Shown here in pieces: positions 1 to 63,965 of a stretch of DNA of 63,965 bases. The DNA comes from a virus. Taxonomy: Duplodnaviria; Caudoviricetes. A model generated the notes under the pieces. That model was not told the origin of the DNA and made no database searches. It saw only the letters and a program-made list of their open reading frames with translations. How positions within the stretch are numbered: the first letter of the stretch is position 1; every line of letters starts with the position of its first letter. The position numbers and the translations under genes are program-made. The stretch spans positions 1 to 63,965 of IMG/VR virus record IMGVR_UViG_3300037714_000156; one strand, written 5' to 3'.

Positions 1-127
1 ACGATGCAACCGATTGGAATAAAATAGCAAAGGCAGCCGTATAAAATAGTAACCGGCTAAAATCAATTTCAGGACTCCCGCTCTGCTATTGCGGAAGCGG
101 GAGTTTTAATAAAAGGACAAATACATT
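1..127. repeat. Terminal direct overlap, identical to 63839-63965 (circular assembly)
   Basis: The first 127 nt (acgatgcaac...aatacatt) match the last 127 nt exactly; 127 is a common assembler k-mer. Confidence 0.95.
72..107 (+). terminator. Rho-independent terminator after the capsid/decoration genes
   Basis: GACTCCCGCT-CTGC-tatt-GCGG-a-AGCGGGAGTT stem-loop followed by a short T run; second copy at ~63910-63945. Confidence 0.75.
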
Positions 128-595
128 ATGGCACTAATCATATCTTCAATAGATACCACATTAAAAATTCCGCCAATGTTTAGAGGTTTAACAGGAGCAA
201 AACCCCTGGAAATATCTTTCATAAAAGGAGAGCCGACAGAAGTTTCCAAAAAGATTGCGGAATATTACACAGCGAATTGGGCGAAGAAATTTAAGTATGC
301 TCATCAGCCGGAACCGGAACCATTCTACAAGCCCGGAGAAATAAATAATGAACTGCCATCAGTATTTGACCCGGAGGCATTCCTCCAGGAGAATTTCAAT
401 AACATATCACAAGCGGTATCTGAATTGAAGAAAAAAGAACTTAATGAGATATGTAAAGTATTGAGATTGAAAGATTATGTTACTCAGTCAGCAGAAAGGT
501 TAAGAGAGAGAATAACCAACGACATCGAAACAAAATTAAAGCAAGAGGAAGAACTAAATAAAAATAAACCAGCTCAGGGAGAGGGTGAAGAATGA
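128..595 (+). CDS. Hypothetical virion-associated protein, possible C-terminal HeH/Rho-N-like helical motif
   Basis: 155-aa ORF with AAAGGA RBS, placed between capsid and head-tail genes; LKKKELNEICKVLRL motif. Confidence 0.6.
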   Translation: MALIISSIDTTLKIPPMFRGLTGAKPLEISFIKGEPTEVSKKIAEYYTANWAKKFKYAHQPEPEPFYKPGEINNELPSVFDPEAFLQENFNNISQAVSELKKKELNEICKVLRLKDYVTQSAERLRERITNDIETKLKQEEELNKNKPAQGEGEE

Positions 596-1149
596 GCCGT
601 GTATCGGACATAGTAATAAAATCTGAATTACAAGAAATATGGGGACCCATTATCGGGTATGAGGGAATTTATGAAATCTCAAATTTTGGGAGAGCAAAAT
701 CTCTTGAAAGGATAGTCAAACTTAGAGATAGTAATAGAACCGTCAGGGAAAGAATCTTAAACCCAAACAAAAATCATAGAACTAATTATTACCATATAAA
801 ATTGTTTTCTAATTGCGAAGGAAAGACTTTCCAAATTCATACTCTCGTTTGGGATCATTTCGGGGATAGGAAAAGAGATGGATTAAAATTACAAGTTGAC
901 CATATAGATGGCAATAAATTAAATAATCGAATTGATAATCTTCAAATTTTGACAAGCCGTGAGAATCTAAGCAAGGGGCACGTTCAAAGAGGGAGAAAAT
1001 TGCCAACGGGAGTTGATTATCATAAAAAATCACAAAAATATCGGGCACAAATTCGACTTAATGGGGAAGGTATTCATCTCGGAATTTTCAATACAAAAGA
1101 GAGTGCTCATCAGGCATATATAAAAGCAATAGGGGGGCAAAATGAGTAG
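592..1149 (+). CDS. NUMOD4-HNH-AP2 homing endonuclease
   Basis: EIWGPIIGYEGIYEISNFGR (NUMOD4), VDHIDGNKLNNRIDNL (HNH), KYRAQIRLNGEGIHLGIF (AP2). Confidence 0.92.
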   Translation: MSRVSDIVIKSELQEIWGPIIGYEGIYEISNFGRAKSLERIVKLRDSNRTVRERILNPNKNHRTNYYHIKLFSNCEGKTFQIHTLVWDHFGDRKRDGLKLQVDHIDGNKLNNRIDNLQILTSRENLSKGHVQRGRKLPTGVDYHKKSQKYRAQIRLNGEGIHLGIFNTKESAHQAYIKAIGGQNE

Positions 1150-1807
1150 AAGCACTGATATTTTAAGTCGAGTATTCAGGAATCTCAAACGGCACGAAAT
1201 CAATATTGACGATATTCTTGATGAGGAAATTTGGGACGTGCTTGTCCTGGCACAAGATAGAATTATTTCCGAAGTCTTCACAGACAAAATAATTGAGATA
1301 ACGCTTGTAGAAGATCAGGACACGTATGATCTGACAACAAATCTTGAAACAGAAGTTGAAGAAGAAGTTGTTATTCCAAGAGCGAATATTGCTTCGATAA
1401 AAGTAGTTGAGATACCAACCGGATGGAAGCCTTTCAATGTTATTCCGAATTACGATTTTGTGAATACAGTAAATGAAACGATCAGGGAAGGACAGCCCTG
1501 CATCGGGACGGTGATTGGAGGGAAACTTAAAATATATCCGGTCCCGACAGAAGATTATGAAGATGAGGTAATTAAATTATATACCTATTTAAGTTCATCA
1601 GCAGGATTAATCAACGCAACTGCGGAACCCGAGATCCCGAATATGTTTGATGAAGCATTAGAGCAATTTGCGACATCAAGATTCCTCTCAGGCGATGAGA
1701 GAAAGGAATGGGACGGCTATTTTGAGAAAGAAGTATTCAGACTAAGACCCATCCCAAACAGGAAACATCACAACATTACAAGACCATCAATAATGCCGGG
1801 ATGGTAA
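1142..1807 (+). CDS. Head-tail adaptor / tail tubular protein A-like
   Basis: Size and position; KLKIYPVP and PEIPNMFDEAL motifs typical of podophage adaptor proteins. Confidence 0.65.
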   Translation: MSRSTDILSRVFRNLKRHEINIDDILDEEIWDVLVLAQDRIISEVFTDKIIEITLVEDQDTYDLTTNLETEVEEEVVIPRANIASIKVVEIPTGWKPFNVIPNYDFVNTVNETIREGQPCIGTVIGGKLKIYPVPTEDYEDEVIKLYTYLSSSAGLINATAEPEIPNMFDEALEQFATSRFLSGDERKEWDGYFEKEVFRLRPIPNRKHHNITRPSIMPGW

Positions 1808-2458
1808 ATGCCAACGCCAAAGTTTGATAATATCGCAATCGAGTTTTTGAAATTAGTCCCGGATGAATTTGAGACCGCTTTCACTCCTGGTATGGCAATG
1901 CCAAATGGTTTTGTTCTAACTAAGGACCAGGTAGTAAATTATGTCAACAGAGCTTTACACAAATTATTCAATGATAGTTGGTTAGAAACAGCAAAGGCAG
2001 GTACACCAAAAAAACAGAAAGAATTATTCATCGGTATATTCCCGGAATTGCTTCGCTTATCAAATACAATAACCCTTCCGTATGTAATAACAACAAGCGA
2101 ATTATACAGAGACATTTTCAAACTATTCGGGGCAAACAGGAACGCAGATAATCTTTACATCCGAATATGGGAAGAAAGCAGACTAACTCACGCAATAGCA
2201 GGAAAATATCTGCAATTCAAAGCGACGGCAACGAACCCGGCGATAATACAAACAAACCAGATCATTCATATTTTCCCTACAACTCTTACTGACAAGGTAG
2301 TAAAAATTCAATACATAAGATTTCCTGTTGACCCGACAAACGGAAATTTCCTAACGCAAAACGGTGATTCAGATTCGCCATATTTTGATTATTGGAACAC
2401 CAGGATTGCACAGATAGCGTTTGAAATTTATCTGGCTGAATCACAGCAAACAGCATAA
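1808..2458 (+). CDS. Second adaptor/ring-like structural protein
   Basis: 216 aa, coupled to the previous gene; IHIFPT...KIQYIRFP pattern resembles adaptor proteins. Confidence 0.5.
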   Translation: MPTPKFDNIAIEFLKLVPDEFETAFTPGMAMPNGFVLTKDQVVNYVNRALHKLFNDSWLETAKAGTPKKQKELFIGIFPELLRLSNTITLPYVITTSELYRDIFKLFGANRNADNLYIRIWEESRLTHAIAGKYLQFKATATNPAIIQTNQIIHIFPTTLTDKVVKIQYIRFPVDPTNGNFLTQNGDSDSPYFDYWNTRIAQIAFEIYLAESQQTA

Positions 2459-2464
2459 AGGATA

Positions 2465-3307
2465 TTGATGCCAAGATCATCAGGACAATGGAAAGAATTT
2501 GATTTCGTTGATGTTCTTGGGATGAACACCAACACTCTCAACCCGCCGAGAAATACTGCGAGAAGAATACTTAATGTTCACTCACATCAAGAACCTGGCA
2601 AACTTAAAGTAAGACCCGGATATACTTTGAAATATCCAGCTCCTACGGAAAGCACAATAATCGAATTCGAGTTTATGAACTTTGATATGTTCTTCGACAG
2701 GCAGGCATCAGACGTAGAAGAAGAAATCACCTGCGAAATTCAAAAAGGTAAGGTAGTTGCGTTAGCCGATTCAGGATTGCCAGACACAGACACACTAATC
2801 GGATATTGGTTTTGGTGCAGACCGCATTGGGACTTAAATCATTGGGAAGACGGATGGGAGTGGGTAAATAAAACAATCATCACGAAGATAACGACAGGCA
2901 GGGACGACATATTTAAGAGTATGATAAAAATATACGGCGGAGATGCACACGGGTTAGGGGATGATTCTTTAAGAAAATATACCATCTGGAATAAAACAAA
3001 AAATCAGTTTGCAAAAATAATTACCTGCAAGGCTGAAGATGCAACAACGCTCAGATTAAATATTACTTTATTTGATAACGAATGGGAAACAAATGATGTT
3101 GTAGTAATATCAAAATATTGGATTGATCTTGACCATCAGACAACATTACACAACACAGTAAATAAAGAAGATATTGTTTTCCATAACATACTGAATGATA
3201 TAAGAATCGGGTTTGGAGGTAAACCGCTAAGGTTAGGAATAGCGATAGGGCAGAGACAAACAAGTTATCAGATCGGGAAGGAAGAAACAGGAGGAGGATC
3301 ATCATGA
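2465..3307 (+). CDS. Tail nozzle/stabilisation protein, N-terminal part
   Basis: FDFVDVLGMNT...NV...PGKLKVRPGY resembles the start of P22 gp10/T7 gp12-like nozzle proteins. Confidence 0.6.
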   Translation: MMPRSSGQWKEFDFVDVLGMNTNTLNPPRNTARRILNVHSHQEPGKLKVRPGYTLKYPAPTESTIIEFEFMNFDMFFDRQASDVEEEITCEIQKGKVVALADSGLPDTDTLIGYWFWCRPHWDLNHWEDGWEWVNKTIITKITTGRDDIFKSMIKIYGGDAHGLGDDSLRKYTIWNKTKNQFAKIITCKAEDATTLRLNITLFDNEWETNDVVVISKYWIDLDHQTTLHNTVNKEDIVFHNILNDIRIGFGGKPLRLGIAIGQRQTSYQIGKEETGGGSS

Positions 3308-5463
3308 TAGATTTTCCCGCACTTCACCCGGATTTACTTGACGAAGACGTAATAAAAAATTTTGCAGAAACAAATGAAATTGTTCTGGACACACATATCC
3401 TGACAGCCGAAAAAGATATTTACGGAATAGATTTATACACCGAACCAGGGGGGACGTTAGAAACCAATATTTATTATTTCAGATTAACCGGGGTTGCCGA
3501 TGGTTACACCGAACAACTTCTTGCGGAAAACTCGATCATCACCGGAGGCACGGAAAAGATTTCGATATTCCCGTATATAAGATTAGGCAGAGAAAACCCA
3601 CGCATAACACATCTTAAATTATATTTCTCTACTGACGATATTACTTATTATAAGACAAAGGAATATCTCGTAAAGAAAACCAATTTCGATATAGCAAGTT
3701 GGAAAATTGATATCTTCGGCAGGTTAATCTTAACAGCAGGGACGGAATTTTATATAGAAGGAAGTGCAGTCAGCACAATCAATGAGCAAAACTCCTTTGG
3801 CTCATGGACAGAACACAATATGGACGGCACATTTGAAATAGATGAAACAGAGGCAGCGTTGGGAGGAGGTTACTCATTCAAGGTGACAGTAGAACCGTAT
3901 GGAGAAGTACCGCCGGATAGTTTAAGAAGAGGAATAAAAGTCCCGATTGATGATTTGAAACTAAACACAACCTATACGGTGCAATGTTACCTGAAGATGC
4001 AACTCCTTGATATCTTTGAGGATTTTGAAGACACAGACTACAATTTGAATACTCTCTGGGGACCAAGAGTAAACACAGGGACACCGATTGGCAGTTGGCA
4101 CAGCTTTGCAGAAGCACATCAAAACCCCTACCCGACAGTCTTCCCTTTCGGTGCGTATGCAAAAATTATTGCCGATAAACCGAAGAAATTAGAATTTTAT
4201 CTAAACGGCGGTCCCGTTACGGTAAGGAAAAGATTTGGTAATGAAAACATCAACAATATGCCAGCGTTACCTGCAACGATTGTAGCTGATGCTTATGGAA
4301 GCAAAGTCACTTGCGAAATAAATGATAGTAGATTGGGAGTCGAAATATATATCATCCACGAACCAGATCATTTTATAGTTGATGAAGGAATGGAAGTTGG
4401 GGTTTGGTTAGACTCATACATGGATAATGTCACTCTAACCATATTATCTCCGAACAGATCCTTCTATGCTTTCATTACAGGAGAGTCATTATCAACCGAA
4501 GGAATATTCCAGGAAGAAATCGGCAATCTTTCAAGCGAGTTTGAGCAACATACTTTTGATGTGACTACCGGGAGTAATGAGACCCCGCTTTATTTTATTT
4601 TTGCTCATCGTCCAACTGAAGACGACCAAACGGTATTCTGGTTAGATGAATTTTCATTTAAGGAAAAAGAGTTAGTTTATTTTGACACGGAAGACTTAGG
4701 CAGTCCAGGTACGGAGATGTTGGCGGAGATGGGCTATAACCCAACCTATAATATGGTAAAAGGATGGGATCAGGCGATGGCTCTCAGAGGCAGAATTTAT
4801 TACCTGAATCCATTGGTTGAAAAAAGATATGAAAACTTTATGCTTGTCTCTCATATACATAGTAGCGGTGCGTATATGTGGGATATAGCAACATTCGGAA
4901 ACTTCCGGGAACTAGAAAGATTTGATTCAAGTCACGCAATAGGAATGGAATTACTATCAACTACCGAAATAATAATTCTTAAAGATAAATCAGTTGAGAT
5001 TCTTAATGACGATGGAACAGTCGGGATATTGAGAGAACCAATATTAGGAGTGACTTGCGTAGCAAGAGAATCAATAGCTAATATTCTTGGGACAATCTTC
5101 TGGTGCGGATTTGAGGAGATATATTCGTTTAATACTTCAAAAGGAGTAACCCCTCTATTGAAAAACACAATAAGGAATGTTTACATAGCACTCCCTGACA
5201 AACATTTAATAAGAGGAATCCGGGACAGATGGCACACGTACAGGATTAGGGTATATGACCCGGTGAATAAAACAGAGTTTTTATTAACAGAAAACGGATG
5301 GATAGAAGAAGCAAGATTCCATTTCCCGGTGATCTATCGAGAAGATATCAATGCGAAAATAAATTTTATGGGTACTGACGGGAATATTTACGGGACACTC
5401 TATGAACTTGAAAATCTCGGATATGGAAAATTATACGCAACAAGATTCGGACAAAGACTATGA
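3304..5463 (+). CDS. Tail nozzle/stabilisation protein, central beta-propeller part with an inserted carbohydrate-binding-like region
   Basis: Beta-rich 719 aa; GVTCVARESI, IFWCGFEEIYSF and MGTDGNIY blade-like motifs; AGGAGGAGG RBS. Confidence 0.6.
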   Translation: MIDFPALHPDLLDEDVIKNFAETNEIVLDTHILTAEKDIYGIDLYTEPGGTLETNIYYFRLTGVADGYTEQLLAENSIITGGTEKISIFPYIRLGRENPRITHLKLYFSTDDITYYKTKEYLVKKTNFDIASWKIDIFGRLILTAGTEFYIEGSAVSTINEQNSFGSWTEHNMDGTFEIDETEAALGGGYSFKVTVEPYGEVPPDSLRRGIKVPIDDLKLNTTYTVQCYLKMQLLDIFEDFEDTDYNLNTLWGPRVNTGTPIGSWHSFAEAHQNPYPTVFPFGAYAKIIADKPKKLEFYLNGGPVTVRKRFGNENINNMPALPATIVADAYGSKVTCEINDSRLGVEIYIIHEPDHFIVDEGMEVGVWLDSYMDNVTLTILSPNRSFYAFITGESLSTEGIFQEEIGNLSSEFEQHTFDVTTGSNETPLYFIFAHRPTEDDQTVFWLDEFSFKEKELVYFDTEDLGSPGTEMLAEMGYNPTYNMVKGWDQAMALRGRIYYLNPLVEKRYENFMLVSHIHSSGAYMWDIATFGNFRELERFDSSHAIGMELLSTTEIIILKDKSVEILNDDGTVGILREPILGVTCVARESIANILGTIFWCGFEEIYSFNTSKGVTPLLKNTIRNVYIALPDKHLIRGIRDRWHTYRIRVYDPVNKTEFLLTENGWIEEARFHFPVIYREDINAKINFMGTDGNIYGTLYELENLGYGKLYATRFGQRL

Positions 5464-5861
5464 TAAATTGGCTTAAAAAGAAATGGACAGAAGAAAAGTG
5501 GGTAATAATATTTCTTATCATTCTATCAATGCTTCGTGCATTACACGAAATAAGTAAATTCAGAATTGAATGGAGCTGGATTCCTTCCTGGGGTTATCCC
5601 TTCGGAATAGAGTCACCGCCATTCGACAGTTATCACGTTTACGGCGGATTATTTGTCCTAATATTTATTGCCGGGTTCAGGGTGAGTTTAAGAGATGAAA
5701 TAATAAACAGGTGGTATGAAATAATCCCGATTGTATTAATTCAATTCGGTATTTATTTCTATTCCTTTAATTGGTTTTATCACGTTATATTTATGAAGCC
5801 AACATTTATGCAATTTGAATATGTTGTGCCCTTTCTCAAATTTATAATGGAGATAATTTAA
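5460..5861 (+). CDS. Multi-pass membrane protein
   Basis: 3-4 hydrophobic segments; start overlaps the upstream stop. Confidence 0.65.
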   Translation: MINWLKKKWTEEKWVIIFLIILSMLRALHEISKFRIEWSWIPSWGYPFGIESPPFDSYHVYGGLFVLIFIAGFRVSLRDEIINRWYEIIPIVLIQFGIYFYSFNWFYHVIFMKPTFMQFEYVVPFLKFIMEII

Positions 5862-6130
5862 TGAACGATACTGAAACAATATTAAAAAAAATAGGTACAC
5901 TTGAAGACAGAATGAAGGTCGAAGTAACAAACGGGAAAATAAAAAAGAAGTGGATTAATGAAGTAGTAGAAGAAATCTGGCATGACATAGAACTTATCAG
6001 GGATCTTAATAAGGCTCACAGGATTACCAAAAAATACAAGCTCTATTGGGTACTAATTGCCATAATCTTATATATGACAGGAACGGGATTAAAAGAAATG
6101 GTAACATCGTTAATTAAATCGTTCAATTAA
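5861..6130 (+). CDS. Small protein with C-terminal membrane anchor (holin-like?)
   Basis: Helical N-terminus plus YWVLIAIILYMTG; GGAG RBS. Confidence 0.6.
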   Translation: MNDTETILKKIGTLEDRMKVEVTNGKIKKKWINEVVEEIWHDIELIRDLNKAHRITKKYKLYWVLIAIILYMTGTGLKEMVTSLIKSFN

Positions 6131-6145
6131 AAGAGAGAAGGGAAA

Positions 6146-6601
6146 ATGAAAAAGTATATTTTATTATTCGCTATAATAGCCGGGTTTTCTTATGCTCAGG
6201 ATGCTCCATCAGGTTACACGGAACATTACGGGCTAAGAAAGTATGCGGAGAATGCAAATCCAAGTGCCGACTCGCTTAATCAAAATTGGACTGATGTTGA
6301 TGAAACCCTTTATGATTTAATCGTATCAACGGACGAAGATCAGTTGGCGATCTTAGATGATGTGCTTACGTTCTCTGATAGTTTATCCGGGATAGGCACA
6401 TTCACGACAACGGCAACTACCTGCACGGTGACAGTATCAGATATGAGCGATGATGATGTAGTAATGCTAACCCCAATCGGTACAGCTTATGATGCAGACG
6501 ATATGCTGAAGGTAAGTGTAGGGAACGGGTCATTTATCGTAACAAGGAACAGTAGCGGGACATCAGGTTTAGAATTTTTTTATCTATGGATTAAAAAATA
6601 A
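6146..6601 (+). CDS. Signal-peptide protein resembling a small tail fibre/spike
   Basis: MKKYILLFAIIAGFSYA|Q, then YTEHYGLRKY...LNQNWTDVD, similar to tail-fibre N-termini. Confidence 0.6.
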   Translation: MKKYILLFAIIAGFSYAQDAPSGYTEHYGLRKYAENANPSADSLNQNWTDVDETLYDLIVSTDEDQLAILDDVLTFSDSLSGIGTFTTTATTCTVTVSDMSDDDVVMLTPIGTAYDADDMLKVSVGNGSFIVTRNSSGTSGLEFFYLWIKK

Positions 6602-6604
6602 TTT

Positions 6605-6811
6605 GTGATATACCTAATAAAAAAAATAGAGTACATCATAGGAATGGGGATTCTTGCTGTTTTATGTTTCACTATGTATGGAGTTATTTTTGTGATAGCA
6701 ATATTTTATAACATCGGAGTACACATAAAAAAGAATTGCTGTAAGATAATGCTCGCAGCAGTTGTCTTATTCGTTATTGCTTCTCTTAATCTTATGGGAG
6801 TATTGTTTTGA
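6605..6811 (+). CDS. Small membrane protein
   Basis: Two hydrophobic segments; GTG start. Confidence 0.5.
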   Translation: MIYLIKKIEYIIGMGILAVLCFTMYGVIFVIAIFYNIGVHIKKNCCKIMLAAVVLFVIASLNLMGVLF

Positions 6812-7074
6812 GTGCGGAGAAGATGGACAGTTGGATGTCAAGAAATTATAAATGGTTCATAACTCTTTGGACGATTATAATCGGTGTCGGAGCTTTTTTC
6901 CTCGGCATACACACAGAACAAAGGGCACTCAGTTTTGAAGTTCATTTTCTTAAAGAGAAAGTAACCATAGTAGATAAAAGATTTGAAGAAATAATTAATA
7001 ACAGGATATGGAATATTGAACAATGGATAGGCAGGGTGAATTTCCCCGGAGAAATATATCAACCAGAGGAATAA
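6808..7074 (+). CDS. Small membrane protein with one TM segment and a coiled coil
   Basis: WFITLWTIIIGVGAFFLG; GGGAG RBS before a TTG start. Confidence 0.55.
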   Translation: MSAEKMDSWMSRNYKWFITLWTIIIGVGAFFLGIHTEQRALSFEVHFLKEKVTIVDKRFEEIINNRIWNIEQWIGRVNFPGEIYQPEE

Positions 7075-7078
7075 TTAT

Positions 7079-9523
7079 ATGGAAAACTTTCTTAAAGAAT
7101 TTTACAAATGGTTAATTGTTATAGCACTTGCTTTTTTGTTCAGCAAAATAGTAAGCGGACAGAATATATCGGGGTCTGGTACGCTTGCGAATCCTTATAT
7201 ACTTTATAATGCTGCTGATGTTGACAGTATACATACATTAGGTGTGAATAACCGTTATCGGTTGGGGGATGATATTGATATGACAGGTATCAGTTGGATC
7301 CCATTAACAGTTACATCAGCCGATTCCTTCGGACTCGATGGTGATGGATATACCCTGAGTGATTTAACAATACTATGGAATCATACATATAAAAATTCAG
7401 GATTTATTGGGGATTTCGCTTCTGGAGGAGGATCTACTTCAATAGACACAGTTTTCCAGCGAATAACTTTTTATAATACTATTGTACATTTTGATAGTAC
7501 AACGGCGACAGCAGACCTGGGAATTATTTTGAATGGTGGTGTGCTAATTGGGTCTGCGACGGTTTCTACAAGTGCTGACTATGATCTTATCTATAACGTA
7601 CTGATTAAAAAATCAAGAGTGTGGTGTAGGAACGGTTATGGTGCAGGTGCAGATGTTAATGCGGGTGGTGTTATAGGAAGATTAAACAGAACTTCTTTTG
7701 GTGGAGAGTTTGATCTCCTTGAAGTTGGTGTTGACAGTAATACCGTTTTTGCCTGGACTACAAATGCACAATCCGATGCACCTGCGGTTGGTGGTTTGAC
7801 CGGGAGAACAAATTGGAATAACAATTCAATATTTCAGGAATGCTTTGTAAAAAATTCTTATTTACAATGTAATTACTCCGGTGCTGAATTTGCTGAGGAT
7901 GGTAATCTTGGCGGATTAGTTGGGACATGCGAAAACGCAAGTTTTACAATAAGTAATTGTTATGTTTTTAATAACACTCTCAGGCATCAGGGAAGGGGTG
8001 GTGGTATATCAGATCCACCACGAGGCGGTGGAATACAGGGTGGGGCTGGTACGATAAATACGCCTGTTAGCAATTCTTATGTTGCAGCGAACACTTATCT
8101 AAGAGACCTTACCGCAATTGAGAATTCTGATTTTTTGGGTTGGTGGTGGGGAGCATTAACAGTTACAATTGACCACTCGACAAATTATCTGGACACAACA
8201 GGAATATTTGTTCCGGTGTGGTTTGGTGTTTATGGACAGGGATCAAATATAAGCTTGGGGGATAGTGTTAATCTCCGGTCAACAGCACTAATGAAAACGG
8301 AAGGGAATTATGTTGATTGGGACTTCGATGATGTTTGGGGGATGATTGAAGATTTTAATGAGGGCTATCCGCATTTACTTTGGGAAAGCCCATATAGTTT
8401 AGAACTCACTTTGCCCGTGGCAGGTTTTTACCTTATTAATACTACAACAGATGTAAAATGGACAAGCTCAGACTTTCAAGATACCTTTATTGTATTTATA
8501 AGTTATGACAATGGAGATTTTTACAATATTGTTGACAGCGTATTTGCTGATTCTGTTTTGGCAATATCCCTTGATACAGTAACCACACAAGCCATTGTAA
8601 AAGTAAAATCTATAAATTACGATGTAGAAGTATTCAGCCAGGTATTTACAATCCTTTCGGACATAAGTATTATGATTACGGATGTTAGTCTGGCGGGGCA
8701 CATAGCCACAGTAGAAGTATTGTCGGTTGGGATAGAAGCCTGGAGAATATTTCAGGATGCGGACACAACGGGAGAATGGGAATATTTGTTAGGAATTAAA
8801 ACCGGGATAGACCCGGACGAATTAACATTCGATACTCTTATAGTTGAATTAGTGGGGATGGAAAACCCGTATATCAAAGCAGAGGAATTCAGAGACACAA
8901 CAGTATATGGATTTAGCGTAGAATTTTTAGATGATGATGGGCTCATTCTTAGTCCGAACCAAATCTGTTATAATCACGATCAATATTTATATGGTTCACG
9001 TTGGATAAGAGACGTGGCTTGCGGATGGGCGACAGTTCCTTTTGAATACGGGACAAGCACGATAGACAGCATTACGCATACGAATCTTCTTTCGATAAGT
9101 TATGAAACAGTATTATCGCCCCCGGCTCCGGTTCCATTCTCACTCCCGGCAAACGAGACAAATTATTCCCCGGATAGTGTAACGGTAGGCGGGAGAAGAT
9201 ACATAGTATCGGGAGAGACTTTGTATATGAGAGATTTGATTAACAATGTAATTTATCCGGTCCATAATCTATCGCCGTATTTTATTGCGGGTCTGTCCGG
9301 GATGCAGAATATGACGGGCATAGCAGAATTTGATGGTAAACTTATTATAGCTTCTCATTGGAAAGCATGGTTATTCACAGCATTTGAAGAACCAAATTTG
9401 GGGGGGGCTTTTATCTACGATATTTATCAAATAGTTGGAGATGTTATAGTCGTAAGAAATTATTTCAGAGGAATACACCCGAAAGCAACAAAAAACTTAA
9501 AGCACGAATGGGATAAAAACTAA
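7079..9523 (+). CDS. Large signal-peptide beta-helix (GLUG-like) protein, candidate receptor-binding protein or adhesin
   Basis: Signal peptide ending IVSG|Q; GSGTLANPYIL start; repeated GGVIG/GGLTG/GGLVG motifs; WDFDDVW...GYPHL. Confidence 0.7.
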   Translation: MENFLKEFYKWLIVIALAFLFSKIVSGQNISGSGTLANPYILYNAADVDSIHTLGVNNRYRLGDDIDMTGISWIPLTVTSADSFGLDGDGYTLSDLTILWNHTYKNSGFIGDFASGGGSTSIDTVFQRITFYNTIVHFDSTTATADLGIILNGGVLIGSATVSTSADYDLIYNVLIKKSRVWCRNGYGAGADVNAGGVIGRLNRTSFGGEFDLLEVGVDSNTVFAWTTNAQSDAPAVGGLTGRTNWNNNSIFQECFVKNSYLQCNYSGAEFAEDGNLGGLVGTCENASFTISNCYVFNNTLRHQGRGGGISDPPRGGGIQGGAGTINTPVSNSYVAANTYLRDLTAIENSDFLGWWWGALTVTIDHSTNYLDTTGIFVPVWFGVYGQGSNISLGDSVNLRSTALMKTEGNYVDWDFDDVWGMIEDFNEGYPHLLWESPYSLELTLPVAGFYLINTTTDVKWTSSDFQDTFIVFISYDNGDFYNIVDSVFADSVLAISLDTVTTQAIVKVKSINYDVEVFSQVFTILSDISIMITDVSLAGHIATVEVLSVGIEAWRIFQDADTTGEWEYLLGIKTGIDPDELTFDTLIVELVGMENPYIKAEEFRDTTVYGFSVEFLDDDGLILSPNQICYNHDQYLYGSRWIRDVACGWATVPFEYGTSTIDSITHTNLLSISYETVLSPPAPVPFSLPANETNYSPDSVTVGGRRYIVSGETLYMRDLINNVIYPVHNLSPYFIAGLSGMQNMTGIAEFDGKLIIASHWKAWLFTAFEEPNLGGAFIYDIYQIVGDVIVVRNYFRGIHPKATKNLKHEWDKN

Positions 9524-9891
9524 TGGCAGATGATTATGGTAATAAAATCCCCGTACAAATAATATCAGCCCCGGTTCTCCTGGATGAAGAAGCTGGCAGT
9601 AGTGCGAGATATGTGCTTGGTTATTTAACAAGTGTTTATGAAACAGACGAAGATATAACGGTTTTATTATTTGTAAGAAGAAACGATGGGATGGTATATG
9701 AGCAAGTTGATTCATTTCTTCTGAGTAAAACCAAAAAAAGGTTTAAGCGAAAAATAAAACTTGTAGGTAGTATAATAGATTTTTATATTAAATTAGATAC
9801 AGAGGTTAAGGAATATGTTATTACGAGTCTGAAAGTATCAGGCAAAGCATTAACGACAGGCAAATTTGAATTAACTAAAGCAAATGCGTAA
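9523..9891 (+). CDS. Probable detached C-terminal domain of the tail nozzle protein
   Basis: Begins ADDYGNKIPVQIISAP, beta-rich, RFKRKIKLVG; resembles the final beta-sandwich of gp10-like nozzles. Confidence 0.5.
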   Translation: MADDYGNKIPVQIISAPVLLDEEAGSSARYVLGYLTSVYETDEDITVLLFVRRNDGMVYEQVDSFLLSKTKKRFKRKIKLVGSIIDFYIKLDTEVKEYVITSLKVSGKALTTGKFELTKANA

Positions 9892-10318
9892 ACAACAAAA
9901 AACAATAATAAGGAGAGTGATCATGATAAAGTTATGGATATTAGCAAGCATATTATTTATAACAACAATAGTATATTGTCAGCCGAATGACGTTGATATT
10001 AATGTTAATTGGCAGCAGAATGCGGAAGCTCAGGGATATAAAATAATCGTATGGGACGGGACAGATACTTTGCTGACACAGCTTGCCGAAGACAAAAGTT
10101 TCTTTGATTTGAACCTTCAGGAAGTTACTGTTTATGATGTCCCTGCGAATCAATCATCTCTTTCGTTTGAATCGGAGATTAATGGAGAGTATGTCCAGGT
10201 AGCGGGTATAGTAGTCGGCGAATTTGGAATACTTAGTTTAATGACAGTCACAGATATACAAAGGAAACCGGATGTTCCTGATAAAATGCAGTTGCTTCAG
10301 TTTAATATTACTCTGTAA
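9884..10318 (+). CDS. Signal-peptide FN3/Ig-like protein (likely start 9923)
   Basis: AGGAG RBS before MIKLWILASILFITTIVYC|Q; VNWQQNAEAQGYKI is FN3-like. Confidence 0.6.
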   Translation: MRKQQKTIIRRVIMIKLWILASILFITTIVYCQPNDVDINVNWQQNAEAQGYKIIVWDGTDTLLTQLAEDKSFFDLNLQEVTVYDVPANQSSLSFESEINGEYVQVAGIVVGEFGILSLMTVTDIQRKPDVPDKMQLLQFNITL

Positions 10319-10577
10319 TATTCAGGCACAATGGGTAGTAAACCCTGCCAACGTCTATACTATTGATAGTCAGGGTGATACTGTTTTCGCAGTAGAAGCA
10401 TCCCTGATGGGCGATCAGATCATTGCCCGATTCCCTAAAGAATTCAGGAACGAAAGGTCTTACATTGTTTATGTGATAAATGTAAGAGATACGGCAGGCA
10501 ACCAAATAGGGGGAAATAATTTTGCGACAGTAACTAAGCCATACATCATTAAACTTGATAGCCTGAGAATGAAATGA
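10272..10577 (+). CDS. Signal-peptide Ig-like protein
   Basis: ...LILLCNIQA|Q; YIVYVINVRDTAGN is Ig-like. Confidence 0.55.
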   Translation: MFLIKCSCFSLILLCNIQAQWVVNPANVYTIDSQGDTVFAVEASLMGDQIIARFPKEFRNERSYIVYVINVRDTAGNQIGGNNFATVTKPYIIKLDSLRMK

Positions 10578-10840
10578 TCTTCAAGCATTACGCAAGCATG
10601 AATATTAGAGGCGAACTTCTAATGACCAGGGGAGATTTTAACAGGTTAGTTAAAGATGGATTTACATCAGAGATAAAGGTGGAACTAATAAAAGTAAAAA
10701 TACGATACGAGAAGTTAAGAGATTCAGGATTGAGAGCGAGTGAGGCAATGGACCTGGTGCAGTCAGAATTCCCGCACATACAATATGAGACGGTCAGAAG
10801 AAAGATTTATCAAAAAAACAAAAAAGAAATTAAATTATAA
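10574..10840 (+). CDS. Small DNA-binding-like (HTH) protein
   Basis: Basic helical C-terminus EAMDLVQSEFPHIQYETVRRKIY. Confidence 0.45.
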   Translation: MIFKHYASMNIRGELLMTRGDFNRLVKDGFTSEIKVELIKVKIRYEKLRDSGLRASEAMDLVQSEFPHIQYETVRRKIYQKNKKEIKL

Positions 10841-10892
10841 AGATTCAGGATAATTCACTTAACTTTATTCATCAATTATATAGAGGTATAAA

Positions 10893-11264
10893 ATGTTCTT
10901 AAAAAGATTCTTTCTGATGTCGCTGATATTCGTAGCGGTTATAATCTCAACGACCTTTGCTCAGGGCGACCCTACACCAGATCCTCAAGTAAATGAGATA
11001 TTAGGTTATCTCGCACCATTGATTGTCATGGGGATAACGGCACTAATGAGGAAGTGGGCTCCTGATTTAAGCGGATGGGTAATCGTAATGATTATCGTCC
11101 CAGGTATTTCGGCGGTACTTGCTTATTTAGCAACGATACTCGTACCAGGATTAGGTTGGGGATTAACCTTTTTGCTTGGATTGCTCTCTATTGTATTTAA
11201 TGAATTCAGGAAGCAGTTGGGGCAAGGAAACGATAACAGTCCGAACTATCCGCCAAAGAAATAG
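10893..11264 (+). CDS. Holin-like membrane protein with an N-terminal signal-like segment
   Basis: Signal ending TTFA|Q plus about 3 TM segments, directly upstream of the amidase. Confidence 0.6.
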   Translation: MFLKRFFLMSLIFVAVIISTTFAQGDPTPDPQVNEILGYLAPLIVMGITALMRKWAPDLSGWVIVMIIVPGISAVLAYLATILVPGLGWGLTFLLGLLSIVFNEFRKQLGQGNDNSPNYPPKK

Positions 11265-11269
11265 GTTCA

Positions 11270-11878
11270 ATGGCGAAGCAATTAAAATATTTGATATGGC
11301 ATTGTACCGCTACGCCATCGGGCAGATGGGTTACGCCTGAAGACATAATCCATTGGCACAAAGATAAACCGCCACAGGGTCGGGGTTGGGACCGCGTAGG
11401 GTACTCAAAACTGATTTTACTTGATGGCACTATTCATTCCTTCATCCAGGAAGATGAAGACGATCTTGTTGATGGTTGGGAATTAACTTATGGAGCAGCA
11501 GGGTACAATGCCGTATCAAGACATTATTGTTATGTAGGCGGATTGAATAAAGACACATTTCAGCCGGAAGATACCAGGACACCGGAACAAAAAGCAGTAA
11601 TGAAAGAACTCACAAAAATATTTCTTGCCAAATACGATCATCTTAACGTGGAGGTCAAAGGACACTATCATTTTGCGAATAAGGCGTGCCCTTGTTTTGA
11701 TGTTGATCTCTGGATGAAAGAGGAAGTCTTGAAGTTCAGCGAACCGATAATCCTCGATGAGACAGAGGAAGCAATAATCACAACTCCAGAAAAAATAAAA
11801 AGTGAAAACAAAATATTAACATTCTTCAAATGGTTAATTAATCTTTTCACAGGAAAGGGTAAAGCAAATGAAGTATAA
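11270..11878 (+). CDS. Endolysin, N-acetylmuramoyl-L-alanine amidase (T7 lysozyme/Amidase_2 type)
   Basis: IWHCTAT, GWDRVGY, CYVGG, DTRTPEQK, GHYHFANKACPCFDV. Confidence 0.92.
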   Translation: MAKQLKYLIWHCTATPSGRWVTPEDIIHWHKDKPPQGRGWDRVGYSKLILLDGTIHSFIQEDEDDLVDGWELTYGAAGYNAVSRHYCYVGGLNKDTFQPEDTRTPEQKAVMKELTKIFLAKYDHLNVEVKGHYHFANKACPCFDVDLWMKEEVLKFSEPIILDETEEAIITTPEKIKSENKILTFFKWLINLFTGKGKANEV

Positions 11879-11893
11879 AGTCATAATCTTATA

Positions 11894-12442
11894 ATGGATA
11901 ATGTAAAACAAATAGCGATAGGATTCGGAGTAGGCATACTGCTGATTCTCGGATTGTATTTATTCATTTATCTTCCCGACACTAAAGATGCTTACAATCG
12001 TGGCAAAGCAGAATGTGAAAGAGATATTGACACAGTAAGAATTCCAGGTAAACCAGAAATAGTTTACCGGGACACAACTATTATAAATATGATATCTCCG
12101 GTCGAGGTAACAGAAACAGATTCGGGAAATATAAATCTATACAGTTCAATAGATACAAGTATTGTTTCCGGGAAAGACACGATCAGCATTCAGGTGACAA
12201 ACTCACAGGAATTAAATTTGAGTGAACTTATAGAAAGCGAACAAGGAAAAATCAAAGGAATATTAGCAAAGTGGTTTATGAAAGTGGAGCATAAGGATTA
12301 TGTGTCGCCAACGGACACAATTAAAATATTCACACCGAAGTATGTCACGGAAGTAAAAGTAGAAACTAATTGGCTAATAACAACGATAGCGTATGTTGCG
12401 GGATTAGTTTCGGCAATAATAATATTTTTCTCAACGAAATAA
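11894..12442 (+). CDS. Spanin-like lysis protein with N- and C-terminal hydrophobic segments
   Basis: Follows the endolysin; TM at both ends; DTV/DTT/DTI beta motifs. Confidence 0.5.
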   Translation: MDNVKQIAIGFGVGILLILGLYLFIYLPDTKDAYNRGKAECERDIDTVRIPGKPEIVYRDTTIINMISPVEVTETDSGNINLYSSIDTSIVSGKDTISIQVTNSQELNLSELIESEQGKIKGILAKWFMKVEHKDYVSPTDTIKIFTPKYVTEVKVETNWLITTIAYVAGLVSAIIIFFSTK

Positions 12443-12445
12443 ATA

Positions 12446-13156
12446 ATGAACCGTCATAATAAATTCCCGGATATAAGAGGACTTGATAATGAACTTGACC
12501 TGCTGATAAAGCAGACTATTGAGCGGACCGGGAAGAAGGTCAAAGATTTTCCTCCATTAAATCAAACTCCGGAATTTGCAAGGTTCATAAAGAAAATATC
12601 AGAGGGGAATTATAAGGAATACATTAAGATTGACGGAGGGTTCAGATTGCTTTGCGGATGCGATACTGAAACCGCTTTCATAGAGTTTAGGGTTGATTCG
12701 GGATTCTTGCAATGGCGGAGTACACCAGACGGCGAGTGGATTAATTTGTTAGACTTGAGTGTATTTATAGGTACAGGTGAGGTTACAGATCCCGACGCAA
12801 TACACGTTAATATATCAAATGAAATAAATGGGGTAGCGTCAAAAACTGCTATAAATGGTAATGATGTTTTCTTAATAGAAGATGGTGAAGATTCATACGC
12901 AAAAAAGAAAAAGAAGGTTATTGATTTTGTTCCAGGTAGTCCTGAAAGTTGGGGTGTATATGGAGCAAAGACTGATCCCTTTAATGATTTAGATAATTTT
13001 CTAATACAGGATAGTGACGACTTTTTAACAACTAAAATAGTTGATTGGGAGAAAATACGTGAGGGGATAATAGATGCAATAACATTTAATATAGATGGCG
13101 GTTCGTCAAGCAGTATATATTTATTTTCACAAATTATAGACGGAGAGGGTGCGTAA
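12446..13156 (+). CDS. Tail fibre-like protein
   Basis: IEFRVDSGFLQWR...WINLLDL, duplicated DxFLIxD..D module, IDGG/IDGEGA end. Confidence 0.6.
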   Translation: MNRHNKFPDIRGLDNELDLLIKQTIERTGKKVKDFPPLNQTPEFARFIKKISEGNYKEYIKIDGGFRLLCGCDTETAFIEFRVDSGFLQWRSTPDGEWINLLDLSVFIGTGEVTDPDAIHVNISNEINGVASKTAINGNDVFLIEDGEDSYAKKKKKVIDFVPGSPESWGVYGAKTDPFNDLDNFLIQDSDDFLTTKIVDWEKIREGIIDAITFNIDGGSSSSIYLFSQIIDGEGA

Positions 13157-13651
13157 ATGAGTGCACAAATACAAATTCGCAGAGACACGGCAGCTAATTG
13201 GACTTCCACTAATCCAACTTTGGCTCAGGGAGAGATGGGCTTAGAGACTGACACTAATAAATTAAAATTTGGCGATGGTTCAACAGCCTGGAATTCATTA
13301 GATTATTTCGCCTTTCCAATCCCTCAGATAACAGTATTAGAATCAACTGATTTGCCTTATACTATAATCGAGCCAGCAGGTACAACTAAGATGGTAGTAC
13401 AGGTAAAGGGGAATATGTTGAATGATGTTTCACTGATAGATGATATTTTTACTTTAACTATGGATGGGGATCCTTATGATACGGTTGCTTGGCAGATGAG
13501 AAATTATACTGGCGACACAACAGACCAGATACCATTTTTCTTACAGATGGTATTTGATGGTAGCGGAAATGATGGGTTGGTATTAGATGTAGTTTCTACA
13601 AACGGGAATAGTTTTGAAAACATTAAATGGGTAATAACTTTTTATCATTAA
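13157..13651 (+). CDS. Tail fibre protein with Mtd-N/hyaluronidase-N-like domain
   Basis: QIQIRRDTAANWTSTNPTLAQGEMGLETDTNKLKFGDGSTAWNSLDY. Confidence 0.85.
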   Translation: MSAQIQIRRDTAANWTSTNPTLAQGEMGLETDTNKLKFGDGSTAWNSLDYFAFPIPQITVLESTDLPYTIIEPAGTTKMVVQVKGNMLNDVSLIDDIFTLTMDGDPYDTVAWQMRNYTGDTTDQIPFFLQMVFDGSGNDGLVLDVVSTNGNSFENIKWVITFYH

Positions 13652-13665
13652 ACTAAAAAAGAGAT

Positions 13666-14034
13666 ATGATAATCAGGGAAGCAAAGCCGGAAGACACGGA
13701 AGAATTAAAATCACTTGCGGAGAAATATAAAATAGATGTTCCGGGTGATGGTAAGATTGTATTAGCGGAAAGTAGTTCGGGAAAGATTGAAGCATTCGTA
13801 AATATCAGACCTGTATTTATGATCGAGCCGTTTGTTTGTGAAAATCCCCTGATAGGTGCGAAGTTATGGGATTACATTGCAAGGAAATCAACAATCGGTG
13901 GGATAAAAATATTAAGATGCTACGCACAGGAAAAGCATTTGAAGTTGTTCAAAAAACTTGGATTTTACAGGGTATTCAAAAAATACATTCCGATGGAAAT
14001 AAACTTTTTTAACAATACGCAAGGTGGAGGTTAA
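13666..14034 (+). CDS. GNAT-fold protein at the T7 gp13-like position before the ejection genes
   Basis: MIIREAKPEDTEEL start and LFKKLGF end typical of GNATs. Confidence 0.7.
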   Translation: MIIREAKPEDTEELKSLAEKYKIDVPGDGKIVLAESSSGKIEAFVNIRPVFMIEPFVCENPLIGAKLWDYIARKSTIGGIKILRCYAQEKHLKLFKKLGFYRVFKKYIPMEINFFNNTQGGG

Positions 14035-14035
14035 G

Positions 14036-14797
14036 ATGCCAGGTCAATCTAAACAAGAAAAGCAGGGCGAAAAACTTTACGGCGATATAAGTAAATACAA
14101 TCCTAATGTGCAGAATCGTTTTAATAATTATGAAAACCCTTTTGAGTTCGGAGATGTATCATCCGAATTAGATAGTGTGTTTGGCGGGTATGAAGATATC
14201 ATCAATCGTGATACAGCAGAGACGATTGCAAACACACAGCAACAGGCAGCATCCTCATTGGCTTCAAGGGGGATAACCGGCGGATCTGCTTTGACAGACA
14301 CTAAAACCGGGATAGCTTCAAATATCAACAAGGGAAAAGCAAACGCACTCTCACAGCTTGGTATAGGAAAATCCTCAGCCCTATCAGACCTAATGCAATA
14401 TTTTAATCAGTTGAAATTCGGAACGACAAAGGCAGCATCAGACGTTGATTTCGGCAATGTTAGAAACAAGTTCGGGAAATTCAGTTCACAGGGAGGAGCT
14501 CTTAGTTTCTTAGACGATGATACGTGGCTCGATGATCTGTTCGCAGGATTTAATGCAGCCGGAAATGTGGGTGGAGGTGTCGCTTCAATTGTTACTGCCT
14601 CAGACATCCGCTTAAAAGAGAACCTCAAGAAAGTTAATCAGATAAACGGAATTAATATTTATGAATTCAATTATATAGGAAACCCAAAGAGATTCAGAGG
14701 TGTTATAGCCCAAGAAGTACCCGAAGCCTCGGTAAACATTGGCGGGGTTTTATTTGTTGATTATCCCAAATTAGGAATTCCATTTGAGGAGGTATAA
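14036..14797 (+). CDS. Ejection/pilot protein with C-terminal peptidase S74 (intramolecular chaperone) domain
   Basis: LASRGITGGS helical Gly/Ala/Gln-rich region; SDIRLKENL...IYEFNY...GVIAQEV...VDY; GGAGG RBS before ATG 14036. Confidence 0.75.
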   Translation: MPGQSKQEKQGEKLYGDISKYNPNVQNRFNNYENPFEFGDVSSELDSVFGGYEDIINRDTAETIANTQQQAASSLASRGITGGSALTDTKTGIASNINKGKANALSQLGIGKSSALSDLMQYFNQLKFGTTKAASDVDFGNVRNKFGKFSSQGGALSFLDDDTWLDDLFAGFNAAGNVGGGVASIVTASDIRLKENLKKVNQINGINIYEFNYIGNPKRFRGVIAQEVPEASVNIGGVLFVDYPKLGIPFEEV

Positions 14798-14800
14798 GCC

Positions 14801-16003
14801 ATGTCAATCGCCAAATCATTAAGGAAAGCAAATTACCTAAGCGGTCTCTCCGGGGGTTTAACTGAAATAGGTATGATCCTTGAGGAAGAAAGAAAGAAAA
14901 AAGAACAAGCGAAGTTCTTTAACACCGTAACAACTCTTTATAAAAAATGGAAAGAAGGTCAGGAAAAAGCATCCAGACCATTCAAACTTAAAGAAGGAGG
15001 AGAAGTAAATAATATCTTCTCTCCAAATATTGTAAGACCAGGGGATAGGATGGGACGGTTTACAGGAGGAATCGGCGGAGAATTAAACGTGCCCGATCTG
15101 CCACCTGAAGTACCGGAAACACAAACACAGCCAATTCCGCAAAGCGAAAAATATTCAAAAGCGTCAGAAAATCTTGATGAGTTTATGCAGGCGATTGCTC
15201 CATCAGTATTAAACCCCAACATAGGCGAAGGGGAATTATCCCGTGTGAATGTATTGAGTGAACTTGCGAAACAGCAAACGGAAAGATTGAGACCTAAAGA
15301 CCCGACATATTTTAATCTGAGTCAGGGAGAAGAAAGATATCAGCAAGATGAGAAGGGTATAAAAAAGGTTGCCTTCAATCCTAAATTAAGCACTTCAAAT
15401 ATCGAAGAATATGAAAGAGATGAAAAGGGAAATTATAAAGTTTATACTATTGAAGGGCAGAAATATTACAATAAATTAAAGAAAGATGCTCAAGGCAATC
15501 AGGTCGGGGAAGAACTTACCAGAATACCGAAATCAGGAGAGGGCGGGACAACTATAAATCTGCCGGAGAATCCGCCGGATATTTCACAACAGGAAAAAGA
15601 TTTAACAAAATCGTGGGATAATTATGAATACTACAATAAGATAACAAAAGAGTTATCAACTGAGTTAGCGAAGATACAGGAAGAATACAAAACGGCAGCA
15701 GATGAAGTCCAGGCAAAAATAAAAATCAGGGCTAACGAAATCAGAGAACAGATAAAAACTGCGGACGAACAAAAAAGTATTTGGTACACAGATGTCAAAG
15801 GTACAACGAATCAACTCGCTAATAAATTAAACAGCAAAATGCCAGGCTTTGAAAAAATCTATAATCTATTATTCCAATCACCGGAAGTAAAAAGCAGAAA
15901 CGCAAAGAAGATTGATGATATGGTTGACAGGGAAATGGAAGGGGCAAGTGACGATGCTAAAAGATGGATGAAAAGAATTCTCAAGGTGAGGGCATTTGAA
16001 TAA
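14801..16003 (+). CDS. Internal virion/ejection protein
   Basis: 400-aa charged helical protein between the pilot and giant proteins; GAGGAGG RBS. Confidence 0.55.
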   Translation: MSIAKSLRKANYLSGLSGGLTEIGMILEEERKKKEQAKFFNTVTTLYKKWKEGQEKASRPFKLKEGGEVNNIFSPNIVRPGDRMGRFTGGIGGELNVPDLPPEVPETQTQPIPQSEKYSKASENLDEFMQAIAPSVLNPNIGEGELSRVNVLSELAKQQTERLRPKDPTYFNLSQGEERYQQDEKGIKKVAFNPKLSTSNIEEYERDEKGNYKVYTIEGQKYYNKLKKDAQGNQVGEELTRIPKSGEGGTTINLPENPPDISQQEKDLTKSWDNYEYYNKITKELSTELAKIQEEYKTAADEVQAKIKIRANEIREQIKTADEQKSIWYTDVKGTTNQLANKLNSKMPGFEKIYNLLFQSPEVKSRNAKKIDDMVDREMEGASDDAKRWMKRILKVRAFE

Positions 16004-19000
16004 TGGCAAAACAACCCTTTGATGATTTAACAAAGATTGCCGATAGGATAGAGCAGAAATATAACCTTGAATGGAAAGACAAGGAAGCTGACACCGACGT
16101 TCAGGATGATCTTACCGGAATAGCGAAACGAATAGAGAACAAATACAATGCCTCAAAACAGAAAACAGATCCGTTTACCGGGATAACCCGGCCAGAACTC
16201 ACTCCCGATTATGGTACATCACAAGATTTATTCAAGTTAGGACAGCCACCGGGAGATAAGCCAATCCAATTAAAAGATACGACAGCAATATCCGAAAGCA
16301 TCAAGCCACCAAAGACAGAGGGGAAAGATGTATTCACAGAGGAAGAATTTGACAATCAAACAAGAAAGATGGAAGGTACGCTCAGGCTGATAAAATCCCT
16401 GGAAGATTATCAAAAGGGAGAGAGTGTATTCGGAGTACCTTTACCAATTCAAACCGTTGCTGAACGACAGAAGAAAATAAAAGACAATCCGTACTTAATG
16501 ACGAGAGAAGAAGCGGAACAATTTTATTCTCAGAATCGGCACTTGCTTAGGGATCTAACTAACACGTCAAGATTAATGTTGAAAAATATTCCGGCAATAG
16601 GGACTATTGTTAATACTCTTTTATATCATGTCAACCCCGAAGGATATCAATATGCAATAGCAGATGAACTCAGACAAAACAAATCCGGGATAGATCAATA
16701 TGCTGATTACGCAGCAGAATTTTCAGGAAGTCTCGCAGGATTGTTTTCAATAGGCGGAGGAATTCATCAGGGAGTCAATACAATAAAAGCAATAGAAACA
16801 TTTGCTAAAACAAACAAAACGATAGCAGATGCAATAGCAGCATTTATCGCAGGAACGACATACGGAGGATTATCAGAAGCAGAAAATCTAAGATTAGGTT
16901 TAATAACACCAGAAGGAGCAATAGCAAACAGTCTCGCATCAGGAGTGGTATGGACTGCATTTACAAAGGTTGGCACAAAAGATTGGTTAAATCTCGGAAA
17001 GAAGATCACACCAACGGTATTGCCCGAAGGTCAAACCCTGAAGGGATTTGTACCGAAATATAAAGCAGTATTGAACGGGCAAAATGTTCAGGTTGGTTAT
17101 GTAAAAGACAAAGGATTTTTAACCACACGAATTGCGAATTGGTTTATTGATACCGGGTTAGTAACAGCCACGGGGACAGTATCGCATAAAGTTGCCAAAG
17201 CAGTAGATGATTCCGAAAAGAATGACACGCCATTAGTTGAGGAATTACAAAAACAATTTACCGAATTAGATTTAACACAGACCGGAATTGAATTTGCGTT
17301 AAATGCGATCTTCACCGGGACAATACCACGCAAATACGGGAAGATGCCACCACCGCCGATAAAAGGTGCGAAGGTTGAACCGAGATTACTTAAACCAGGA
17401 GAAGAAAACATTGATGCAACGGTAAGAGAATCAATGCAACCGAAACCAACCGGACCGCAGGATGTTCAGAGACCAACCGAAGTACAGCCCGTACCTCCTC
17501 CTCCGGTAAAGCCAACAGTAACACCACAGGAAGAAATAGAATTAACTCCCGAACCGGCTATAACTGAAGAACCCGTACAGCAAAGGACAATAGAAGACGA
17601 TGCTCAGGCGTTAAATATTCTTGCACAAAAAATGAGTAGGGGTGAAACCGATTTCACTCCCGAAGAATTACAGCTCCAACAAAGCTATCCTAATTACATC
17701 GAGGGACAGTTAAAGCAGATAAAAGAATCTCCCGAATACCAGGAACAACAAAGAGTCAAAAGACAGCAAGTAAAAGAAACAACTAAATCAGATAACGATA
17801 CCTATGCAGAAATAACCAGACGATTTAAGAACGCTCAGAGGAAGGGACAGCTTGCCGGGATTGAATCAATCAGGGAGGGCGTAACAACAATAACAACGCC
17901 TGAAGTCAGAACTAAAGCGGACGAATTACTGAAACAAGTTGAACAGCATAACAACAAGCTCAGGGAGAAAAATGAATTCACGCTTGAGAATTTAAGCAAG
18001 AAAATATATGGTAAAACAGATCTGAATACTCTTACCGTAGAACAGCAGCAAGGATTACTCGCTGAATACAACGAAATGAAGAAACAGGGAATCACAGAAT
18101 TCAGACCATTAAAAGGACCGGATGAAACACCATTAATAAAAGGAGATAAAGATGCCGTACAAAAGCGAAGCCCAGAGAAAATACTTCAACGCCAACCGGA
18201 AGAAATTGGAGAAGCAGGGAGTGAACGTGGAGGAATTCAACCAATCGTCAAAGGGCAAAAAATTACCGAAGCGGAAGAAGAAGGATTCCTTAAAAAAGAA
18301 AGTGATGAAGAAACTCGGATATTAAAACCCGAAGATGATCTGGAAGTAGAACCCGAACCGTCTGAAGCTCAGAAGGAAGCTGGAAACTATAAAAAAGGTC
18401 ACGTAGAAAGAGACGGACTCGACATCTCACTTGAGAACCTAAAAGGTTCTACCAGATCCGGCACAAATAAATCCGGGAAGAAGTGGGAAATAGAATTGCA
18501 GAATGATTACGGGTATATCAAAGGAACGACAGGAAAAGACAAAGATCATCTTGATGTTTTCCTGGCAGAAGATTATCAGGAAGACTCACCCGTATTTATA
18601 ATTAATCAGACAACCCCGGATGGGAAATTTGATGAACATAAAGTAATGCTCGGATTTGAAACTATGCTGCAAGCAGAGCAAGCGTATAACTCTAATTATG
18701 AAGAAGGAAAAGCATTTCATTCAGATGTTATTGAAATGCCGATGGAAACATTCAAGGTCTGGAGTAAAGAACCTCTCCTAACTAATAAACCTGCGGTAGA
18801 TAAAACTTCCATTGACAACAACAAAGTAGCTATTCAAAGGATGCTCAAACAGGGAAAGAGCATCAAGCAGATCGCCAAAGCACTTAATTTCTCTACTGAT
18901 GAAGTTATTAAGCAAGGAGGTTTGAAAGACCTGGCAGAATATTACGAGGGTGATGAGGCAGCGAGTATTTTGGAAGATGTTAAAGCAGGTAACGTAGTAA

Positions 19001-22000
19001 CTATTGACGCTGATGCTGAATCAAAACAAGAGGCGATGAAAAGAGTAAATCCGACTCTTTACAAGTTAGCACAAAAATCAGCCACGGTTGACGATTTTAT
19101 TAAAGCGGTTGCTAAATCAAGTAAAACAAGTGTTGAAAATATTTCTGCTGAAAATTTAACTGAATTTTATAACCGAGTAGAACCAATAAAGAAAGAGGTT
19201 GAAGCTGAGGTTGAACCGGAAACAAATATCGCCACAGATGCAAAGGGCTACCCGATAGTAACGGATAATTATGGTTATGACCACACAATAAAACTTTGGG
19301 GGACACACGTAGTCAGGACAAGCCCGATAAAAGAAGAAATATCAGAGAGCGGAATAAAGACAAGCAATTATACATTAGGCGGTTCAGGGTGGGAATGGTG
19401 GGGATTCAAAAAGCAGGGAGATATTTGGGAGGGTTATGTAGAGGGATTTGAAAATGAGTTTGGAACTTTTCTTGAGAGCGAATTAAAAGAAAACGGAATT
19501 AAGATTGTTACAGACCCAAAAGAATTACAAGAACTTAATCCTCCAATAGAGTGGAAGTGGAAACAGAAAAAAGTTACTAAGCCACAGAAACCACAGGAAT
19601 TGCCACAGGAATTGAAAGCAGAGAAAAAACCAACCAAGGCTCCGGAGCCCCAAGTTAAACCAGGGAAGAAGTCTGAAAAGCCATCGGTCATTGATGATGA
19701 AATGAAAAACATCATCAAGGATATAGAAAAAGGATTGGAAGGAATTACATTCCAATTAAAGAAACCACAACAGCCGGAGTTTAAGAAAGACATAGGACCC
19801 AAGGCAGTCCTCGGTAAAAAGAAACCTTCATTCCAATTAAAACCCGGTGAAAAGATTCCATCAGACGTACAGACTAAAGCGAATGATCTGATAGGAAAAT
19901 TTATTGATAAAGAAGTTTATCGTTTCAAAGATATTGTAGAAGCAACAGGGAACGCATTTGGAGAAGAAACTCTACAAAGAATATTCCCCGCACTCAAAGC
20001 AGGCTACACAGCATATCTTACTAACGCTACTGATGCCGAAACCAAAGAGATGGATTCTTTTGATATAGTAAAAAAATTCACTCTCGAATCTCCCGAAGGG
20101 AAAGAATACGATAGTTTACGCAAAGAAGTAAAACAACTTCTGATTGATGTTAATGAAATGACTCCCGCCCAAGCTGATTATAAGTTGAGGGGAACAAACG
20201 CAGCGACAATGGCAGGATGGAAGAAAGAACTTACAGAAAGAGCGGAAGCTAAAGGAGAGACAGGAATATCGAGACCCTTCATCCAGAGAGTAAGAGAAGA
20301 AATCCGGTCCGGAAACCAACTCAATAAAACTCAATTAGAAAAAATAGCTAATGAATTCGGTATCACAGATCCCAACGTCGCAAAGGAACAAGCTGAACTT
20401 GCCATAGTTGCTGAAGCAAGGAAGATTATTAACGAGAGCAAAAACGAAAAAGAAGCCTACGACAATATTGTTGAGCTTTACAATAATCAACCAAACCTTA
20501 CCCACAGGACAAATATCTCCGTTGAGAAACAGCAATACTCAACCCCTGCACCGATAGCCTATATTGCGGGATTGTTTGTTGCTGATGGAGTTGGTAACGG
20601 TGATGTATTAGAACCGTCCGCAGGGAACGGTATGCTTGTTATCTCATTTAACACAGGGCAGGTATATGTAAATGAAATAGATTCAGTAAGAAATACAAAC
20701 CTGAGACAGACCGGGTATGAAGGTATTGCAAATATTGATGCTGAAAAGAACGATAATATTTTCGGTAAAAAATTTGATGGGATAATAACCAATCCGCCTT
20801 TCGGAAAAAGTTCGGGCGAAAAGAAATTTAACGATTACAAGCTGAATAAACTTGAACACATTATGGCTGCCAATGCACTAAAACAAATGAACGCAGACGG
20901 CAGGGCTGCAATAATAATAGGCGGACATAATAGTTATGACAACAAGGGCAGATTGCAGAATGATAGGATATTCTTTAATTGGCTGAACCATTATTATAAT
21001 GTAGAGGCGGTATTAAACATTGAAGGTGATCTTTACAAGAAACAGGGGGCACAATTTCCTGTACGCCTTATATTAATTAATGGTAAGAAGGAAACCCCGC
21101 AAGGAGCATCACCGTTATACGATGCTCAAAAAGATGCGGTAATAAAAGATTTTGAAGATTTGTATAACAGAGTAAAGGAGATCAGAGATGAAACTTTATT
21201 ACGACCCGGAGATGATGTCCAACGAAGACCAGGCGGAATTACTGATGTGCGAAGTCCCGGAGGACGCAAAGTTCAAGAACCCGAAGGAGCTGAAACCTTA
21301 CCTGAAGTGGAGGTTGGAAGACCTGATAAAGAAAAGCCCACAAAGCCTTCCGAAGTTGGAGAGTTTGGTGTACGACCTTCTGGAACAGGAAAACCCGTAC
21401 GTGGAGACACCGGAACAGTTGGCAGACCTGATTCTGGAAAGCCCACATTACCAGGAAGTGTTCCAGGTGGTAAAGCAGGACAAGAAGGACGCAGAGACAT
21501 TGACACAGGAAGAAGCGGAAAAGATGTTCAACAAGGTTTCGATAGAGAGCCTCCTTCAGCTATTGCAAGAGCAATTTTAGAAGAAGGGAAACCCAATCTT
21601 CCATATAAAGCAGAATCTAAAGGAGTAACTCTTGAGACCGTCATACCCCGGAATATGGCTTATGAAACATCTAAACAATTACGGAATCTTGCTGAAGATG
21701 TTGGCGGTGATCTTGACCAATTCGTAGCAGACAAACTCGGATATAAAGACAAAGAAGAACTGTACGGTTACTTAGGTGCAGAGCAAATTGATGCGACAGC
21801 TATGGCTATCATTGCTATTGAGCAGGGGCAGGGAATGATTATCGGGGATATGACAGGAGTTGGCAAAGGTAGAATTGCTGCATCTATAATAAAGTATGGA
21901 GTAAGAGAAGGATATAAACCCGTATTCTTCACAGAGAAAGCTGATCTGTTTAGTGATTTCTACCGGGATCTGGTTGATACCGGAAGCAAAGATTTAATTC

Positions 22001-25000
22001 CATTCATTGTGAATAATCCAAGCGCTAAGAACTCCCCGAATATTGTTGATGAGGACGGCAACTTAGTTCATACTGCTTTATCCGGTGATAAGAAAAGTAC
22101 AATATTAAGAATCGGAGATTTGGGAAAATACGATTTTGTTCTCAGCACATATTCACAAGTAAATAGCGAGAGGAGCGGATTAAAAAGAAACTTCATAGAA
22201 GATTTAGTCAGAGACAATATTCTTGTTATGGATGAGAGTCATAATGCAAGCGGTGACTCAAACACAGGCGAATTTTTCAGAGACCTTGTTAGAGATGCTA
22301 AAGGGGTGACATATCTTTCGGCAACATTCGCCAAGAGACCGGACAACATGCCTGTTTATGCTGTTAAGACTGCGATCAGCGAAGCCAATTTAACAGAAGA
22401 TGGGCTTGTCGCAGCGATAGAAAAGGGAGGAGTAGCTTTACAGGAAATTCTTTCAACTGATATGGTAGAAGCCGGACAGATGATAAGAAGGGAAAAAAGT
22501 TATGAAGGAATTAAGATTGATTATAAACCATTAACCGAAAAGAAAACAGAGCATACAAAAATAGTAGATAGTGTTACTGAAATTATCCGGGACATAATTG
22601 CTTTCCAAAAGAATCATGTCAACGGAATAGTTGATGCTATGGATAATGATGCAGTCATGGAAGGAGAAAGAATCGGAGTTGAAACAGGAACAAATATGGC
22701 GGGGATTGATAACACCCCATTCGCTTCAAAAGTATTTAATGTAGTTGACCAATTACTCTTTTCACTAAAAGCAGATTCCGCAGCAGACGAAGCAATCGCA
22801 ACATTTAAGCAAGGGAAAAAACCTGTTATAGCAGTTAAGAATACTATGGAATCATTTCTTGATTATCTCGGAGTACAGGTCGGCGATATTATAGAGAATA
22901 CTGATTTCAGTTCGGTTCTTGAAAGAGGATTAAGAGGGATATTCAGAATAAGACGTGTGGATGTAACCGGGGAAAGTACACCGGACGAATTATCTATTAA
23001 CGATTTATCAGAAGATGGAAGAAAAGAATACAAAAGACTTCTTGATAAAATCAAAAGTACAACTGTTGGTATCACCATATCACCGATAGATCATATTATA
23101 TACAAGTTGAACAAAGCCGGATATAAGGTTGGTGAAATTACAGGCAGAGATATAACATTAAAATTCAGAGATGATGGCAAAGCCATAGTTGAAAAACGTA
23201 CAGAGAAAGACAAGAAAAAAACAATCAGAGATTTTAATAATTGGGAAAACCCCGGCACACCAAGAGGAATTGATAATTATACAGAGATGGCATTAATTGT
23301 AAATGCGTCCGGGTCGGCAGGAAGATCAGCCCACTCATCACCGAAATTCAAAGATCAACGCCAGAGGAAAATGGTAACAGTCCAGGTCGAGCTAAACATC
23401 AATACAGAAATTCAGAAGCGGGGAAGAATCAACAGGACCGGACAAGTAAATAAACCTGAGTATGTTACAATAGCAAGTGCTATCCCGGCAGAGCAAAGAT
23501 TGTTGATGATGGCGAAGAAGAAATTAAAATCGCTTGATGCAAACGTATCATCCGATCAATCGCAGGCAGGTACAACATTCGAGGCGAATGATTTTCTCAA
23601 TAAATATGGCGACAGGATAGTAATAGAATATCTAAAAGAGAATCGTGAATTAAATGATATGCTTTTAGACCCGCTAAAAATGAACATAATGAACGAGGAA
23701 GAAATTGAGAAGTTCACCAACAAAGAAAATGCTGCACATAAAGTAACGGGCAGAGTCGCAATACTGCCGACACATTTACAGGAAGAATTCTATAAAGAAA
23801 TAGGATTCAGATATGACGATCATATTGAATATCTAAACTCGATAGAAGAAAATGACCTTGAAGTAAAGATAATGCCCCTGGAAGCAATGACCACAAATAG
23901 CAGGATGATTGTAGCCGGGAAAGGTGGCGTAAGTCCTTTCGGCAGAGATTCAATGTTGGAGACAGCAGAAGTAAACGTCCTGAAAAAACCTTTCCGTATT
24001 GAAAAAGTAAATGAGTTGCTTGATAAATATTTAGATGGTAAAGGGAAAGATGAAAAGAAAAAAGGAATCATCAATGATTTACGAACATTCTGGAAAGGAT
24101 GGACGGAGGAACATCTTAACAGGAAAGTTCAAACCATCGCAAAGGATTTAAGAATAGAAAAAGAAGATGTCGTTAAATATGCTTCGAGAGGATTAGACGG
24201 CTTACCGGACCTGGTAATTAAATATCCACACTTGCTAAACAAAGAAGTATTTGTTGATACGGAGTTTAACAAATACAGACAGTTATCCGAAAGATTGGAA
24301 GCTCAGGGAAATTATGTATTCAATAATATCTTAGACAGATATGATATAGGCAGAGCATATAAAGTCCCACTTGTCAGAGATAATGTTGCCCCTATCTATT
24401 CAAACGGAATATTTTTAGGATGGGAGATCAGCCCAAAGAGAAGAAATCCCTATGCCCCAAGTGCTATCAAGATGAAATTTGCTGTTGCTGATTCCCGACA
24501 GATAGCACAATTCCAAGGTTCCAACAGGGATTGGCTTAATGATATAACGAGTGAAAGCAGTTCATTAAGTGCATGGCAGCAAAAAGATATGATCGAGGAT
24601 TGGGATAACGCTTTGTCCGATCACCGCCGGGAGATTAAACCGATAGTAACAGGTAATATACTTCAGGTAATGGGCGGGAACGATGTTAAGGGAGGACAGT
24701 TAATTTCCTATACGACAAAAGACGGAGGAATAAAAAGAGGTATTCTTATACACGACAGCAAATCAATTGCAGGAACAGACATAAGAGTACCGATTAAGAG
24801 AGCAAGAAAATACATTCAACAATTACCTCTCGGTGATTTTATAGAAAGTTCAGCCGGTGAAATAGTAATTGCTAATACCGGAAATAATTATTGGGAAATA
24901 GAAGTACCCGCAAGCAAAGCAAAGGGAGGGAAATTCTATCTCGATGAAGGAATGAAAGGATTAGTCAAAGACGGAAGATTCGATAAGGTTGGTAATGCAA

Positions 25001-28000
25001 TGAGAGCTGAATTCAAAAGAGATAATCTTGATAAGCTCATTGATATACTTCAGAAAGATTTCGGAATATCCGTAAGACTATCACAGGAACAGATGAGGAA
25101 GATCAGCGATGATGATAACACCTTTCAGTTAAAACCAGGGAAGGCTTATAAAGATGATTTTAATAATAACATTCCCCCGATATTCAGTAAGCATCACGAA
25201 TATAAATTAAGCCATCCATATCTGAAGCATACGGAAGTTGAATTCGCACAGCCCAAGATAGCATTCTGGACGAGAGAACATATTAAATCTATTGGCTATA
25301 CAGACGCTTTTGTTAATACATTACCCAAATTAGAAAAAGGAGATTATGGTTATGAACAAGGAAAAGAAAAATTCGCAGTCGAAATTGCAGGATACTCCGG
25401 CTATGACCCTGAAGGGGGCGGGGCAATCATCATTGTCAGCAGCACAGCGACTCCATCTGCTTATACCGAAGAAATTATCCACACAATCCAGAAAAGACTT
25501 AAAACAGAAAATCCAGAACTCTTACAAAAAATTGAGCAATGGGAATCCATAGTAAAGAAAGAGGGTAAGGAATTCGGAGTAGAGATTCCAGATGGATATG
25601 AAACATTTGCACAAGCAATGGTATTCACTCATCTCGGATATGCAAATGAAAATCCGGATGTTGCTGAAGTATTTGAGATCCCGAAAGACATTCTTGATGA
25701 ATTCACAGCAATACTAAATCTTGGGAAAATATCTTCTGACGTATTAAAAGGAGAATCACAGAGAGGGATAATCAGACTGCCTTCCGGTAAGATTGACAAC
25801 TCATTACAAAACTTCCGGCAAAAACGACAGGGGACAGCGTTACAACTAAAACCGCCGGAAGATAAGAAACTAAGCAGAGCGAAGGGATTATATTCTCAGT
25901 TAAAATCAGAACTTGGAGAGAAAGCAGACGTTTATCCTGAATGGATTAAACAGATGAGAAAGGAATATGGCAAAGAGTTTGATAAGGAGGCGAGAAAAGT
26001 ATGGAAGGATATGAAAGAACCTGCGGGATTAACTGAAAAAGAATTTCAGAAAAAATATTACTCAAGACACATAGATATTCGGGGCAGAGGCGGGGAAGCA
26101 CTTGAGAACATTGAAAAAATAAAAAGAGAAGGATTCCACTCTGTTTATGCAAACGCATTGCCAATGGGCGTAGGAGAAGGAAAACCGGGTACGGAAACTA
26201 TAACAGACAAACAATATTCTGTTAGAAAAGGCGATGTAGTTTACCTGATTCCAAAAGAATATGTGCTGAATATAGGGACATCAAAACCGGAAAAAATAAA
26301 AGCAGGATGGAAGCCGAAAGACGAAGATATAGTAATTGCAGAATATGATAAACAACCATTATATGAACTTTACAAAAAGAAGTTTGAGCAACAATCATCA
26401 CACCAACTCAAACCTGCGTCCAAAGAATTAATCAATAAGGTCGAAGCCAAAGGGTTGATGATAGATCAGAACCTTGTTGCGACATATAACATAAAAGGTG
26501 AGCCGAGAGAATTCATATCAGTCAGTACACCTGGTCCGGGGCGGAAGCATACCTTATCTTTAGAGGTCAGCAAACTTGACGATGAATTAAAAAAATTCAC
26601 CGGAATAAAAAAATCAATGTTGCTATCTCCGAATGAGATATTATTAAATAGTAAAGGCAGATTCCCGACTCCACTTGCCATAGCAGAAGCCAAAGAAATT
26701 CTCAAAGATAAGTTTGACTCGGAATACCAGAAATTCAGGGAGGAGAATAAACCGCCCAAAAATTTCGATTTAATTTTTGAAGAAGGATTAATCTTAGAGA
26801 ATTTTGCCCGGAAAGTTGTTGCAGCAGATAAACTTGGTATAAAAGATATTAATGCTGATTTGTGGAGTGAGGCGACAAAGATTGAGCGACCAGGAAAATC
26901 AGCCTTCCAACTCAGGAAACCAAAGAAGGACCGGTCCGAAAAACTATTAGGTAAGAAAAAAGAAACAGAAATAGCCAGAGAACAGAACCGGGAACCCGAG
27001 AGCGGAGAAGGTAACGTAGTTGATTTCGGAGTTGGGTTAGGTCAGGTATTTACAGTCACGGCGGATAAGATAAATGATTTTATCAAGAACAACAGGCTTG
27101 AAAAAGAATTAGGAATAGAAGGAGACCCAAAACTAAGAAAGTTATACCGGGAATTTCTTACAGCTCCCCAATGGTTTTTCGATAAAGAACCGCAGTTGAA
27201 AAGAATATGGGATATTGTTGACAGACACTTCGTAAGAAATGTTAATGAAGAAACTGCAATCCTCAGAGAAGATAAATGGCAGAATGGAAAGCCCTGGAGA
27301 AAATTAAGCGAAACAGAGAAAACCGAATTCTTGTCTGCACTAAAAGAATATGAGCAAGTTCAATATGAACTTCAAAGAGACGGCGAATCTCTTGAGTTAC
27401 TTGATTGGGCTGATTACGCAGATGAACATGCTCTGACACCGGGAGTAACAGAATTATTATTCAATGTTTATAAACCTGTAATTGAAACCGCTCTTGATAT
27501 GGTTAAAGATGTTGACCGATATAAAATCATCAATGAGACGAAAGTAAATCCATATCTTGAAAATTACTACATAGCAAAAGAGAGCGGTGCAAGACAGGAA
27601 TTTCTTGATAACACATTAGAGAAAGCGAGAGAAGAATTCTTTAATGACGACCCTAATGCGGAAGCCCTTTACGAAAACGAATTATTAAGGATGGCAACGG
27701 GGAAAGCAGATCCGGTCAGAGCCTTAGAGTTAGCTTGGGGGAACAATCCAAATTTAAGAGAGACACTTGCAGAAGTATTAATCGGTAAGAAATATGAGAA
27801 GATAGACGGCAAAGTTTATTTCCCATCATCAAGATTAGAGAATAAATATTTCCTAAGTGCAATCAAGAAGTCAACGCCTGAAGAAAAACTTATTGAGGGA
27901 ATACAGGATGATAAATTCTTCACAACGAATAATAGCCTGGCAAAGCTGAACACTATAAAAGAGGAATTAGAAGCTCAGGGATATGACACTAAGGTAGGAA

Positions 28001-29967
28001 AGTTTGCAGAAGCTCAGCAGGAGATATTAAATAATGCGATCACTCAGGAAGATTTACTTGACTTGGCATTATCGGCAGGCATCGAGAACGATAATCCATT
28101 ACTTGAACGATTAGTAAAAACAATTCAGGCGAAAGGATTCAGCAGGCATTTCATTCCAAAAAGATTTATTCCGGGATTTGAATACACAACAGAGAATTTT
28201 GAGAAAGCAATCTTCAGATATATGAACTCTGTACCGTTTTATAAAAACAGAACGATAGGCGGAAAAGAATTCGGCAAGGTGATGGGGTTACTCAAACACA
28301 CCGGAGTATTAAAACCAGGGTCAGCGAATGATAAGTATCTTCAGGATCTAAGAAATAAAATTGAGAATAGAGATATAAAATTATCTCAGGCATTAAGGGC
28401 GGTAGCATCAACATATTATCTGGCGTTATCTCCTGCTTATTTATCTCAGCAGATCGTACAACCTCTTAATACATTACTCCCGTATCTCCCGATAGTAGCA
28501 AAAGAACTTGGATTAAGAGGAGCTGAAGCTGAAAAGGCATTTGGTGAGTCGTTAGCAACATCATTACAATATTGGGCTTGGAAAACTTATGACAAAATAA
28601 ACAGAATGACGGGCAGACCGACCAGGGGCAGATTCGGATTAGACCCTGAATTCTTGAGTATCATCAGATCGCTTGAGAGACAGGGAGTAGGCAAGCCATT
28701 AAGGACACTCGAATTAGCCGGTCATGAGGTTGACCCGCAGAAACATTATGATGCAAATCTTTTATCTAAAGGCGTGAGCGGAGTGGCGTGGTTAGGGAAG
28801 ATATCAGGTATGCCAGGTATTCTTGTTGAGGATTTCACACGGACAATCGGCATAAGAGCGTTATACCTGATGGGGAAAAAAGCAGGACTCAGGGGAGCAA
28901 AGATGGAGGACTTTATTTCAACAAACATTGCGAAAACTTTCGGTCCGGCTTCAGGAAGATTGGCGAAACCTCCTGGTTACTACATAGCCGGAGAAGGTAG
29001 AGCAAAACCAATGAAAGAGATTGCACAATCAACAATAGAGTCGTGGTTAACATTCAAGAATTTTGCATTTATGAATTACGGTCAATGGGGAAAAGTATGG
29101 AGAGCGTTAAAGAACGATAATATGTTCAGACCTTTAGCATATAAAACCGGGGCACAGATTGGATTGGGCGGAGTAAAATATATGATGTGGACTGCATCAA
29201 TACTTACTTTACTGAGTGGCATATACGCAATGCTCAATATAACAGAAGACCCGGAAGAACAATATGAGGACTTATTCAAACACTTCAATAAACTAGTTCC
29301 GGGATTAGGTGACGCACTATACAAAGGAATATCATCAATAACATTCAAGGTTGATCTATCCGCTCTGTTTGCTCAGACCGCACCATTAGAAGAACCGTTT
29401 ACGAAAGATGCTATTGAACTTATAGGCGGGGCTCCTGCATCTGCGATAAAAGATATAGTAACAGGTACACCACCGAGAGCGTTGAGAGGTTTTGAGATGG
29501 CGGAGAGATACGAAGAAGAAGGAGTAAAGTTAGGCAGCAGAAAACTTATTCCGTCGGATGAAGTATCTGAATCAGATAAAACAAAAAGGAAACTTGGATT
29601 TACCCCGTTAGATATTTCAGACACATATCAAAAAGAAAATACACGGCAGTTCAAGTCAAGTCAATACACAGATATCATCAGGAAGAAAGTTGCAGAAGAA
29701 ATTATCCCGATGATAAACGCAGGCAACGGAAGCCAGGCAAAAGAAGAATTCAAAAAATTATTTGCTGATATGAAAGCTGATAATGTTTTAACCGAAGGAC
29801 AATTAAAATCCATCGAGGGAGTGAATTCATTTATCTCCCAAGTTGTATTAACTCGTCTTGAAGGTGATGAGAGAGAGACAATAAAGACCTGGAAAAATAA
29901 AGGAGTAACTCCAAAGACCGACAGCAGAAACCGGGAAAGATCAACAAGCCGGGAAAGAACCCGCTAA
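16003..29967 (+). CDS. Giant polyvalent (DarB-like) ejected protein: InPase-like, DUF2958-like, N6-adenine MTase, Strawberry-notch/SF2 helicase and C-terminal membrane-associated region
   Basis: EAQKEAGNYKKGH...DYGYI...DHLDVF (InPase); VLEPSAGNG and ITNPPFG (MTase); GDMTGVGKGR, MDESHNA, QKRGRINRTGQ (helicase). Confidence 0.9.
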   Translation: MAKQPFDDLTKIADRIEQKYNLEWKDKEADTDVQDDLTGIAKRIENKYNASKQKTDPFTGITRPELTPDYGTSQDLFKLGQPPGDKPIQLKDTTAISESIKPPKTEGKDVFTEEEFDNQTRKMEGTLRLIKSLEDYQKGESVFGVPLPIQTVAERQKKIKDNPYLMTREEAEQFYSQNRHLLRDLTNTSRLMLKNIPAIGTIVNTLLYHVNPEGYQYAIADELRQNKSGIDQYADYAAEFSGSLAGLFSIGGGIHQGVNTIKAIETFAKTNKTIADAIAAFIAGTTYGGLSEAENLRLGLITPEGAIANSLASGVVWTAFTKVGTKDWLNLGKKITPTVLPEGQTLKGFVPKYKAVLNGQNVQVGYVKDKGFLTTRIANWFIDTGLVTATGTVSHKVAKAVDDSEKNDTPLVEELQKQFTELDLTQTGIEFALNAIFTGTIPRKYGKMPPPPIKGAKVEPRLLKPGEENIDATVRESMQPKPTGPQDVQRPTEVQPVPPPPVKPTVTPQEEIELTPEPAITEEPVQQRTIEDDAQALNILAQKMSRGETDFTPEELQLQQSYPNYIEGQLKQIKESPEYQEQQRVKRQQVKETTKSDNDTYAEITRRFKNAQRKGQLAGIESIREGVTTITTPEVRTKADELLKQVEQHNNKLREKNEFTLENLSKKIYGKTDLNTLTVEQQQGLLAEYNEMKKQGITEFRPLKGPDETPLIKGDKDAVQKRSPEKILQRQPEEIGEAGSERGGIQPIVKGQKITEAEEEGFLKKESDEETRILKPEDDLEVEPEPSEAQKEAGNYKKGHVERDGLDISLENLKGSTRSGTNKSGKKWEIELQNDYGYIKGTTGKDKDHLDVFLAEDYQEDSPVFIINQTTPDGKFDEHKVMLGFETMLQAEQAYNSNYEEGKAFHSDVIEMPMETFKVWSKEPLLTNKPAVDKTSIDNNKVAIQRMLKQGKSIKQIAKALNFSTDEVIKQGGLKDLAEYYEGDEAASILEDVKAGNVVTIDADAESKQEAMKRVNPTLYKLAQKSATVDDFIKAVAKSSKTSVENISAENLTEFYNRVEPIKKEVEAEVEPETNIATDAKGYPIVTDNYGYDHTIKLWGTHVVRTSPIKEEISESGIKTSNYTLGGSGWEWWGFKKQGDIWEGYVEGFENEFGTFLESELKENGIKIVTDPKELQELNPPIEWKWKQKKVTKPQKPQELPQELKAEKKPTKAPEPQVKPGKKSEKPSVIDDEMKNIIKDIEKGLEGITFQLKKPQQPEFKKDIGPKAVLGKKKPSFQLKPGEKIPSDVQTKANDLIGKFIDKEVYRFKDIVEATGNAFGEETLQRIFPALKAGYTAYLTNATDAETKEMDSFDIVKKFTLESPEGKEYDSLRKEVKQLLIDVNEMTPAQADYKLRGTNAATMAGWKKELTERAEAKGETGISRPFIQRVREEIRSGNQLNKTQLEKIANEFGITDPNVAKEQAELAIVAEARKIINESKNEKEAYDNIVELYNNQPNLTHRTNISVEKQQYSTPAPIAYIAGLFVADGVGNGDVLEPSAGNGMLVISFNTGQVYVNEIDSVRNTNLRQTGYEGIANIDAEKNDNIFGKKFDGIITNPPFGKSSGEKKFNDYKLNKLEHIMAANALKQMNADGRAAIIIGGHNSYDNKGRLQNDRIFFNWLNHYYNVEAVLNIEGDLYKKQGAQFPVRLILINGKKETPQGASPLYDAQKDAVIKDFEDLYNRVKEIRDETLLRPGDDVQRRPGGITDVRSPGGRKVQEPEGAETLPEVEVGRPDKEKPTKPSEVGEFGVRPSGTGKPVRGDTGTVGRPDSGKPTLPGSVPGGKAGQEGRRDIDTGRSGKDVQQGFDREPPSAIARAILEEGKPNLPYKAESKGVTLETVIPRNMAYETSKQLRNLAEDVGGDLDQFVADKLGYKDKEELYGYLGAEQIDATAMAIIAIEQGQGMIIGDMTGVGKGRIAASIIKYGVREGYKPVFFTEKADLFSDFYRDLVDTGSKDLIPFIVNNPSAKNSPNIVDEDGNLVHTALSGDKKSTILRIGDLGKYDFVLSTYSQVNSERSGLKRNFIEDLVRDNILVMDESHNASGDSNTGEFFRDLVRDAKGVTYLSATFAKRPDNMPVYAVKTAISEANLTEDGLVAAIEKGGVALQEILSTDMVEAGQMIRREKSYEGIKIDYKPLTEKKTEHTKIVDSVTEIIRDIIAFQKNHVNGIVDAMDNDAVMEGERIGVETGTNMAGIDNTPFASKVFNVVDQLLFSLKADSAADEAIATFKQGKKPVIAVKNTMESFLDYLGVQVGDIIENTDFSSVLERGLRGIFRIRRVDVTGESTPDELSINDLSEDGRKEYKRLLDKIKSTTVGITISPIDHIIYKLNKAGYKVGEITGRDITLKFRDDGKAIVEKRTEKDKKKTIRDFNNWENPGTPRGIDNYTEMALIVNASGSAGRSAHSSPKFKDQRQRKMVTVQVELNINTEIQKRGRINRTGQVNKPEYVTIASAIPAEQRLLMMAKKKLKSLDANVSSDQSQAGTTFEANDFLNKYGDRIVIEYLKENRELNDMLLDPLKMNIMNEEEIEKFTNKENAAHKVTGRVAILPTHLQEEFYKEIGFRYDDHIEYLNSIEENDLEVKIMPLEAMTTNSRMIVAGKGGVSPFGRDSMLETAEVNVLKKPFRIEKVNELLDKYLDGKGKDEKKKGIINDLRTFWKGWTEEHLNRKVQTIAKDLRIEKEDVVKYASRGLDGLPDLVIKYPHLLNKEVFVDTEFNKYRQLSERLEAQGNYVFNNILDRYDIGRAYKVPLVRDNVAPIYSNGIFLGWEISPKRRNPYAPSAIKMKFAVADSRQIAQFQGSNRDWLNDITSESSSLSAWQQKDMIEDWDNALSDHRREIKPIVTGNILQVMGGNDVKGGQLISYTTKDGGIKRGILIHDSKSIAGTDIRVPIKRARKYIQQLPLGDFIESSAGEIVIANTGNNYWEIEVPASKAKGGKFYLDEGMKGLVKDGRFDKVGNAMRAEFKRDNLDKLIDILQKDFGISVRLSQEQMRKISDDDNTFQLKPGKAYKDDFNNNIPPIFSKHHEYKLSHPYLKHTEVEFAQPKIAFWTREHIKSIGYTDAFVNTLPKLEKGDYGYEQGKEKFAVEIAGYSGYDPEGGGAIIIVSSTATPSAYTEEIIHTIQKRLKTENPELLQKIEQWESIVKKEGKEFGVEIPDGYETFAQAMVFTHLGYANENPDVAEVFEIPKDILDEFTAILNLGKISSDVLKGESQRGIIRLPSGKIDNSLQNFRQKRQGTALQLKPPEDKKLSRAKGLYSQLKSELGEKADVYPEWIKQMRKEYGKEFDKEARKVWKDMKEPAGLTEKEFQKKYYSRHIDIRGRGGEALENIEKIKREGFHSVYANALPMGVGEGKPGTETITDKQYSVRKGDVVYLIPKEYVLNIGTSKPEKIKAGWKPKDEDIVIAEYDKQPLYELYKKKFEQQSSHQLKPASKELINKVEAKGLMIDQNLVATYNIKGEPREFISVSTPGPGRKHTLSLEVSKLDDELKKFTGIKKSMLLSPNEILLNSKGRFPTPLAIAEAKEILKDKFDSEYQKFREENKPPKNFDLIFEEGLILENFARKVVAADKLGIKDINADLWSEATKIERPGKSAFQLRKPKKDRSEKLLGKKKETEIAREQNREPESGEGNVVDFGVGLGQVFTVTADKINDFIKNNRLEKELGIEGDPKLRKLYREFLTAPQWFFDKEPQLKRIWDIVDRHFVRNVNEETAILREDKWQNGKPWRKLSETEKTEFLSALKEYEQVQYELQRDGESLELLDWADYADEHALTPGVTELLFNVYKPVIETALDMVKDVDRYKIINETKVNPYLENYYIAKESGARQEFLDNTLEKAREEFFNDDPNAEALYENELLRMATGKADPVRALELAWGNNPNLRETLAEVLIGKKYEKIDGKVYFPSSRLENKYFLSAIKKSTPEEKLIEGIQDDKFFTTNNSLAKLNTIKEELEAQGYDTKVGKFAEAQQEILNNAITQEDLLDLALSAGIENDNPLLERLVKTIQAKGFSRHFIPKRFIPGFEYTTENFEKAIFRYMNSVPFYKNRTIGGKEFGKVMGLLKHTGVLKPGSANDKYLQDLRNKIENRDIKLSQALRAVASTYYLALSPAYLSQQIVQPLNTLLPYLPIVAKELGLRGAEAEKAFGESLATSLQYWAWKTYDKINRMTGRPTRGRFGLDPEFLSIIRSLERQGVGKPLRTLELAGHEVDPQKHYDANLLSKGVSGVAWLGKISGMPGILVEDFTRTIGIRALYLMGKKAGLRGAKMEDFISTNIAKTFGPASGRLAKPPGYYIAGEGRAKPMKEIAQSTIESWLTFKNFAFMNYGQWGKVWRALKNDNMFRPLAYKTGAQIGLGGVKYMMWTASILTLLSGIYAMLNITEDPEEQYEDLFKHFNKLVPGLGDALYKGISSITFKVDLSALFAQTAPLEEPFTKDAIELIGGAPASAIKDIVTGTPPRALRGFEMAERYEEEGVKLGSRKLIPSDEVSESDKTKRKLGFTPLDISDTYQKENTRQFKSSQYTDIIRKKVAEEIIPMINAGNGSQAKEEFKKLFADMKADNVLTEGQLKSIEGVNSFISQVVLTRLEGDERETIKTWKNKGVTPKTDSRNRERSTSRERTR
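18152..18325 (+). CDS. Nested +1-frame gene: 57-aa basic protein MPYKSEAQRKYFNANRKKLEKQGVNVEEFNQSSKGKKLPKRKKKDSLKKKVMKKLGY
   Basis: AAAGGAGA RBS just upstream; resembles small phage proteins starting MP[FY]KSxAQ; below the ORF-track length cutoff. Confidence 0.7.
   Translation: MPYKSEAQRKYFNANRKKLEKQGVNVEEFNQSSKGKKLPKRKKKDSLKKKVMKKLGY
21188..21580 (+). CDS. Nested +1-frame gene: 130-aa acidic helical protein
   Basis: AAGGAG RBS at 21175-21180; globular-looking composition while the host frame is a G/R/P-rich linker over the same span. Confidence 0.7.
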   Translation: MKLYYDPEMMSNEDQAELLMCEVPEDAKFKNPKELKPYLKWRLEDLIKKSPQSLPKLESLVYDLLEQENPYVETPEQLADLILESPHYQEVFQVVKQDKKDAETLTQEEAEKMFNKVSIESLLQLLQEQF

Positions 29968-30005
29968 AATCCTCCAATTCCTGCCATAAATCAAACAAAA
30001 ACTAC

Positions 30006-30036
30006 TTGACACAAGTACGTTTATACCGTATATTTG
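30006..30036 (+). promoter_or_regulatory. Early promoter
   Basis: TTGACA-17 nt-TATATT; the -10 extends to TATATTTG (TAnnTTTG, FCB-type). Confidence 0.8.
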
Positions 30037-30072
30037 TTCAGAACAAAATAAGACACCAATAGGATTACTACA

Positions 30073-30294
30073 ATGAAATCAATTCAAGACTTAGTACAAG
30101 CATTAGACGGCATCGTCAAGAAAACTCAAATCATTATGGACATACGTTTGGGTAGTCACGGCATTACTGCAATAAAAGTTGGAAACAGTTATGCCATCGA
30201 GGATGATGTAGCGGAGAAATATATCTTAACCCGAAAAAAACTTCACGCACAGAAAACAAGAAAAGCCAAGAGGAAAGAACTTAGTATTAATTAA
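30073..30294 (+). CDS. Excisionase-like/HTH DNA-binding protein
   Basis: ITAIKVGNSYAIEDDVAEKYI resembles the HTH_17 wing; first gene after the promoter. Confidence 0.6.
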   Translation: MKSIQDLVQALDGIVKKTQIIMDIRLGSHGITAIKVGNSYAIEDDVAEKYILTRKKLHAQKTRKAKRKELSIN

Positions 30295-30326
30295 TACCTA
30301 ATCAGCATTTAGAAAGGAAACAGTAA

Positions 30327-31022
30327 ATGATACGATACATACAGAAAGACGAACCATTAAATATCAATCACTATGCACTCGAAGGTGGTGACAGTTCCTC
30401 CGGTAACTCTCCTATACAAATAAAAGTATTACCATTCAAAAGCTGTTATCCTCACAATAGAGGAGAGTCCTTCAAAATATGGGAAAGAATAGCTTGCGTT
30501 TGTTTCCCGTATGACATATATCATTCAATAAAATTTGATGAAATGGAATTCGGGACTCAGAAATATATTCCCGAATATACAGTAAATCATTGGGTGCAGG
30601 GGAATGGTGATTTTGTTTTTACTTCTAAGACAGGAAGAAACTTATTCAGGCATGATAAAGCCGTCGAAGCCATTATGAAAGTTCTGAAAGATACAATCAT
30701 CCCGGAGATCAACAACATAATAAAAATGAAAGCGGATCTTACGAAAATGATGGAATGCTTCCCCGATTTGCTGAAAGACAAAGAACTATCGGGGATTAAA
30801 TCAGATATTATGAACATAAAAGATTTTGTCGGATGGTTCCCAAAAGATTTTCCTCTCGACAAAAATGATTCATTGATGAGTGCTTTTGCCAAAATGGATG
30901 AGAGGTTTGCGAAGGTAGAAAAACAAGTAAACGATATTAACAAATACCTTGACTCTGAGATTCCGGTTATTCTGCCAACAAAACCTCCTCGTATAATAAA
31001 GAGAAAGAGAGCAGGGAAATGA
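30327..31022 (+). CDS. Hypothetical early protein, possibly regulatory
   Basis: 231 aa, AGAAAGGAA RBS, C-terminal coiled coil. Confidence 0.6.
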   Translation: MIRYIQKDEPLNINHYALEGGDSSSGNSPIQIKVLPFKSCYPHNRGESFKIWERIACVCFPYDIYHSIKFDEMEFGTQKYIPEYTVNHWVQGNGDFVFTSKTGRNLFRHDKAVEAIMKVLKDTIIPEINNIIKMKADLTKMMECFPDLLKDKELSGIKSDIMNIKDFVGWFPKDFPLDKNDSLMSAFAKMDERFAKVEKQVNDINKYLDSEIPVILPTKPPRIIKRKRAGK

Positions 31023-31267
31023 GCGAGTCTATAACTATATGCAAAAGTTGTGGAGAGAAAGCACACGGAGAGGATATTGATATGATGTATTGCAGGCATT
31101 GTGACCAACACGTAATTTTTATAGAAATATCAGATTGTCCGGTATGCGGAGGAAGCGGTTCGGTTGATGAAATTGATACTGAAAAAGTAAACGGACAAAC
31201 AACAACTCCACCATATCACAAGGTTGGATGTAATACTTGCAACGGAGAGAGTTGGGTAGAGGCATAA
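31019..31267 (+). CDS. Zinc-finger protein with DnaJ-type CxxCxGxG motifs
   Basis: CKSC, CRHC, CPVCGGSG, CNTCNG. Confidence 0.7.
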   Translation: MSESITICKSCGEKAHGEDIDMMYCRHCDQHVIFIEISDCPVCGGSGSVDEIDTEKVNGQTTTPPYHKVGCNTCNGESWVEA

Positions 31268-31470
31268 TGAAAATTAAAATATCTTATTGCTTAGACGATA
31301 ACTACCATCCAGAGGGAAAGTGTGTTGCACAGGCTCGTAAGGAAGGAAAGTTATTTATAGGACACGGTGATAATTTTGATGACGCAAAAGAATCGCTTAT
31401 CAAAGTTATTAGAAAAGATATTGAAGAAAGAAAGATGATAATACCACCAGACGAAGAAGTAGAGCTATGA
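31267..31470 (+). CDS. Small HicB-like protein
   Basis: FIGHGDNFDDAKESLIKVI resembles the HicB GxT/N-EEA motif; TAATG coupling. Confidence 0.45.
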   Translation: MKIKISYCLDDNYHPEGKCVAQARKEGKLFIGHGDNFDDAKESLIKVIRKDIEERKMIIPPDEEVEL

Positions 31471-32081
31471 CAAACGCACAAGCAAATATATTGACCTATA
31501 ATGATTCTAAGCACGAATACAAAGTTAATGGAGTAATAGTCCCATCAGTAACGCAGTCAATCAAAACAGCAGGGTTGATTGATTTATCATTTGTAGATAA
31601 AGAATTACTTGAATACAAATCAGACATAGGGAATAAAGCTCACAAGACAACAGAACTTTATGACACAAACAATCTTGATGAAACTACTCTGCATCCTATG
31701 TTGTTTGGATATTTACAGGCTTGGAAGAAATTCAGAGCAGACTATCAATTCAAACCAATCCATATTGAGTTAGCAATGGTTCATAAGTTATACAGATATG
31801 CAGGAAGGATTGATCGGATTGGGACGATAGAAAATACCACACACATTATTCAGGCTGATATTAAGACCGGAGTAAAGCATCATTCATACGCTATTCAATC
31901 AGCAGGATATGTTGAACTATATAATTATGGTAAGCCAAAGAAAGAACAAATCAAGAGAAGGTTCACCGTTTACCTTAACGAAGACGGCACTTACAAAGTA
32001 GATGAACACAAAGATAAAACAGACATATCAATATTTTTAGCAGCATTATCAATTACAAATTACATGAGGAACCATAAATGA
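31467..32081 (+). CDS. PD-(D/E)XK exonuclease (RecB/Cas4-like phage exonuclease)
   Basis: VPSVTQ, GNKAH, YAGRIDRI, DIKTG, QSAGY. Confidence 0.85.
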   Translation: MTNAQANILTYNDSKHEYKVNGVIVPSVTQSIKTAGLIDLSFVDKELLEYKSDIGNKAHKTTELYDTNNLDETTLHPMLFGYLQAWKKFRADYQFKPIHIELAMVHKLYRYAGRIDRIGTIENTTHIIQADIKTGVKHHSYAIQSAGYVELYNYGKPKKEQIKRRFTVYLNEDGTYKVDEHKDKTDISIFLAALSITNYMRNHK

Positions 32082-32770
32082 AGAACGTGAAAGGAAACAG
32101 TATCAGCGTAAACATTGATACCACCAAAGAGAAACAAAAAACCGCCGATGTTCCGGCATTGTGCAAGAAAGCTGAATTAGTTATCACCAACCAGGAGCAA
32201 TACAATGTTGCTACGGATGTGTTGAAGGATGTCAAGGCACGGTACAAAGAACTCGACACACAGAGAAAGAGTATTACCCAACCTCTCGACGAAGCTAAGA
32301 AACAGGTTATGGAATTGTTTCGGATGCCCTTAGAACTATTGGATGGTGCGGAAAAGAAAATCAAAGGATTGATGATAGGATATACCAATAAAAAAGAGCA
32401 AGAAGCGAGGGAAGAACAGGCTCGGTTGCAGAAACTCGCTGATGCCGAAGCAGCAAAACAAAAAAAGATTTTAGATGAAAAGATTGCAAGGGCAGAAGCA
32501 TCCGGGAAAAAAGAGAAAGTTGAGGAACTCGAAGCACAGAAAGATGCAGTAGTCTCTATTGCTGTTCCGGTAATATCTTCAAACATTGACACACCGACAG
32601 GGCTTTCTTATCGGGAGAAATGGAGTGCAATTATTGTTGATCCGAACCTTATTCCGAGAGAATACCTGATCGTAAATGAAAAAGCATTGGAAAAAATTGC
32701 ACAGGCGACAAAGGGAAGTCTTCAAATACCGGGGGTAAGATTTGAGAAAAGCAAGGTAGTGGTAGCATAA
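32078..32770 (+). CDS. Coiled-coil Gp157/Mu-Gam-like protein
   Basis: RKSITQPLDEAKK; IVDPNLIPREYL...IPGVRFE C-terminus. Confidence 0.65.
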   Translation: MKNVKGNSISVNIDTTKEKQKTADVPALCKKAELVITNQEQYNVATDVLKDVKARYKELDTQRKSITQPLDEAKKQVMELFRMPLELLDGAEKKIKGLMIGYTNKKEQEAREEQARLQKLADAEAAKQKKILDEKIARAEASGKKEKVEELEAQKDAVVSIAVPVISSNIDTPTGLSYREKWSAIIVDPNLIPREYLIVNEKALEKIAQATKGSLQIPGVRFEKSKVVVA

Positions 32771-32956
32771 CACCATAGGGCTTAACGGGAAGCCCAGAAA
32801 GGAAGCAAATGAAATATTATAAGATTAAATATAGTTGCGGATGTGAGTATGAAGGGCACAATCCATCATCTCCAAGATGCCCTTCAGACCATAATTCCAA
32901 TATTGTAGAATATGCCTGGGAGGATGATAGCTTGCCCGTTGAAGCCAAAGTTAGCA
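32765..32956 (-). mobile_element. attC-like site A, inverted; loop holds the RBS and 5' end of ORF 32809
   Basis: GCATAAC...GGCTTAACGGGAAGC pairs with GCTT(G)CCCGTT(G)AAGCC-aaa-GTTAGCA; two unpaired bases 6 nt apart. Confidence 0.75.
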
Positions 32957-33168
32957 ATGCAAATGGCGGCGACCTTGAAAGACAAGAACAATTATTAGGG
33001 TTGCTTTATAGGTTTGCTGAGTGCCAGAAAAATAAAATTGGTAAAGAAATTAGGTACACACAAAAAGATAAAAACATTAATCCCGAAATAAAACATATTT
33101 ACAGCGTGGGCGATTATTTAGGAAAGATATTAGAACTGTTTGGTAAAAAAGTAATACCGATAGACTAA
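32809..33168 (+). CDS. Cassette-borne hypothetical protein
   Basis: AGAAAGGAA RBS; lies wholly in unit 32771-33185; the attC arm encodes SLPVEAKVS. Confidence 0.65.
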   Translation: MKYYKIKYSCGCEYEGHNPSSPRCPSDHNSNIVEYAWEDDSLPVEAKVSNANGGDLERQEQLLGLLYRFAECQKNKIGKEIRYTQKDKNINPEIKHIYSVGDYLGKILELFGKKVIPID

Positions 33169-33179
33169 GCCGTTTGTCT

Positions 33180-33221
33180 TGCTAACATTCAGATGAACCT
33201 TGTTCGATCTGATAGTTATGC
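33180..33221 (-). mobile_element. Minimal attC-like site (resident insertion platform)
   Basis: TGCTAAC-at-TCAGATGAAC-ctt-GTTC(G)ATCTGA-ta-GTTATGC; GTTATGC is complementary to GCATAAC at 32765. Confidence 0.7.
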
Positions 33222-33255
33222 GACTAAAAAAGTATAAGAAAGGAAACACAACAAA

Positions 33256-33456
33256 ATGAAAAAGCAGACATCAGTAAAAAAACAATTTAAGAAATTGTTG
33301 GATGACACAATTAGGTCTGCGGAAGAATATGGCAGTAAAAAAGAAACCAAAGAAATGGCGACAAATTATATAGCAGGGGCTTTAAGCATACTTAAATGGA
33401 ACAAAAGGAAATTGAACACATTTGTTAATAAAAATTTTCTAAGGAAAGTAAAATGA
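33256..33456 (+). CDS. Hypothetical protein
   Basis: 66 aa, AGAAAGGAA RBS. Confidence 0.6.
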   Translation: MKKQTSVKKQFKKLLDDTIRSAEEYGSKKETKEMATNYIAGALSILKWNKRKLNTFVNKNFLRKVK

Positions 33457-34148
33457 AAACACAAGCAAGAAAGAAAAAACCACCAGTAAAGAAGAAACCC
33501 AGACTAACACCGGAGAAAGCATTTCTCAAAGCATTTTTAGCTTTGCAAAGTGAATTGCCGGAGTTAAAGAGAACGGAGAAAGTCAACGGGGGCGAACATA
33601 CATATTCATACACTCCATTACCTGTAATGAGAAAGGTATTACAGCCCTTACTAACCAAACACGGATTTGTATATGCTTGGGACTCAAAGGAAGTAAGCAA
33701 TAACAGGATAGAATACACTTGCATACTTACCCATATTGAAGGACACTCAAAAAGTTCAAGCATAATAGCCGATAAGGACAGCACGGCGGATATGAATAAT
33801 GTTCAGGCAGTTGGTAGCACAACGACATACTTGCAGAGATACACGCTTAAAGCCGTTCTCGGATTAACTTCTGCCGATGATGATGATGATGGGAAGTCAG
33901 CAGGGAAGAAGAATAAAAAAGAAGAAATTCCGGGACCGAACGCTCTCACACAGTCAACAAATGGCTATGAGAATATGGATATAGAATCTCTGATGATATT
34001 AACGGACAAAAAAGTAGTGAAGGATTTTATTAAAAAGAAATACAAGAAAGATGAAATGAACTTGTTTGGATTTTCTGATATTGAAAAATACGAGATAAAA
34101 GAATTCCTGATAAAAACTATAAAAGAAAACGAGAAACCGAGGAAGTGA
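33453..34148 (+). CDS. erf: ERF-family single-strand annealing protein
   Basis: YSYTPL, LTKHG, QAVGSTTTYLQRYTLKAVLGL...DDDG. Confidence 0.88.
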   Translation: MKTQARKKKPPVKKKPRLTPEKAFLKAFLALQSELPELKRTEKVNGGEHTYSYTPLPVMRKVLQPLLTKHGFVYAWDSKEVSNNRIEYTCILTHIEGHSKSSSIIADKDSTADMNNVQAVGSTTTYLQRYTLKAVLGLTSADDDDDGKSAGKKNKKEEIPGPNALTQSTNGYENMDIESLMILTDKKVVKDFIKKKYKKDEMNLFGFSDIEKYEIKEFLIKTIKENEKPRK

Positions 34149-34354
34149 AATTGCCCGAAGACATAACGCTCAGGGATTATTTTGTAGCTCATATCGTGGA
34201 GGGAATATTATCTAATGAGTTTGAGACCTTAGAATTATTCAAAGGTAAGACGAAAGAAGAAGCGGTTAAAGACCTTGCTAACGCTGTATATAAAATAGCA
34301 GATGCTTTAATAGCGGAAAAACAAAGGAGAGAGGGAAAGAAGGGAGATGATTAA
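34145..34354 (+). CDS. Conserved small phage protein
   Basis: TLRDYF...AVYKIADALIAE motif. Confidence 0.7.
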   Translation: MKLPEDITLRDYFVAHIVEGILSNEFETLELFKGKTKEEAVKDLANAVYKIADALIAEKQRREGKKGDD

Positions 34355-34568
34355 ATACTTTATTTTTTTAATTCTATCACTTGTGATTGTTGCAGGTTTT
34401 CACGTGTTGGTGATAACTCTTGCTGATATTGAGACTGATGTGAACAATCCATCAACTTGGGTATTCATTTTTATTATGTGTTTTAACTTAGTCATAACTG
34501 AAAAAACATTCACTCATTGCTATAAACAATATCTACATTCAAAAGAAAAAGGAGAAAAATTCCTATGA
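34347..34568 (+). CDS. Small membrane protein
   Basis: Two hydrophobic segments, coupled start. Confidence 0.55.
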   Translation: MIKYFIFLILSLVIVAGFHVLVITLADIETDVNNPSTWVFIFIMCFNLVITEKTFTHCYKQYLHSKEKGEKFL

Positions 34569-35584
34569 TAAAAACAATCAAAGCAAACCGGATAAACATT
34601 GATAAGCGGGGGAAGATCACAACGGGGATAAAAAAGAAATCAGAATCAACCGGGAAAGAATATCCGGCAACAACGGATTATTTTGTTATTGACGATTTTC
34701 CAGAACTGAAACCTATCTATGGTGAGAAGCCGAAGAAATTAGTTGTTGTTTTCCCGACAAACATCATGATAGATTTCTTTACCGTAGACTATGTGCTTTA
34801 CGGTTCCAACAACACTATGATTCGTAAGTGTGATGGTGAGGAATGCATGCATCGTATTGACGAAGAACTGTTATTGGTATCAACACTTGATGATGAAGGG
34901 AACGCACAGGAGTCAGAACATCGTAATAAAAAATACATTGCCGGAGAATTATCAGAATGTTGCTGCAAGTTGATGGCACAGACCATTGATAAGAACGGCA
35001 AAGAAGCTAAGAACCCAAAACATTGTAGTTGTGCAATGTACCTGAAAGCATTTCTCGTTGATTACAAAACAAAGAAAATCATATCTCCTTTGTGCTATCA
35101 TTTCTATTCTGGCAGCGAGAACACGGCAGCGAACATTTACAGCGAACTCACAAAAATACAGACAATGATGAACGGCAGAATAGCAGGATTACCGTTTGGT
35201 TTGTCGGTAGATATGGTTCCCGGTAAGACAAATGCTAAGATAAAATACCCGATCTGGACATTGCAAATATTAGGGACGATGGCACAGCTTGAACAGGCAG
35301 CAGAATCCTTCCTGTTTGATTACCGGGAGATATTGCAGATCGGTAAAGACACACCAAATCAATTACCTCAAGGAGATAACGAAACGCTGAACAAAAATCT
35401 TACTGATGAAATACAAGAAAAGCTCAACCCCGATTATTGGGTAAATGAAATTAAAAAACTAAAATCAGCAAGTGCTATTGATAAGTTTGAGAAAAGCTAT
35501 TCCCTTGAATTATCTCAATTTGGCGGGGAGGATGAAGTAAAGATTCTCCAGGCATTTGAACATCAAAGAAATCTATATCAATAA
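34565..35584 (+). CDS. Gp3-like ('recombination directionality factor-like') protein
   Basis: GKITTGIKK...YPATTDYF, RKCDG, Cys-rich middle, GRIAGLPFGL. Confidence 0.65.
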   Translation: MIKTIKANRINIDKRGKITTGIKKKSESTGKEYPATTDYFVIDDFPELKPIYGEKPKKLVVVFPTNIMIDFFTVDYVLYGSNNTMIRKCDGEECMHRIDEELLLVSTLDDEGNAQESEHRNKKYIAGELSECCCKLMAQTIDKNGKEAKNPKHCSCAMYLKAFLVDYKTKKIISPLCYHFYSGSENTAANIYSELTKIQTMMNGRIAGLPFGLSVDMVPGKTNAKIKYPIWTLQILGTMAQLEQAAESFLFDYREILQIGKDTPNQLPQGDNETLNKNLTDEIQEKLNPDYWVNEIKKLKSASAIDKFEKSYSLELSQFGGEDEVKILQAFEHQRNLYQ

Positions 35585-35593
35585 GGATGCAGT

Positions 35594-35791
35594 ATGACTA
35601 TTATATTAATATCTTGGCTGATCGGCGGGACTCTTGTTGCGTGGGTTATTATAAGAGCAATCAGGAAGGGAAAGAGGCTACGGAAAGAGATGGATGATAT
35701 TTATAAAGATGCCCTTCGCAAAACAGGAGGAGGTAAATCGGGGATTAAAAAATTTGCAGTTTGGAAATTACGTGAGCATAATTTGAATTAG
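35594..35791 (+). CDS. Small membrane-anchored protein
   Basis: N-terminal TM, basic tail. Confidence 0.5.
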   Translation: MTIILISWLIGGTLVAWVIIRAIRKGKRLRKEMDDIYKDALRKTGGGKSGIKKFAVWKLREHNLN

Positions 35792-35851
35792 TAAGTTGTC
35801 ATAAAGACAGTAATAAATCATCAACAAACAACAAAAGGAAAGAGGTTATTT

Positions 35852-36301
35852 ATGCCGGGAAAAAACAAAAACACAGGTAAAGGCAAGAAGGCTGACAAAG
35901 TGAAAAAGGAAAAGGCTTCTAAGAAAGATAAGAAAGAAGTTGTTCAGCAGAGTCCGCCAGACGGTCAAATGAGCCACGTACAGATTATTTCTAAAGAAAA
36001 GAAATTGACCGTACAGGAAACCGCCGATTGCGGTTCTGAGCTTGCACAGGAAGAATTACAGTTGGACCAGGTGCGAAAGGAAAAGAAAGAAACAAATCGT
36101 GGATTCGACACCACCATCAAAGATCACCTTGTTAAGATTATGCAATTGTCTCAAGCGATTGATACCGGAATTCTTACTACTAACATCGAGTGTGACGTTG
36201 TTCTTGAGCGGGAAAAGGAGAGAAAGGTATGCTATCCGAAAAGCGGAGAAGAATCTTTCATCCTGCCAATGACACCGGACGATTACGATCTTCTTACTTA
36301 A
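35852..36301 (+). CDS. Hypothetical protein with Lys-rich N-terminus
   Basis: 149 aa, GAGG RBS. Confidence 0.65.
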   Translation: MPGKNKNTGKGKKADKVKKEKASKKDKKEVVQQSPPDGQMSHVQIISKEKKLTVQETADCGSELAQEELQLDQVRKEKKETNRGFDTTIKDHLVKIMQLSQAIDTGILTTNIECDVVLEREKERKVCYPKSGEESFILPMTPDDYDLLT

Positions 36302-38193
36302 TGAATGAGAAGATAGAAATAGTAAGAAAATCCATCAAGGAACTTGCGGGAGTATGTGACTACGCAAGTTCTGTTGATGGTGCAGGGTTTAACAAAACCG
36401 ATACAGGCTTCGGTCATTCCCTTGCGACACAGGAGACCTGGACTGATAAGCAGGCTAAATATGCTTGCAGGCTTGTAATTAAATATCACAAACAACTTCC
36501 TCATGTGGATGTAAATATTATTAGGGAATTAATGGGACAGCTCGAAGAAAGAATCCAAAAAGTTGAACTGTATAAAGAAACACAAATCACCATCTCACTA
36601 CTTACAACCAAAGAAGGAATTAAGAAGTTAGCCGTTGTGCTACCATACAATAAACAAGCGGTAGATAAAATAAAAACCTTAGAAGGAAGAAAGTGGAACG
36701 CTGAACTATTGCGATGGGAATTGACTATTCAGAACCTTCAAAGATTAAAAGAAATGTTTCCATTAGCGACATTTTCCGACGGCATAAAGGATTATGAAGG
36801 ATTGCGTGAGCAAAAGGATAAGTTAATATCAGAGGAATTCAAAAAGATTTCTGCTGATATTGATTTAACCAAACAATTACCAAACGGGAAAACGCCCTTC
36901 AAGCATCAGCAAACAGGAATACTAAGGATGCTGAAATACCGGAGACAGATCCTCGCAGACGATATGGGTTTAGGAAAAACACTCCAAGCCCTGGTAGTAG
37001 CAAAAGAATTGTCAAAGCATTATGGTTCACAGATCATAATAATATGCCCGGTATCATTAAAAGAGAATTGGGCGAGAGAGGCTAAGTCAATAAAAATACC
37101 TGTTGGGAAGATATCAATATATTCTTGGGCGAAAATTCCTGAACCGGGAACCAAGGAATATATAATGATTGCTGATGAGGCTCATTATGCACAGGCGGGA
37201 ACAAAAACATTAAGAGGGAAAGCATTCCTGAAACTTGCAGGACACGATAACTGCAAAGCGTGTTATTGTTTAACCGGCACACCGATAAAGAACGGAAGAC
37301 CTATAAATATCTTTCCTTTGCTTCAAGCGACACGGCACGAATTAGCAGGGGACACAAGATATTTTCAGACAAGATTCTGCAATGCTCATCTTCGGGAATT
37401 GGGAAGAAAGAATAAGAGGATAAAATTTTGGGACACAAGCGGTTCATCACATCTGGACGAACTTCATCAGAAGACAACAAATATTATGATACGCCGGACA
37501 AAAAAAGAATGCCTGGATTTACCGGACAAGCTCAGGGTACTTAGGGAAGCTGAATTATCCCAAGAATCTATTGACCTTTATAATAGAACATTGGATGATC
37601 TAAGAAACCGATACCAGGAAAGAATTAAGAGCGGAGAAATTAAGGATGATGCAGAAGCAATGGTAATGTTACAGCACTTAGCACACGCAGGAGCAATAGG
37701 CAAGGTTGATAGTGCTTACGAATTAGCGGAAGAAGTAGTTGAGGAAGGAAACCAGGTAGTTATCTTTTCAACATTCATCGAACCTCTAAAAACATTAAGA
37801 GATAAATTCAATAAAGCAAATATCCCGGTTGATATGCTGATCGGTGAAACCAAAGAGCGTCAGAAGCTCGTAGATAATTTTCTCGCAGGGAAAAGCAGAG
37901 TATTCTTATTGAGTATGGCGGGAGGAGTAGGTATTGATCTTTACACAGCAACAACAATCATATTAATAAATAGGGCGTGGACTCCGGGAGACGTACTTCA
38001 GATCGAGGACAGACTGCACAGGATAGGACAGAAAAATCAGGTAACATCAATATGGTTGCAGCACGGAGAGGTTGATATACACGTTGATGCAATACTCGAA
38101 TCCAAGAGTATGAATATATCCCAAGTGCTTCAAAGCAAAAACCGGGAAGATGATGTTATCACATTCGCAAAGAAATTTTTTAAGGGTAATTAA
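36301..38193 (+). CDS. SNF2/HARP-like helicase
   Basis: LADDMGLGKT, IADEAH, LTGTP, QIEDRLHRIGQ; start at the TAATG overlap 36301. Confidence 0.92.
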   Translation: MNEKIEIVRKSIKELAGVCDYASSVDGAGFNKTDTGFGHSLATQETWTDKQAKYACRLVIKYHKQLPHVDVNIIRELMGQLEERIQKVELYKETQITISLLTTKEGIKKLAVVLPYNKQAVDKIKTLEGRKWNAELLRWELTIQNLQRLKEMFPLATFSDGIKDYEGLREQKDKLISEEFKKISADIDLTKQLPNGKTPFKHQQTGILRMLKYRRQILADDMGLGKTLQALVVAKELSKHYGSQIIIICPVSLKENWAREAKSIKIPVGKISIYSWAKIPEPGTKEYIMIADEAHYAQAGTKTLRGKAFLKLAGHDNCKACYCLTGTPIKNGRPINIFPLLQATRHELAGDTRYFQTRFCNAHLRELGRKNKRIKFWDTSGSSHLDELHQKTTNIMIRRTKKECLDLPDKLRVLREAELSQESIDLYNRTLDDLRNRYQERIKSGEIKDDAEAMVMLQHLAHAGAIGKVDSAYELAEEVVEEGNQVVIFSTFIEPLKTLRDKFNKANIPVDMLIGETKERQKLVDNFLAGKSRVFLLSMAGGVGIDLYTATTIILINRAWTPGDVLQIEDRLHRIGQKNQVTSIWLQHGEVDIHVDAILESKSMNISQVLQSKNREDDVITFAKKFFKGN

Positions 38194-38326
38194 ATGAAAA
38201 GCAAAATTAAAAACTTTTTTCAAGTCTTGATTTATTGGTTGATTGTGATTGGGGTTGGTGTACTTGTATTAGCCTTATTAGTGGGGTTGTGGTATTTAGA
38301 TCACGTAAGATTTATATGGTGAAAAA

Positions 38327-38584
38327 ATGAGTGTTACACCTTTACAGTTAGAACAATTAAAAGAATTTGAAGAAGAATATTTTCAGACTTCCGGGATATG
38401 CTTTCAATTTACTTATTCAAAAATTAGAAAGAAATGGGTTGCCTATACCTTCGGGAAAAAGTTTGAGGACGCAGACTTCTTCAAGATGCTTAACAAGGTA
38501 ACTGACTACATTATAAAAAATAGAATCCCGACTAACAAGGAAAATTATCAATTCAAAAATAGATTTTGGGTTAGGAAAAACTAA
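38327..38584 (+). CDS. Hypothetical protein
   Basis: 85-aa ORF in the operon. Confidence 0.55.
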   Translation: MSVTPLQLEQLKEFEEEYFQTSGICFQFTYSKIRKKWVAYTFGKKFEDADFFKMLNKVTDYIIKNRIPTNKENYQFKNRFWVRKN

Positions 38585-39367
38585 ATGCCGAGAGGAAGAA
38601 TGTTAAACAAAAAGATAAGTTTCGATGAAGTTGTCGCCAAACTTTCACTCAAGTCAGCACTTTTTTTCAGTTGGAGCATCGCACATCTCGATGTTGGAGG
38701 GAAAATTTTAGGTGATCTCAACTATTTGAAGGGAAATATTGTCCCGTACCGACAAGATTTTACTGTAAAAGACATACAAAAGTGTCTTGATGAACTCTCT
38801 GATGCAGGTCTTGTTATTGTCTATGGAGATACTCATAAGTATCTGAAATTCAAAGGGTTTGAGAAGAATCAAAAGGTAAATGTAGATAAAGAAGCACAAT
38901 CGGAAATACCCAACCCTACTCCAGAGCAACTCCAGAGCAATTCCAGAGTAACTCCCGGTAAAGTAAAGGGAAGTATAAGTTTAAGGGAAGGGAAAGACGG
39001 CGGAGTAGATCCTCCGCCTTCCCCCTTTTCTTCTATACTCGATGTTTGGAATTCTTTCGCTAAGAAGAACGGATTAGCAACGATAGTTAGTCTTTCAGAT
39101 AAAAGAATAAAATCAATAGACAAACGAGAGAGAGAAAAAAAATTTAATCTACAAAGTATATTTGACGAAATTGAAAAGAGCGAGTTCTTACGAGGGAAGA
39201 ATGATCGGGGGTGGAAAGTTGATTTTGATTTTGTTTTTTGTAGTGCTAACAATTATCTAAAAATCTTAGAAGGAAAGTACAGAACAAATGGAACAAATAG
39301 GAAGCAAGATCGGGGAAGTGTTGACATCAATAAGTACATCGAAGAAGCCGACACAATCATTAAGTAA
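38585..39367 (+). CDS. Phage replication initiator (replisome-organiser type)
   Basis: MPRGRMLNK...D.GG N-terminus; GWKVDFDFV...YLKILEGKY C-terminus; internal tandem repeat. Confidence 0.75.
   Translation: MPRGRMLNKKISFDEVVAKLSLKSALFFSWSIAHLDVGGKILGDLNYLKGNIVPYRQDFTVKDIQKCLDELSDAGLVIVYGDTHKYLKFKGFEKNQKVNVDKEAQSEIPNPTPEQLQSNSRVTPGKVKGSISLREGKDGGVDPPPSPFSSILDVWNSFAKKNGLATIVSLSDKRIKSIDKREREKKFNLQSIFDEIEKSEFLRGKNDRGWKVDFDFVFCSANNYLKILEGKYRTNGTNRKQDRGSVDINKYIEEADTIIK
38918..38955 (+). repeat. 11-bp tandem repeat (x3.5), candidate origin iterons
   Basis: ACTCCAGAGCA ACTCCAGAGCA ATTCCAGAGTA ACTCC within the initiator gene. Confidence 0.7.
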
Positions 39368-39884
39368 AAAGAAATCACTTCACGAATGGTTTCCGACAAA
39401 TTCAGAATGGAGTAAGCAGTTCAATGAAACGGATCTCGAGTACCATCCATTTTGTACCGGGATATTCGCAAATTTAGAGGCAGCGAAAAGAGAAAAATTC
39501 CCTAAAGAAACAATGAGGGTATGGTTCATTGAATTTGTAAAGCGGGGATGGACAAAGAAAATGCTATTGAAAAGATATGAAGCATTATTAGCAAAACCGA
39601 TTTTCGGGAAGGAGAATTTGGAGTTTGCTGATTGGGTTAATGCTGTCCCTGTTTATGCGGAAGATGAAATGAGTAGCATAGTTAACCGGCGAGTAGATGC
39701 GATAATCCAAAAAGGACAATTCCTTAAAGACAAGAAAGTAAAATTGACGGCGGAAGATAAGCAAGCAATTGAGGCAGCGATAGCGATGGAGATCGCCTTC
39801 AAGTATTCAAACAACAGATACGAACTCTTGGATAATTATAAAGCACTCAGGAAAGAAAAACGATTGAAGGAATTAAAGAAATGA
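39288..39884 (+). CDS. Hypothetical replication-associated protein
   Basis: Overlaps the initiator 3' end by 80 nt with an MEQIG start. Confidence 0.55.
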   Translation: MEQIGSKIGEVLTSISTSKKPTQSLSKKKSLHEWFPTNSEWSKQFNETDLEYHPFCTGIFANLEAAKREKFPKETMRVWFIEFVKRGWTKKMLLKRYEALLAKPIFGKENLEFADWVNAVPVYAEDEMSSIVNRRVDAIIQKGQFLKDKKVKLTAEDKQAIEAAIAMEIAFKYSNNRYELLDNYKALRKEKRLKELKK

Positions 39885-39969
39885 CAGTTGTTATAATAGC
39901 GTTAATTTGCGTTACCATTATATCTATCGTTGGTCTGATTTTAATTTATATGGATGGGAGGAAAAAGAA

Positions 39970-40275
39970 ATGAAAGCAGAAGTAATATTTCTGACGGAAG
40001 AAGATTTAATAAATAATTTTACAAGCCATTGGTTAGAGTTTGTTATTTACGCCCGATCAGAAAAAACCGTAGCAATTAAAGTCAGGAACAAAGAGGAAAA
40101 CCAAACCATTGGGATAATCGCCTGGTATAAAGAATTCAGAGCTTACGCCTTTAGACCGTTCCCATCAACAGTTTTTGAACGTGTATGTTTGCGGGATATT
40201 ACAAATGTTCTTGAGGAACTAGAAAAAATCAGGAAAGGCAGAATAACAAAGCGAAGGAATAAAAATGAAAGTTGA
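39970..40275 (+). CDS. Hypothetical protein
   Basis: GGGAGG RBS before ATG 39970; IGIIAWYKEFRAYAFRP...CLRDI. Confidence 0.6.
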   Translation: MKAEVIFLTEEDLINNFTSHWLEFVIYARSEKTVAIKVRNKEENQTIGIIAWYKEFRAYAFRPFPSTVFERVCLRDITNVLEELEKIRKGRITKRRNKNES

Positions 40276-42112
40276 CATAGGGATAGAAGTAAATCTTGAA
40301 AGGCTGATCGAAACAAGATTGCTCATCCAAGCAAACTCAGGCGGAGGGAAAAGCTATGCAATCCGGAAACTGCTTGAAGCGACACACGGAAAGGTTCAAC
40401 AAATAGTTCTTGATCTTGAAGGAGAGTTTTCATCACTCAGGGAAAGGTATGATTTTATTTTATTCGGAGAGCAGGGAGATTACCCGGTCAACATAAAATA
40501 TGCAGAGAAAACAGCGAGAACATTACTTGAATTAAATGTATCAGCTATCATTGATCTGTATGAACTTAAACATCACGAAAGGATTACATTCGTAAAGCGG
40601 TTTCTTGACTCGATGATAAACGCACCAAAAGGTTTATGGCATTCCTGTTTGGTTGTAGTTGATGAGGCACACATATTCTGCCCGGAGAAAGGACAGTCTG
40701 AAGCGATGGGATCTGTAATTGATCTAATGACGAGGGGGAGAAAAAGAGGTTATTGCGGGATATTGGCTACTCAAAGATTATCTAAACTACATAAAGATGC
40801 AGCAGCAGAAGCGAACAATAAGCTAATCGGACGTACCGGGTTAGATGTTGATATGAAACGAGCGGGAGAGGAATTGGGGTTCACAAGTAAACAGGATATG
40901 CTTTCATTAAGAAACTTATATCCGGGAGAGTTCTACGCCTTCGGTCCGGCGATAAGCAACACAATCGAATCAATAAAAATCGGGAAGGTATTCACAAGCC
41001 ATCCAAAAACAGGAGCAAGAATAACTGCGGTTCCACCTGCAAGCGAGAAGGTGAAAAAAGCACTCAGCAGAATTAAAGAACTGCCGGAAGAAGCTGAAAA
41101 AGAATTGCAGACAATCCAGGATTACAAAAAGGAAGTTCATTCATTGAGAGGGCAGTTAGTCCAGGCAAAGAAACAACAGCCGATCAATAGTGGGTATGCT
41201 ATGAAATATCAAGAGATTATTACAGGACTTAGGGAAGAAAACAAATTATTAAAATTTCAATTAACGGAACTCAAAGGATTCCAGGATAAAATAAAGATGG
41301 CGGTTGTTATTCTTGGAAACCATGCTATGTATTTAAGCACTAAAGTTGTAGATCAGATACAGAGCAAAGCAAACGATATAAAAAATGTTGTTGAAGACCT
41401 CACCAATATCAAACCGCCAGAACTGAAAAGAGCAAAGAATGTAAGAATAGACGTTCAACAACTTGACCCTATACGATTGTCTGATACAGAACATATTAAG
41501 AGAGAGTTTGTCAGCCGAGAAGAATTAAAGAAAAAATATCCGATTGCTGTTATTCCTGAGATTAAGCATAATCGAGAAGCATCAATTTTTAGAAACGCAT
41601 TGGATAAAACCGAAGGGAGATTTTTTGTTAGCGAGAATAAAGAAATTAAACTCCGGGAAGGTGCAAGACGTATGCTTGCTGCATTGGTTCAATGGAGCCC
41701 TAACGGAATGACCGAAGGGATGATGAGAAGCCAGGCAGGGCTAAAAAAGAGCGGGACATATTCAGCCTATAAAACAGATTTGAAGAACGCAGAATTCTTT
41801 CATGAGAGTAATGGACTATTCTATGCAACACGGGCAGGAATAGAATGGCTCGGACACGACATCCCATCACCCGCAACGACACAGGACGTTCTTGATGTAT
41901 GGAAACCAAAGTTACGATTAGGAGCGAGAAGGATGCTCGATGTATTGATTAGTTACAACGGGGAATATATTACAGACGAACAATTGTTAAGCGAAGCAGG
42001 ATTGAGTAAATCCGGGACATATAGTGCTTACAAGACGGATCTAAAAACAGCAAACTTAGCGATAGTCGAATCGGGGAAGATTGCTGCAAACAAAGAGACA
42101 TTATTTTTATGA
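40265..42112 (+). CDS. HerA/FtsK-like (DUF87) ATPase with coiled coil and two C-terminal wHTH-like repeats
   Basis: QANSGGGKS, LDLEGEF, VVDEAH, RGRKRG, ATQR; duplicated KLRxGARRML...GLxKSGTYSAYKTDLK. Confidence 0.85.
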   Translation: MKVDIGIEVNLERLIETRLLIQANSGGGKSYAIRKLLEATHGKVQQIVLDLEGEFSSLRERYDFILFGEQGDYPVNIKYAEKTARTLLELNVSAIIDLYELKHHERITFVKRFLDSMINAPKGLWHSCLVVVDEAHIFCPEKGQSEAMGSVIDLMTRGRKRGYCGILATQRLSKLHKDAAAEANNKLIGRTGLDVDMKRAGEELGFTSKQDMLSLRNLYPGEFYAFGPAISNTIESIKIGKVFTSHPKTGARITAVPPASEKVKKALSRIKELPEEAEKELQTIQDYKKEVHSLRGQLVQAKKQQPINSGYAMKYQEIITGLREENKLLKFQLTELKGFQDKIKMAVVILGNHAMYLSTKVVDQIQSKANDIKNVVEDLTNIKPPELKRAKNVRIDVQQLDPIRLSDTEHIKREFVSREELKKKYPIAVIPEIKHNREASIFRNALDKTEGRFFVSENKEIKLREGARRMLAALVQWSPNGMTEGMMRSQAGLKKSGTYSAYKTDLKNAEFFHESNGLFYATRAGIEWLGHDIPSPATTQDVLDVWKPKLRLGARRMLDVLISYNGEYITDEQLLSEAGLSKSGTYSAYKTDLKTANLAIVESGKIAANKETLFL

Positions 42113-42291
42113 AAGAAATAATTAAGAACATAAAAGCACAAATTAAAAGCTGTAAGAAATATAAACAGGATTTAGATGAGGCAAGTTGGGGATATGAAAC
42201 AGGCGTACTATTGACTGCTAACGAAGCACAAAAAATCGTGGATAAATTAAATGAAGAAAAAAAGAGAAAGAAAAAAACCTGCCTGCCATAA
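42109..42291 (+). CDS. Hypothetical protein
   Basis: 60 aa, ATGA coupling. Confidence 0.5.
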   Translation: MKEIIKNIKAQIKSCKKYKQDLDEASWGYETGVLLTANEAQKIVDKLNEEKKRKKKTCLP

Positions 42292-42490
42292 CTGCGGAGA
42301 GGAAATAATGTTCACCTGGAATCATACCGAAAAGAAGTGGACATTGGTTGAACCGTACGAAATGGATGTTGGCGAGAGAGAATTGGCGAGAGTGAAAACC
42401 CCAATTCCCTATGACCCGAATCGGCACAAAAGACATTATTGCGATCAGAACAGACAGCAAGAAAATATTGATAGGATATATCGTGGCTAA
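42251..42490 (+). CDS. Small Zn-binding protein
   Basis: CHNCG...HYC. Confidence 0.55.
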   Translation: MKKKRERKKPACHNCGEEIMFTWNHTEKKWTLVEPYEMDVGERELARVKTPIPYDPNRHKRHYCDQNRQQENIDRIYRG

Positions 42491-43121
42491 ATCAAAAATC
42501 GAATGGCATCAGAAGACGGCAGCTAAGAGGTTGGGTATTACTTTACAAGAATATCAAAAACATTTATTCAATAATGAAAAATGGTGTATAACTTGTAGAT
42601 GTTGGCACGGTAGGGGATTATTCGGTTCCGATAAAAGCAGAGGAGATGGGAAGAAATCAAACTGTAATAATAAAGCAAAGAGAAAACCTCTACAACTAAG
42701 TCTGTTTGCTAAAGATGAAAAAAGACTGAGGGCAAATCAAAGTTATCGTAAATATTACGCAAGTAAAGCAGGAGAAGACATTCGCCAAAGAATATATGCC
42801 AGAAAAAGGAACACAGAACCAATACCGGGTTGGTGGAGAAGTGAATTGCTTGAAAATTCATTATGTGCTTATTGCGATAATAAAGCAGAGACAGTTGATC
42901 ATGTTATCCCTATATCAAGAGGAGGTAGAACCGAAGAAGGAAACTTAGTTCCATCCTGTAAAAGTTGTAATAGTAAAAAGAAAAATAGCGATCCTAATTT
43001 ATGGATTGGCAAAATGAGAGAGGAACAAATAGAAAGAATAGGTGTTCAGCCGTTCATAGGGTTGGGAGCGTTAGAGATAATTGAATTATTAGGAGGATAT
43101 GATGGCTTCAACTACTATTGA
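42483..43121 (+). CDS. HNH endonuclease
   Basis: CAYC...TVDHVIPISRGG...NLVPSCKSCNSKK; likely GTG start 42483 after an AGGA RBS. Confidence 0.88.
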   Translation: MAKSKIEWHQKTAAKRLGITLQEYQKHLFNNEKWCITCRCWHGRGLFGSDKSRGDGKKSNCNNKAKRKPLQLSLFAKDEKRLRANQSYRKYYASKAGEDIRQRIYARKRNTEPIPGWWRSELLENSLCAYCDNKAETVDHVIPISRGGRTEEGNLVPSCKSCNSKKKNSDPNLWIGKMREEQIERIGVQPFIGLGALEIIELLGGYDGFNYY

Positions 43122-43821
43122 ATGGACTCAAGGACCAAATGGTGAAAAAGGAATGGTATGGAATCCAGTAACCGGCTGTACTAAAGTTTCTCCTGGATGC
43201 AAGAATTGTTACGCAGAAGATATTGCGGTAAGATTTTGGGGAAAGAGAAAGTTTACAGATATAATTTGTCACGAAGATAGATTAGAACATCCGTTGCATT
43301 GGAAAAAGCCAAGAATGATATTCGTTAATTCTATGAGTGATCTGTTTCATGAAGATGTGCCATTAAGTTTTATAAATGAAGTTTGGTCTATAATGAAGCG
43401 GACGGAATCAATCCACACTTATCAGATACTAACTAAACGACCCGAAAGGATGAATAAATTATTATTAGGAGGAAATTACGTTCTTAAAAATGTTTGGCTC
43501 GGAGTATCAGTAGAGAACCAGAAAACAGCAGATGAGAGAAGGGAATATTTAAGACAAACACCAGCATCAATCAGATGGGTCAGCTATGAACCAGCATTAG
43601 AAAAAATAAATTGGAAGGGGTGGGAGTTTATAGATTGGTTGGTCGCCGGTGGAGAATCTGGGGCTAAGAAAAGACCGTGTGATTTAGAATGGTTCAGATA
43701 CTCAAAAGCTTGGGCTGAGGCACACAACGTAAAATTCTTTATGAAACAAGTTGATAAAGTTCAACCAATACCAGGGGATCTAAGAATAAGAGAATATCCG
43801 AATGGACTCAATAAAAATTAA
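43102..43821 (+). CDS. Gp37/Gp68 (DUF5131) family radical-SAM-like protein
   Basis: IEWT, WNPVTGCTKVSPGCKNCYAE, FVNSMSDLFH, QILTKRP, GGESG, FFMKQ. Confidence 0.92.
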   Translation: MASTTIEWTQGPNGEKGMVWNPVTGCTKVSPGCKNCYAEDIAVRFWGKRKFTDIICHEDRLEHPLHWKKPRMIFVNSMSDLFHEDVPLSFINEVWSIMKRTESIHTYQILTKRPERMNKLLLGGNYVLKNVWLGVSVENQKTADERREYLRQTPASIRWVSYEPALEKINWKGWEFIDWLVAGGESGAKKRPCDLEWFRYSKAWAEAHNVKFFMKQVDKVQPIPGDLRIREYPNGLNKN

Positions 43822-43844
43822 AAGTCACCTGACATTTTTTGTAG

Positions 43845-44030
43845 ATGGATAGCGGGTTTCCGCTTGCGATACTTTGTATTTTGTCTGTGTTTTTAGTTGC
43901 TTACTCAATCGCTGTTACAAAGATGCTGATTGAGAAGGAAGAAATAATTGATAAATTCTACAACGGGCAGAAGCCAGCGAGAGTGAGCAAGTTACTATTA
44001 TTCCTTACAACAATGATAGGTAAGATATGA
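43845..44030 (+). CDS. Small membrane protein
   Basis: Hydrophobic N-terminus. Confidence 0.45.
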   Translation: MDSGFPLAILCILSVFLVAYSIAVTKMLIEKEEIIDKFYNGQKPARVSKLLLFLTTMIGKI

Positions 44031-44212
44031 AACAAGAAGACCAAATATCTTTAGCAAAAGAATTAGCTACTCTTTGGGATAGCTATGAAGAAGAAAACGG
44101 AGAACAAGCATCGTATCTATTGGCTTGCTCTGAGTTAGGTATAGACCCCAATGATGGATATGAATTGTTAGCTTTGATTGCTGATAATCCAAAGGAACAA
44201 AACAATGACTAA
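44027..44212 (+). CDS. Small acidic hypothetical protein
   Basis: 61 aa, coupled start. Confidence 0.55.
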   Translation: MKQEDQISLAKELATLWDSYEEENGEQASYLLACSELGIDPNDGYELLALIADNPKEQNND

Positions 44213-44369
44213 GCCAAAAATAAAATTAACCAAGAAAGAAATAGTCGCTTTGGCAAAAGCCATAGCGACCGTATTCAAAGCTAAAACTTTAACTGATGAA
44301 CAAAAAGAAAAAGAAATGATCTCACAGCTAAATACAGTGTGCGAGGGAAAATTAACTTGGAAGGATTAA
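44205..44369 (+). CDS. Small hypothetical protein
   Basis: AAGGA RBS before ATG 44205 (MTKPKIK...). Confidence 0.5.
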   Translation: MTKPKIKLTKKEIVALAKAIATVFKAKTLTDEQKEKEMISQLNTVCEGKLTWKD

Positions 44370-44372
44370 ACA

Positions 44373-44669
44373 ATGAAACATATAAAAGCATTATTAGACG
44401 CAAAAGAAATAAAAATAACTTGGGAATTTGACGAAGCACAAGCAGATGCAGTCCATAATCAATTCAGTTTGGAAAAACTTAAAGAAGAAATTAGCAGTCA
44501 GCTTGAACCGCAAGTTCTGAAGAAAATTGCGGACGTGACTAAAGACGAACAAGCATATTTGCATTACCTCTTAATACTAAAACAGAATGAATTGGAGTTA
44601 AGAAATAACGAGTTAGATAAAAAAGAAATTGACTCAATAAAATTACTTAGAATAAAAATAAGTGAGTAA
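44373..44669 (+). CDS. Hypothetical protein
   Basis: 98 aa, AAGGA RBS. Confidence 0.55.
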   Translation: MKHIKALLDAKEIKITWEFDEAQADAVHNQFSLEKLKEEISSQLEPQVLKKIADVTKDEQAYLHYLLILKQNELELRNNELDKKEIDSIKLLRIKISE

Positions 44670-44680
44670 GCAATTTTTCT

Positions 44681-44899
44681 TTATAACAGATTGGGCGATA
44701 AGCTGATGGCAGAACAAACATATAAATATTGCTGGGGGAATAACCCTAAACGAGAAACAATGAAAAACAGAGTTTGCAAGGTTTTACACAGAGGCAAAAT
44801 GAATAGTGCTTTAATTGAATTCATTGATAATAAACAAAGAGAAGTAACAAGCCGAAACGCATTGCGTAAATACCATTCAGCTTGATTGCTTAGTTATAA
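44681..44899 (-). mobile_element. attC-like site B, inverted; loop contains an entire small gene
   Basis: TTATAAC-agattgggc-GATAAGCTGATGG pairs with CCA(T)TCAGCTT(G)ATT-gctta-GTTATAA. Confidence 0.75.
44706..44885 (+). CDS. Small protein inside the attC B loop
   Basis: MAEQTYKYCWGNNPKRETMKNRVCKVLHRGKMNSALIEF...SRNALRK. Confidence 0.6.
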   Translation: MAEQTYKYCWGNNPKRETMKNRVCKVLHRGKMNSALIEFIDNKQREVTSRNALRKYHSA

Positions 44900-44917
44900 T
44901 TTAATTGCGGGAATAAA

Positions 44918-45067
44918 ATGAAACGTAAATGTAAGTGGTGCGGAATTATTTATAATACGAAAGAAACAAGTTCAAGACATTGTATCTACAACCCTAACAG
45001 AGAAAAAAATTTTAAGCATTACCCTATAAAGCCAAGCATTGTAAAAATATTAGCAATTAAATTATAA
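44918..45067 (+). CDS. 49-aa Cys/His protein in cassette 2
   Basis: MKRKCKWCGIIYNTKETSSRHCIYNPNREKNFKHYPIKPSIVKILAIKL; the stop codon lies in the TAAC box. Confidence 0.55.
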   Translation: MKRKCKWCGIIYNTKETSSRHCIYNPNREKNFKHYPIKPSIVKILAIKL

Positions 45068-45252
45068 CAGATTGGGCGATAATTTGCCGCCCAGAAAGGA
45101 ATAAAATATGGCACTTGACTTAAAAGAATTGGAACGGAAATTAGATGAATGCTTGCAAAAAGAGACGCCCGAAAGTTTGCGAGAATGGTTAAATAAAAAA
45201 CGTGCAGAAGAAAAAGAAGCAGATGGCGGTCAAATTGATTGCAAAGTTAGTT
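45062..45252 (-). mobile_element. attC-like site C, inverted; loop holds the RBS and 5' end of ORF 45108
   Basis: TTATAAC-agattgggc-GATAATTTGCCGCC pairs with GGCGG(T)CAAATT(G)ATT-gcaaa-GTTAGTT. Confidence 0.78.
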
Positions 45253-45491
45253 TGCGACCAGAATTACAAAAATTTGCAGAGGCGATGGAAAAAATATTAG
45301 AATATCAGGATAGGTATAAAAGTGGTTGGGAAAATTGCACATTACAATATTTGAGTATGAGGTTGACACAAGAACGGAAAGAACTTGCCGAAGCATTTCA
45401 GAAAAAAGACAAAGAAGCAATTAAACACGAATGTTGCGACATAGCAAATTTTTGTATGATGATTTATGATAATATTGACAAAGCAAACTAA
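45108..45491 (+). CDS. Cassette-borne protein with MazG-like C-terminal helical motif
   Basis: LTQERKELAEA...HECCDIANFCMM; the attC arm encodes GGQIDCKVS. Confidence 0.65.
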   Translation: MALDLKELERKLDECLQKETPESLREWLNKKRAEEKEADGGQIDCKVSLRPELQKFAEAMEKILEYQDRYKSGWENCTLQYLSMRLTQERKELAEAFQKKDKEAIKHECCDIANFCMMIYDNIDKAN

Positions 45492-45565
45492 CTCTGTGAT
45501 AACGAGAATGGAGTCTCATATCAGGATAATGTATCAGAATAAATCTACAAAGAGGAACATTAAAT

Positions 45566-46192
45566 ATGTCAATAGACAACTCAATACTTCGAGAACAAAT
45601 GCGTCAGCAGGAACGTCAGCAACAGAAGCAGCAGAAGTTACAGAAAAAAAAGAGAGAGGAATATTTTAAGTCTCTTTCTAAAAAGAAAAAACATACTTCC
45701 GACATTATCACGGTAAGCGATTATAAAAAATTAACAGAGCCTGCCACAAGGAAAACATATAATAATCTCAAAAGATGGTTTAATATTTATATAAAAGTCA
45801 GAGATTTATTTGTTGACCATGACGGAAGAATTAAAGGAAGGTGTATAGCTTGCGGGAAATTATGGGTAGTTGAGTTTTGGGAGGATGGGACAATAAAGAA
45901 CAACGAGCTATGGTGTGCTTCTCATTACTTCCTTGCGGATGAATTTACTTCAGTCGAGTTCTACGAAGCAAACGTAAATCTATCCTGTTATAAATGTAAC
46001 AGGCGTTTATCCGGGAATCTTGCTATGTATAAAATCCATCTTGAAATGAAAATCGGTCACGATGAATTCCGTAAACTTGAATTCAAAAAGAACGAAACAC
46101 TTAAACTGAATGTGCTTGATATGATTAAGCTCAAAGAACTTTATATGGATAAAGCGAAAAAAGAAATTAAACGATTAGGGATTAAACTTTGA
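45566..46192 (+). CDS. ninG: NinG/Rap-like recombination nuclease
   Basis: FNIYIKVRD, CIACG, ASHY, EANVNLSCYKCNRRLSGN. Confidence 0.82.
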   Translation: MSIDNSILREQMRQQERQQQKQQKLQKKKREEYFKSLSKKKKHTSDIITVSDYKKLTEPATRKTYNNLKRWFNIYIKVRDLFVDHDGRIKGRCIACGKLWVVEFWEDGTIKNNELWCASHYFLADEFTSVEFYEANVNLSCYKCNRRLSGNLAMYKIHLEMKIGHDEFRKLEFKKNETLKLNVLDMIKLKELYMDKAKKEIKRLGIKL

Positions 46193-46205
46193 AAGGAAAA
46201 GATAA

Positions 46206-46421
46206 ATGGAATCGGAAGACGAAAAACCAGGAGCGACAGGGAAATTCCCGGAAGGGAAGTTGAACGAAGACGACAAGGGAGAAATTAAAATGATTATCGG
46301 CATAGATCAGGGAAAAGTAATTATTCATTTTGGTAATATCCCGATCAGTTGGATTGCAATGACAAAAGACCAGGCATTAGCTATGGGAAGAATGTTATTC
46401 GAGAAAGCAGATTTATTATAA
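46206..46421 (+). CDS. Conserved small phage protein
   Basis: GATGKFPEGKLNEDDKGEI; GAAAGGAA RBS. Confidence 0.65.
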   Translation: MESEDEKPGATGKFPEGKLNEDDKGEIKMIIGIDQGKVIIHFGNIPISWIAMTKDQALAMGRMLFEKADLL

Positions 46422-46430
46422 GGTAAGCAA

Positions 46431-46712
46431 ATGAATTCAGATGTTTGGACGGAATATAGAAGGCAGCAAAACCAACGAAGAAAAAAGAGACTACCTCATC
46501 GCATTGAACTACTCTATAAAATATGCGGGACTCTTAATCTCAAGGTAGAAAAGAAAACTGAATATCAATACCGCATCAGCAACGACGAAAGATCAATAGA
46601 TATTTATCCAATTCATTATAGATGGCATGATATAACAACCAACAAGCGAGGACAAGTCAAAGGGGATGGCGGACTCAAAGAATTGTTGATACTTAAATTG
46701 ATAAAACAATGA
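46431..46712 (+). CDS. Hypothetical protein
   Basis: 93-aa basic ORF. Confidence 0.55.
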   Translation: MNSDVWTEYRRQQNQRRKKRLPHRIELLYKICGTLNLKVEKKTEYQYRISNDERSIDIYPIHYRWHDITTNKRGQVKGDGGLKELLILKLIKQ

Positions 46713-47035
46713 TTGACAAGCTCAGGCACTTAGAATTGTTTGCCGGGATAGGCGGATTCTCTTTAGCATTAAAGAACGCATACAAAGGGGAGATTCAAAC
46801 AGCATACTCCGAAAAAGCAATGGAATACAGAGAATTCCAAGATCAGTTTATTAAAGACGGCAAATATCGAGTAGTGGACAGAGAAGACTCAACATTGCAG
46901 TTACAATGGTATGTATATAAAAATACCAGAAGATATTTTCATACTGTAAATGTTGACAAGAAATCATTAATTGATATTGTCCTACTAACAATAGAAATGT
47001 TTCCAGAAGAATTTAAGAAAGAGAGGAAGAAATGA
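46709..47035 (+). pseudogene. ORF beginning with a C5-cytosine methyltransferase motif-I fragment joined to unrelated sequence
   Basis: LRHLELFAGIGGFSLAL present, but no PCQ or ENV motif in 108 aa. Confidence 0.55.
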
Positions 47036-47517
47036 AAAACCAATTAACAAACAAACACTACGAACTTATCGGGATGATAGCGTTAAATCTTCCAGACGAT
47101 ACGGACGAAGTAGCTTGTCTTAAAGTATCTGAATTATTCCACGACGAAGCCATCTACGCTCACGAAAATGGAGAATGGATATTCCACACAAGCGAATATT
47201 TACGTTTACATCCGACAGAACAAGATGCAGAATGGTTCGCAAAACAAATACTTGAAATTGTCCGTCCTGAACCAAAGGAAATAAAAACAAAAACAGTTGC
47301 ACCAAAAGAAACATTGTTTCAAGTATTTTGTACTTCATCTTTGATGGAAGACGATTGTATAGTAGTTACCACAGACAGGGGTATAGAAAGGGCAATAGAA
47401 ATAGCTAACGCATATCTAACGGAAAAATATGATGATGAACCCGGTAATGAACCATACAACATCCAACAAGTAAAGCAGATTGATTTAATATGCGAAGACG
47501 AAGAAGGGGGGCTGTAA
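47032..47517 (+). CDS. Acidic hypothetical protein
   Basis: 161 aa, GAGG RBS. Confidence 0.6.
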   Translation: MKNQLTNKHYELIGMIALNLPDDTDEVACLKVSELFHDEAIYAHENGEWIFHTSEYLRLHPTEQDAEWFAKQILEIVRPEPKEIKTKTVAPKETLFQVFCTSSLMEDDCIVVTTDRGIERAIEIANAYLTEKYDDEPGNEPYNIQQVKQIDLICEDEEGGL

Positions 47518-47523
47518 AACAAT

Positions 47524-47718
47524 ATGAGACTAATCAGAATTCAAATATTCGCAGGGCTAAAAGGAGTGAGCAGACAGACGGTACACAGTTTGATAAAATC
47601 CGGAAAACTAAAAACCAGAAAGTTATCGGGGATGAAACTGATCGTAATGGACAGCACGGCGAAGAAATGGAAGCCAACACCGGGAAAACGTACAGATTTA
47701 CGGAAGGGCGGACAATGA
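47524..47718 (+). CDS. HTH DNA-binding protein
   Basis: FAGLKGVSRQTVHSLIKSGKL. Confidence 0.75.
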   Translation: MRLIRIQIFAGLKGVSRQTVHSLIKSGKLKTRKLSGMKLIVMDSTAKKWKPTPGKRTDLRKGGQ

Positions 47719-47993
47719 AAACATACGCAGTATTTCATTTCGATGATGATAAGAAAGGATTCGAGAGATATAAATTCATTGAAGATGCAGAAACAGACAC
47801 ACCCGAAAAACTCGCAAGAGAATATTACGAAGATGAATGGGGCATTGACCCGAACAAAGAAGTAAAAGTATCTGTTTTAGATTCTCAGATAACAATTCAC
47901 AGATTAAAATTCGCAAGTCAAACAGTAGCATACATTCCACGCAACGGCGGGAAAGCAATAGTTTTTGCGGAAAGGATAAAAACAAATGCCTAA
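47715..47993 (+). CDS. Hypothetical protein
   Basis: ATGA-coupled start MKTYAVFHF within the longer 47490 frame. Confidence 0.55.
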   Translation: MKTYAVFHFDDDKKGFERYKFIEDAETDTPEKLAREYYEDEWGIDPNKEVKVSVLDSQITIHRLKFASQTVAYIPRNGGKAIVFAERIKTNA

Positions 47994-48198
47994 ACCAACA
48001 GTAGATTTATCAAAAGAGACATTCAAGAAAATCAAAACCTTCAGCGATTTAACGCTATGGTTAAGATATGTTGAGGGGAAAATCCCTGCTAACACTCCTA
48101 TCTTAATGCAATCAGATGAGGAAGGGAATCAGATCAATAAAATCCTTTGTTTGGATTACACGGAGATAGGATTAGTAATAGTACCATTAGAAGAATAA
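47986..48198 (+). CDS. Small hypothetical protein
   Basis: PILMQSDEEGN motif; AAGGA RBS. Confidence 0.6.
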   Translation: MPKPTVDLSKETFKKIKTFSDLTLWLRYVEGKIPANTPILMQSDEEGNQINKILCLDYTEIGLVIVPLEE

Positions 48199-48243
48199 CA
48201 AATTAACAAAACACACATACACAAAACAGAAAGGAACAACGCT

Positions 48244-49509
48244 ATGCTAAAAGAATTCAAGATTCTCACCAACAATTTCAGCTTCAAGGGATTGAAAGCA
48301 GAAATACAAACCTTCGAGGGAATACTGCATCGTCTCACTCATATCAAATCATACAGAATGGAGAGAAGCGGAATCATCGGGAAGGAAGAAATCAGGGAAA
48401 CAGTATTTTTCGTAATGTTCGGACAGGAACAACTCAGACAGCCGGAAGAATTTATTGTTAAGAATGATAAGTTCTTTTCTAACCTCAACGGAAAAACGCT
48501 CACCATTGCAGACCTACCGGGAATAAAGAAAGAGATCGGCGAAATATTTGATGCTCATGTACCGCTCGAAGATCGGACAAAGACACCGGAACAGCACGGA
48601 GCGGAATTGATTGAACGAAACAAAATCCACGCAGAGAATGAAGTAAAGCAGGCTGAGATAAATAAACAAAAAGCAATCGAGAAGGAAAGAGTAAAAAAAG
48701 AATATGGTTATCTATTACAATCAGATGGAAATATTTCTTCCCGGTTACTTGCAACAAAGAACATTCGCCGAGAACTTGACAATGAATTTCCCGGACACAA
48801 ATTTTCTATTACATCAGAAACATTCGCAGGCGGAGATGCAATAGACGTGAGATGGGAAGACGGAGTAACAGAACCCGAAGTAAGAGAAATCATCGGGAAA
48901 TATCAGGAGGGGCATTTTGACGGAATGACAGATATGTATAACTATTCTTATAATCCATTCAACGATCTATTCGGCGGTGCGAAATATGTTCACGCTAACA
49001 GGAAACTAACTAACGAAAGATTTATCGAAGTTGGAAAAGAGATGGGATATGATGTAGTATTTAATGATTACAAGATGATTGTTGATGGTGAAATAGCACA
49101 ACACGACGGTTCAAAGGTTGATAAGGTAAGAACGGAAACGTATAGCAGATCATTCTATGAAAAACCTGCTGCAAACAAAAAAATCGAAGTTACGGCGGGA
49201 GAAATCAACACATCAAACGGATCTATTGAAATCCGTGAGAACGTAGAGAAGGACGGAATTGAAATAAAGTTCGCAAGCAAGCCTGAAGCGGAAGTTATAG
49301 CCAAGCTAAAGATGAATGGTTTCCGATGGAGTCACGTTCATAAGGTATGGTACAAGAAAGCATCAGCTAACGCAAGGATATTCGCTGAAAGTTTAATTAA
49401 GCAGAATAACAGCAACAAAAACGGAAACACCGAAGAAGGGCTAATCACTCAAGAGAACCAAACATTTGAAACAAATCTTCAGGGAGAGAGCAGGCAGGAA
49501 CAAATCTAA
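48244..49509 (+). CDS. LPD29-domain (polyvalent-protein-associated) protein
   Basis: KNIRRELDNEFPGHKFSI...IDVRWEDG...FDGMTDMY; C-terminal GIEIKFASKP...LKMNGFRWS...WY. Confidence 0.78.
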   Translation: MLKEFKILTNNFSFKGLKAEIQTFEGILHRLTHIKSYRMERSGIIGKEEIRETVFFVMFGQEQLRQPEEFIVKNDKFFSNLNGKTLTIADLPGIKKEIGEIFDAHVPLEDRTKTPEQHGAELIERNKIHAENEVKQAEINKQKAIEKERVKKEYGYLLQSDGNISSRLLATKNIRRELDNEFPGHKFSITSETFAGGDAIDVRWEDGVTEPEVREIIGKYQEGHFDGMTDMYNYSYNPFNDLFGGAKYVHANRKLTNERFIEVGKEMGYDVVFNDYKMIVDGEIAQHDGSKVDKVRTETYSRSFYEKPAANKKIEVTAGEINTSNGSIEIRENVEKDGIEIKFASKPEAEVIAKLKMNGFRWSHVHKVWYKKASANARIFAESLIKQNNSNKNGNTEEGLITQENQTFETNLQGESRQEQI

Positions 49510-49582
49510 AAATATATTATGTTTGTAATGATGGATTAATAAATACAAACAGCAGATAGTAGCCTCCGAAGCTATGACTGCT

Positions 49583-49628
49583 AAAAAGACCGTTGATTGT
49601 GAACTTAGTTTCCTTTCAACGGTTTTTT
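49583..49628 (+). terminator. Probable bidirectional terminator at the early/late boundary
   Basis: AAAAAGACCGTTGA...TCAACGGTTTTTT inverted repeat. Confidence 0.7.
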
Positions 49629-49666
49629 ATTTATGTTTGCCACAAATGAAAGGACAGGAACAAATA

Positions 49667-50119
49667 ATGAAGAAGGAAAGAAGGAAATACACACGGAAGA
49701 CCGGAAGCAATCCTCCCGGCAATCCTAAAATCCAACCGAGACAATCCAAATATAAAACAGCCGATGAAATGCAAATTAAAGTTGATGAATATTTTAAGAA
49801 TTGCGACAAGAAGAAAAAACCATATTTGGTTACAGGATTAGCACTCGCACTCGGATTTAATACTCGTTTAGCATTGATAAATTATGAAAAAGAAGAAAAT
49901 CACAAGGATCTGGAGGAGGAGGAACGGAAGATGATAGTAAACACGATTAAAAAAGCCAAAGCCAGAGTTGAACAATATGCAGAAGATAATTTATTTACAG
50001 GCAGACAAGTAGCGGGAACAATTTTCAGTTTGAAAAATAACTACGGATGGATTGACAGGCAGGACTTAGCACACTCAGGAGATTTAATTGTGAACATAAA
50101 AGGTATTGATGAGTTTTGA
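49667..50119 (+). CDS. terS: Terminase small subunit (P22 gp3-like)
   Basis: VDEYF, VTGLALALGF, IFSLKNNYGWID; upstream of terL; start uncertain (49646 or 49667). Confidence 0.8.
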   Translation: MKKERRKYTRKTGSNPPGNPKIQPRQSKYKTADEMQIKVDEYFKNCDKKKKPYLVTGLALALGFNTRLALINYEKEENHKDLEEEERKMIVNTIKKAKARVEQYAEDNLFTGRQVAGTIFSLKNNYGWIDRQDLAHSGDLIVNIKGIDEF

Positions 50120-50361
50120 AAATGGAAAGAAAAGACGGCAAAACATTTATTCACGATGCTAATACAAATCAGATTCGCATAGTAAGGAAGAAGAAAACGA
50201 ACAGCACACAGGCGGAGATCAGGAAACGTAAGAAATTATTGGATGAACAATACAAGAATGTTTTGAAAATGGAAAGTTTTATCGGGTAAATACAAATCAA
50301 TGGAATACTGCAAAAATAATTCTTCATTAGAAGCCATTAGAGAGACGATATCTATAATAAT

Positions 50362-50661
50362 ATGATTGATCTCATCAGGTGGTTCAGGCGGAGACCAATC
50401 GAAAGAGAAATAGCAAAGCACAGACTCCAAGCACTTAAAAGAAAATATAAACATTGCTCAAGGAGATGGGAGACTAATCAGTCAAATATGAATATGTCAA
50501 CTCTGAGATTAATGGAAGCTAAAATAATTTACTATGAAGAATGTTTCAGAGCTTGGGGAAAGTACAGACCAGAATTTTCATTCAATGATAAGCAGAATAA
50601 AAAATACGAAGATGAACTAACAGAATTGCAGATCCCATTTGAGAAAGTGAAATGGATATAG
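50362..50661 (+). CDS. Hypothetical protein
   Basis: 99-aa ORF between terS and terL. Confidence 0.45.
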   Translation: MIDLIRWFRRRPIEREIAKHRLQALKRKYKHCSRRWETNQSNMNMSTLRLMEAKIIYYEECFRAWGKYRPEFSFNDKQNKKYEDELTELQIPFEKVKWI

Positions 50662-52241
50662 AACTCCAACCAATACAAAACCAACTTTGGAAACTATACG
50701 ATAAAGGTAAAGCAACAAAGATAGGATTCGGCGGACCTCGGGGAGGGACTAAATCTCATAGTGCTGATTCGCTGATGATAATGAGAAGATTAAAGTATCG
50801 AGGGACAAACGGATTATTCATTATGAGAGTCTATCAGGATATGCTTGACATTCATATCCGTCCGATGTTTGATGCTTACCCTGAATTAGAAGCAGGTTTT
50901 AATAAACAGGATATGATATTAAAACTACCTTACGGCAGTTACATTAGATTTTTGTCAGGAGAGAATCTTGAATCATTTCAGAAAAGAAAGGGCAGAGGAT
51001 TCGCTGATGTTATGATAGATCAGTCAGAACTATTCAGCAAAGAGGAAATAGAATTTCTTTACACGATCAACAGGTCAGTTAAGCCAGGTATTACTCCGAA
51101 AATGTTACTTTGTTTTAACCCTGGTAACATCGGACACGCATATCACAAGCGGGTATTTTATGATAAAATTTATGAAGACAATGAAGTACCTGAAGACTTC
51201 GCATACTTGCAAGCGAAGGGATGGGACAATGCGTATTGGGCTATAAAAGATATGGCAAGAATAAAAGGATTAGAACCGGGCGGTTTGGACGGGCAACAAA
51301 TATTAAAATTGATTCACGAATATCACAAGCTGAACGAAGACACCCGATTCAAAATATTTATAAGAACCGATTACGGGAAAGTTCTTGACGGACTACCAGA
51401 CAGCAAACGAAGGGCGGAGTTGTTAGGTGATATGGAAATCTTTGAAGGTATGTTCTTTGAAGACTTCAGAAGAAAGTATCACGTTATAGAATACGAAATA
51501 AGTAATTTCAGGAAGGCAAGTATAGGCGGACTTGATTACGGCAACGTGACAGTCTTAATAGTTTTGCAGCGAGATTCAGAAGGAACAATCATTGCAGGAG
51601 GGGAATGTTACTTGCCGGATCTCACGAACCCGACAGAGAGAGCGAATGCAATAGCAGATTATCTTCTGGAGAATGAACTACACAGGCTTGATATAGTTTA
51701 TGATACTGATATGGAGATCAGTCAGCTTAGCAACATAGGAGTTGATAAAACACCAATAACAATATTCCGGGACGTGTTCAAACAGAGGATGGGAGAGAAA
51801 GCCCCGAAGATGAGATGCGTAAATAAAACATCACTTGATAAGAAGAAACATTACCGGGTAGTTGTCAATGATGCAGTGAAAGAATATCTTCACATCAGAA
51901 AACTTTGTTCACAATGCAAAATGATGCTGAGGAAAGACGAAGATAAATGTATCAGATGCAAAGCGACAGTAATTTACCAGACGAAGTTATTCATATCAGA
52001 GAATTGTAAGTTTCTGATTAAGTTTTTAGGCGAAGCAATTTATGACCCGCTCGATACAGCAGGCAGAGACTTCGACAGGTCACAGACACCAAAGAAAGAT
52101 CACCCGTACGATGCAATGAAATATGGATTTATGGAATTGTATGTACCGAAGAAACCAAAGGAAGACAGTCGCCCGAAGTGGTTAAGAGATTTAATCAAAG
52201 CGAGAAACCTGGAAATGAGCCAAGACTTTATGGAAGCATAA
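50652..52241 (+). CDS. terL: Terminase large subunit
   Basis: GGPRGGTKS Walker A, CFNPG coupling motif, GGLDYG and DHPYDAMKY nuclease motifs. Confidence 0.92.
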   Translation: MDIELQPIQNQLWKLYDKGKATKIGFGGPRGGTKSHSADSLMIMRRLKYRGTNGLFIMRVYQDMLDIHIRPMFDAYPELEAGFNKQDMILKLPYGSYIRFLSGENLESFQKRKGRGFADVMIDQSELFSKEEIEFLYTINRSVKPGITPKMLLCFNPGNIGHAYHKRVFYDKIYEDNEVPEDFAYLQAKGWDNAYWAIKDMARIKGLEPGGLDGQQILKLIHEYHKLNEDTRFKIFIRTDYGKVLDGLPDSKRRAELLGDMEIFEGMFFEDFRRKYHVIEYEISNFRKASIGGLDYGNVTVLIVLQRDSEGTIIAGGECYLPDLTNPTERANAIADYLLENELHRLDIVYDTDMEISQLSNIGVDKTPITIFRDVFKQRMGEKAPKMRCVNKTSLDKKKHYRVVVNDAVKEYLHIRKLCSQCKMMLRKDEDKCIRCKATVIYQTKLFISENCKFLIKFLGEAIYDPLDTAGRDFDRSQTPKKDHPYDAMKYGFMELYVPKKPKEDSRPKWLRDLIKARNLEMSQDFMEA

Positions 52242-52270
52242 CAATAAAAATTTAATGGAGAGAGAATAAA

Positions 52271-54448
52271 ATGTATAACAAATCACGCACCTGGAATTTC
52301 CGGGATGAGCAAACGATCTACGAAGCAATGAGATTGTATCAGAACCTAAGCAGTCAGTTCACTCCATTCTATGATGAGCAAAACAAGTTATTTGATTTCA
52401 CAGTAGCATCACTCCAATGGGATAAAGCAATCCGGGCAAGATTAAGGAGAGAGGGCAGACCTGCAAACAGTTACAATCTAATCAGAACAATACTCAACGT
52501 TATCTTCTCAGTAGAAAGAGACAACCGGATGATAGGCAAGCCGAAGCCGAGAACGACAGGAGATAACGAACTCACAAATGTAGTTTGGCAGACACTCAAT
52601 TTTTATTTGTACCACGCAGGATTCAGCAAAGCACAGAAGCGGGTATTTATGGATAAGGTAGTTGCAAGATTAGGAGTCTATCACGTCGGATGGAGATACA
52701 CAGGCAGTACAGACGACAAAGGAAAACTATTTACTGAGTCTTGTGACCCCAGAGAATTTATGTGGGAGCTGAACTATAACGACACGCTATGGGAACAATC
52801 AAGTTATGTAATGCGAAAGCATCAGATGAGTCTGGAAGAAATACTCAGCACCTTTGCACTCAACGATAGAGAGTTAGCCGAAGTAATTCAATGGGAAGCG
52901 AAACAGTTCTTTGAGCATGACCCGGAGAAAGGCAAGTGGATAAGCCGGAGATTGAAAGCTATGATAACGGCAGTATATGAAACGGCGACAGGGTTCAACA
53001 GCAACCGGGATAATTTATTCACTAACTACCTGCAATGGTGGGACCCCTCAACAGGAAAGTTTGATGTACTTGAACTTCACGAAAAGAGAATGGAAAAAAG
53101 ATTGATAGTCCCGGATAGCGAGAGGAACAAAGACATTGACATCACCGACACGTACAACAGAATGTATAAAGAATCCAACGGCAAAGAATCAGAAGATTAT
53201 TTATTCGACAATGAATTGGTAGGCAAAATAAGAGAGCAGTACGGATTGCAGGGTGAACCGAAAGAAGATTTACAAAACCGGAAATTCACAACGGCAGTAA
53301 TACCAACCTTCAACATAAAAGTAAATGAACAGCCCTATCCTTTTGAAAGCAAGTATTATGTTTACATTCCTGAATATTGTTACGACACGCACGCAGACCC
53401 GATAAAGGTTCAATCAGTAATGGACGACTTAGTAGATCCGCAGGCAGATTTCAATAAAGCAAAATCTTTAATACTCGAACTTCTTGCAAGATACGCCAAC
53501 AAGGGATGGATAATGGATGAGAACGCAATAGACGGACTCGAAGAAGATTGGACGACAAACAGGATTGCACCATACCGCAGAGTCAGATCGGGTTACATAA
53601 ATATGATTAAGCCAGAACCGGCACAAACTATCAGCGAAGAATTAGTAAGGATGCCATTAGAAGTTCAGCAGTTGATGAAAGTCATAACGAATGCTGATGA
53701 TGAGATCAGAGGGAACAGATCACCGGGAGTAACATCCGGAAAACATTTCATAGCGAAGGAAGAACGGCAGGCTAAGAGCTTTGCAATGATTCTTGAAAAC
53801 AGGGACGACTCACAGAAAGCAGTATCAGAACTTTCTCTGCAATTCATTCAGCATTATGTAAAGACACAGGAAGTAATCCGAATCACTCAGGATATACCAG
53901 GTATGGATATGAAAACCAATGATGAACTCATCATCAATCAATCAGTCTTTGATATGAAGAATGGTGAACTTAGTGAGCGGGTAGTCAACGATATTGATGC
54001 CATTGAGTATGACATTGAAATAACAGAAGAACCATATTCAATATCAGCACAGGATGAGCGGTACAACAAACTCGGAGATATTTTTAATGCTGCACTTGCA
54101 GTTGATCCGAAGAAAGCAAATGCAATGTTGCCTATAATTGTTAAAGCCACAGGTTCACCGGAGTCAACAGAAATATTAAAGCAATGGGAGAAATTAGATC
54201 AGCCGAATCCTCAAGCAGATATGTTACAGCAGATGATGATTCAAATACAAATGATAATGGCAAAGTTGGGAGTTGAAGAAAAGAAAACAGACATCGAAGG
54301 TAAGAAGCTGGATAACATCGAGACCGCAAAGAACATTGAGAATTTGGAGAGAGATAATTTTTTTAATACTTTAGACCGAGTAAAAGGAAACGATCAGCCA
54401 AAAAAGAAAACCAACGGAAAACAACAGCCACAAAAGAAAGCAGTCTGA
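52271..54448 (+). CDS. Portal protein (P22-like, long C-terminal barrel)
   Basis: LQWD...GRPANSYNLIR, DPQADFNK, SGKHF, YDIEITEEP; 725 aa after terL. Confidence 0.88.
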   Translation: MYNKSRTWNFRDEQTIYEAMRLYQNLSSQFTPFYDEQNKLFDFTVASLQWDKAIRARLRREGRPANSYNLIRTILNVIFSVERDNRMIGKPKPRTTGDNELTNVVWQTLNFYLYHAGFSKAQKRVFMDKVVARLGVYHVGWRYTGSTDDKGKLFTESCDPREFMWELNYNDTLWEQSSYVMRKHQMSLEEILSTFALNDRELAEVIQWEAKQFFEHDPEKGKWISRRLKAMITAVYETATGFNSNRDNLFTNYLQWWDPSTGKFDVLELHEKRMEKRLIVPDSERNKDIDITDTYNRMYKESNGKESEDYLFDNELVGKIREQYGLQGEPKEDLQNRKFTTAVIPTFNIKVNEQPYPFESKYYVYIPEYCYDTHADPIKVQSVMDDLVDPQADFNKAKSLILELLARYANKGWIMDENAIDGLEEDWTTNRIAPYRRVRSGYINMIKPEPAQTISEELVRMPLEVQQLMKVITNADDEIRGNRSPGVTSGKHFIAKEERQAKSFAMILENRDDSQKAVSELSLQFIQHYVKTQEVIRITQDIPGMDMKTNDELIINQSVFDMKNGELSERVVNDIDAIEYDIEITEEPYSISAQDERYNKLGDIFNAALAVDPKKANAMLPIIVKATGSPESTEILKQWEKLDQPNPQADMLQQMMIQIQMIMAKLGVEEKKTDIEGKKLDNIETAKNIENLERDNFFNTLDRVKGNDQPKKKTNGKQQPQKKAV

Positions 54449-54451
54449 CAA

Positions 54452-54817
54452 ATGAAAGAATTAGCAGGAATGAAACTCACCCTAAAAGACCCATCAATGA
54501 AATATGGTTTAATATTCTGGACTATGGATGAACTCTCCCAATCAATTCAATTCAACGATGAGAAAAAATGCGATGAGATATTGAATGATATTAAAGAAGG
54601 AAAGGGAGTTGAACTTTATTATAATTTTTGCGAAAGAAGTGTAAGAGTATTCCCGCATAGAGTATTAAGAATAAAATTCACAGATGAATACTCTATAAAC
54701 TTTAAGGATCTACCAGAGATACCAGAAAGTATGACTCCCGAAATAAAGTTTCCCGGCGACGGTTATTTTGTCGGATTGAATAGACACCAAGCAAGATTAG
54801 CAGAGGAGGCAAACTAA
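54452..54817 (+). CDS. Hypothetical protein
   Basis: 121 aa after the portal. Confidence 0.55.
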   Translation: MKELAGMKLTLKDPSMKYGLIFWTMDELSQSIQFNDEKKCDEILNDIKEGKGVELYYNFCERSVRVFPHRVLRIKFTDEYSINFKDLPEIPESMTPEIKFPGDGYFVGLNRHQARLAEEAN

Positions 54818-55050
54818 TGAACACACCGGAAATGATATACACCCTCATAAAGTTTTTCTTCTCAAACATCTGGACATACTTAGGATTATTGCTCCTGGTT
54901 ATTACAATAAGGGGTGACATCAGCAAAGCAGTATCAGTAGTCAGCAGATTCTTCGGGAAGATAAGAGACAACTACCGAAGCAAAATAAAAGCACGCTTGG
55001 AATTTGAAGATAAGGTAAAAACTTTCAAAGCCGAAAATCCTAAGAGGTAA
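54817..55050 (+). CDS. Small membrane protein
   Basis: FFFSNIWTYLGLLLLVI; GAGGAGG RBS. Confidence 0.6.
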   Translation: MNTPEMIYTLIKFFFSNIWTYLGLLLLVITIRGDISKAVSVVSRFFGKIRDNYRSKIKARLEFEDKVKTFKAENPKR

Positions 55051-55228
55051 TGGAGAAAGTAACAGTAGCAGAATTAAAGCAGGAAATAATGAAAGCAAAA
55101 AATAAAAGTATAACAGACCCATTAGCAAAACAGATGCTTGAAAAAATCGAGACGGCTGTATCAGTCTGCCCCCCGCAATTCCTACGCATATCAAAAATGT
55201 ACCATACAATAAAACAGAGGTATCAATA

Positions 55229-55435
55229 ATGCCATTCAGATATATCAAAGTCAGAACCAGACCATTGTCAGGATTCGATTCATTGGATGAGGAGAATCAT
55301 TTCTTTCGTTATCATTCACTAATCATTACCAACGGGATCAAGATTTATGCTTATCAATACAGGATGTATATGAGAGAATTAATACATCCCGACAATAAGG
55401 ATATGCAACAGACAATAAAAACCTGGAGAAATTAA
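55229..55435 (+). CDS. Hypothetical protein
   Basis: GAGG RBS, 68 aa. Confidence 0.45.
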   Translation: MPFRYIKVRTRPLSGFDSLDEENHFFRYHSLIITNGIKIYAYQYRMYMRELIHPDNKDMQQTIKTWRN

Positions 55436-55681
55436 ATGCCGTTCTATGATTACAGATGCCCGGATGAAGGGTGCAATAATATCCAGGAGTTTTATGAAAG
55501 AACAACAGATGATGAGAAAGAACATCTCTGTAAGGCTTGCGGTTCATTGATGCACAGGATAATAACAACAGCTCCGGCAGTAAAACACAAGAAATTACCG
55601 AAGGGACATAACCTATCAGCAACCAAACGCCGGGAGTTATGGGGAAGTGACGACCCGAACAATTTTAGAAAGTTAATGTGA
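55436..55681 (+). CDS. FmdB-family zinc-ribbon protein
   Basis: MPFYDYRCP..GC...CKACGS.MHRII. Confidence 0.85.
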   Translation: MPFYDYRCPDEGCNNIQEFYERTTDDEKEHLCKACGSLMHRIITTAPAVKHKKLPKGHNLSATKRRELWGSDDPNNFRKLM

Positions 55682-55899
55682 TGCAGAAAGAAAACTTATT
55701 CACCGCATATTGGTATAACTCAAGATTCCGTTCCAAGACGCACATCTTCAAAAAAGGTTCACTAACCCTTTGCGGGTTACTTAGATTTAATAATCAATGG
55801 ACGGCGAGATTTGTTAATCTAAATAATGTAGAGTGTGCCAAGTGTAAAAAGATTTATAAAGAACTACAAAACTCTAAACTAAAAGGAAAAACCAAATGA
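55678..55899 (+). CDS. Small Zn-binding hypothetical protein
   Basis: THI...LCG...CAKC. Confidence 0.5.
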   Translation: MMQKENLFTAYWYNSRFRSKTHIFKKGSLTLCGLLRFNNQWTARFVNLNNVECAKCKKIYKELQNSKLKGKTK

Positions 55900-56138
55900 A
55901 AGAATTCGCAACACAAATCATCACCCGCATGATAGATCACCCGAAAGAATTGAAGATCACCGAAGAAGAAGTAAAAGAAGATAGCAGTATTCTTCTGAGA
56001 GTATGGGTCAATGCTGATGATGTTGGCAAGCTGTTAGGAAGGAGGGGCGGAAACATCCAGGCGATAAGAACAATATTGAAAGCAGTAGCATCGAAAGATT
56101 TGAAGAAAAGATTAGCATTAAAATTGGCGGACGAGTGA
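55896..56138 (+). CDS. khpA: KhpA-like single-KH-domain RNA-binding protein
   Basis: MIDHPKELKI, VNADDVGKLLGRRGGNIQAIRTIL with intact GxxG loop; 80 aa. Confidence 0.88.
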   Translation: MKEFATQIITRMIDHPKELKITEEEVKEDSSILLRVWVNADDVGKLLGRRGGNIQAIRTILKAVASKDLKKRLALKLADE

Positions 56139-56683
56139 TATTTTATTGCATCCCTTATAGCACAAACGGAAGATTATTCCAGGCATACAACGAATACGCA
56201 TCATTAGTAAAAGACCCCAATGATTATATATGTTTCCTTGATGGCGATACAATGTTCCTCGTAAAACATTGGGGACACGTAATCGAAAGGTATGTGAAAG
56301 AATATCCGGACGCAGGACTTTACACCTGTTACGCATCAAGATGCAGTTACCGGGCACAGATCCCGAAACACGGAGATAACACTAACCCCAATCTGAATTT
56401 TCATATCGGGGTAGCGAAACTTCTTAATAGAAAACACTCGTTGAAATTGGGAGTTAAATATCTGAACAGAAGAATAGCCGGACACCTGATGATGATTAAA
56501 AAATCTACATGGGACGAAATAAAAGCAGATGTAGCAAAAGAAGTTGAGGACCGGGACAAAAGAATACTTGGAGTTGACACCATAATATCCAGAGCAATAT
56601 TAAAACGGGATAAGAAAATTCTTGTGATGAGAGCGGTTTATCTTTTACATTTATTCAGGCTTGACGGGAGGTTATACAGATGA
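56135..56683 (+). CDS. GT-A fold glycosyltransferase
   Basis: DYICFLDGDTMF DxD motif; C-terminal YLLH. Confidence 0.7.
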   Translation: MIFYCIPYSTNGRLFQAYNEYASLVKDPNDYICFLDGDTMFLVKHWGHVIERYVKEYPDAGLYTCYASRCSYRAQIPKHGDNTNPNLNFHIGVAKLLNRKHSLKLGVKYLNRRIAGHLMMIKKSTWDEIKADVAKEVEDRDKRILGVDTIISRAILKRDKKILVMRAVYLLHLFRLDGRLYR

Positions 56684-57612
56684 AAATTTTAGTAGCGAAT
56701 CATTGGCTGAAAAAAATAGGCGGAAGCGAAACTTTTACTTATGCTCTCGCAGTTGAACTCAGGAACCAAGGTCACGATGTAGATTTCTATACTTTCGAGG
56801 AAGGAATAGTTTCTCAAAGACTGAAAGCTCAGGGAATAAAGCTGAGAGTACAGGAGAGCTATGATCTTGTTTTAGCGAGTCATTATACCTGCGTTAATTA
56901 TCTTCACGAAAGAGGATATACAATCCAGACGGTACACGGGACGACACCACGATTAGAGAGACCTAATGTTAAAGCGAATCTGCTTGTTGCAATATCAATC
57001 GAGGTTAATGACCACCTGAAGAAAGAGTATAATTACACAAGCAGAGTGATTTCAAACGGAGTTGATTGCGAAAGGTTCTCACCTAAGAAAAAGATAAAGA
57101 CACCGGGACTGCCGGAAAGAGTCTTATCGTTATGCCAATCCCAAAGATTAAATAATGAACTTGAAAAAATATTTAAGAAACAGAATATTCTTTTCCTTTC
57201 CCTGAATAAATTTCAAAACCCCGTATGGAATGTAGAAGATCACATTAACAGTTCCGATATGGTGATTTCAATAGGCAGAGGAGTATTAGAATCAATGGCT
57301 TGCGGAAGACCTGTTGTAATACTTGATGAAAGAGATTACCAGGGATTGATGGGAGACGGATTCCTCACGCCGGGAATGTTACTCTTTTCCTCGCAGTATA
57401 ATTTCTCAGGAAGATTTGGGAAGCGGGTTGACGTAGCGGATATAATTTCAGAATCTCTCTATCAGTATAACATCACAGCAGAATCAATAACTCATTTTCT
57501 TAGAGGGATGGCACTAACACATTACAACATAACACATCAGGCAGCAAAATATTTGGAGGTATTCAATGAGCATAACGCCAAAGGAAAAGTACACTCAGGA
57601 ACAATTTCTTGA
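56680..57612 (+). CDS. GT4-like (GT-B) glycosyltransferase
   Basis: MKILV...GGSETF, ISNGVDCERF, LESMACGRPVV. Confidence 0.85.
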   Translation: MKILVANHWLKKIGGSETFTYALAVELRNQGHDVDFYTFEEGIVSQRLKAQGIKLRVQESYDLVLASHYTCVNYLHERGYTIQTVHGTTPRLERPNVKANLLVAISIEVNDHLKKEYNYTSRVISNGVDCERFSPKKKIKTPGLPERVLSLCQSQRLNNELEKIFKKQNILFLSLNKFQNPVWNVEDHINSSDMVISIGRGVLESMACGRPVVILDERDYQGLMGDGFLTPGMLLFSSQYNFSGRFGKRVDVADIISESLYQYNITAESITHFLRGMALTHYNITHQAAKYLEVFNEHNAKGKVHSGTIS

Positions 57613-58225
57613 AGCATTAAAAGACCCGGAAGTAAAGCATCTGAAAGACCGGGAAGTATTCAAAGGTTTTTATGACAGACTCGGAGAAATGGAAGTTCAG
57701 AAGACTCAGGATTATAAAGAATGGAGAATGGACTTCATTAAGATGGGAACGCCGAATATCTTCGATCAGGTTATTGAACTTGGTTGTCATGCAGGATTTA
57801 ATTTAATACACTATGCCAGGTTGGGATATAATGTTACGGGAGTTGATGTATCTACTTCTCTGATCGAGTTAGCAAAAGAAAAGATATCAAAAGAATCACC
57901 CGATGTCAGAAACAGGATAACGCTCGTAAATGCTTTTATTGAAGACCTCCCGGACAGCTTTGATGTGAAATACAAATTCGCAATCATCACAGAAACATTG
58001 GAACACGTTCAAGACCCGCTCAGGATTTTGCAGAGGACTACCAGATTATTAACAAGGAAAGGGATTGCTTTTATTTCAGCTCCATCCACAAGAACAGGAC
58101 TATACAACCACGTACGGGGGATTAATCCTGCCGAAATGAAAAGACTGCTTATCAAGGCAGGACTTACCGTAAATCAAATTTGGGTCAAAAGAAAATTAAC
58201 ATTTGCAATGGCAGTTAAGAGATGA
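57566..58225 (+). CDS. Class I SAM-dependent methyltransferase
   Basis: VIELGCHAG, VTGVDVS, ETLEHVQDP. Confidence 0.88.
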   Translation: MSITPKEKYTQEQFLEALKDPEVKHLKDREVFKGFYDRLGEMEVQKTQDYKEWRMDFIKMGTPNIFDQVIELGCHAGFNLIHYARLGYNVTGVDVSTSLIELAKEKISKESPDVRNRITLVNAFIEDLPDSFDVKYKFAIITETLEHVQDPLRILQRTTRLLTRKGIAFISAPSTRTGLYNHVRGINPAEMKRLLIKAGLTVNQIWVKRKLTFAMAVKR

Positions 58226-58944
58226 TAATCGGAATTACACGGGTGAGGAATGAAGAACATATCATCACCGATACGCTTAACCACGTTTCAGAATTAGTTG
58301 ATATGATATGCGTATATGATGATGCTTCAACAGACAGTACAGTAAAGAAGTGTCATGAGCATCCGAAGGTACGGCACGTAATAGTAAATACATTATGGGA
58401 GAAAGAACCGGCGAAAAGAAGATTGCTCGAAGGAACGCAAAGACAAAAACTTTATCAGGCAGCATTACCTTTTAACCCTACCTGGATTTATTACTTCGAT
58501 GCTGATGAGTTCGCAGACTTCAAAGGAATTGATTTCAAAGCAGACGCATACAAGCTGAGACTGTTTGATTATTATATCACCGAAGAAGATAAGAACCTGG
58601 ATTACAGATGCAGAAAATGGATAGGACCGGAATACCGGGACATCACTATGCTATTCAGACCTTATCCGGGAATAAGATTCACAAGCAGAGTACCGAAACT
58701 TCCAAACCATTATAAAGTAGCAACGCAAGGATCTGTAATGCACTTTGGTAAAGCCATTTCAATAAAGCATTGGGAAGAAACCTGCAAGTATTATATTCAT
58801 CACCGACACCCGGAAGGAAAGAAGTCAGTAGAAAAATGGAAGGGAAGAATAGGTAAAGCAGTTCACACCAAATCAGATTTCGGGAATGATTTAATAAAGT
58901 GGAACGAAAGAGAAACAAAAGGAATAAAGTTAAATGAAGCCTGA
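58222..58944 (+). CDS. GT2 glycosyltransferase
   Basis: RVRNEEHII, YDDASTDST, YFDADEF. Confidence 0.88.
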   Translation: MIIGITRVRNEEHIITDTLNHVSELVDMICVYDDASTDSTVKKCHEHPKVRHVIVNTLWEKEPAKRRLLEGTQRQKLYQAALPFNPTWIYYFDADEFADFKGIDFKADAYKLRLFDYYITEEDKNLDYRCRKWIGPEYRDITMLFRPYPGIRFTSRVPKLPNHYKVATQGSVMHFGKAISIKHWEETCKYYIHHRHPEGKKSVEKWKGRIGKAVHTKSDFGNDLIKWNERETKGIKLNEA

Positions 58945-59656
58945 CATAGTTTACTTGTTTGCGATGGGGCATACTTTCTGGAGAGACCAGGAGCTGAGAT
59001 ACAGTTTGCGATCTTTAGAAAAACAGGGAGAGAATTATGGGAACATTATTCTTGTCGGGGATAAACCGCCATACCTGAATGGTAAGATCATACACATCCC
59101 GCAAAGTGATAATTCCCTGCATTGCCACGAAAGAAGGATATACGAAAAATTATTAGTTGCTTGCAACACGCCAGAGATAAGCGACCCGTTTATATTTTTC
59201 AACGACGATTATTTTTTAACCAAGCCGATAGACTTTTCCAATATCGGTTATTACTTCAGTATAAATATCGAAGATAAGATTATCAAAAGATCTCGCAATG
59301 ATTTGTATAAAAAAACAATGCGGAATACATTCGCAGTTCTGAAAGAGAAGGGATTAAAAACCCGGTACTTTGATATTCATTACCCGATGCAATACTATAA
59401 GAATAAATTTATTGAGGCGATGAAGAAATATGATTGGGAAATAAATGCCGGTTACTTAATAAAATCTCTTTACGCAAACACTCTCAGGATAAAAGGAGAG
59501 AAGCGGAAGGATTATAAAATAAAAAACAATTTAAGCAAAGATGAACTAAAGCGGTTGATAATTCTGACTGATTTATTCAGCACGGAAAAAATTTACAGAA
59601 ATACGGCTGAATATCTTGTAAAGAAATACAGGGCTAAATCATCATACGAGGAATAA
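58934..59656 (+). CDS. Stealth-like sugar-phosphotransferase
   Basis: DIVY, ELRYSLRSLEK, FIFFNDDYFL motifs. Confidence 0.75.
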   Translation: MKPDIVYLFAMGHTFWRDQELRYSLRSLEKQGENYGNIILVGDKPPYLNGKIIHIPQSDNSLHCHERRIYEKLLVACNTPEISDPFIFFNDDYFLTKPIDFSNIGYYFSINIEDKIIKRSRNDLYKKTMRNTFAVLKEKGLKTRYFDIHYPMQYYKNKFIEAMKKYDWEINAGYLIKSLYANTLRIKGEKRKDYKIKNNLSKDELKRLIILTDLFSTEKIYRNTAEYLVKKYRAKSSYEE

Positions 59657-59662
59657 AAGAGT

Positions 59663-59692
59663 TTGACAATTACCAAAAATATTCTATGTTTA
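59663..59692 (+). promoter_or_regulatory. Putative promoter upstream of the structured RNA and head genes
   Basis: TTGACA-16 nt-TATGTT(TA). Confidence 0.6.
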
Positions 59693-59695
59693 CAT

Positions 59696-59881
59696 CCTGT
59701 ATGTGTTCCTTTCTTAATGCTTAGGTCGGTAGAGGAGAATTTTAACGATTTTCTTCTACCTTCCTCTGATAACGAGGACAGAAAATTTTGATTGACCCTG
59801 AGTAATCAGGGGTAAAAAATCGTAAGACGGTTGTTTGTTTTGGATAATGGGAGAATCCAGGACTAACAACCGTTTTTTTTT
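59696..59881 (+). ncRNA. Candidate structured sRNA or leader, ~185 nt, four hairpins, 5' anti-RBS segment
   Basis: Non-coding gap; stems 59728-59760, 59762-59778, 59796-59811 (GTAA loop) and 59824-59876 followed by T9. Confidence 0.55.
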
Positions 59882-59904
59882 AATCTAACCCTGGAGTAAT
59901 TAGA

Positions 59905-60231
59905 ATGGTTGACAAAACCGTTAAATCAAAGGTTGCTCAGAAACTTAATCTCGCAGGAGATATTCACGATGCTAAAATACAAACCTCGATCAGCCAGGTA
60001 AAAAAAGTAGATGGAAAAATATCAGCATCTTTTGAAATATCCGGTCTGCCTACAAAGAAAGAAGGGGGCTATTCAGATTCCTACAAATCAATTCCAAAAA
60101 TATTTGACACAATAGAAAAGTTTGCAGAATACGCAACAACATTTTTCAATGCAAGTGATGATGAAATAATTAAAATGTGTAAAGCCTCTTATTCATCTGA
60201 CTCCAATTCACCAAAGGTGAGCAGATATTAA
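59905..60231 (+). CDS. Hypothetical head-module protein
   Basis: GGAG RBS; 108 aa. Confidence 0.65.
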   Translation: MVDKTVKSKVAQKLNLAGDIHDAKIQTSISQVKKVDGKISASFEISGLPTKKEGGYSDSYKSIPKIFDTIEKFAEYATTFFNASDDEIIKMCKASYSSDSNSPKVSRY

Positions 60232-60708
60232 TTGGGACAATTTAATAATCAATTAAAAATGTATAGGTCAGCTATGCCGGATAAAAAACCGAAAAATATT
60301 AACAACAAACTCGCAAATGAGTTTGAATCACGTGAGAGACACAGGGCACAGTCTCAAGGGAATGTGTTCGAGGGATTAGGCAAAGTAGAACAGCCAAAAA
60401 TGAGAATGATGAGAACACATACACGGAAAACGATCACTCAACCATACATTCGACCATTGAGTGAACCGAACAATAACAGAGTCAGAAGCCACGAAGAAAT
60501 ATCCGCCCTTGATAAAAAATACAGACCGAAGGGTGACGTGAATGCTTCTAAAAATGTTTTCACGAATATTAAGAAATCAGCAGACAGCAAAGGCAACAAA
60601 GGCTACCGCAAAGGACCCACGATAACAGGGAATCCGTCAGACCTGGAAAAAGATAAATTAAAAACGAAATTCAAGCAAAACAAAGTCAACAAAATATTAG
60701 GGTACTAA
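60232..60708 (+). CDS. Basic, low-complexity head-module protein (possible internal DNA-binding protein)
   Basis: K/R/N-rich 158 aa; N-terminus resembles that of the major capsid protein. Confidence 0.6.
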   Translation: MGQFNNQLKMYRSAMPDKKPKNINNKLANEFESRERHRAQSQGNVFEGLGKVEQPKMRMMRTHTRKTITQPYIRPLSEPNNNRVRSHEEISALDKKYRPKGDVNASKNVFTNIKKSADSKGNKGYRKGPTITGNPSDLEKDKLKTKFKQNKVNKILGY

Positions 60709-60709
60709 A

Positions 60710-62173
60710 ATGACAGACAGTTATTCCAAAGTTCACGGCAAAGAGGAAATTTACTTCGATGAAGATAAACGCATGAAGGCAATCGAAGAATTAGAAGATC
60801 CGAAGGAGATTGACGCTGCCTTAGAAATCCTGGACGAGAAAATTGGTGAAACCTTAAAAGATGAGGACACTTCACCAAGCGAATCAGAAACCCCCGATGA
60901 AGAACTTTCTCCCGAAGAAAAAAAGGAGAAAGAGGGTGAGGACACTTCTGGTAAGCAAAAAGAAAAGGATGATAAAGAGCAGGGCGAAATAAAGAAGGAC
61001 GATGCTAAAGATGATCTCCATCAAAAAATTGCCGACAAACTTGAAGGTAAAGAATCCGGTAAAGCAGGAGATAAATTTCTTCTAACAGAAGACGTTATCA
61101 ATAGTCAGCCGGAAGCAGACAGGAAAATTCTCATCAACTACAAAGACAAAGACAAGGCAGAATTAGCGAAGTCCGCAGCAAACGCAATCGCTGTTAAGTC
61201 TCCTTATTTGAAAGACAATGAGGAAGCTATCAGCTTGCTTGCGAAACAACTCGAAAGCAAACCAGAAGCGGAATTGTTAAAAACGCTTGTTGATGTTCAA
61301 AGAGAAGCCGGGAAGGCTGAACCCGCTCAGGAGAAAGAACAGATAGTGGAGGATATTGAACTCCCCGATCTGACCGACTCCGATCCAAAAATAAAAGTAA
61401 TATTAGAAACGGAAACTTTGAAACGCCTTAAAGCAAGTTATCCGAATATGCCTGATGTTACTTCTATGGATAGTGAGGAATATAAAGAGTGGAGACGAGA
61501 CCAAAATGTTGATAATCCTGATAACACCTTCAAGGACGACTTGGAATCAACGAGAGAGGATGTAAAAACTGAATTATCAAAAATAGTTTTCATCCAAAAT
61601 AATCTGCCAAACTTATTTGAAGAATCCCCGATAGAAGTTCTACCAATGCTCACGCCGGAGAATCTCCCACGTCTGAAAGCTCTTAATGATAATCCTATGG
61701 AATTGTTAGTCAATGACATCAACACAGAAATAGTGACTATAAAAAAGGGATTAGAAAAATATGGACTGACCGAAAAAGATTTGAATATTGATCTCACAAT
61801 AACCAAAGATGCAGACGGTTATCCGTATAACGAAACCTTAAATAGTCTTGTCTCTGAAGGATTAACAAGCGATGGGAAACCAATCCCAAGCCCTAAAATA
61901 ATCGGGCAGAGAGGAAATGTATTCTGGCTGAAGCAGGGAGAATTAGCAAAGAAGTTCAAAGATGAGTATGACGATAAAATCCTTACGGCTTTTGTTAATA
62001 AAAAAACACAGACAGATAAAAAGGTCAAGGAAAAATTAAAGGAAGAAACACTCATTGCGGGGACAGGTAAAACAAAAAGCGGAAGCGGAAAAACCATCAC
62101 GCTTGAAGACATTGAGAAAGAACAAAATCCGGCAGTCATTGATAAAATGATTGCTCAGTTAGAAAAAGTATAA
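60710..62173 (+). CDS. Capsid scaffolding protein (putative)
   Basis: Highly acidic and helical, directly upstream of the capsid gene. Confidence 0.65.
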   Translation: MTDSYSKVHGKEEIYFDEDKRMKAIEELEDPKEIDAALEILDEKIGETLKDEDTSPSESETPDEELSPEEKKEKEGEDTSGKQKEKDDKEQGEIKKDDAKDDLHQKIADKLEGKESGKAGDKFLLTEDVINSQPEADRKILINYKDKDKAELAKSAANAIAVKSPYLKDNEEAISLLAKQLESKPEAELLKTLVDVQREAGKAEPAQEKEQIVEDIELPDLTDSDPKIKVILETETLKRLKASYPNMPDVTSMDSEEYKEWRRDQNVDNPDNTFKDDLESTREDVKTELSKIVFIQNNLPNLFEESPIEVLPMLTPENLPRLKALNDNPMELLVNDINTEIVTIKKGLEKYGLTEKDLNIDLTITKDADGYPYNETLNSLVSEGLTSDGKPIPSPKIIGQRGNVFWLKQGELAKKFKDEYDDKILTAFVNKKTQTDKKVKEKLKEETLIAGTGKTKSGSGKTITLEDIEKEQNPAVIDKMIAQLEKV

Positions 62174-62204
62174 TTTTAATTTTAATCAAGGAGTTTAATT
62201 AACT

Positions 62205-63503
62205 ATGGGAAATCTAAATCAAGAACTAAGGATGTACCGTACGGCTTTATCGAAGAAACTCGGTATGAGCCAATGGTTTCAGATCCCGGTTTGGGGTGAT
62301 CTCATCGGTCACATCGGCGGGATGAATGAATACGGTTATCCACGTTCAGTACCTTATGGTGCGACCAAAGGTAGAAAACTAAAACCAACAGGTAAGGTAG
62401 TTGAAGTTTTAACCGACTGGTTCCATCAGGGCGGTTGGGATATTGACATACCAATGTTACTGCCATTAACAGAAGACCCGGTTGTTGGAGACGATCAGGC
62501 GAAAGGCAACGAGGAAGATAGAAAGTGGGTATATAATAAAGCGTACATCACTCAAGTCAGAAAACCTGCTAAAATCTCCGACGGGGCAATGGGTGATCTT
62601 GCTATCAATCCTGACTATCTAAAGCAGATGTGGAATAACCTTCACAAAGATTTTTCTGAATTTAATATGCGGTTACAGGCGTACAGTCCGTATGATGCAA
62701 TTTACAGAGGGTTCGATAATCAGCTTATCAGAAGCAAAGAACTTCCTGATTGCGTTCAGAAATCTCATCCAAACTTCTACATAGAAGGTTTCGGGAAAGT
62801 TCCTTACAACGCCAACAACACCACCTATGAAACAGCGATTGCAGCACAGCTCGCTAACTTAGGTGCAGAGGATAAAATGACAATGAAGACTCTCCGGAAA
62901 ATGCAAATGGCTGCAAACGAACACATGATAGTACCGCCGACAATGACAGTATTAGGACATCAGATAAAAGGTATTTGCATTATGAACGACAGACAGTTCG
63001 CTCAGCTTGCCGAAGACCCGTTGTTTGAAAAAGTTCATATCGCCCTTATCACTAAGGACGGAAACCAGGCAGCACTTTTCACAGGTGCTTATGAAGTACA
63101 CCTCGTCGAGGGAGTTCTAATCCTGGTTGATGTGAATAATCCTGGTATATGGTTAGCCGGTGATGATCCTGCCTATGACGCAACAAAAGGAATAATCAAC
63201 TATGGAAATCCGCATCCATTAAAAAACCCGGTTCATAACTCAGACATAAAAGTTGCGATCTTCTTAGGAGCATCTGCAATCCTTTGTGGAACAACAAAAC
63301 AATTGCAGTTCAAGAATGAAACTGACGATTATGAGAATGTTCGAGGCGAAGCATCCATCACAGTCGTAGGTTATAACAGAGCAGACAGAATAAATGCCGA
63401 CAGAAAAGTTCCTGATGCTGAACACATCCTGAACTCAAGTTCTTTGGTTGTTGCGACATACACACCACAGAACATTGCATGGCAGACTCAGCAAAGTTCG
63501 TAA
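62205..63503 (+). CDS. Major capsid protein (N4 gp56/DUF4043-like)
   Basis: 432 aa; PVVGDDQAKGNEE, ALFTGA, AIFLGASA, FKNETDDYEN; AAGGAG RBS. Confidence 0.8.
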   Translation: MGNLNQELRMYRTALSKKLGMSQWFQIPVWGDLIGHIGGMNEYGYPRSVPYGATKGRKLKPTGKVVEVLTDWFHQGGWDIDIPMLLPLTEDPVVGDDQAKGNEEDRKWVYNKAYITQVRKPAKISDGAMGDLAINPDYLKQMWNNLHKDFSEFNMRLQAYSPYDAIYRGFDNQLIRSKELPDCVQKSHPNFYIEGFGKVPYNANNTTYETAIAAQLANLGAEDKMTMKTLRKMQMAANEHMIVPPTMTVLGHQIKGICIMNDRQFAQLAEDPLFEKVHIALITKDGNQAALFTGAYEVHLVEGVLILVDVNNPGIWLAGDDPAYDATKGIINYGNPHPLKNPVHNSDIKVAIFLGASAILCGTTKQLQFKNETDDYENVRGEASITVVGYNRADRINADRKVPDAEHILNSSSLVVATYTPQNIAWQTQQSS

Positions 63504-63555
63504 TCAAAAAAATTGATTAAATAATATTGATAAATAATAAAAGGAGATTTTAATT

Positions 63556-63882
63556 ATGGCTAAATTAGGTAACAGGGCAACCTGGGGCGTACTGATAACG
63601 TCAGACAGACCACGGGATGTGCTAAAAATATCAGAAGAAACAGAAGCCACATTGGACCTGGTTGCCGGACTCAATGGTAAAAACCAAGCAGGAGAAAACA
63701 AACAACTGATTATTATTGTTCATAACGGCTCAGTTGCTCCTGTTCTGACAGATTACCCGGATGTCCCGGTAGGCACATTAATCCTCACTCCCGGAGTGAG
63801 CGTAATTTTCGGTTATCAACGCATTGTGAAATCTGCGGACGATGCAACCGATTGGAATAAAATAGCAAAGGCAGCCGTATAA
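63556..63882 (+). CDS. Capsid decoration/minor head protein (putative)
   Basis: 108 aa after the capsid gene; AAGGAG RBS; followed by a terminator. Confidence 0.55.
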   Translation: MAKLGNRATWGVLITSDRPRDVLKISEETEATLDLVAGLNGKNQAGENKQLIIIVHNGSVAPVLTDYPDVPVGTLILTPGVSVIFGYQRIVKSADDATDWNKIAKAAV

Positions 63883-63965
63883 AATAGTAACCGGCTAAAA
63901 TCAATTTCAGGACTCCCGCTCTGCTATTGCGGAAGCGGGAGTTTTAATAAAAGGACAAATACATT
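63839..63965. repeat. Second copy of the terminal overlap
   Basis: Identical to 1-127. Confidence 0.95.

Follow-up and report, generated by a model that had tools for sequence, protein, structure and literature searches.

The gap and its genomic setting

The window analysed here (63,965 bp) is the complete record of a phage genome, with terminal repeats of 127 bp at its two ends. Its G+C content is about 38% and every long ORF lies on the + strand. Tail genes occupy positions 128-16003 and are followed by a single gene (16003-29967) for a polyvalent protein of 4654 aa that carries pyrophosphatase, HTH, methyltransferase and Sbno-like helicase domains; a phage RNA polymerase within this protein was ruled out, as the domain scan showed no RNA polymerase domain. 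Replication and recombination genes extend from 30 to 49 kb on the + strand and specify two exonucleases, an Erf-like annealing protein, a helicase, a replication initiator, and NinG-like and primase-like proteins. The genes for the small terminase, the large terminase and then the portal come next (49.6-54.4 kb, + strand), followed by a sugar-modification cassette (56.1-59.7 kb) for GT4, methyltransferase, GT2 and Stealth_CR2-like proteins, the last with a score under the Pfam cut-off. The segment under study is the 248-base gap at 59657-59904 between this cassette and the head block (59905-63882), in which ORFs of 108, 158 and 487 aa precede the capsid protein gene (62205-63503) and a further ORF of 108 aa.

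The gap contains no ORF of 60 aa or more. A role at the DNA level, as a pac site or as the place of the genome ends, was ruled out since the 127-bp terminal repeat coincides with the ends of the window and not with the gap. An earlier note had proposed that the gap encodes a late small RNA, antisense to the ribosome-binding sites of early genes and acting at the early-to-late switch. The terminase and portal genes lie upstream, and the gap is therefore not the boundary between early and late genes.

Neither the DNA of the region nor the capsid protein gave any match in the cultured-phage collection, in which the portal protein found distant matches alone (21-26% identity). Relatives of the capsid protein occur on contigs of metagenome-assembled genomes (MAGs). 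Four of the seven genome matches bear an Ignavibacteriales/Ignavibacteriaceae label, and one match lies within a contig of 2.17 Mb. Going by the labels of these MAGs, the host of the phage probably belongs to that lineage.

Elements encoded in the gap

On its 5' side the gap carries a promoter, P1 (59663-59692, + strand), of the TTG-N-TAnnTTT type. TTGACA (59663-59668) is separated by 16 nt from TATGTT (within TATGTTTA, 59685-59692), and the two hexamers match the consensus at 10 of 12 positions. Genome-wide, the pattern TTGnnn-N16-18-TAnnTTT[GA] has four matches on the + strand, and TTGACA in a non-coding position is found among them only at 30006 and 59663. The promoter at 30006 stands directly after the giant gene and opens the early region. 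This promoter type has been reported for Flavobacterium and is close to the type of Chlorobi, according to the available portions of two sources (10.1101/172254; PMC7366714). P1 thus has the same host-type motif as an early promoter and nothing marks the candidate RNA as late, contrary to what the earlier note had supposed.

We infer a transcription start near 59697. The transcript would begin with a pyrimidine-rich 5' tail (59697-59727, + strand), the candidate seed, whose core is TTCCTTTCT (59706-59714). All further elements lie on the + strand as well: HP1 (59728-59760), with a 14-bp stem and a 5-nt loop; a small CCTC/GAGG hairpin of 5 bp (59762-59778); the HP2 module (59790-59821), in which GATTGA, a CCCTGA/TCAGGG hairpin and GTAAAAAATC follow one another, the hairpin being enclosed in a short outer helix; and an intrinsic terminator (59824-59881), made of a stem of about 21 bp (59824-59876) and a T9 run (59873-59881) that ends 23 nt 5' of the start codon of the first head-block gene (59905). 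Promoter, hairpins and T-run are thus all present as originally described. The segment 59696-59881 (186 nt) folds with a minimum free energy (MFE) of -62.9 kcal/mol (z -5.0), and none of 200 shuffled sequences was as stable. The predicted fold also has a weak 5' hairpin, and the CCTC/GAGG hairpin, present in the MFE structure of one fold, is absent from another in which its bases pair with the 5' tail. The seed, initially thought to lie outside the hairpins, is free of them only in part, its mean unpaired probability in the predicted ensemble being 0.44; the corresponding values in six homologues range from 0.10 to 0.91, with three of them at 0.10-0.28.

Searches of Rfam 15 with the whole window at gathering thresholds returned no family. 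Under permissive settings the best hit to 59500-60050 was PhrS, at 16.6 bits against a threshold of 37 (E 0.068) and with no common structure. No self-cleaving ribozyme of Rfam matched the gap, and ARAGORN found no tRNA gene in the window, so that the candidate does not class as a tRNA or tmRNA. HP2 was also considered as a second promoter (TTGACC-17-AAAAAT). This was ruled out because the spacing of the flanks differs among homologues, and because the terminator would still lie in the transcript.

The terminator of the gap is the strongest intrinsic terminator on the + strand of the 63,965-bp genome, and its counterpart holds the same rank in each of the six genomes scanned. No alternative fold competes with it: its arms are paired with a probability near 1 in all seven homologues. 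Any control over it would therefore need a factor. With its own predicted promoter and intrinsic terminator around a short non-coding transcript, the gap has the appearance of a complete unit for a small RNA, comprising a promoter, a structured body and a strong terminator.

Conservation and covariation in related phages

Protein-guided searches yielded 17 viral and 7 genome loci. Sequence 5' of the head block is available for 19 distinct loci, with the window counted and L022, L023 and L024 taken as one; about 40 additional capsid relatives, known only from Logan/ENA assemblies, fall outside this set. In nearly all 19 loci a non-coding gap of 150-280 nt precedes the head block. Folds read by eye place a hairpin and T-run at most 40 nt from the first head-block start codon in 14 of the 19; these elements lie somewhat farther away in L026 and L034 and are not clearly present in L021, L025 and L035. 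The layout of the window, with promoter, CU-rich tract, hairpins and terminator, is shared by L017/G001, L032/G007, L016/G006, L014, L028/G008 and L031 (the latter with fewer hairpins), and in part by L026 and L022. TTG-N19-21-TAnnTT is found in the gaps of L017, L032, L016, L014 and L028, and by eye in L031. Three more distant relatives (L025, L029 and L030) have a tRNA-Met in the same slot, which fits a place where short RNAs get expressed.

A CU-rich tract occupies the position of the 5' tail in seven of seven homologues (L017, L032, L016, L014, L031 and L028 among them), its sequence drifting from one to another; L022 and L026 have no such tract at the equivalent place. The place of HP1 is taken in six of six homologues by a hairpin of -16 to -21 kcal/mol (z -5.5 to -10.2) that is unrelated in sequence. 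In the terminators of the seven homologues 96.8% of the cells pair, against 80.8% in shuffled controls, and double changes affect 8 of 14 pairs. The observed covariation score was reached by none of 500 shuffles, and slid controls paired at 29-62%.

MAFFT alignments of the whole gap proved unreliable. Combined with RNAalifold they gave no consensus pair for HP1 or HP2, because the stems were out of register, and stems were compared in register by a script of our own instead. This comparison is biased to pairing because each stem is defined by its own fold. Handled in this way, HP2 pairs in 30 of 30 stem cells over six sequences, with four of its five stem positions varying; when 3' arms were swapped among the sequences, 25 of 30 was the maximum over 265 derangements. 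The covariation check suggested in the earlier note thus brought out compensatory changes both in the terminator and in HP2. The HP2 module is present as a single + strand copy in five of six genomes, always in this gap. L026 and L022, with capsid proteins 43-52% identical to that of the window, still retain it together with its flanks GAT.GA and ATAATCG.

These features raise the possibility that the HP2 module (GAT.GA, hairpin, ATAATCG.AAAT) is the conserved core of the gap, as a binding site for a protein of phage or host or as a processing signal, with the 5' tail secondary. No other element is kept as widely as this module (window, L017, L032, L016, L026 and L022), two of its carriers (L022 and L026) have no CU tract, and five of six genomes hold it in single copy. 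It is, however, absent or unrecognisable in L014, L028 and L031, where CU tract and terminator are kept; no Rfam family, self-cleaving ribozymes included, matches it, and its protein partner is putative only. We consider this explanation very improbable. Altogether, the data make it likely that the gap holds a real, conserved and structured RNA unit of a new family, and the existence of a discrete RNA can be regarded as probable with some confidence.

Transcription of the head genes

Motif scans found no promoter-like motif between the terminator and the capsid gene. As the terminator is the strongest of the genome and no promoter follows it, the head and tail genes would need read-through. 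This arrangement suggests a second explanation for the unit. P1 would be the promoter of the head/tail operon, and the terminator would end most transcripts, leaving an RNA as a by-product, until a factor confers resistance to termination. The logic is that of PR'-6S RNA-tR' of phage lambda, and the complementarity to ribosome sites would be incidental. The factor could be loaded by the hairpins, or by the CU tract acting as a boxA-like site of the NusB/NusE type. The geometry speaks for such a leader: the T-run ends only 23 nt from the head block, the hairpin and T-run keep this place in the 14 loci mentioned above (and lie farther off in two more), and a terminator that ranks first in six of six genomes implies that read-through is needed. 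A pattern of terminator, Shine-Dalgarno and ATG is found also before ORF 128.

A possible boxA was sought with the help of an Ignavibacteriales genome that harbors a related prophage-like locus. Its rrn leader and spacer both contain TGTTCTTTGAAAGA, which we take to be boxA. The 11-nt core, GTTCTTTGAAA, occurs exactly in the gap of L030, with one mismatch in L026 and with two in L014, L028 and L031, and the CU tract begins with GTTC in the window, L017, L032, L031 and L014. Against a boxA-like role, only 5 of 18 gaps have a core match at up to two mismatches and the gap of the window has none; its nearest stretch, TGTTCCTT, agrees by eye with the first eight bases of the host motif at seven positions.

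Other observations also weigh against a leader function. Scans of 48 window proteins (PHROGs for 39 and Pfam for 20, the two sets overlapping; about 35 small ORFs lay outside them) brought up no member of the Q, N or other antiterminator families. As the terminase and portal genes lie upstream, late genes as a whole do not begin at the gap. The absence of a fold competing with the terminator rules out an attenuator that works by itself but is compatible with antitermination by a factor. Finally, matches of 29 bp in the window and 15 nt in a relative between the 5' tail and start regions (see below) would be left unexplained. A leader to which the complementarity is incidental seems to us rather unlikely. 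Read-through into the head genes and an antisense function of the terminated RNA are nonetheless compatible, not exclusive, and we turn now to the evidence that bears on the antisense function.

The 5' tail and the ribosome-binding sites of early genes

The complementarity described in the earlier note, between the segment 59702-59726 and a motif of early genes, holds with these exact coordinates. On the + strand the reverse complement of AGAAAGGAA is present just once, as TTCCTTTCT at 59706. AGAAAGGAA itself occurs seven times on that strand, and five of these copies are placed just 5' of early-gene start codons, at 30311, 32796, 33237, 45093 and 48228; the variant GAAAGGAA at 46191 was likewise found as reported.

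The 3' end of 16S rRNA in the Ignavibacteriales genome used above is CACCTCCTTTCTAAAG. CCTCCTTTC(T) is found exactly in L016 and L028, and the version of the window is TTCCTTTCTTAA. On sequence grounds, AGAAAGGAA is an extended Shine-Dalgarno and the 5' tract an anti-Shine-Dalgarno look-alike. Since the tract resembles the 16S tail, part of its complementarity to ribosome sites would arise without regulatory design, such a tract being expected to pair with every strong Shine-Dalgarno. The energies of its duplexes at start regions track those of the 16S tail (Spearman 0.48). Seven of 36 early genes have a ribosome site of the GAAAGG type, compared with none of 47 others (p 0.002). The second half of the contrast drawn in the earlier note, by which late genes mostly use GGAG/GAGG, came out weaker: 7 of 36 early genes against 18 of 47 others (p 0.09).

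Complementarity was then compared with that of shuffled sequences. All small p values from these comparisons, here and in the relatives, are optimistic, because the limits of the query, the sizes of the windows and the groups of orthologs were settled in the course of exploration. At least nine contiguous complementary bases are present in 6 of 83 start regions, against a shuffle mean of 0.58 (p 0.002), and in 2 of 530 gene-internal windows. The six start regions, those of ORFs 30327, 32809, 33256, 45108, 47032 and 48244, all belong to early genes. Duplexes were predicted between a query covering 59693-59727 and start windows of -35..+20, with 250 mononucleotide and 250 dinucleotide shuffles as controls. 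The best predicted target is the start region of ORF 30327 (30295-30345, + strand), the second ORF after the 30006 promoter, which encodes 231 aa; searches of PHROGs, Pfam, PDB and Atlas left this protein without an assignment. The predicted duplex has an energy of -33.2 kcal/mol and comprises 29 pairs in four blocks, from -32 to +18. As a best duplex this value was reached by one of the 250 mononucleotide shuffles and by none of the 250 dinucleotide shuffles (p <=0.004), and for this target alone none of 500 shuffles was as strong. The pairing first noticed in the leader of ORF 30327, 5 bases plus 15 of 16, was reproduced.

The second predicted target is the start region of ORF 33256 (33221-33259, + strand; 66 aa), with -27.0 kcal/mol, a value that shuffled queries reached as second-best match in 2 of 250 and 1 of 250 cases (p <=0.008). 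ORF 33256 overlaps by 4 nt the start of the Erf-like recombinase gene at 33453. The third-best duplex at a start region is -20.0 kcal/mol. Among the shorter seed matches, that of 11 nt at 48228-48238 (+ strand) covers the ribosome site of the primase-like gene 48244; it was again found, as was the one of 11 nt at 33235, and matches of 9 nt lie at 32796 and 45093.

Other comparisons set limits to this picture. With narrower start windows (-30..+10) the best duplex is -24.1 kcal/mol (p 0.07-0.09); target scores thus exceed background for contiguous matches and for the -35..+20 duplexes, and are marginal in the narrower windows. Median duplex energies are equal at start regions (-13.8) and in gene-internal windows (-13.7), and pairing energies do not separate early from other genes (p 0.16). 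Since pairing is strong at two start regions only, silencing of a whole class of early mRNAs, as envisaged in the earlier note, is not supported by the data. A trans-acting role fits a few early genes and not the whole class.

The composition of the genome offers a further explanation, namely that the gap is ordinary operon punctuation. The terminator would end the long operon of early and middle genes begun at 30006, the promoter would re-start transcription, and the hairpins would stabilise or process the RNA, with no regulatory role; the complementarity would merely be that of a CU-rich sequence meeting purine-rich leaders. The + strand is indeed purine-rich, the 5' tail being among just 11 + strand pyrimidine runs of at least 10 nt, compared with 197 purine runs, and the best duplexes of shuffled CU-rich queries still come to about -24 kcal/mol. 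The equal medians at start regions and inside genes, and the missing enrichment in three of four relatives (see below), would be expected as well. The order of the elements, however, is promoter first and terminator second, so that the terminator would undo the effect of a re-start promoter placed ahead of it. Moreover, the HP2 flanks and compensatory stem changes are kept down to 43% capsid identity, the CU tract is present in seven of seven homologues, and both the contiguous matches (p 0.002 here, <0.001 in G001) and the best duplexes beat composition-matched shuffles. Punctuation devoid of a regulatory role therefore appears improbable to us.

Pairing in related phages

If the RNA acts by pairing, complementarity might be found in relatives as well. 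In G001, whose capsid protein is 66% identical to that of the window, 7 of 79 start regions have a k-mer match (p <0.001). One of the matches is a perfect 15-nt complement placed 7 nt 5' of the erf start, a length attained genome-wide in 1 of 300 shuffles. The enrichment is absent from the other three of the four relatives with long sequence, the counts being 1 of 62 in G006, 1 of 63 in G007 and 1 of 78 in G008. Best duplexes in the four relatives are marginal, with p values of 0.025, 0.06, 0.14 and 0.10 (80 shuffles each). The k-mer enrichment thus recurs in the closest relative and not in the other three.

The seeds of the window and of G001 differ, and each RNA is predicted to pair best with its own erf-operon start region. 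The RNA of the window gives -27.0 kcal/mol on its own erf-operon start and -12.9 to -15.4 on those of three relatives; for the G001 RNA the values are -27.6 on its own and -13.9 to -23.3 on the others. The first 15 nt are common to ORF 33256 and to erf of G001. The G006 and G007 RNAs do not find their best partner in their own erf start regions. Pairing between the primase-like start region and the RNA of the same genome is predicted in three cases, namely the window, G001 and G007 (p 0.036, 0.012 and 0.002), this ortholog group having been picked after the fact. Over 41 pairs of orthologs of the window and G001, target energies show no correlation (Spearman 0.12, p 0.45).

Proposed mode of action

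The observation from which the study started is confirmed, and its interpretation as silencing in trans is partly supported. The reading we prefer, plausible though somewhat short of probable, is that the gap is a small-RNA gene whose product acts in trans, as an antisense to the ribosome sites of a few early genes. Host RNA polymerase would start at the Bacteroidota/Chlorobi-type promoter (59663-59692) and stop at the terminator (59824-59881), giving an RNA of some 185 nt in which the pyrimidine-rich 5' tail is followed by two conserved hairpin modules and the hairpin of the terminator. The main partners would be ORF 30327, which is the first early gene of any size, and ORF 33256, the one that runs into the Erf recombinase gene; ORFs 32809, 45108 and 48244 could be lesser partners through their shorter seed matches. 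Pairing would cover the Shine-Dalgarno, and in ORF 30327 also the first codons, and thereby block ribosome loading. Given that no promoter stands between the terminator and the head genes, transcripts that read through the terminator are probably head-gene mRNA too. Damping of early genes may in this way be tied to transcription of the head genes.

A broader version of this reading would make the gap the representative of a leader-sRNA family of Ignavibacteria-linked phages, in which the terminated RNA shuts early genes while the read-through product serves as head mRNA. The 5' tail would mimic the 3' tail of 16S rRNA and co-evolve with the starts of the first early gene, the erf operon and the primase gene. 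Shut-off would grow as genome copies, and with them the dose of the RNA, rise, so that the switch could operate without a protein regulator. We give this extended scheme little likelihood. Should the narrower antisense role be true, the unit would represent a compact case of RNA-based early-gene shut-off, with a seed that copies the anti-Shine-Dalgarno tail of the ribosome.

Comparison with known systems

To our knowledge, few phage-encoded small RNAs act on genes of their own phage. The sar RNA of P22 acts on ant. In phage T4, the proteins RegB and RegA inactivate early mRNAs at or near the Shine-Dalgarno; the outcome proposed here is the same, with RNA base pairing in place of a protein. In Firmicutes, C/U-rich motifs of RsaE/RoxS and RNAIII pair with the Shine-Dalgarno sequences of several mRNAs. 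Those RNAs are chromosomal, belong to another phylum and have other folds, and none has an Rfam match to the candidate. In lambda (PR'-6S RNA-tR') and HK022 (put), the late structural genes have no promoter of their own and directly follow a unit in which a promoter and a strong terminator enclose a structured RNA of about 190 nt.

Full repression of ant needs the C4 antisense RNA, as stated in the available portion of one source (PMC8198154). The c4 RNA of P1/P7 (icd-ant) and sar of P22 are like the candidate, as proposed, in being short phage RNAs that pair at the translation start of a phage gene and keep it from being expressed. They differ from it in their origin: c4 is processed from the operon of its own target and sar is transcribed opposite its target, whereas some 26-30 kb separate the candidate from its predicted targets, of which there may be several; it is equipped with a promoter and a terminator of its own and bears no sequence or Rfam relation to either. 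Among bacterial RNAs, GibS of Bacteroides thetaiotaomicron has a long single-stranded 5' seed that acts on start regions, and an intrinsic terminator (PMC7366714, available portion). As far as that portion describes it, GibS has in common with the candidate the promoter type of the host lineage, a 5' seed directed around start codons and the intrinsic terminator. GibS is, in contrast, chromosomal, has metabolic targets and shows no likeness in sequence; the candidate is a phage gene placed before head genes and has an anti-Shine-Dalgarno-like CU seed. In the available portions of the literature on Ignavibacteria bacteriophages, we found no description of a phage small RNA acting on its own phage in the Bacteroidota/Ignavibacteria lineage.

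The arrangement in the window, a promoter and a short structured leader with a terminator directly before promoter-less head genes, is like that of lambda and HK022. Unlike in lambda, no Q-like gene was found (48 proteins scanned), and the element comes after the terminase and portal genes. Even if the RNA had no role in trans, the strongest terminator of each genome stands, group-wide, 20-35 nt before promoter-less head genes, a position suggestive of a read-through or antitermination step, so far unrecognised, in the transcription of late genes.

Sequences preceding the head genes

In the window, the portal gene and the head genes are separated by a sugar-modification cassette (56135-59656) encoding GT4, SAM methyltransferase, GT2 and Stealth_CR2-like proteins. 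The Stealth_CR2-like assignment was scored at 32.1 bits, below the cut-off of 39.4. The last gene of the cassette adjoins the gap that holds the candidate small-RNA gene, an arrangement conserved in the closest relative (G001) and at the capsid-relative loci L014, L016 and L032.

In three more distant relatives, the slot just before the head genes is occupied by a tRNA-Met (CAT) gene (L025, 4017-4090; L029, 3756-3830; L030, 3752-3826), followed by a terminator in L029 and L030. The corresponding gap of L027 (4270-4370) is without a CU tract, the pyrimidine-rich sequence that forms the 5' tail of the candidate RNA. Upstream of the L027 terminator, two copies of a direct repeat, GGTAATTCGATGAAAAGAAGCC, are found approximately 80 nt apart.

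The genome carries a 127-bp terminal repeat (63839-63965, identical to 1-127). Within it, about 20 nt upstream of ORF 128, is a hairpin resembling a terminator (GGACTCCCGCT..AGCGGGAG, then TTTTAAT). The order terminator, Shine-Dalgarno sequence, ATG is common to the regions upstream of ORF 128 and of the head block.

Early genes, the recombination module and a very long ORF

Two early genes are directly preceded by a G+C-rich hairpin adjoining the sequence AGAAAGGAA: GGGCTT..AAGCCC at 32778-32804, upstream of ORF 32809, and GGGCG..CCGCCC at 45075-45101, upstream of ORF 45108. These hairpins could constitute a processing or stabilizing element for the two early messages concerned.

The first 15 nt (33256-33270) of ORF 33256 (66 aa), the second predicted target of the candidate RNA, are identical to those of the gene for the Erf-like recombinase (erf) in G001 (58891-58905). 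The erf gene of the window itself begins at 33453, 197 nt further downstream. Taken together, these sequence features suggest that the start of the recombination module has been rearranged. In another relative, G007, a genome search reported one in-frame TGA within the match to the erf homologue (G007:C15:19012-19563). ORF calling, in contrast, gives an open frame at 39837-40430 (reverse-complement coordinates), so that this TGA may be located where the match ends.

A 4654-aa ORF (16003-29967) combines domains of four types: inorganic pyrophosphatase, HTH, methyltransferase and Sbno-like helicase. Its product resembles the polyvalent proteins encoded by some phages. Its ortholog in G001 is 4645 aa long.

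Host lineage

One capsid relative (46% identity; locus L034, genome G003) is located inside an Ignavibacteriales contig of 2.17 Mb. This location suggests that the relative is an integrated prophage, and points to Ignavibacteriales as the host lineage.

In an Ignavibacteriales MAG (L038), the sequence TGTTCTTTGAAAGA is present twice in the rrn operon, once in the leader (1380-1425) and once in the spacer between the 16S and 23S genes (3440-3456). Its 11-nt core has an exact match in the gap of the phage locus L030, at position 3834, a short distance 3' of the tRNA-Met gene.
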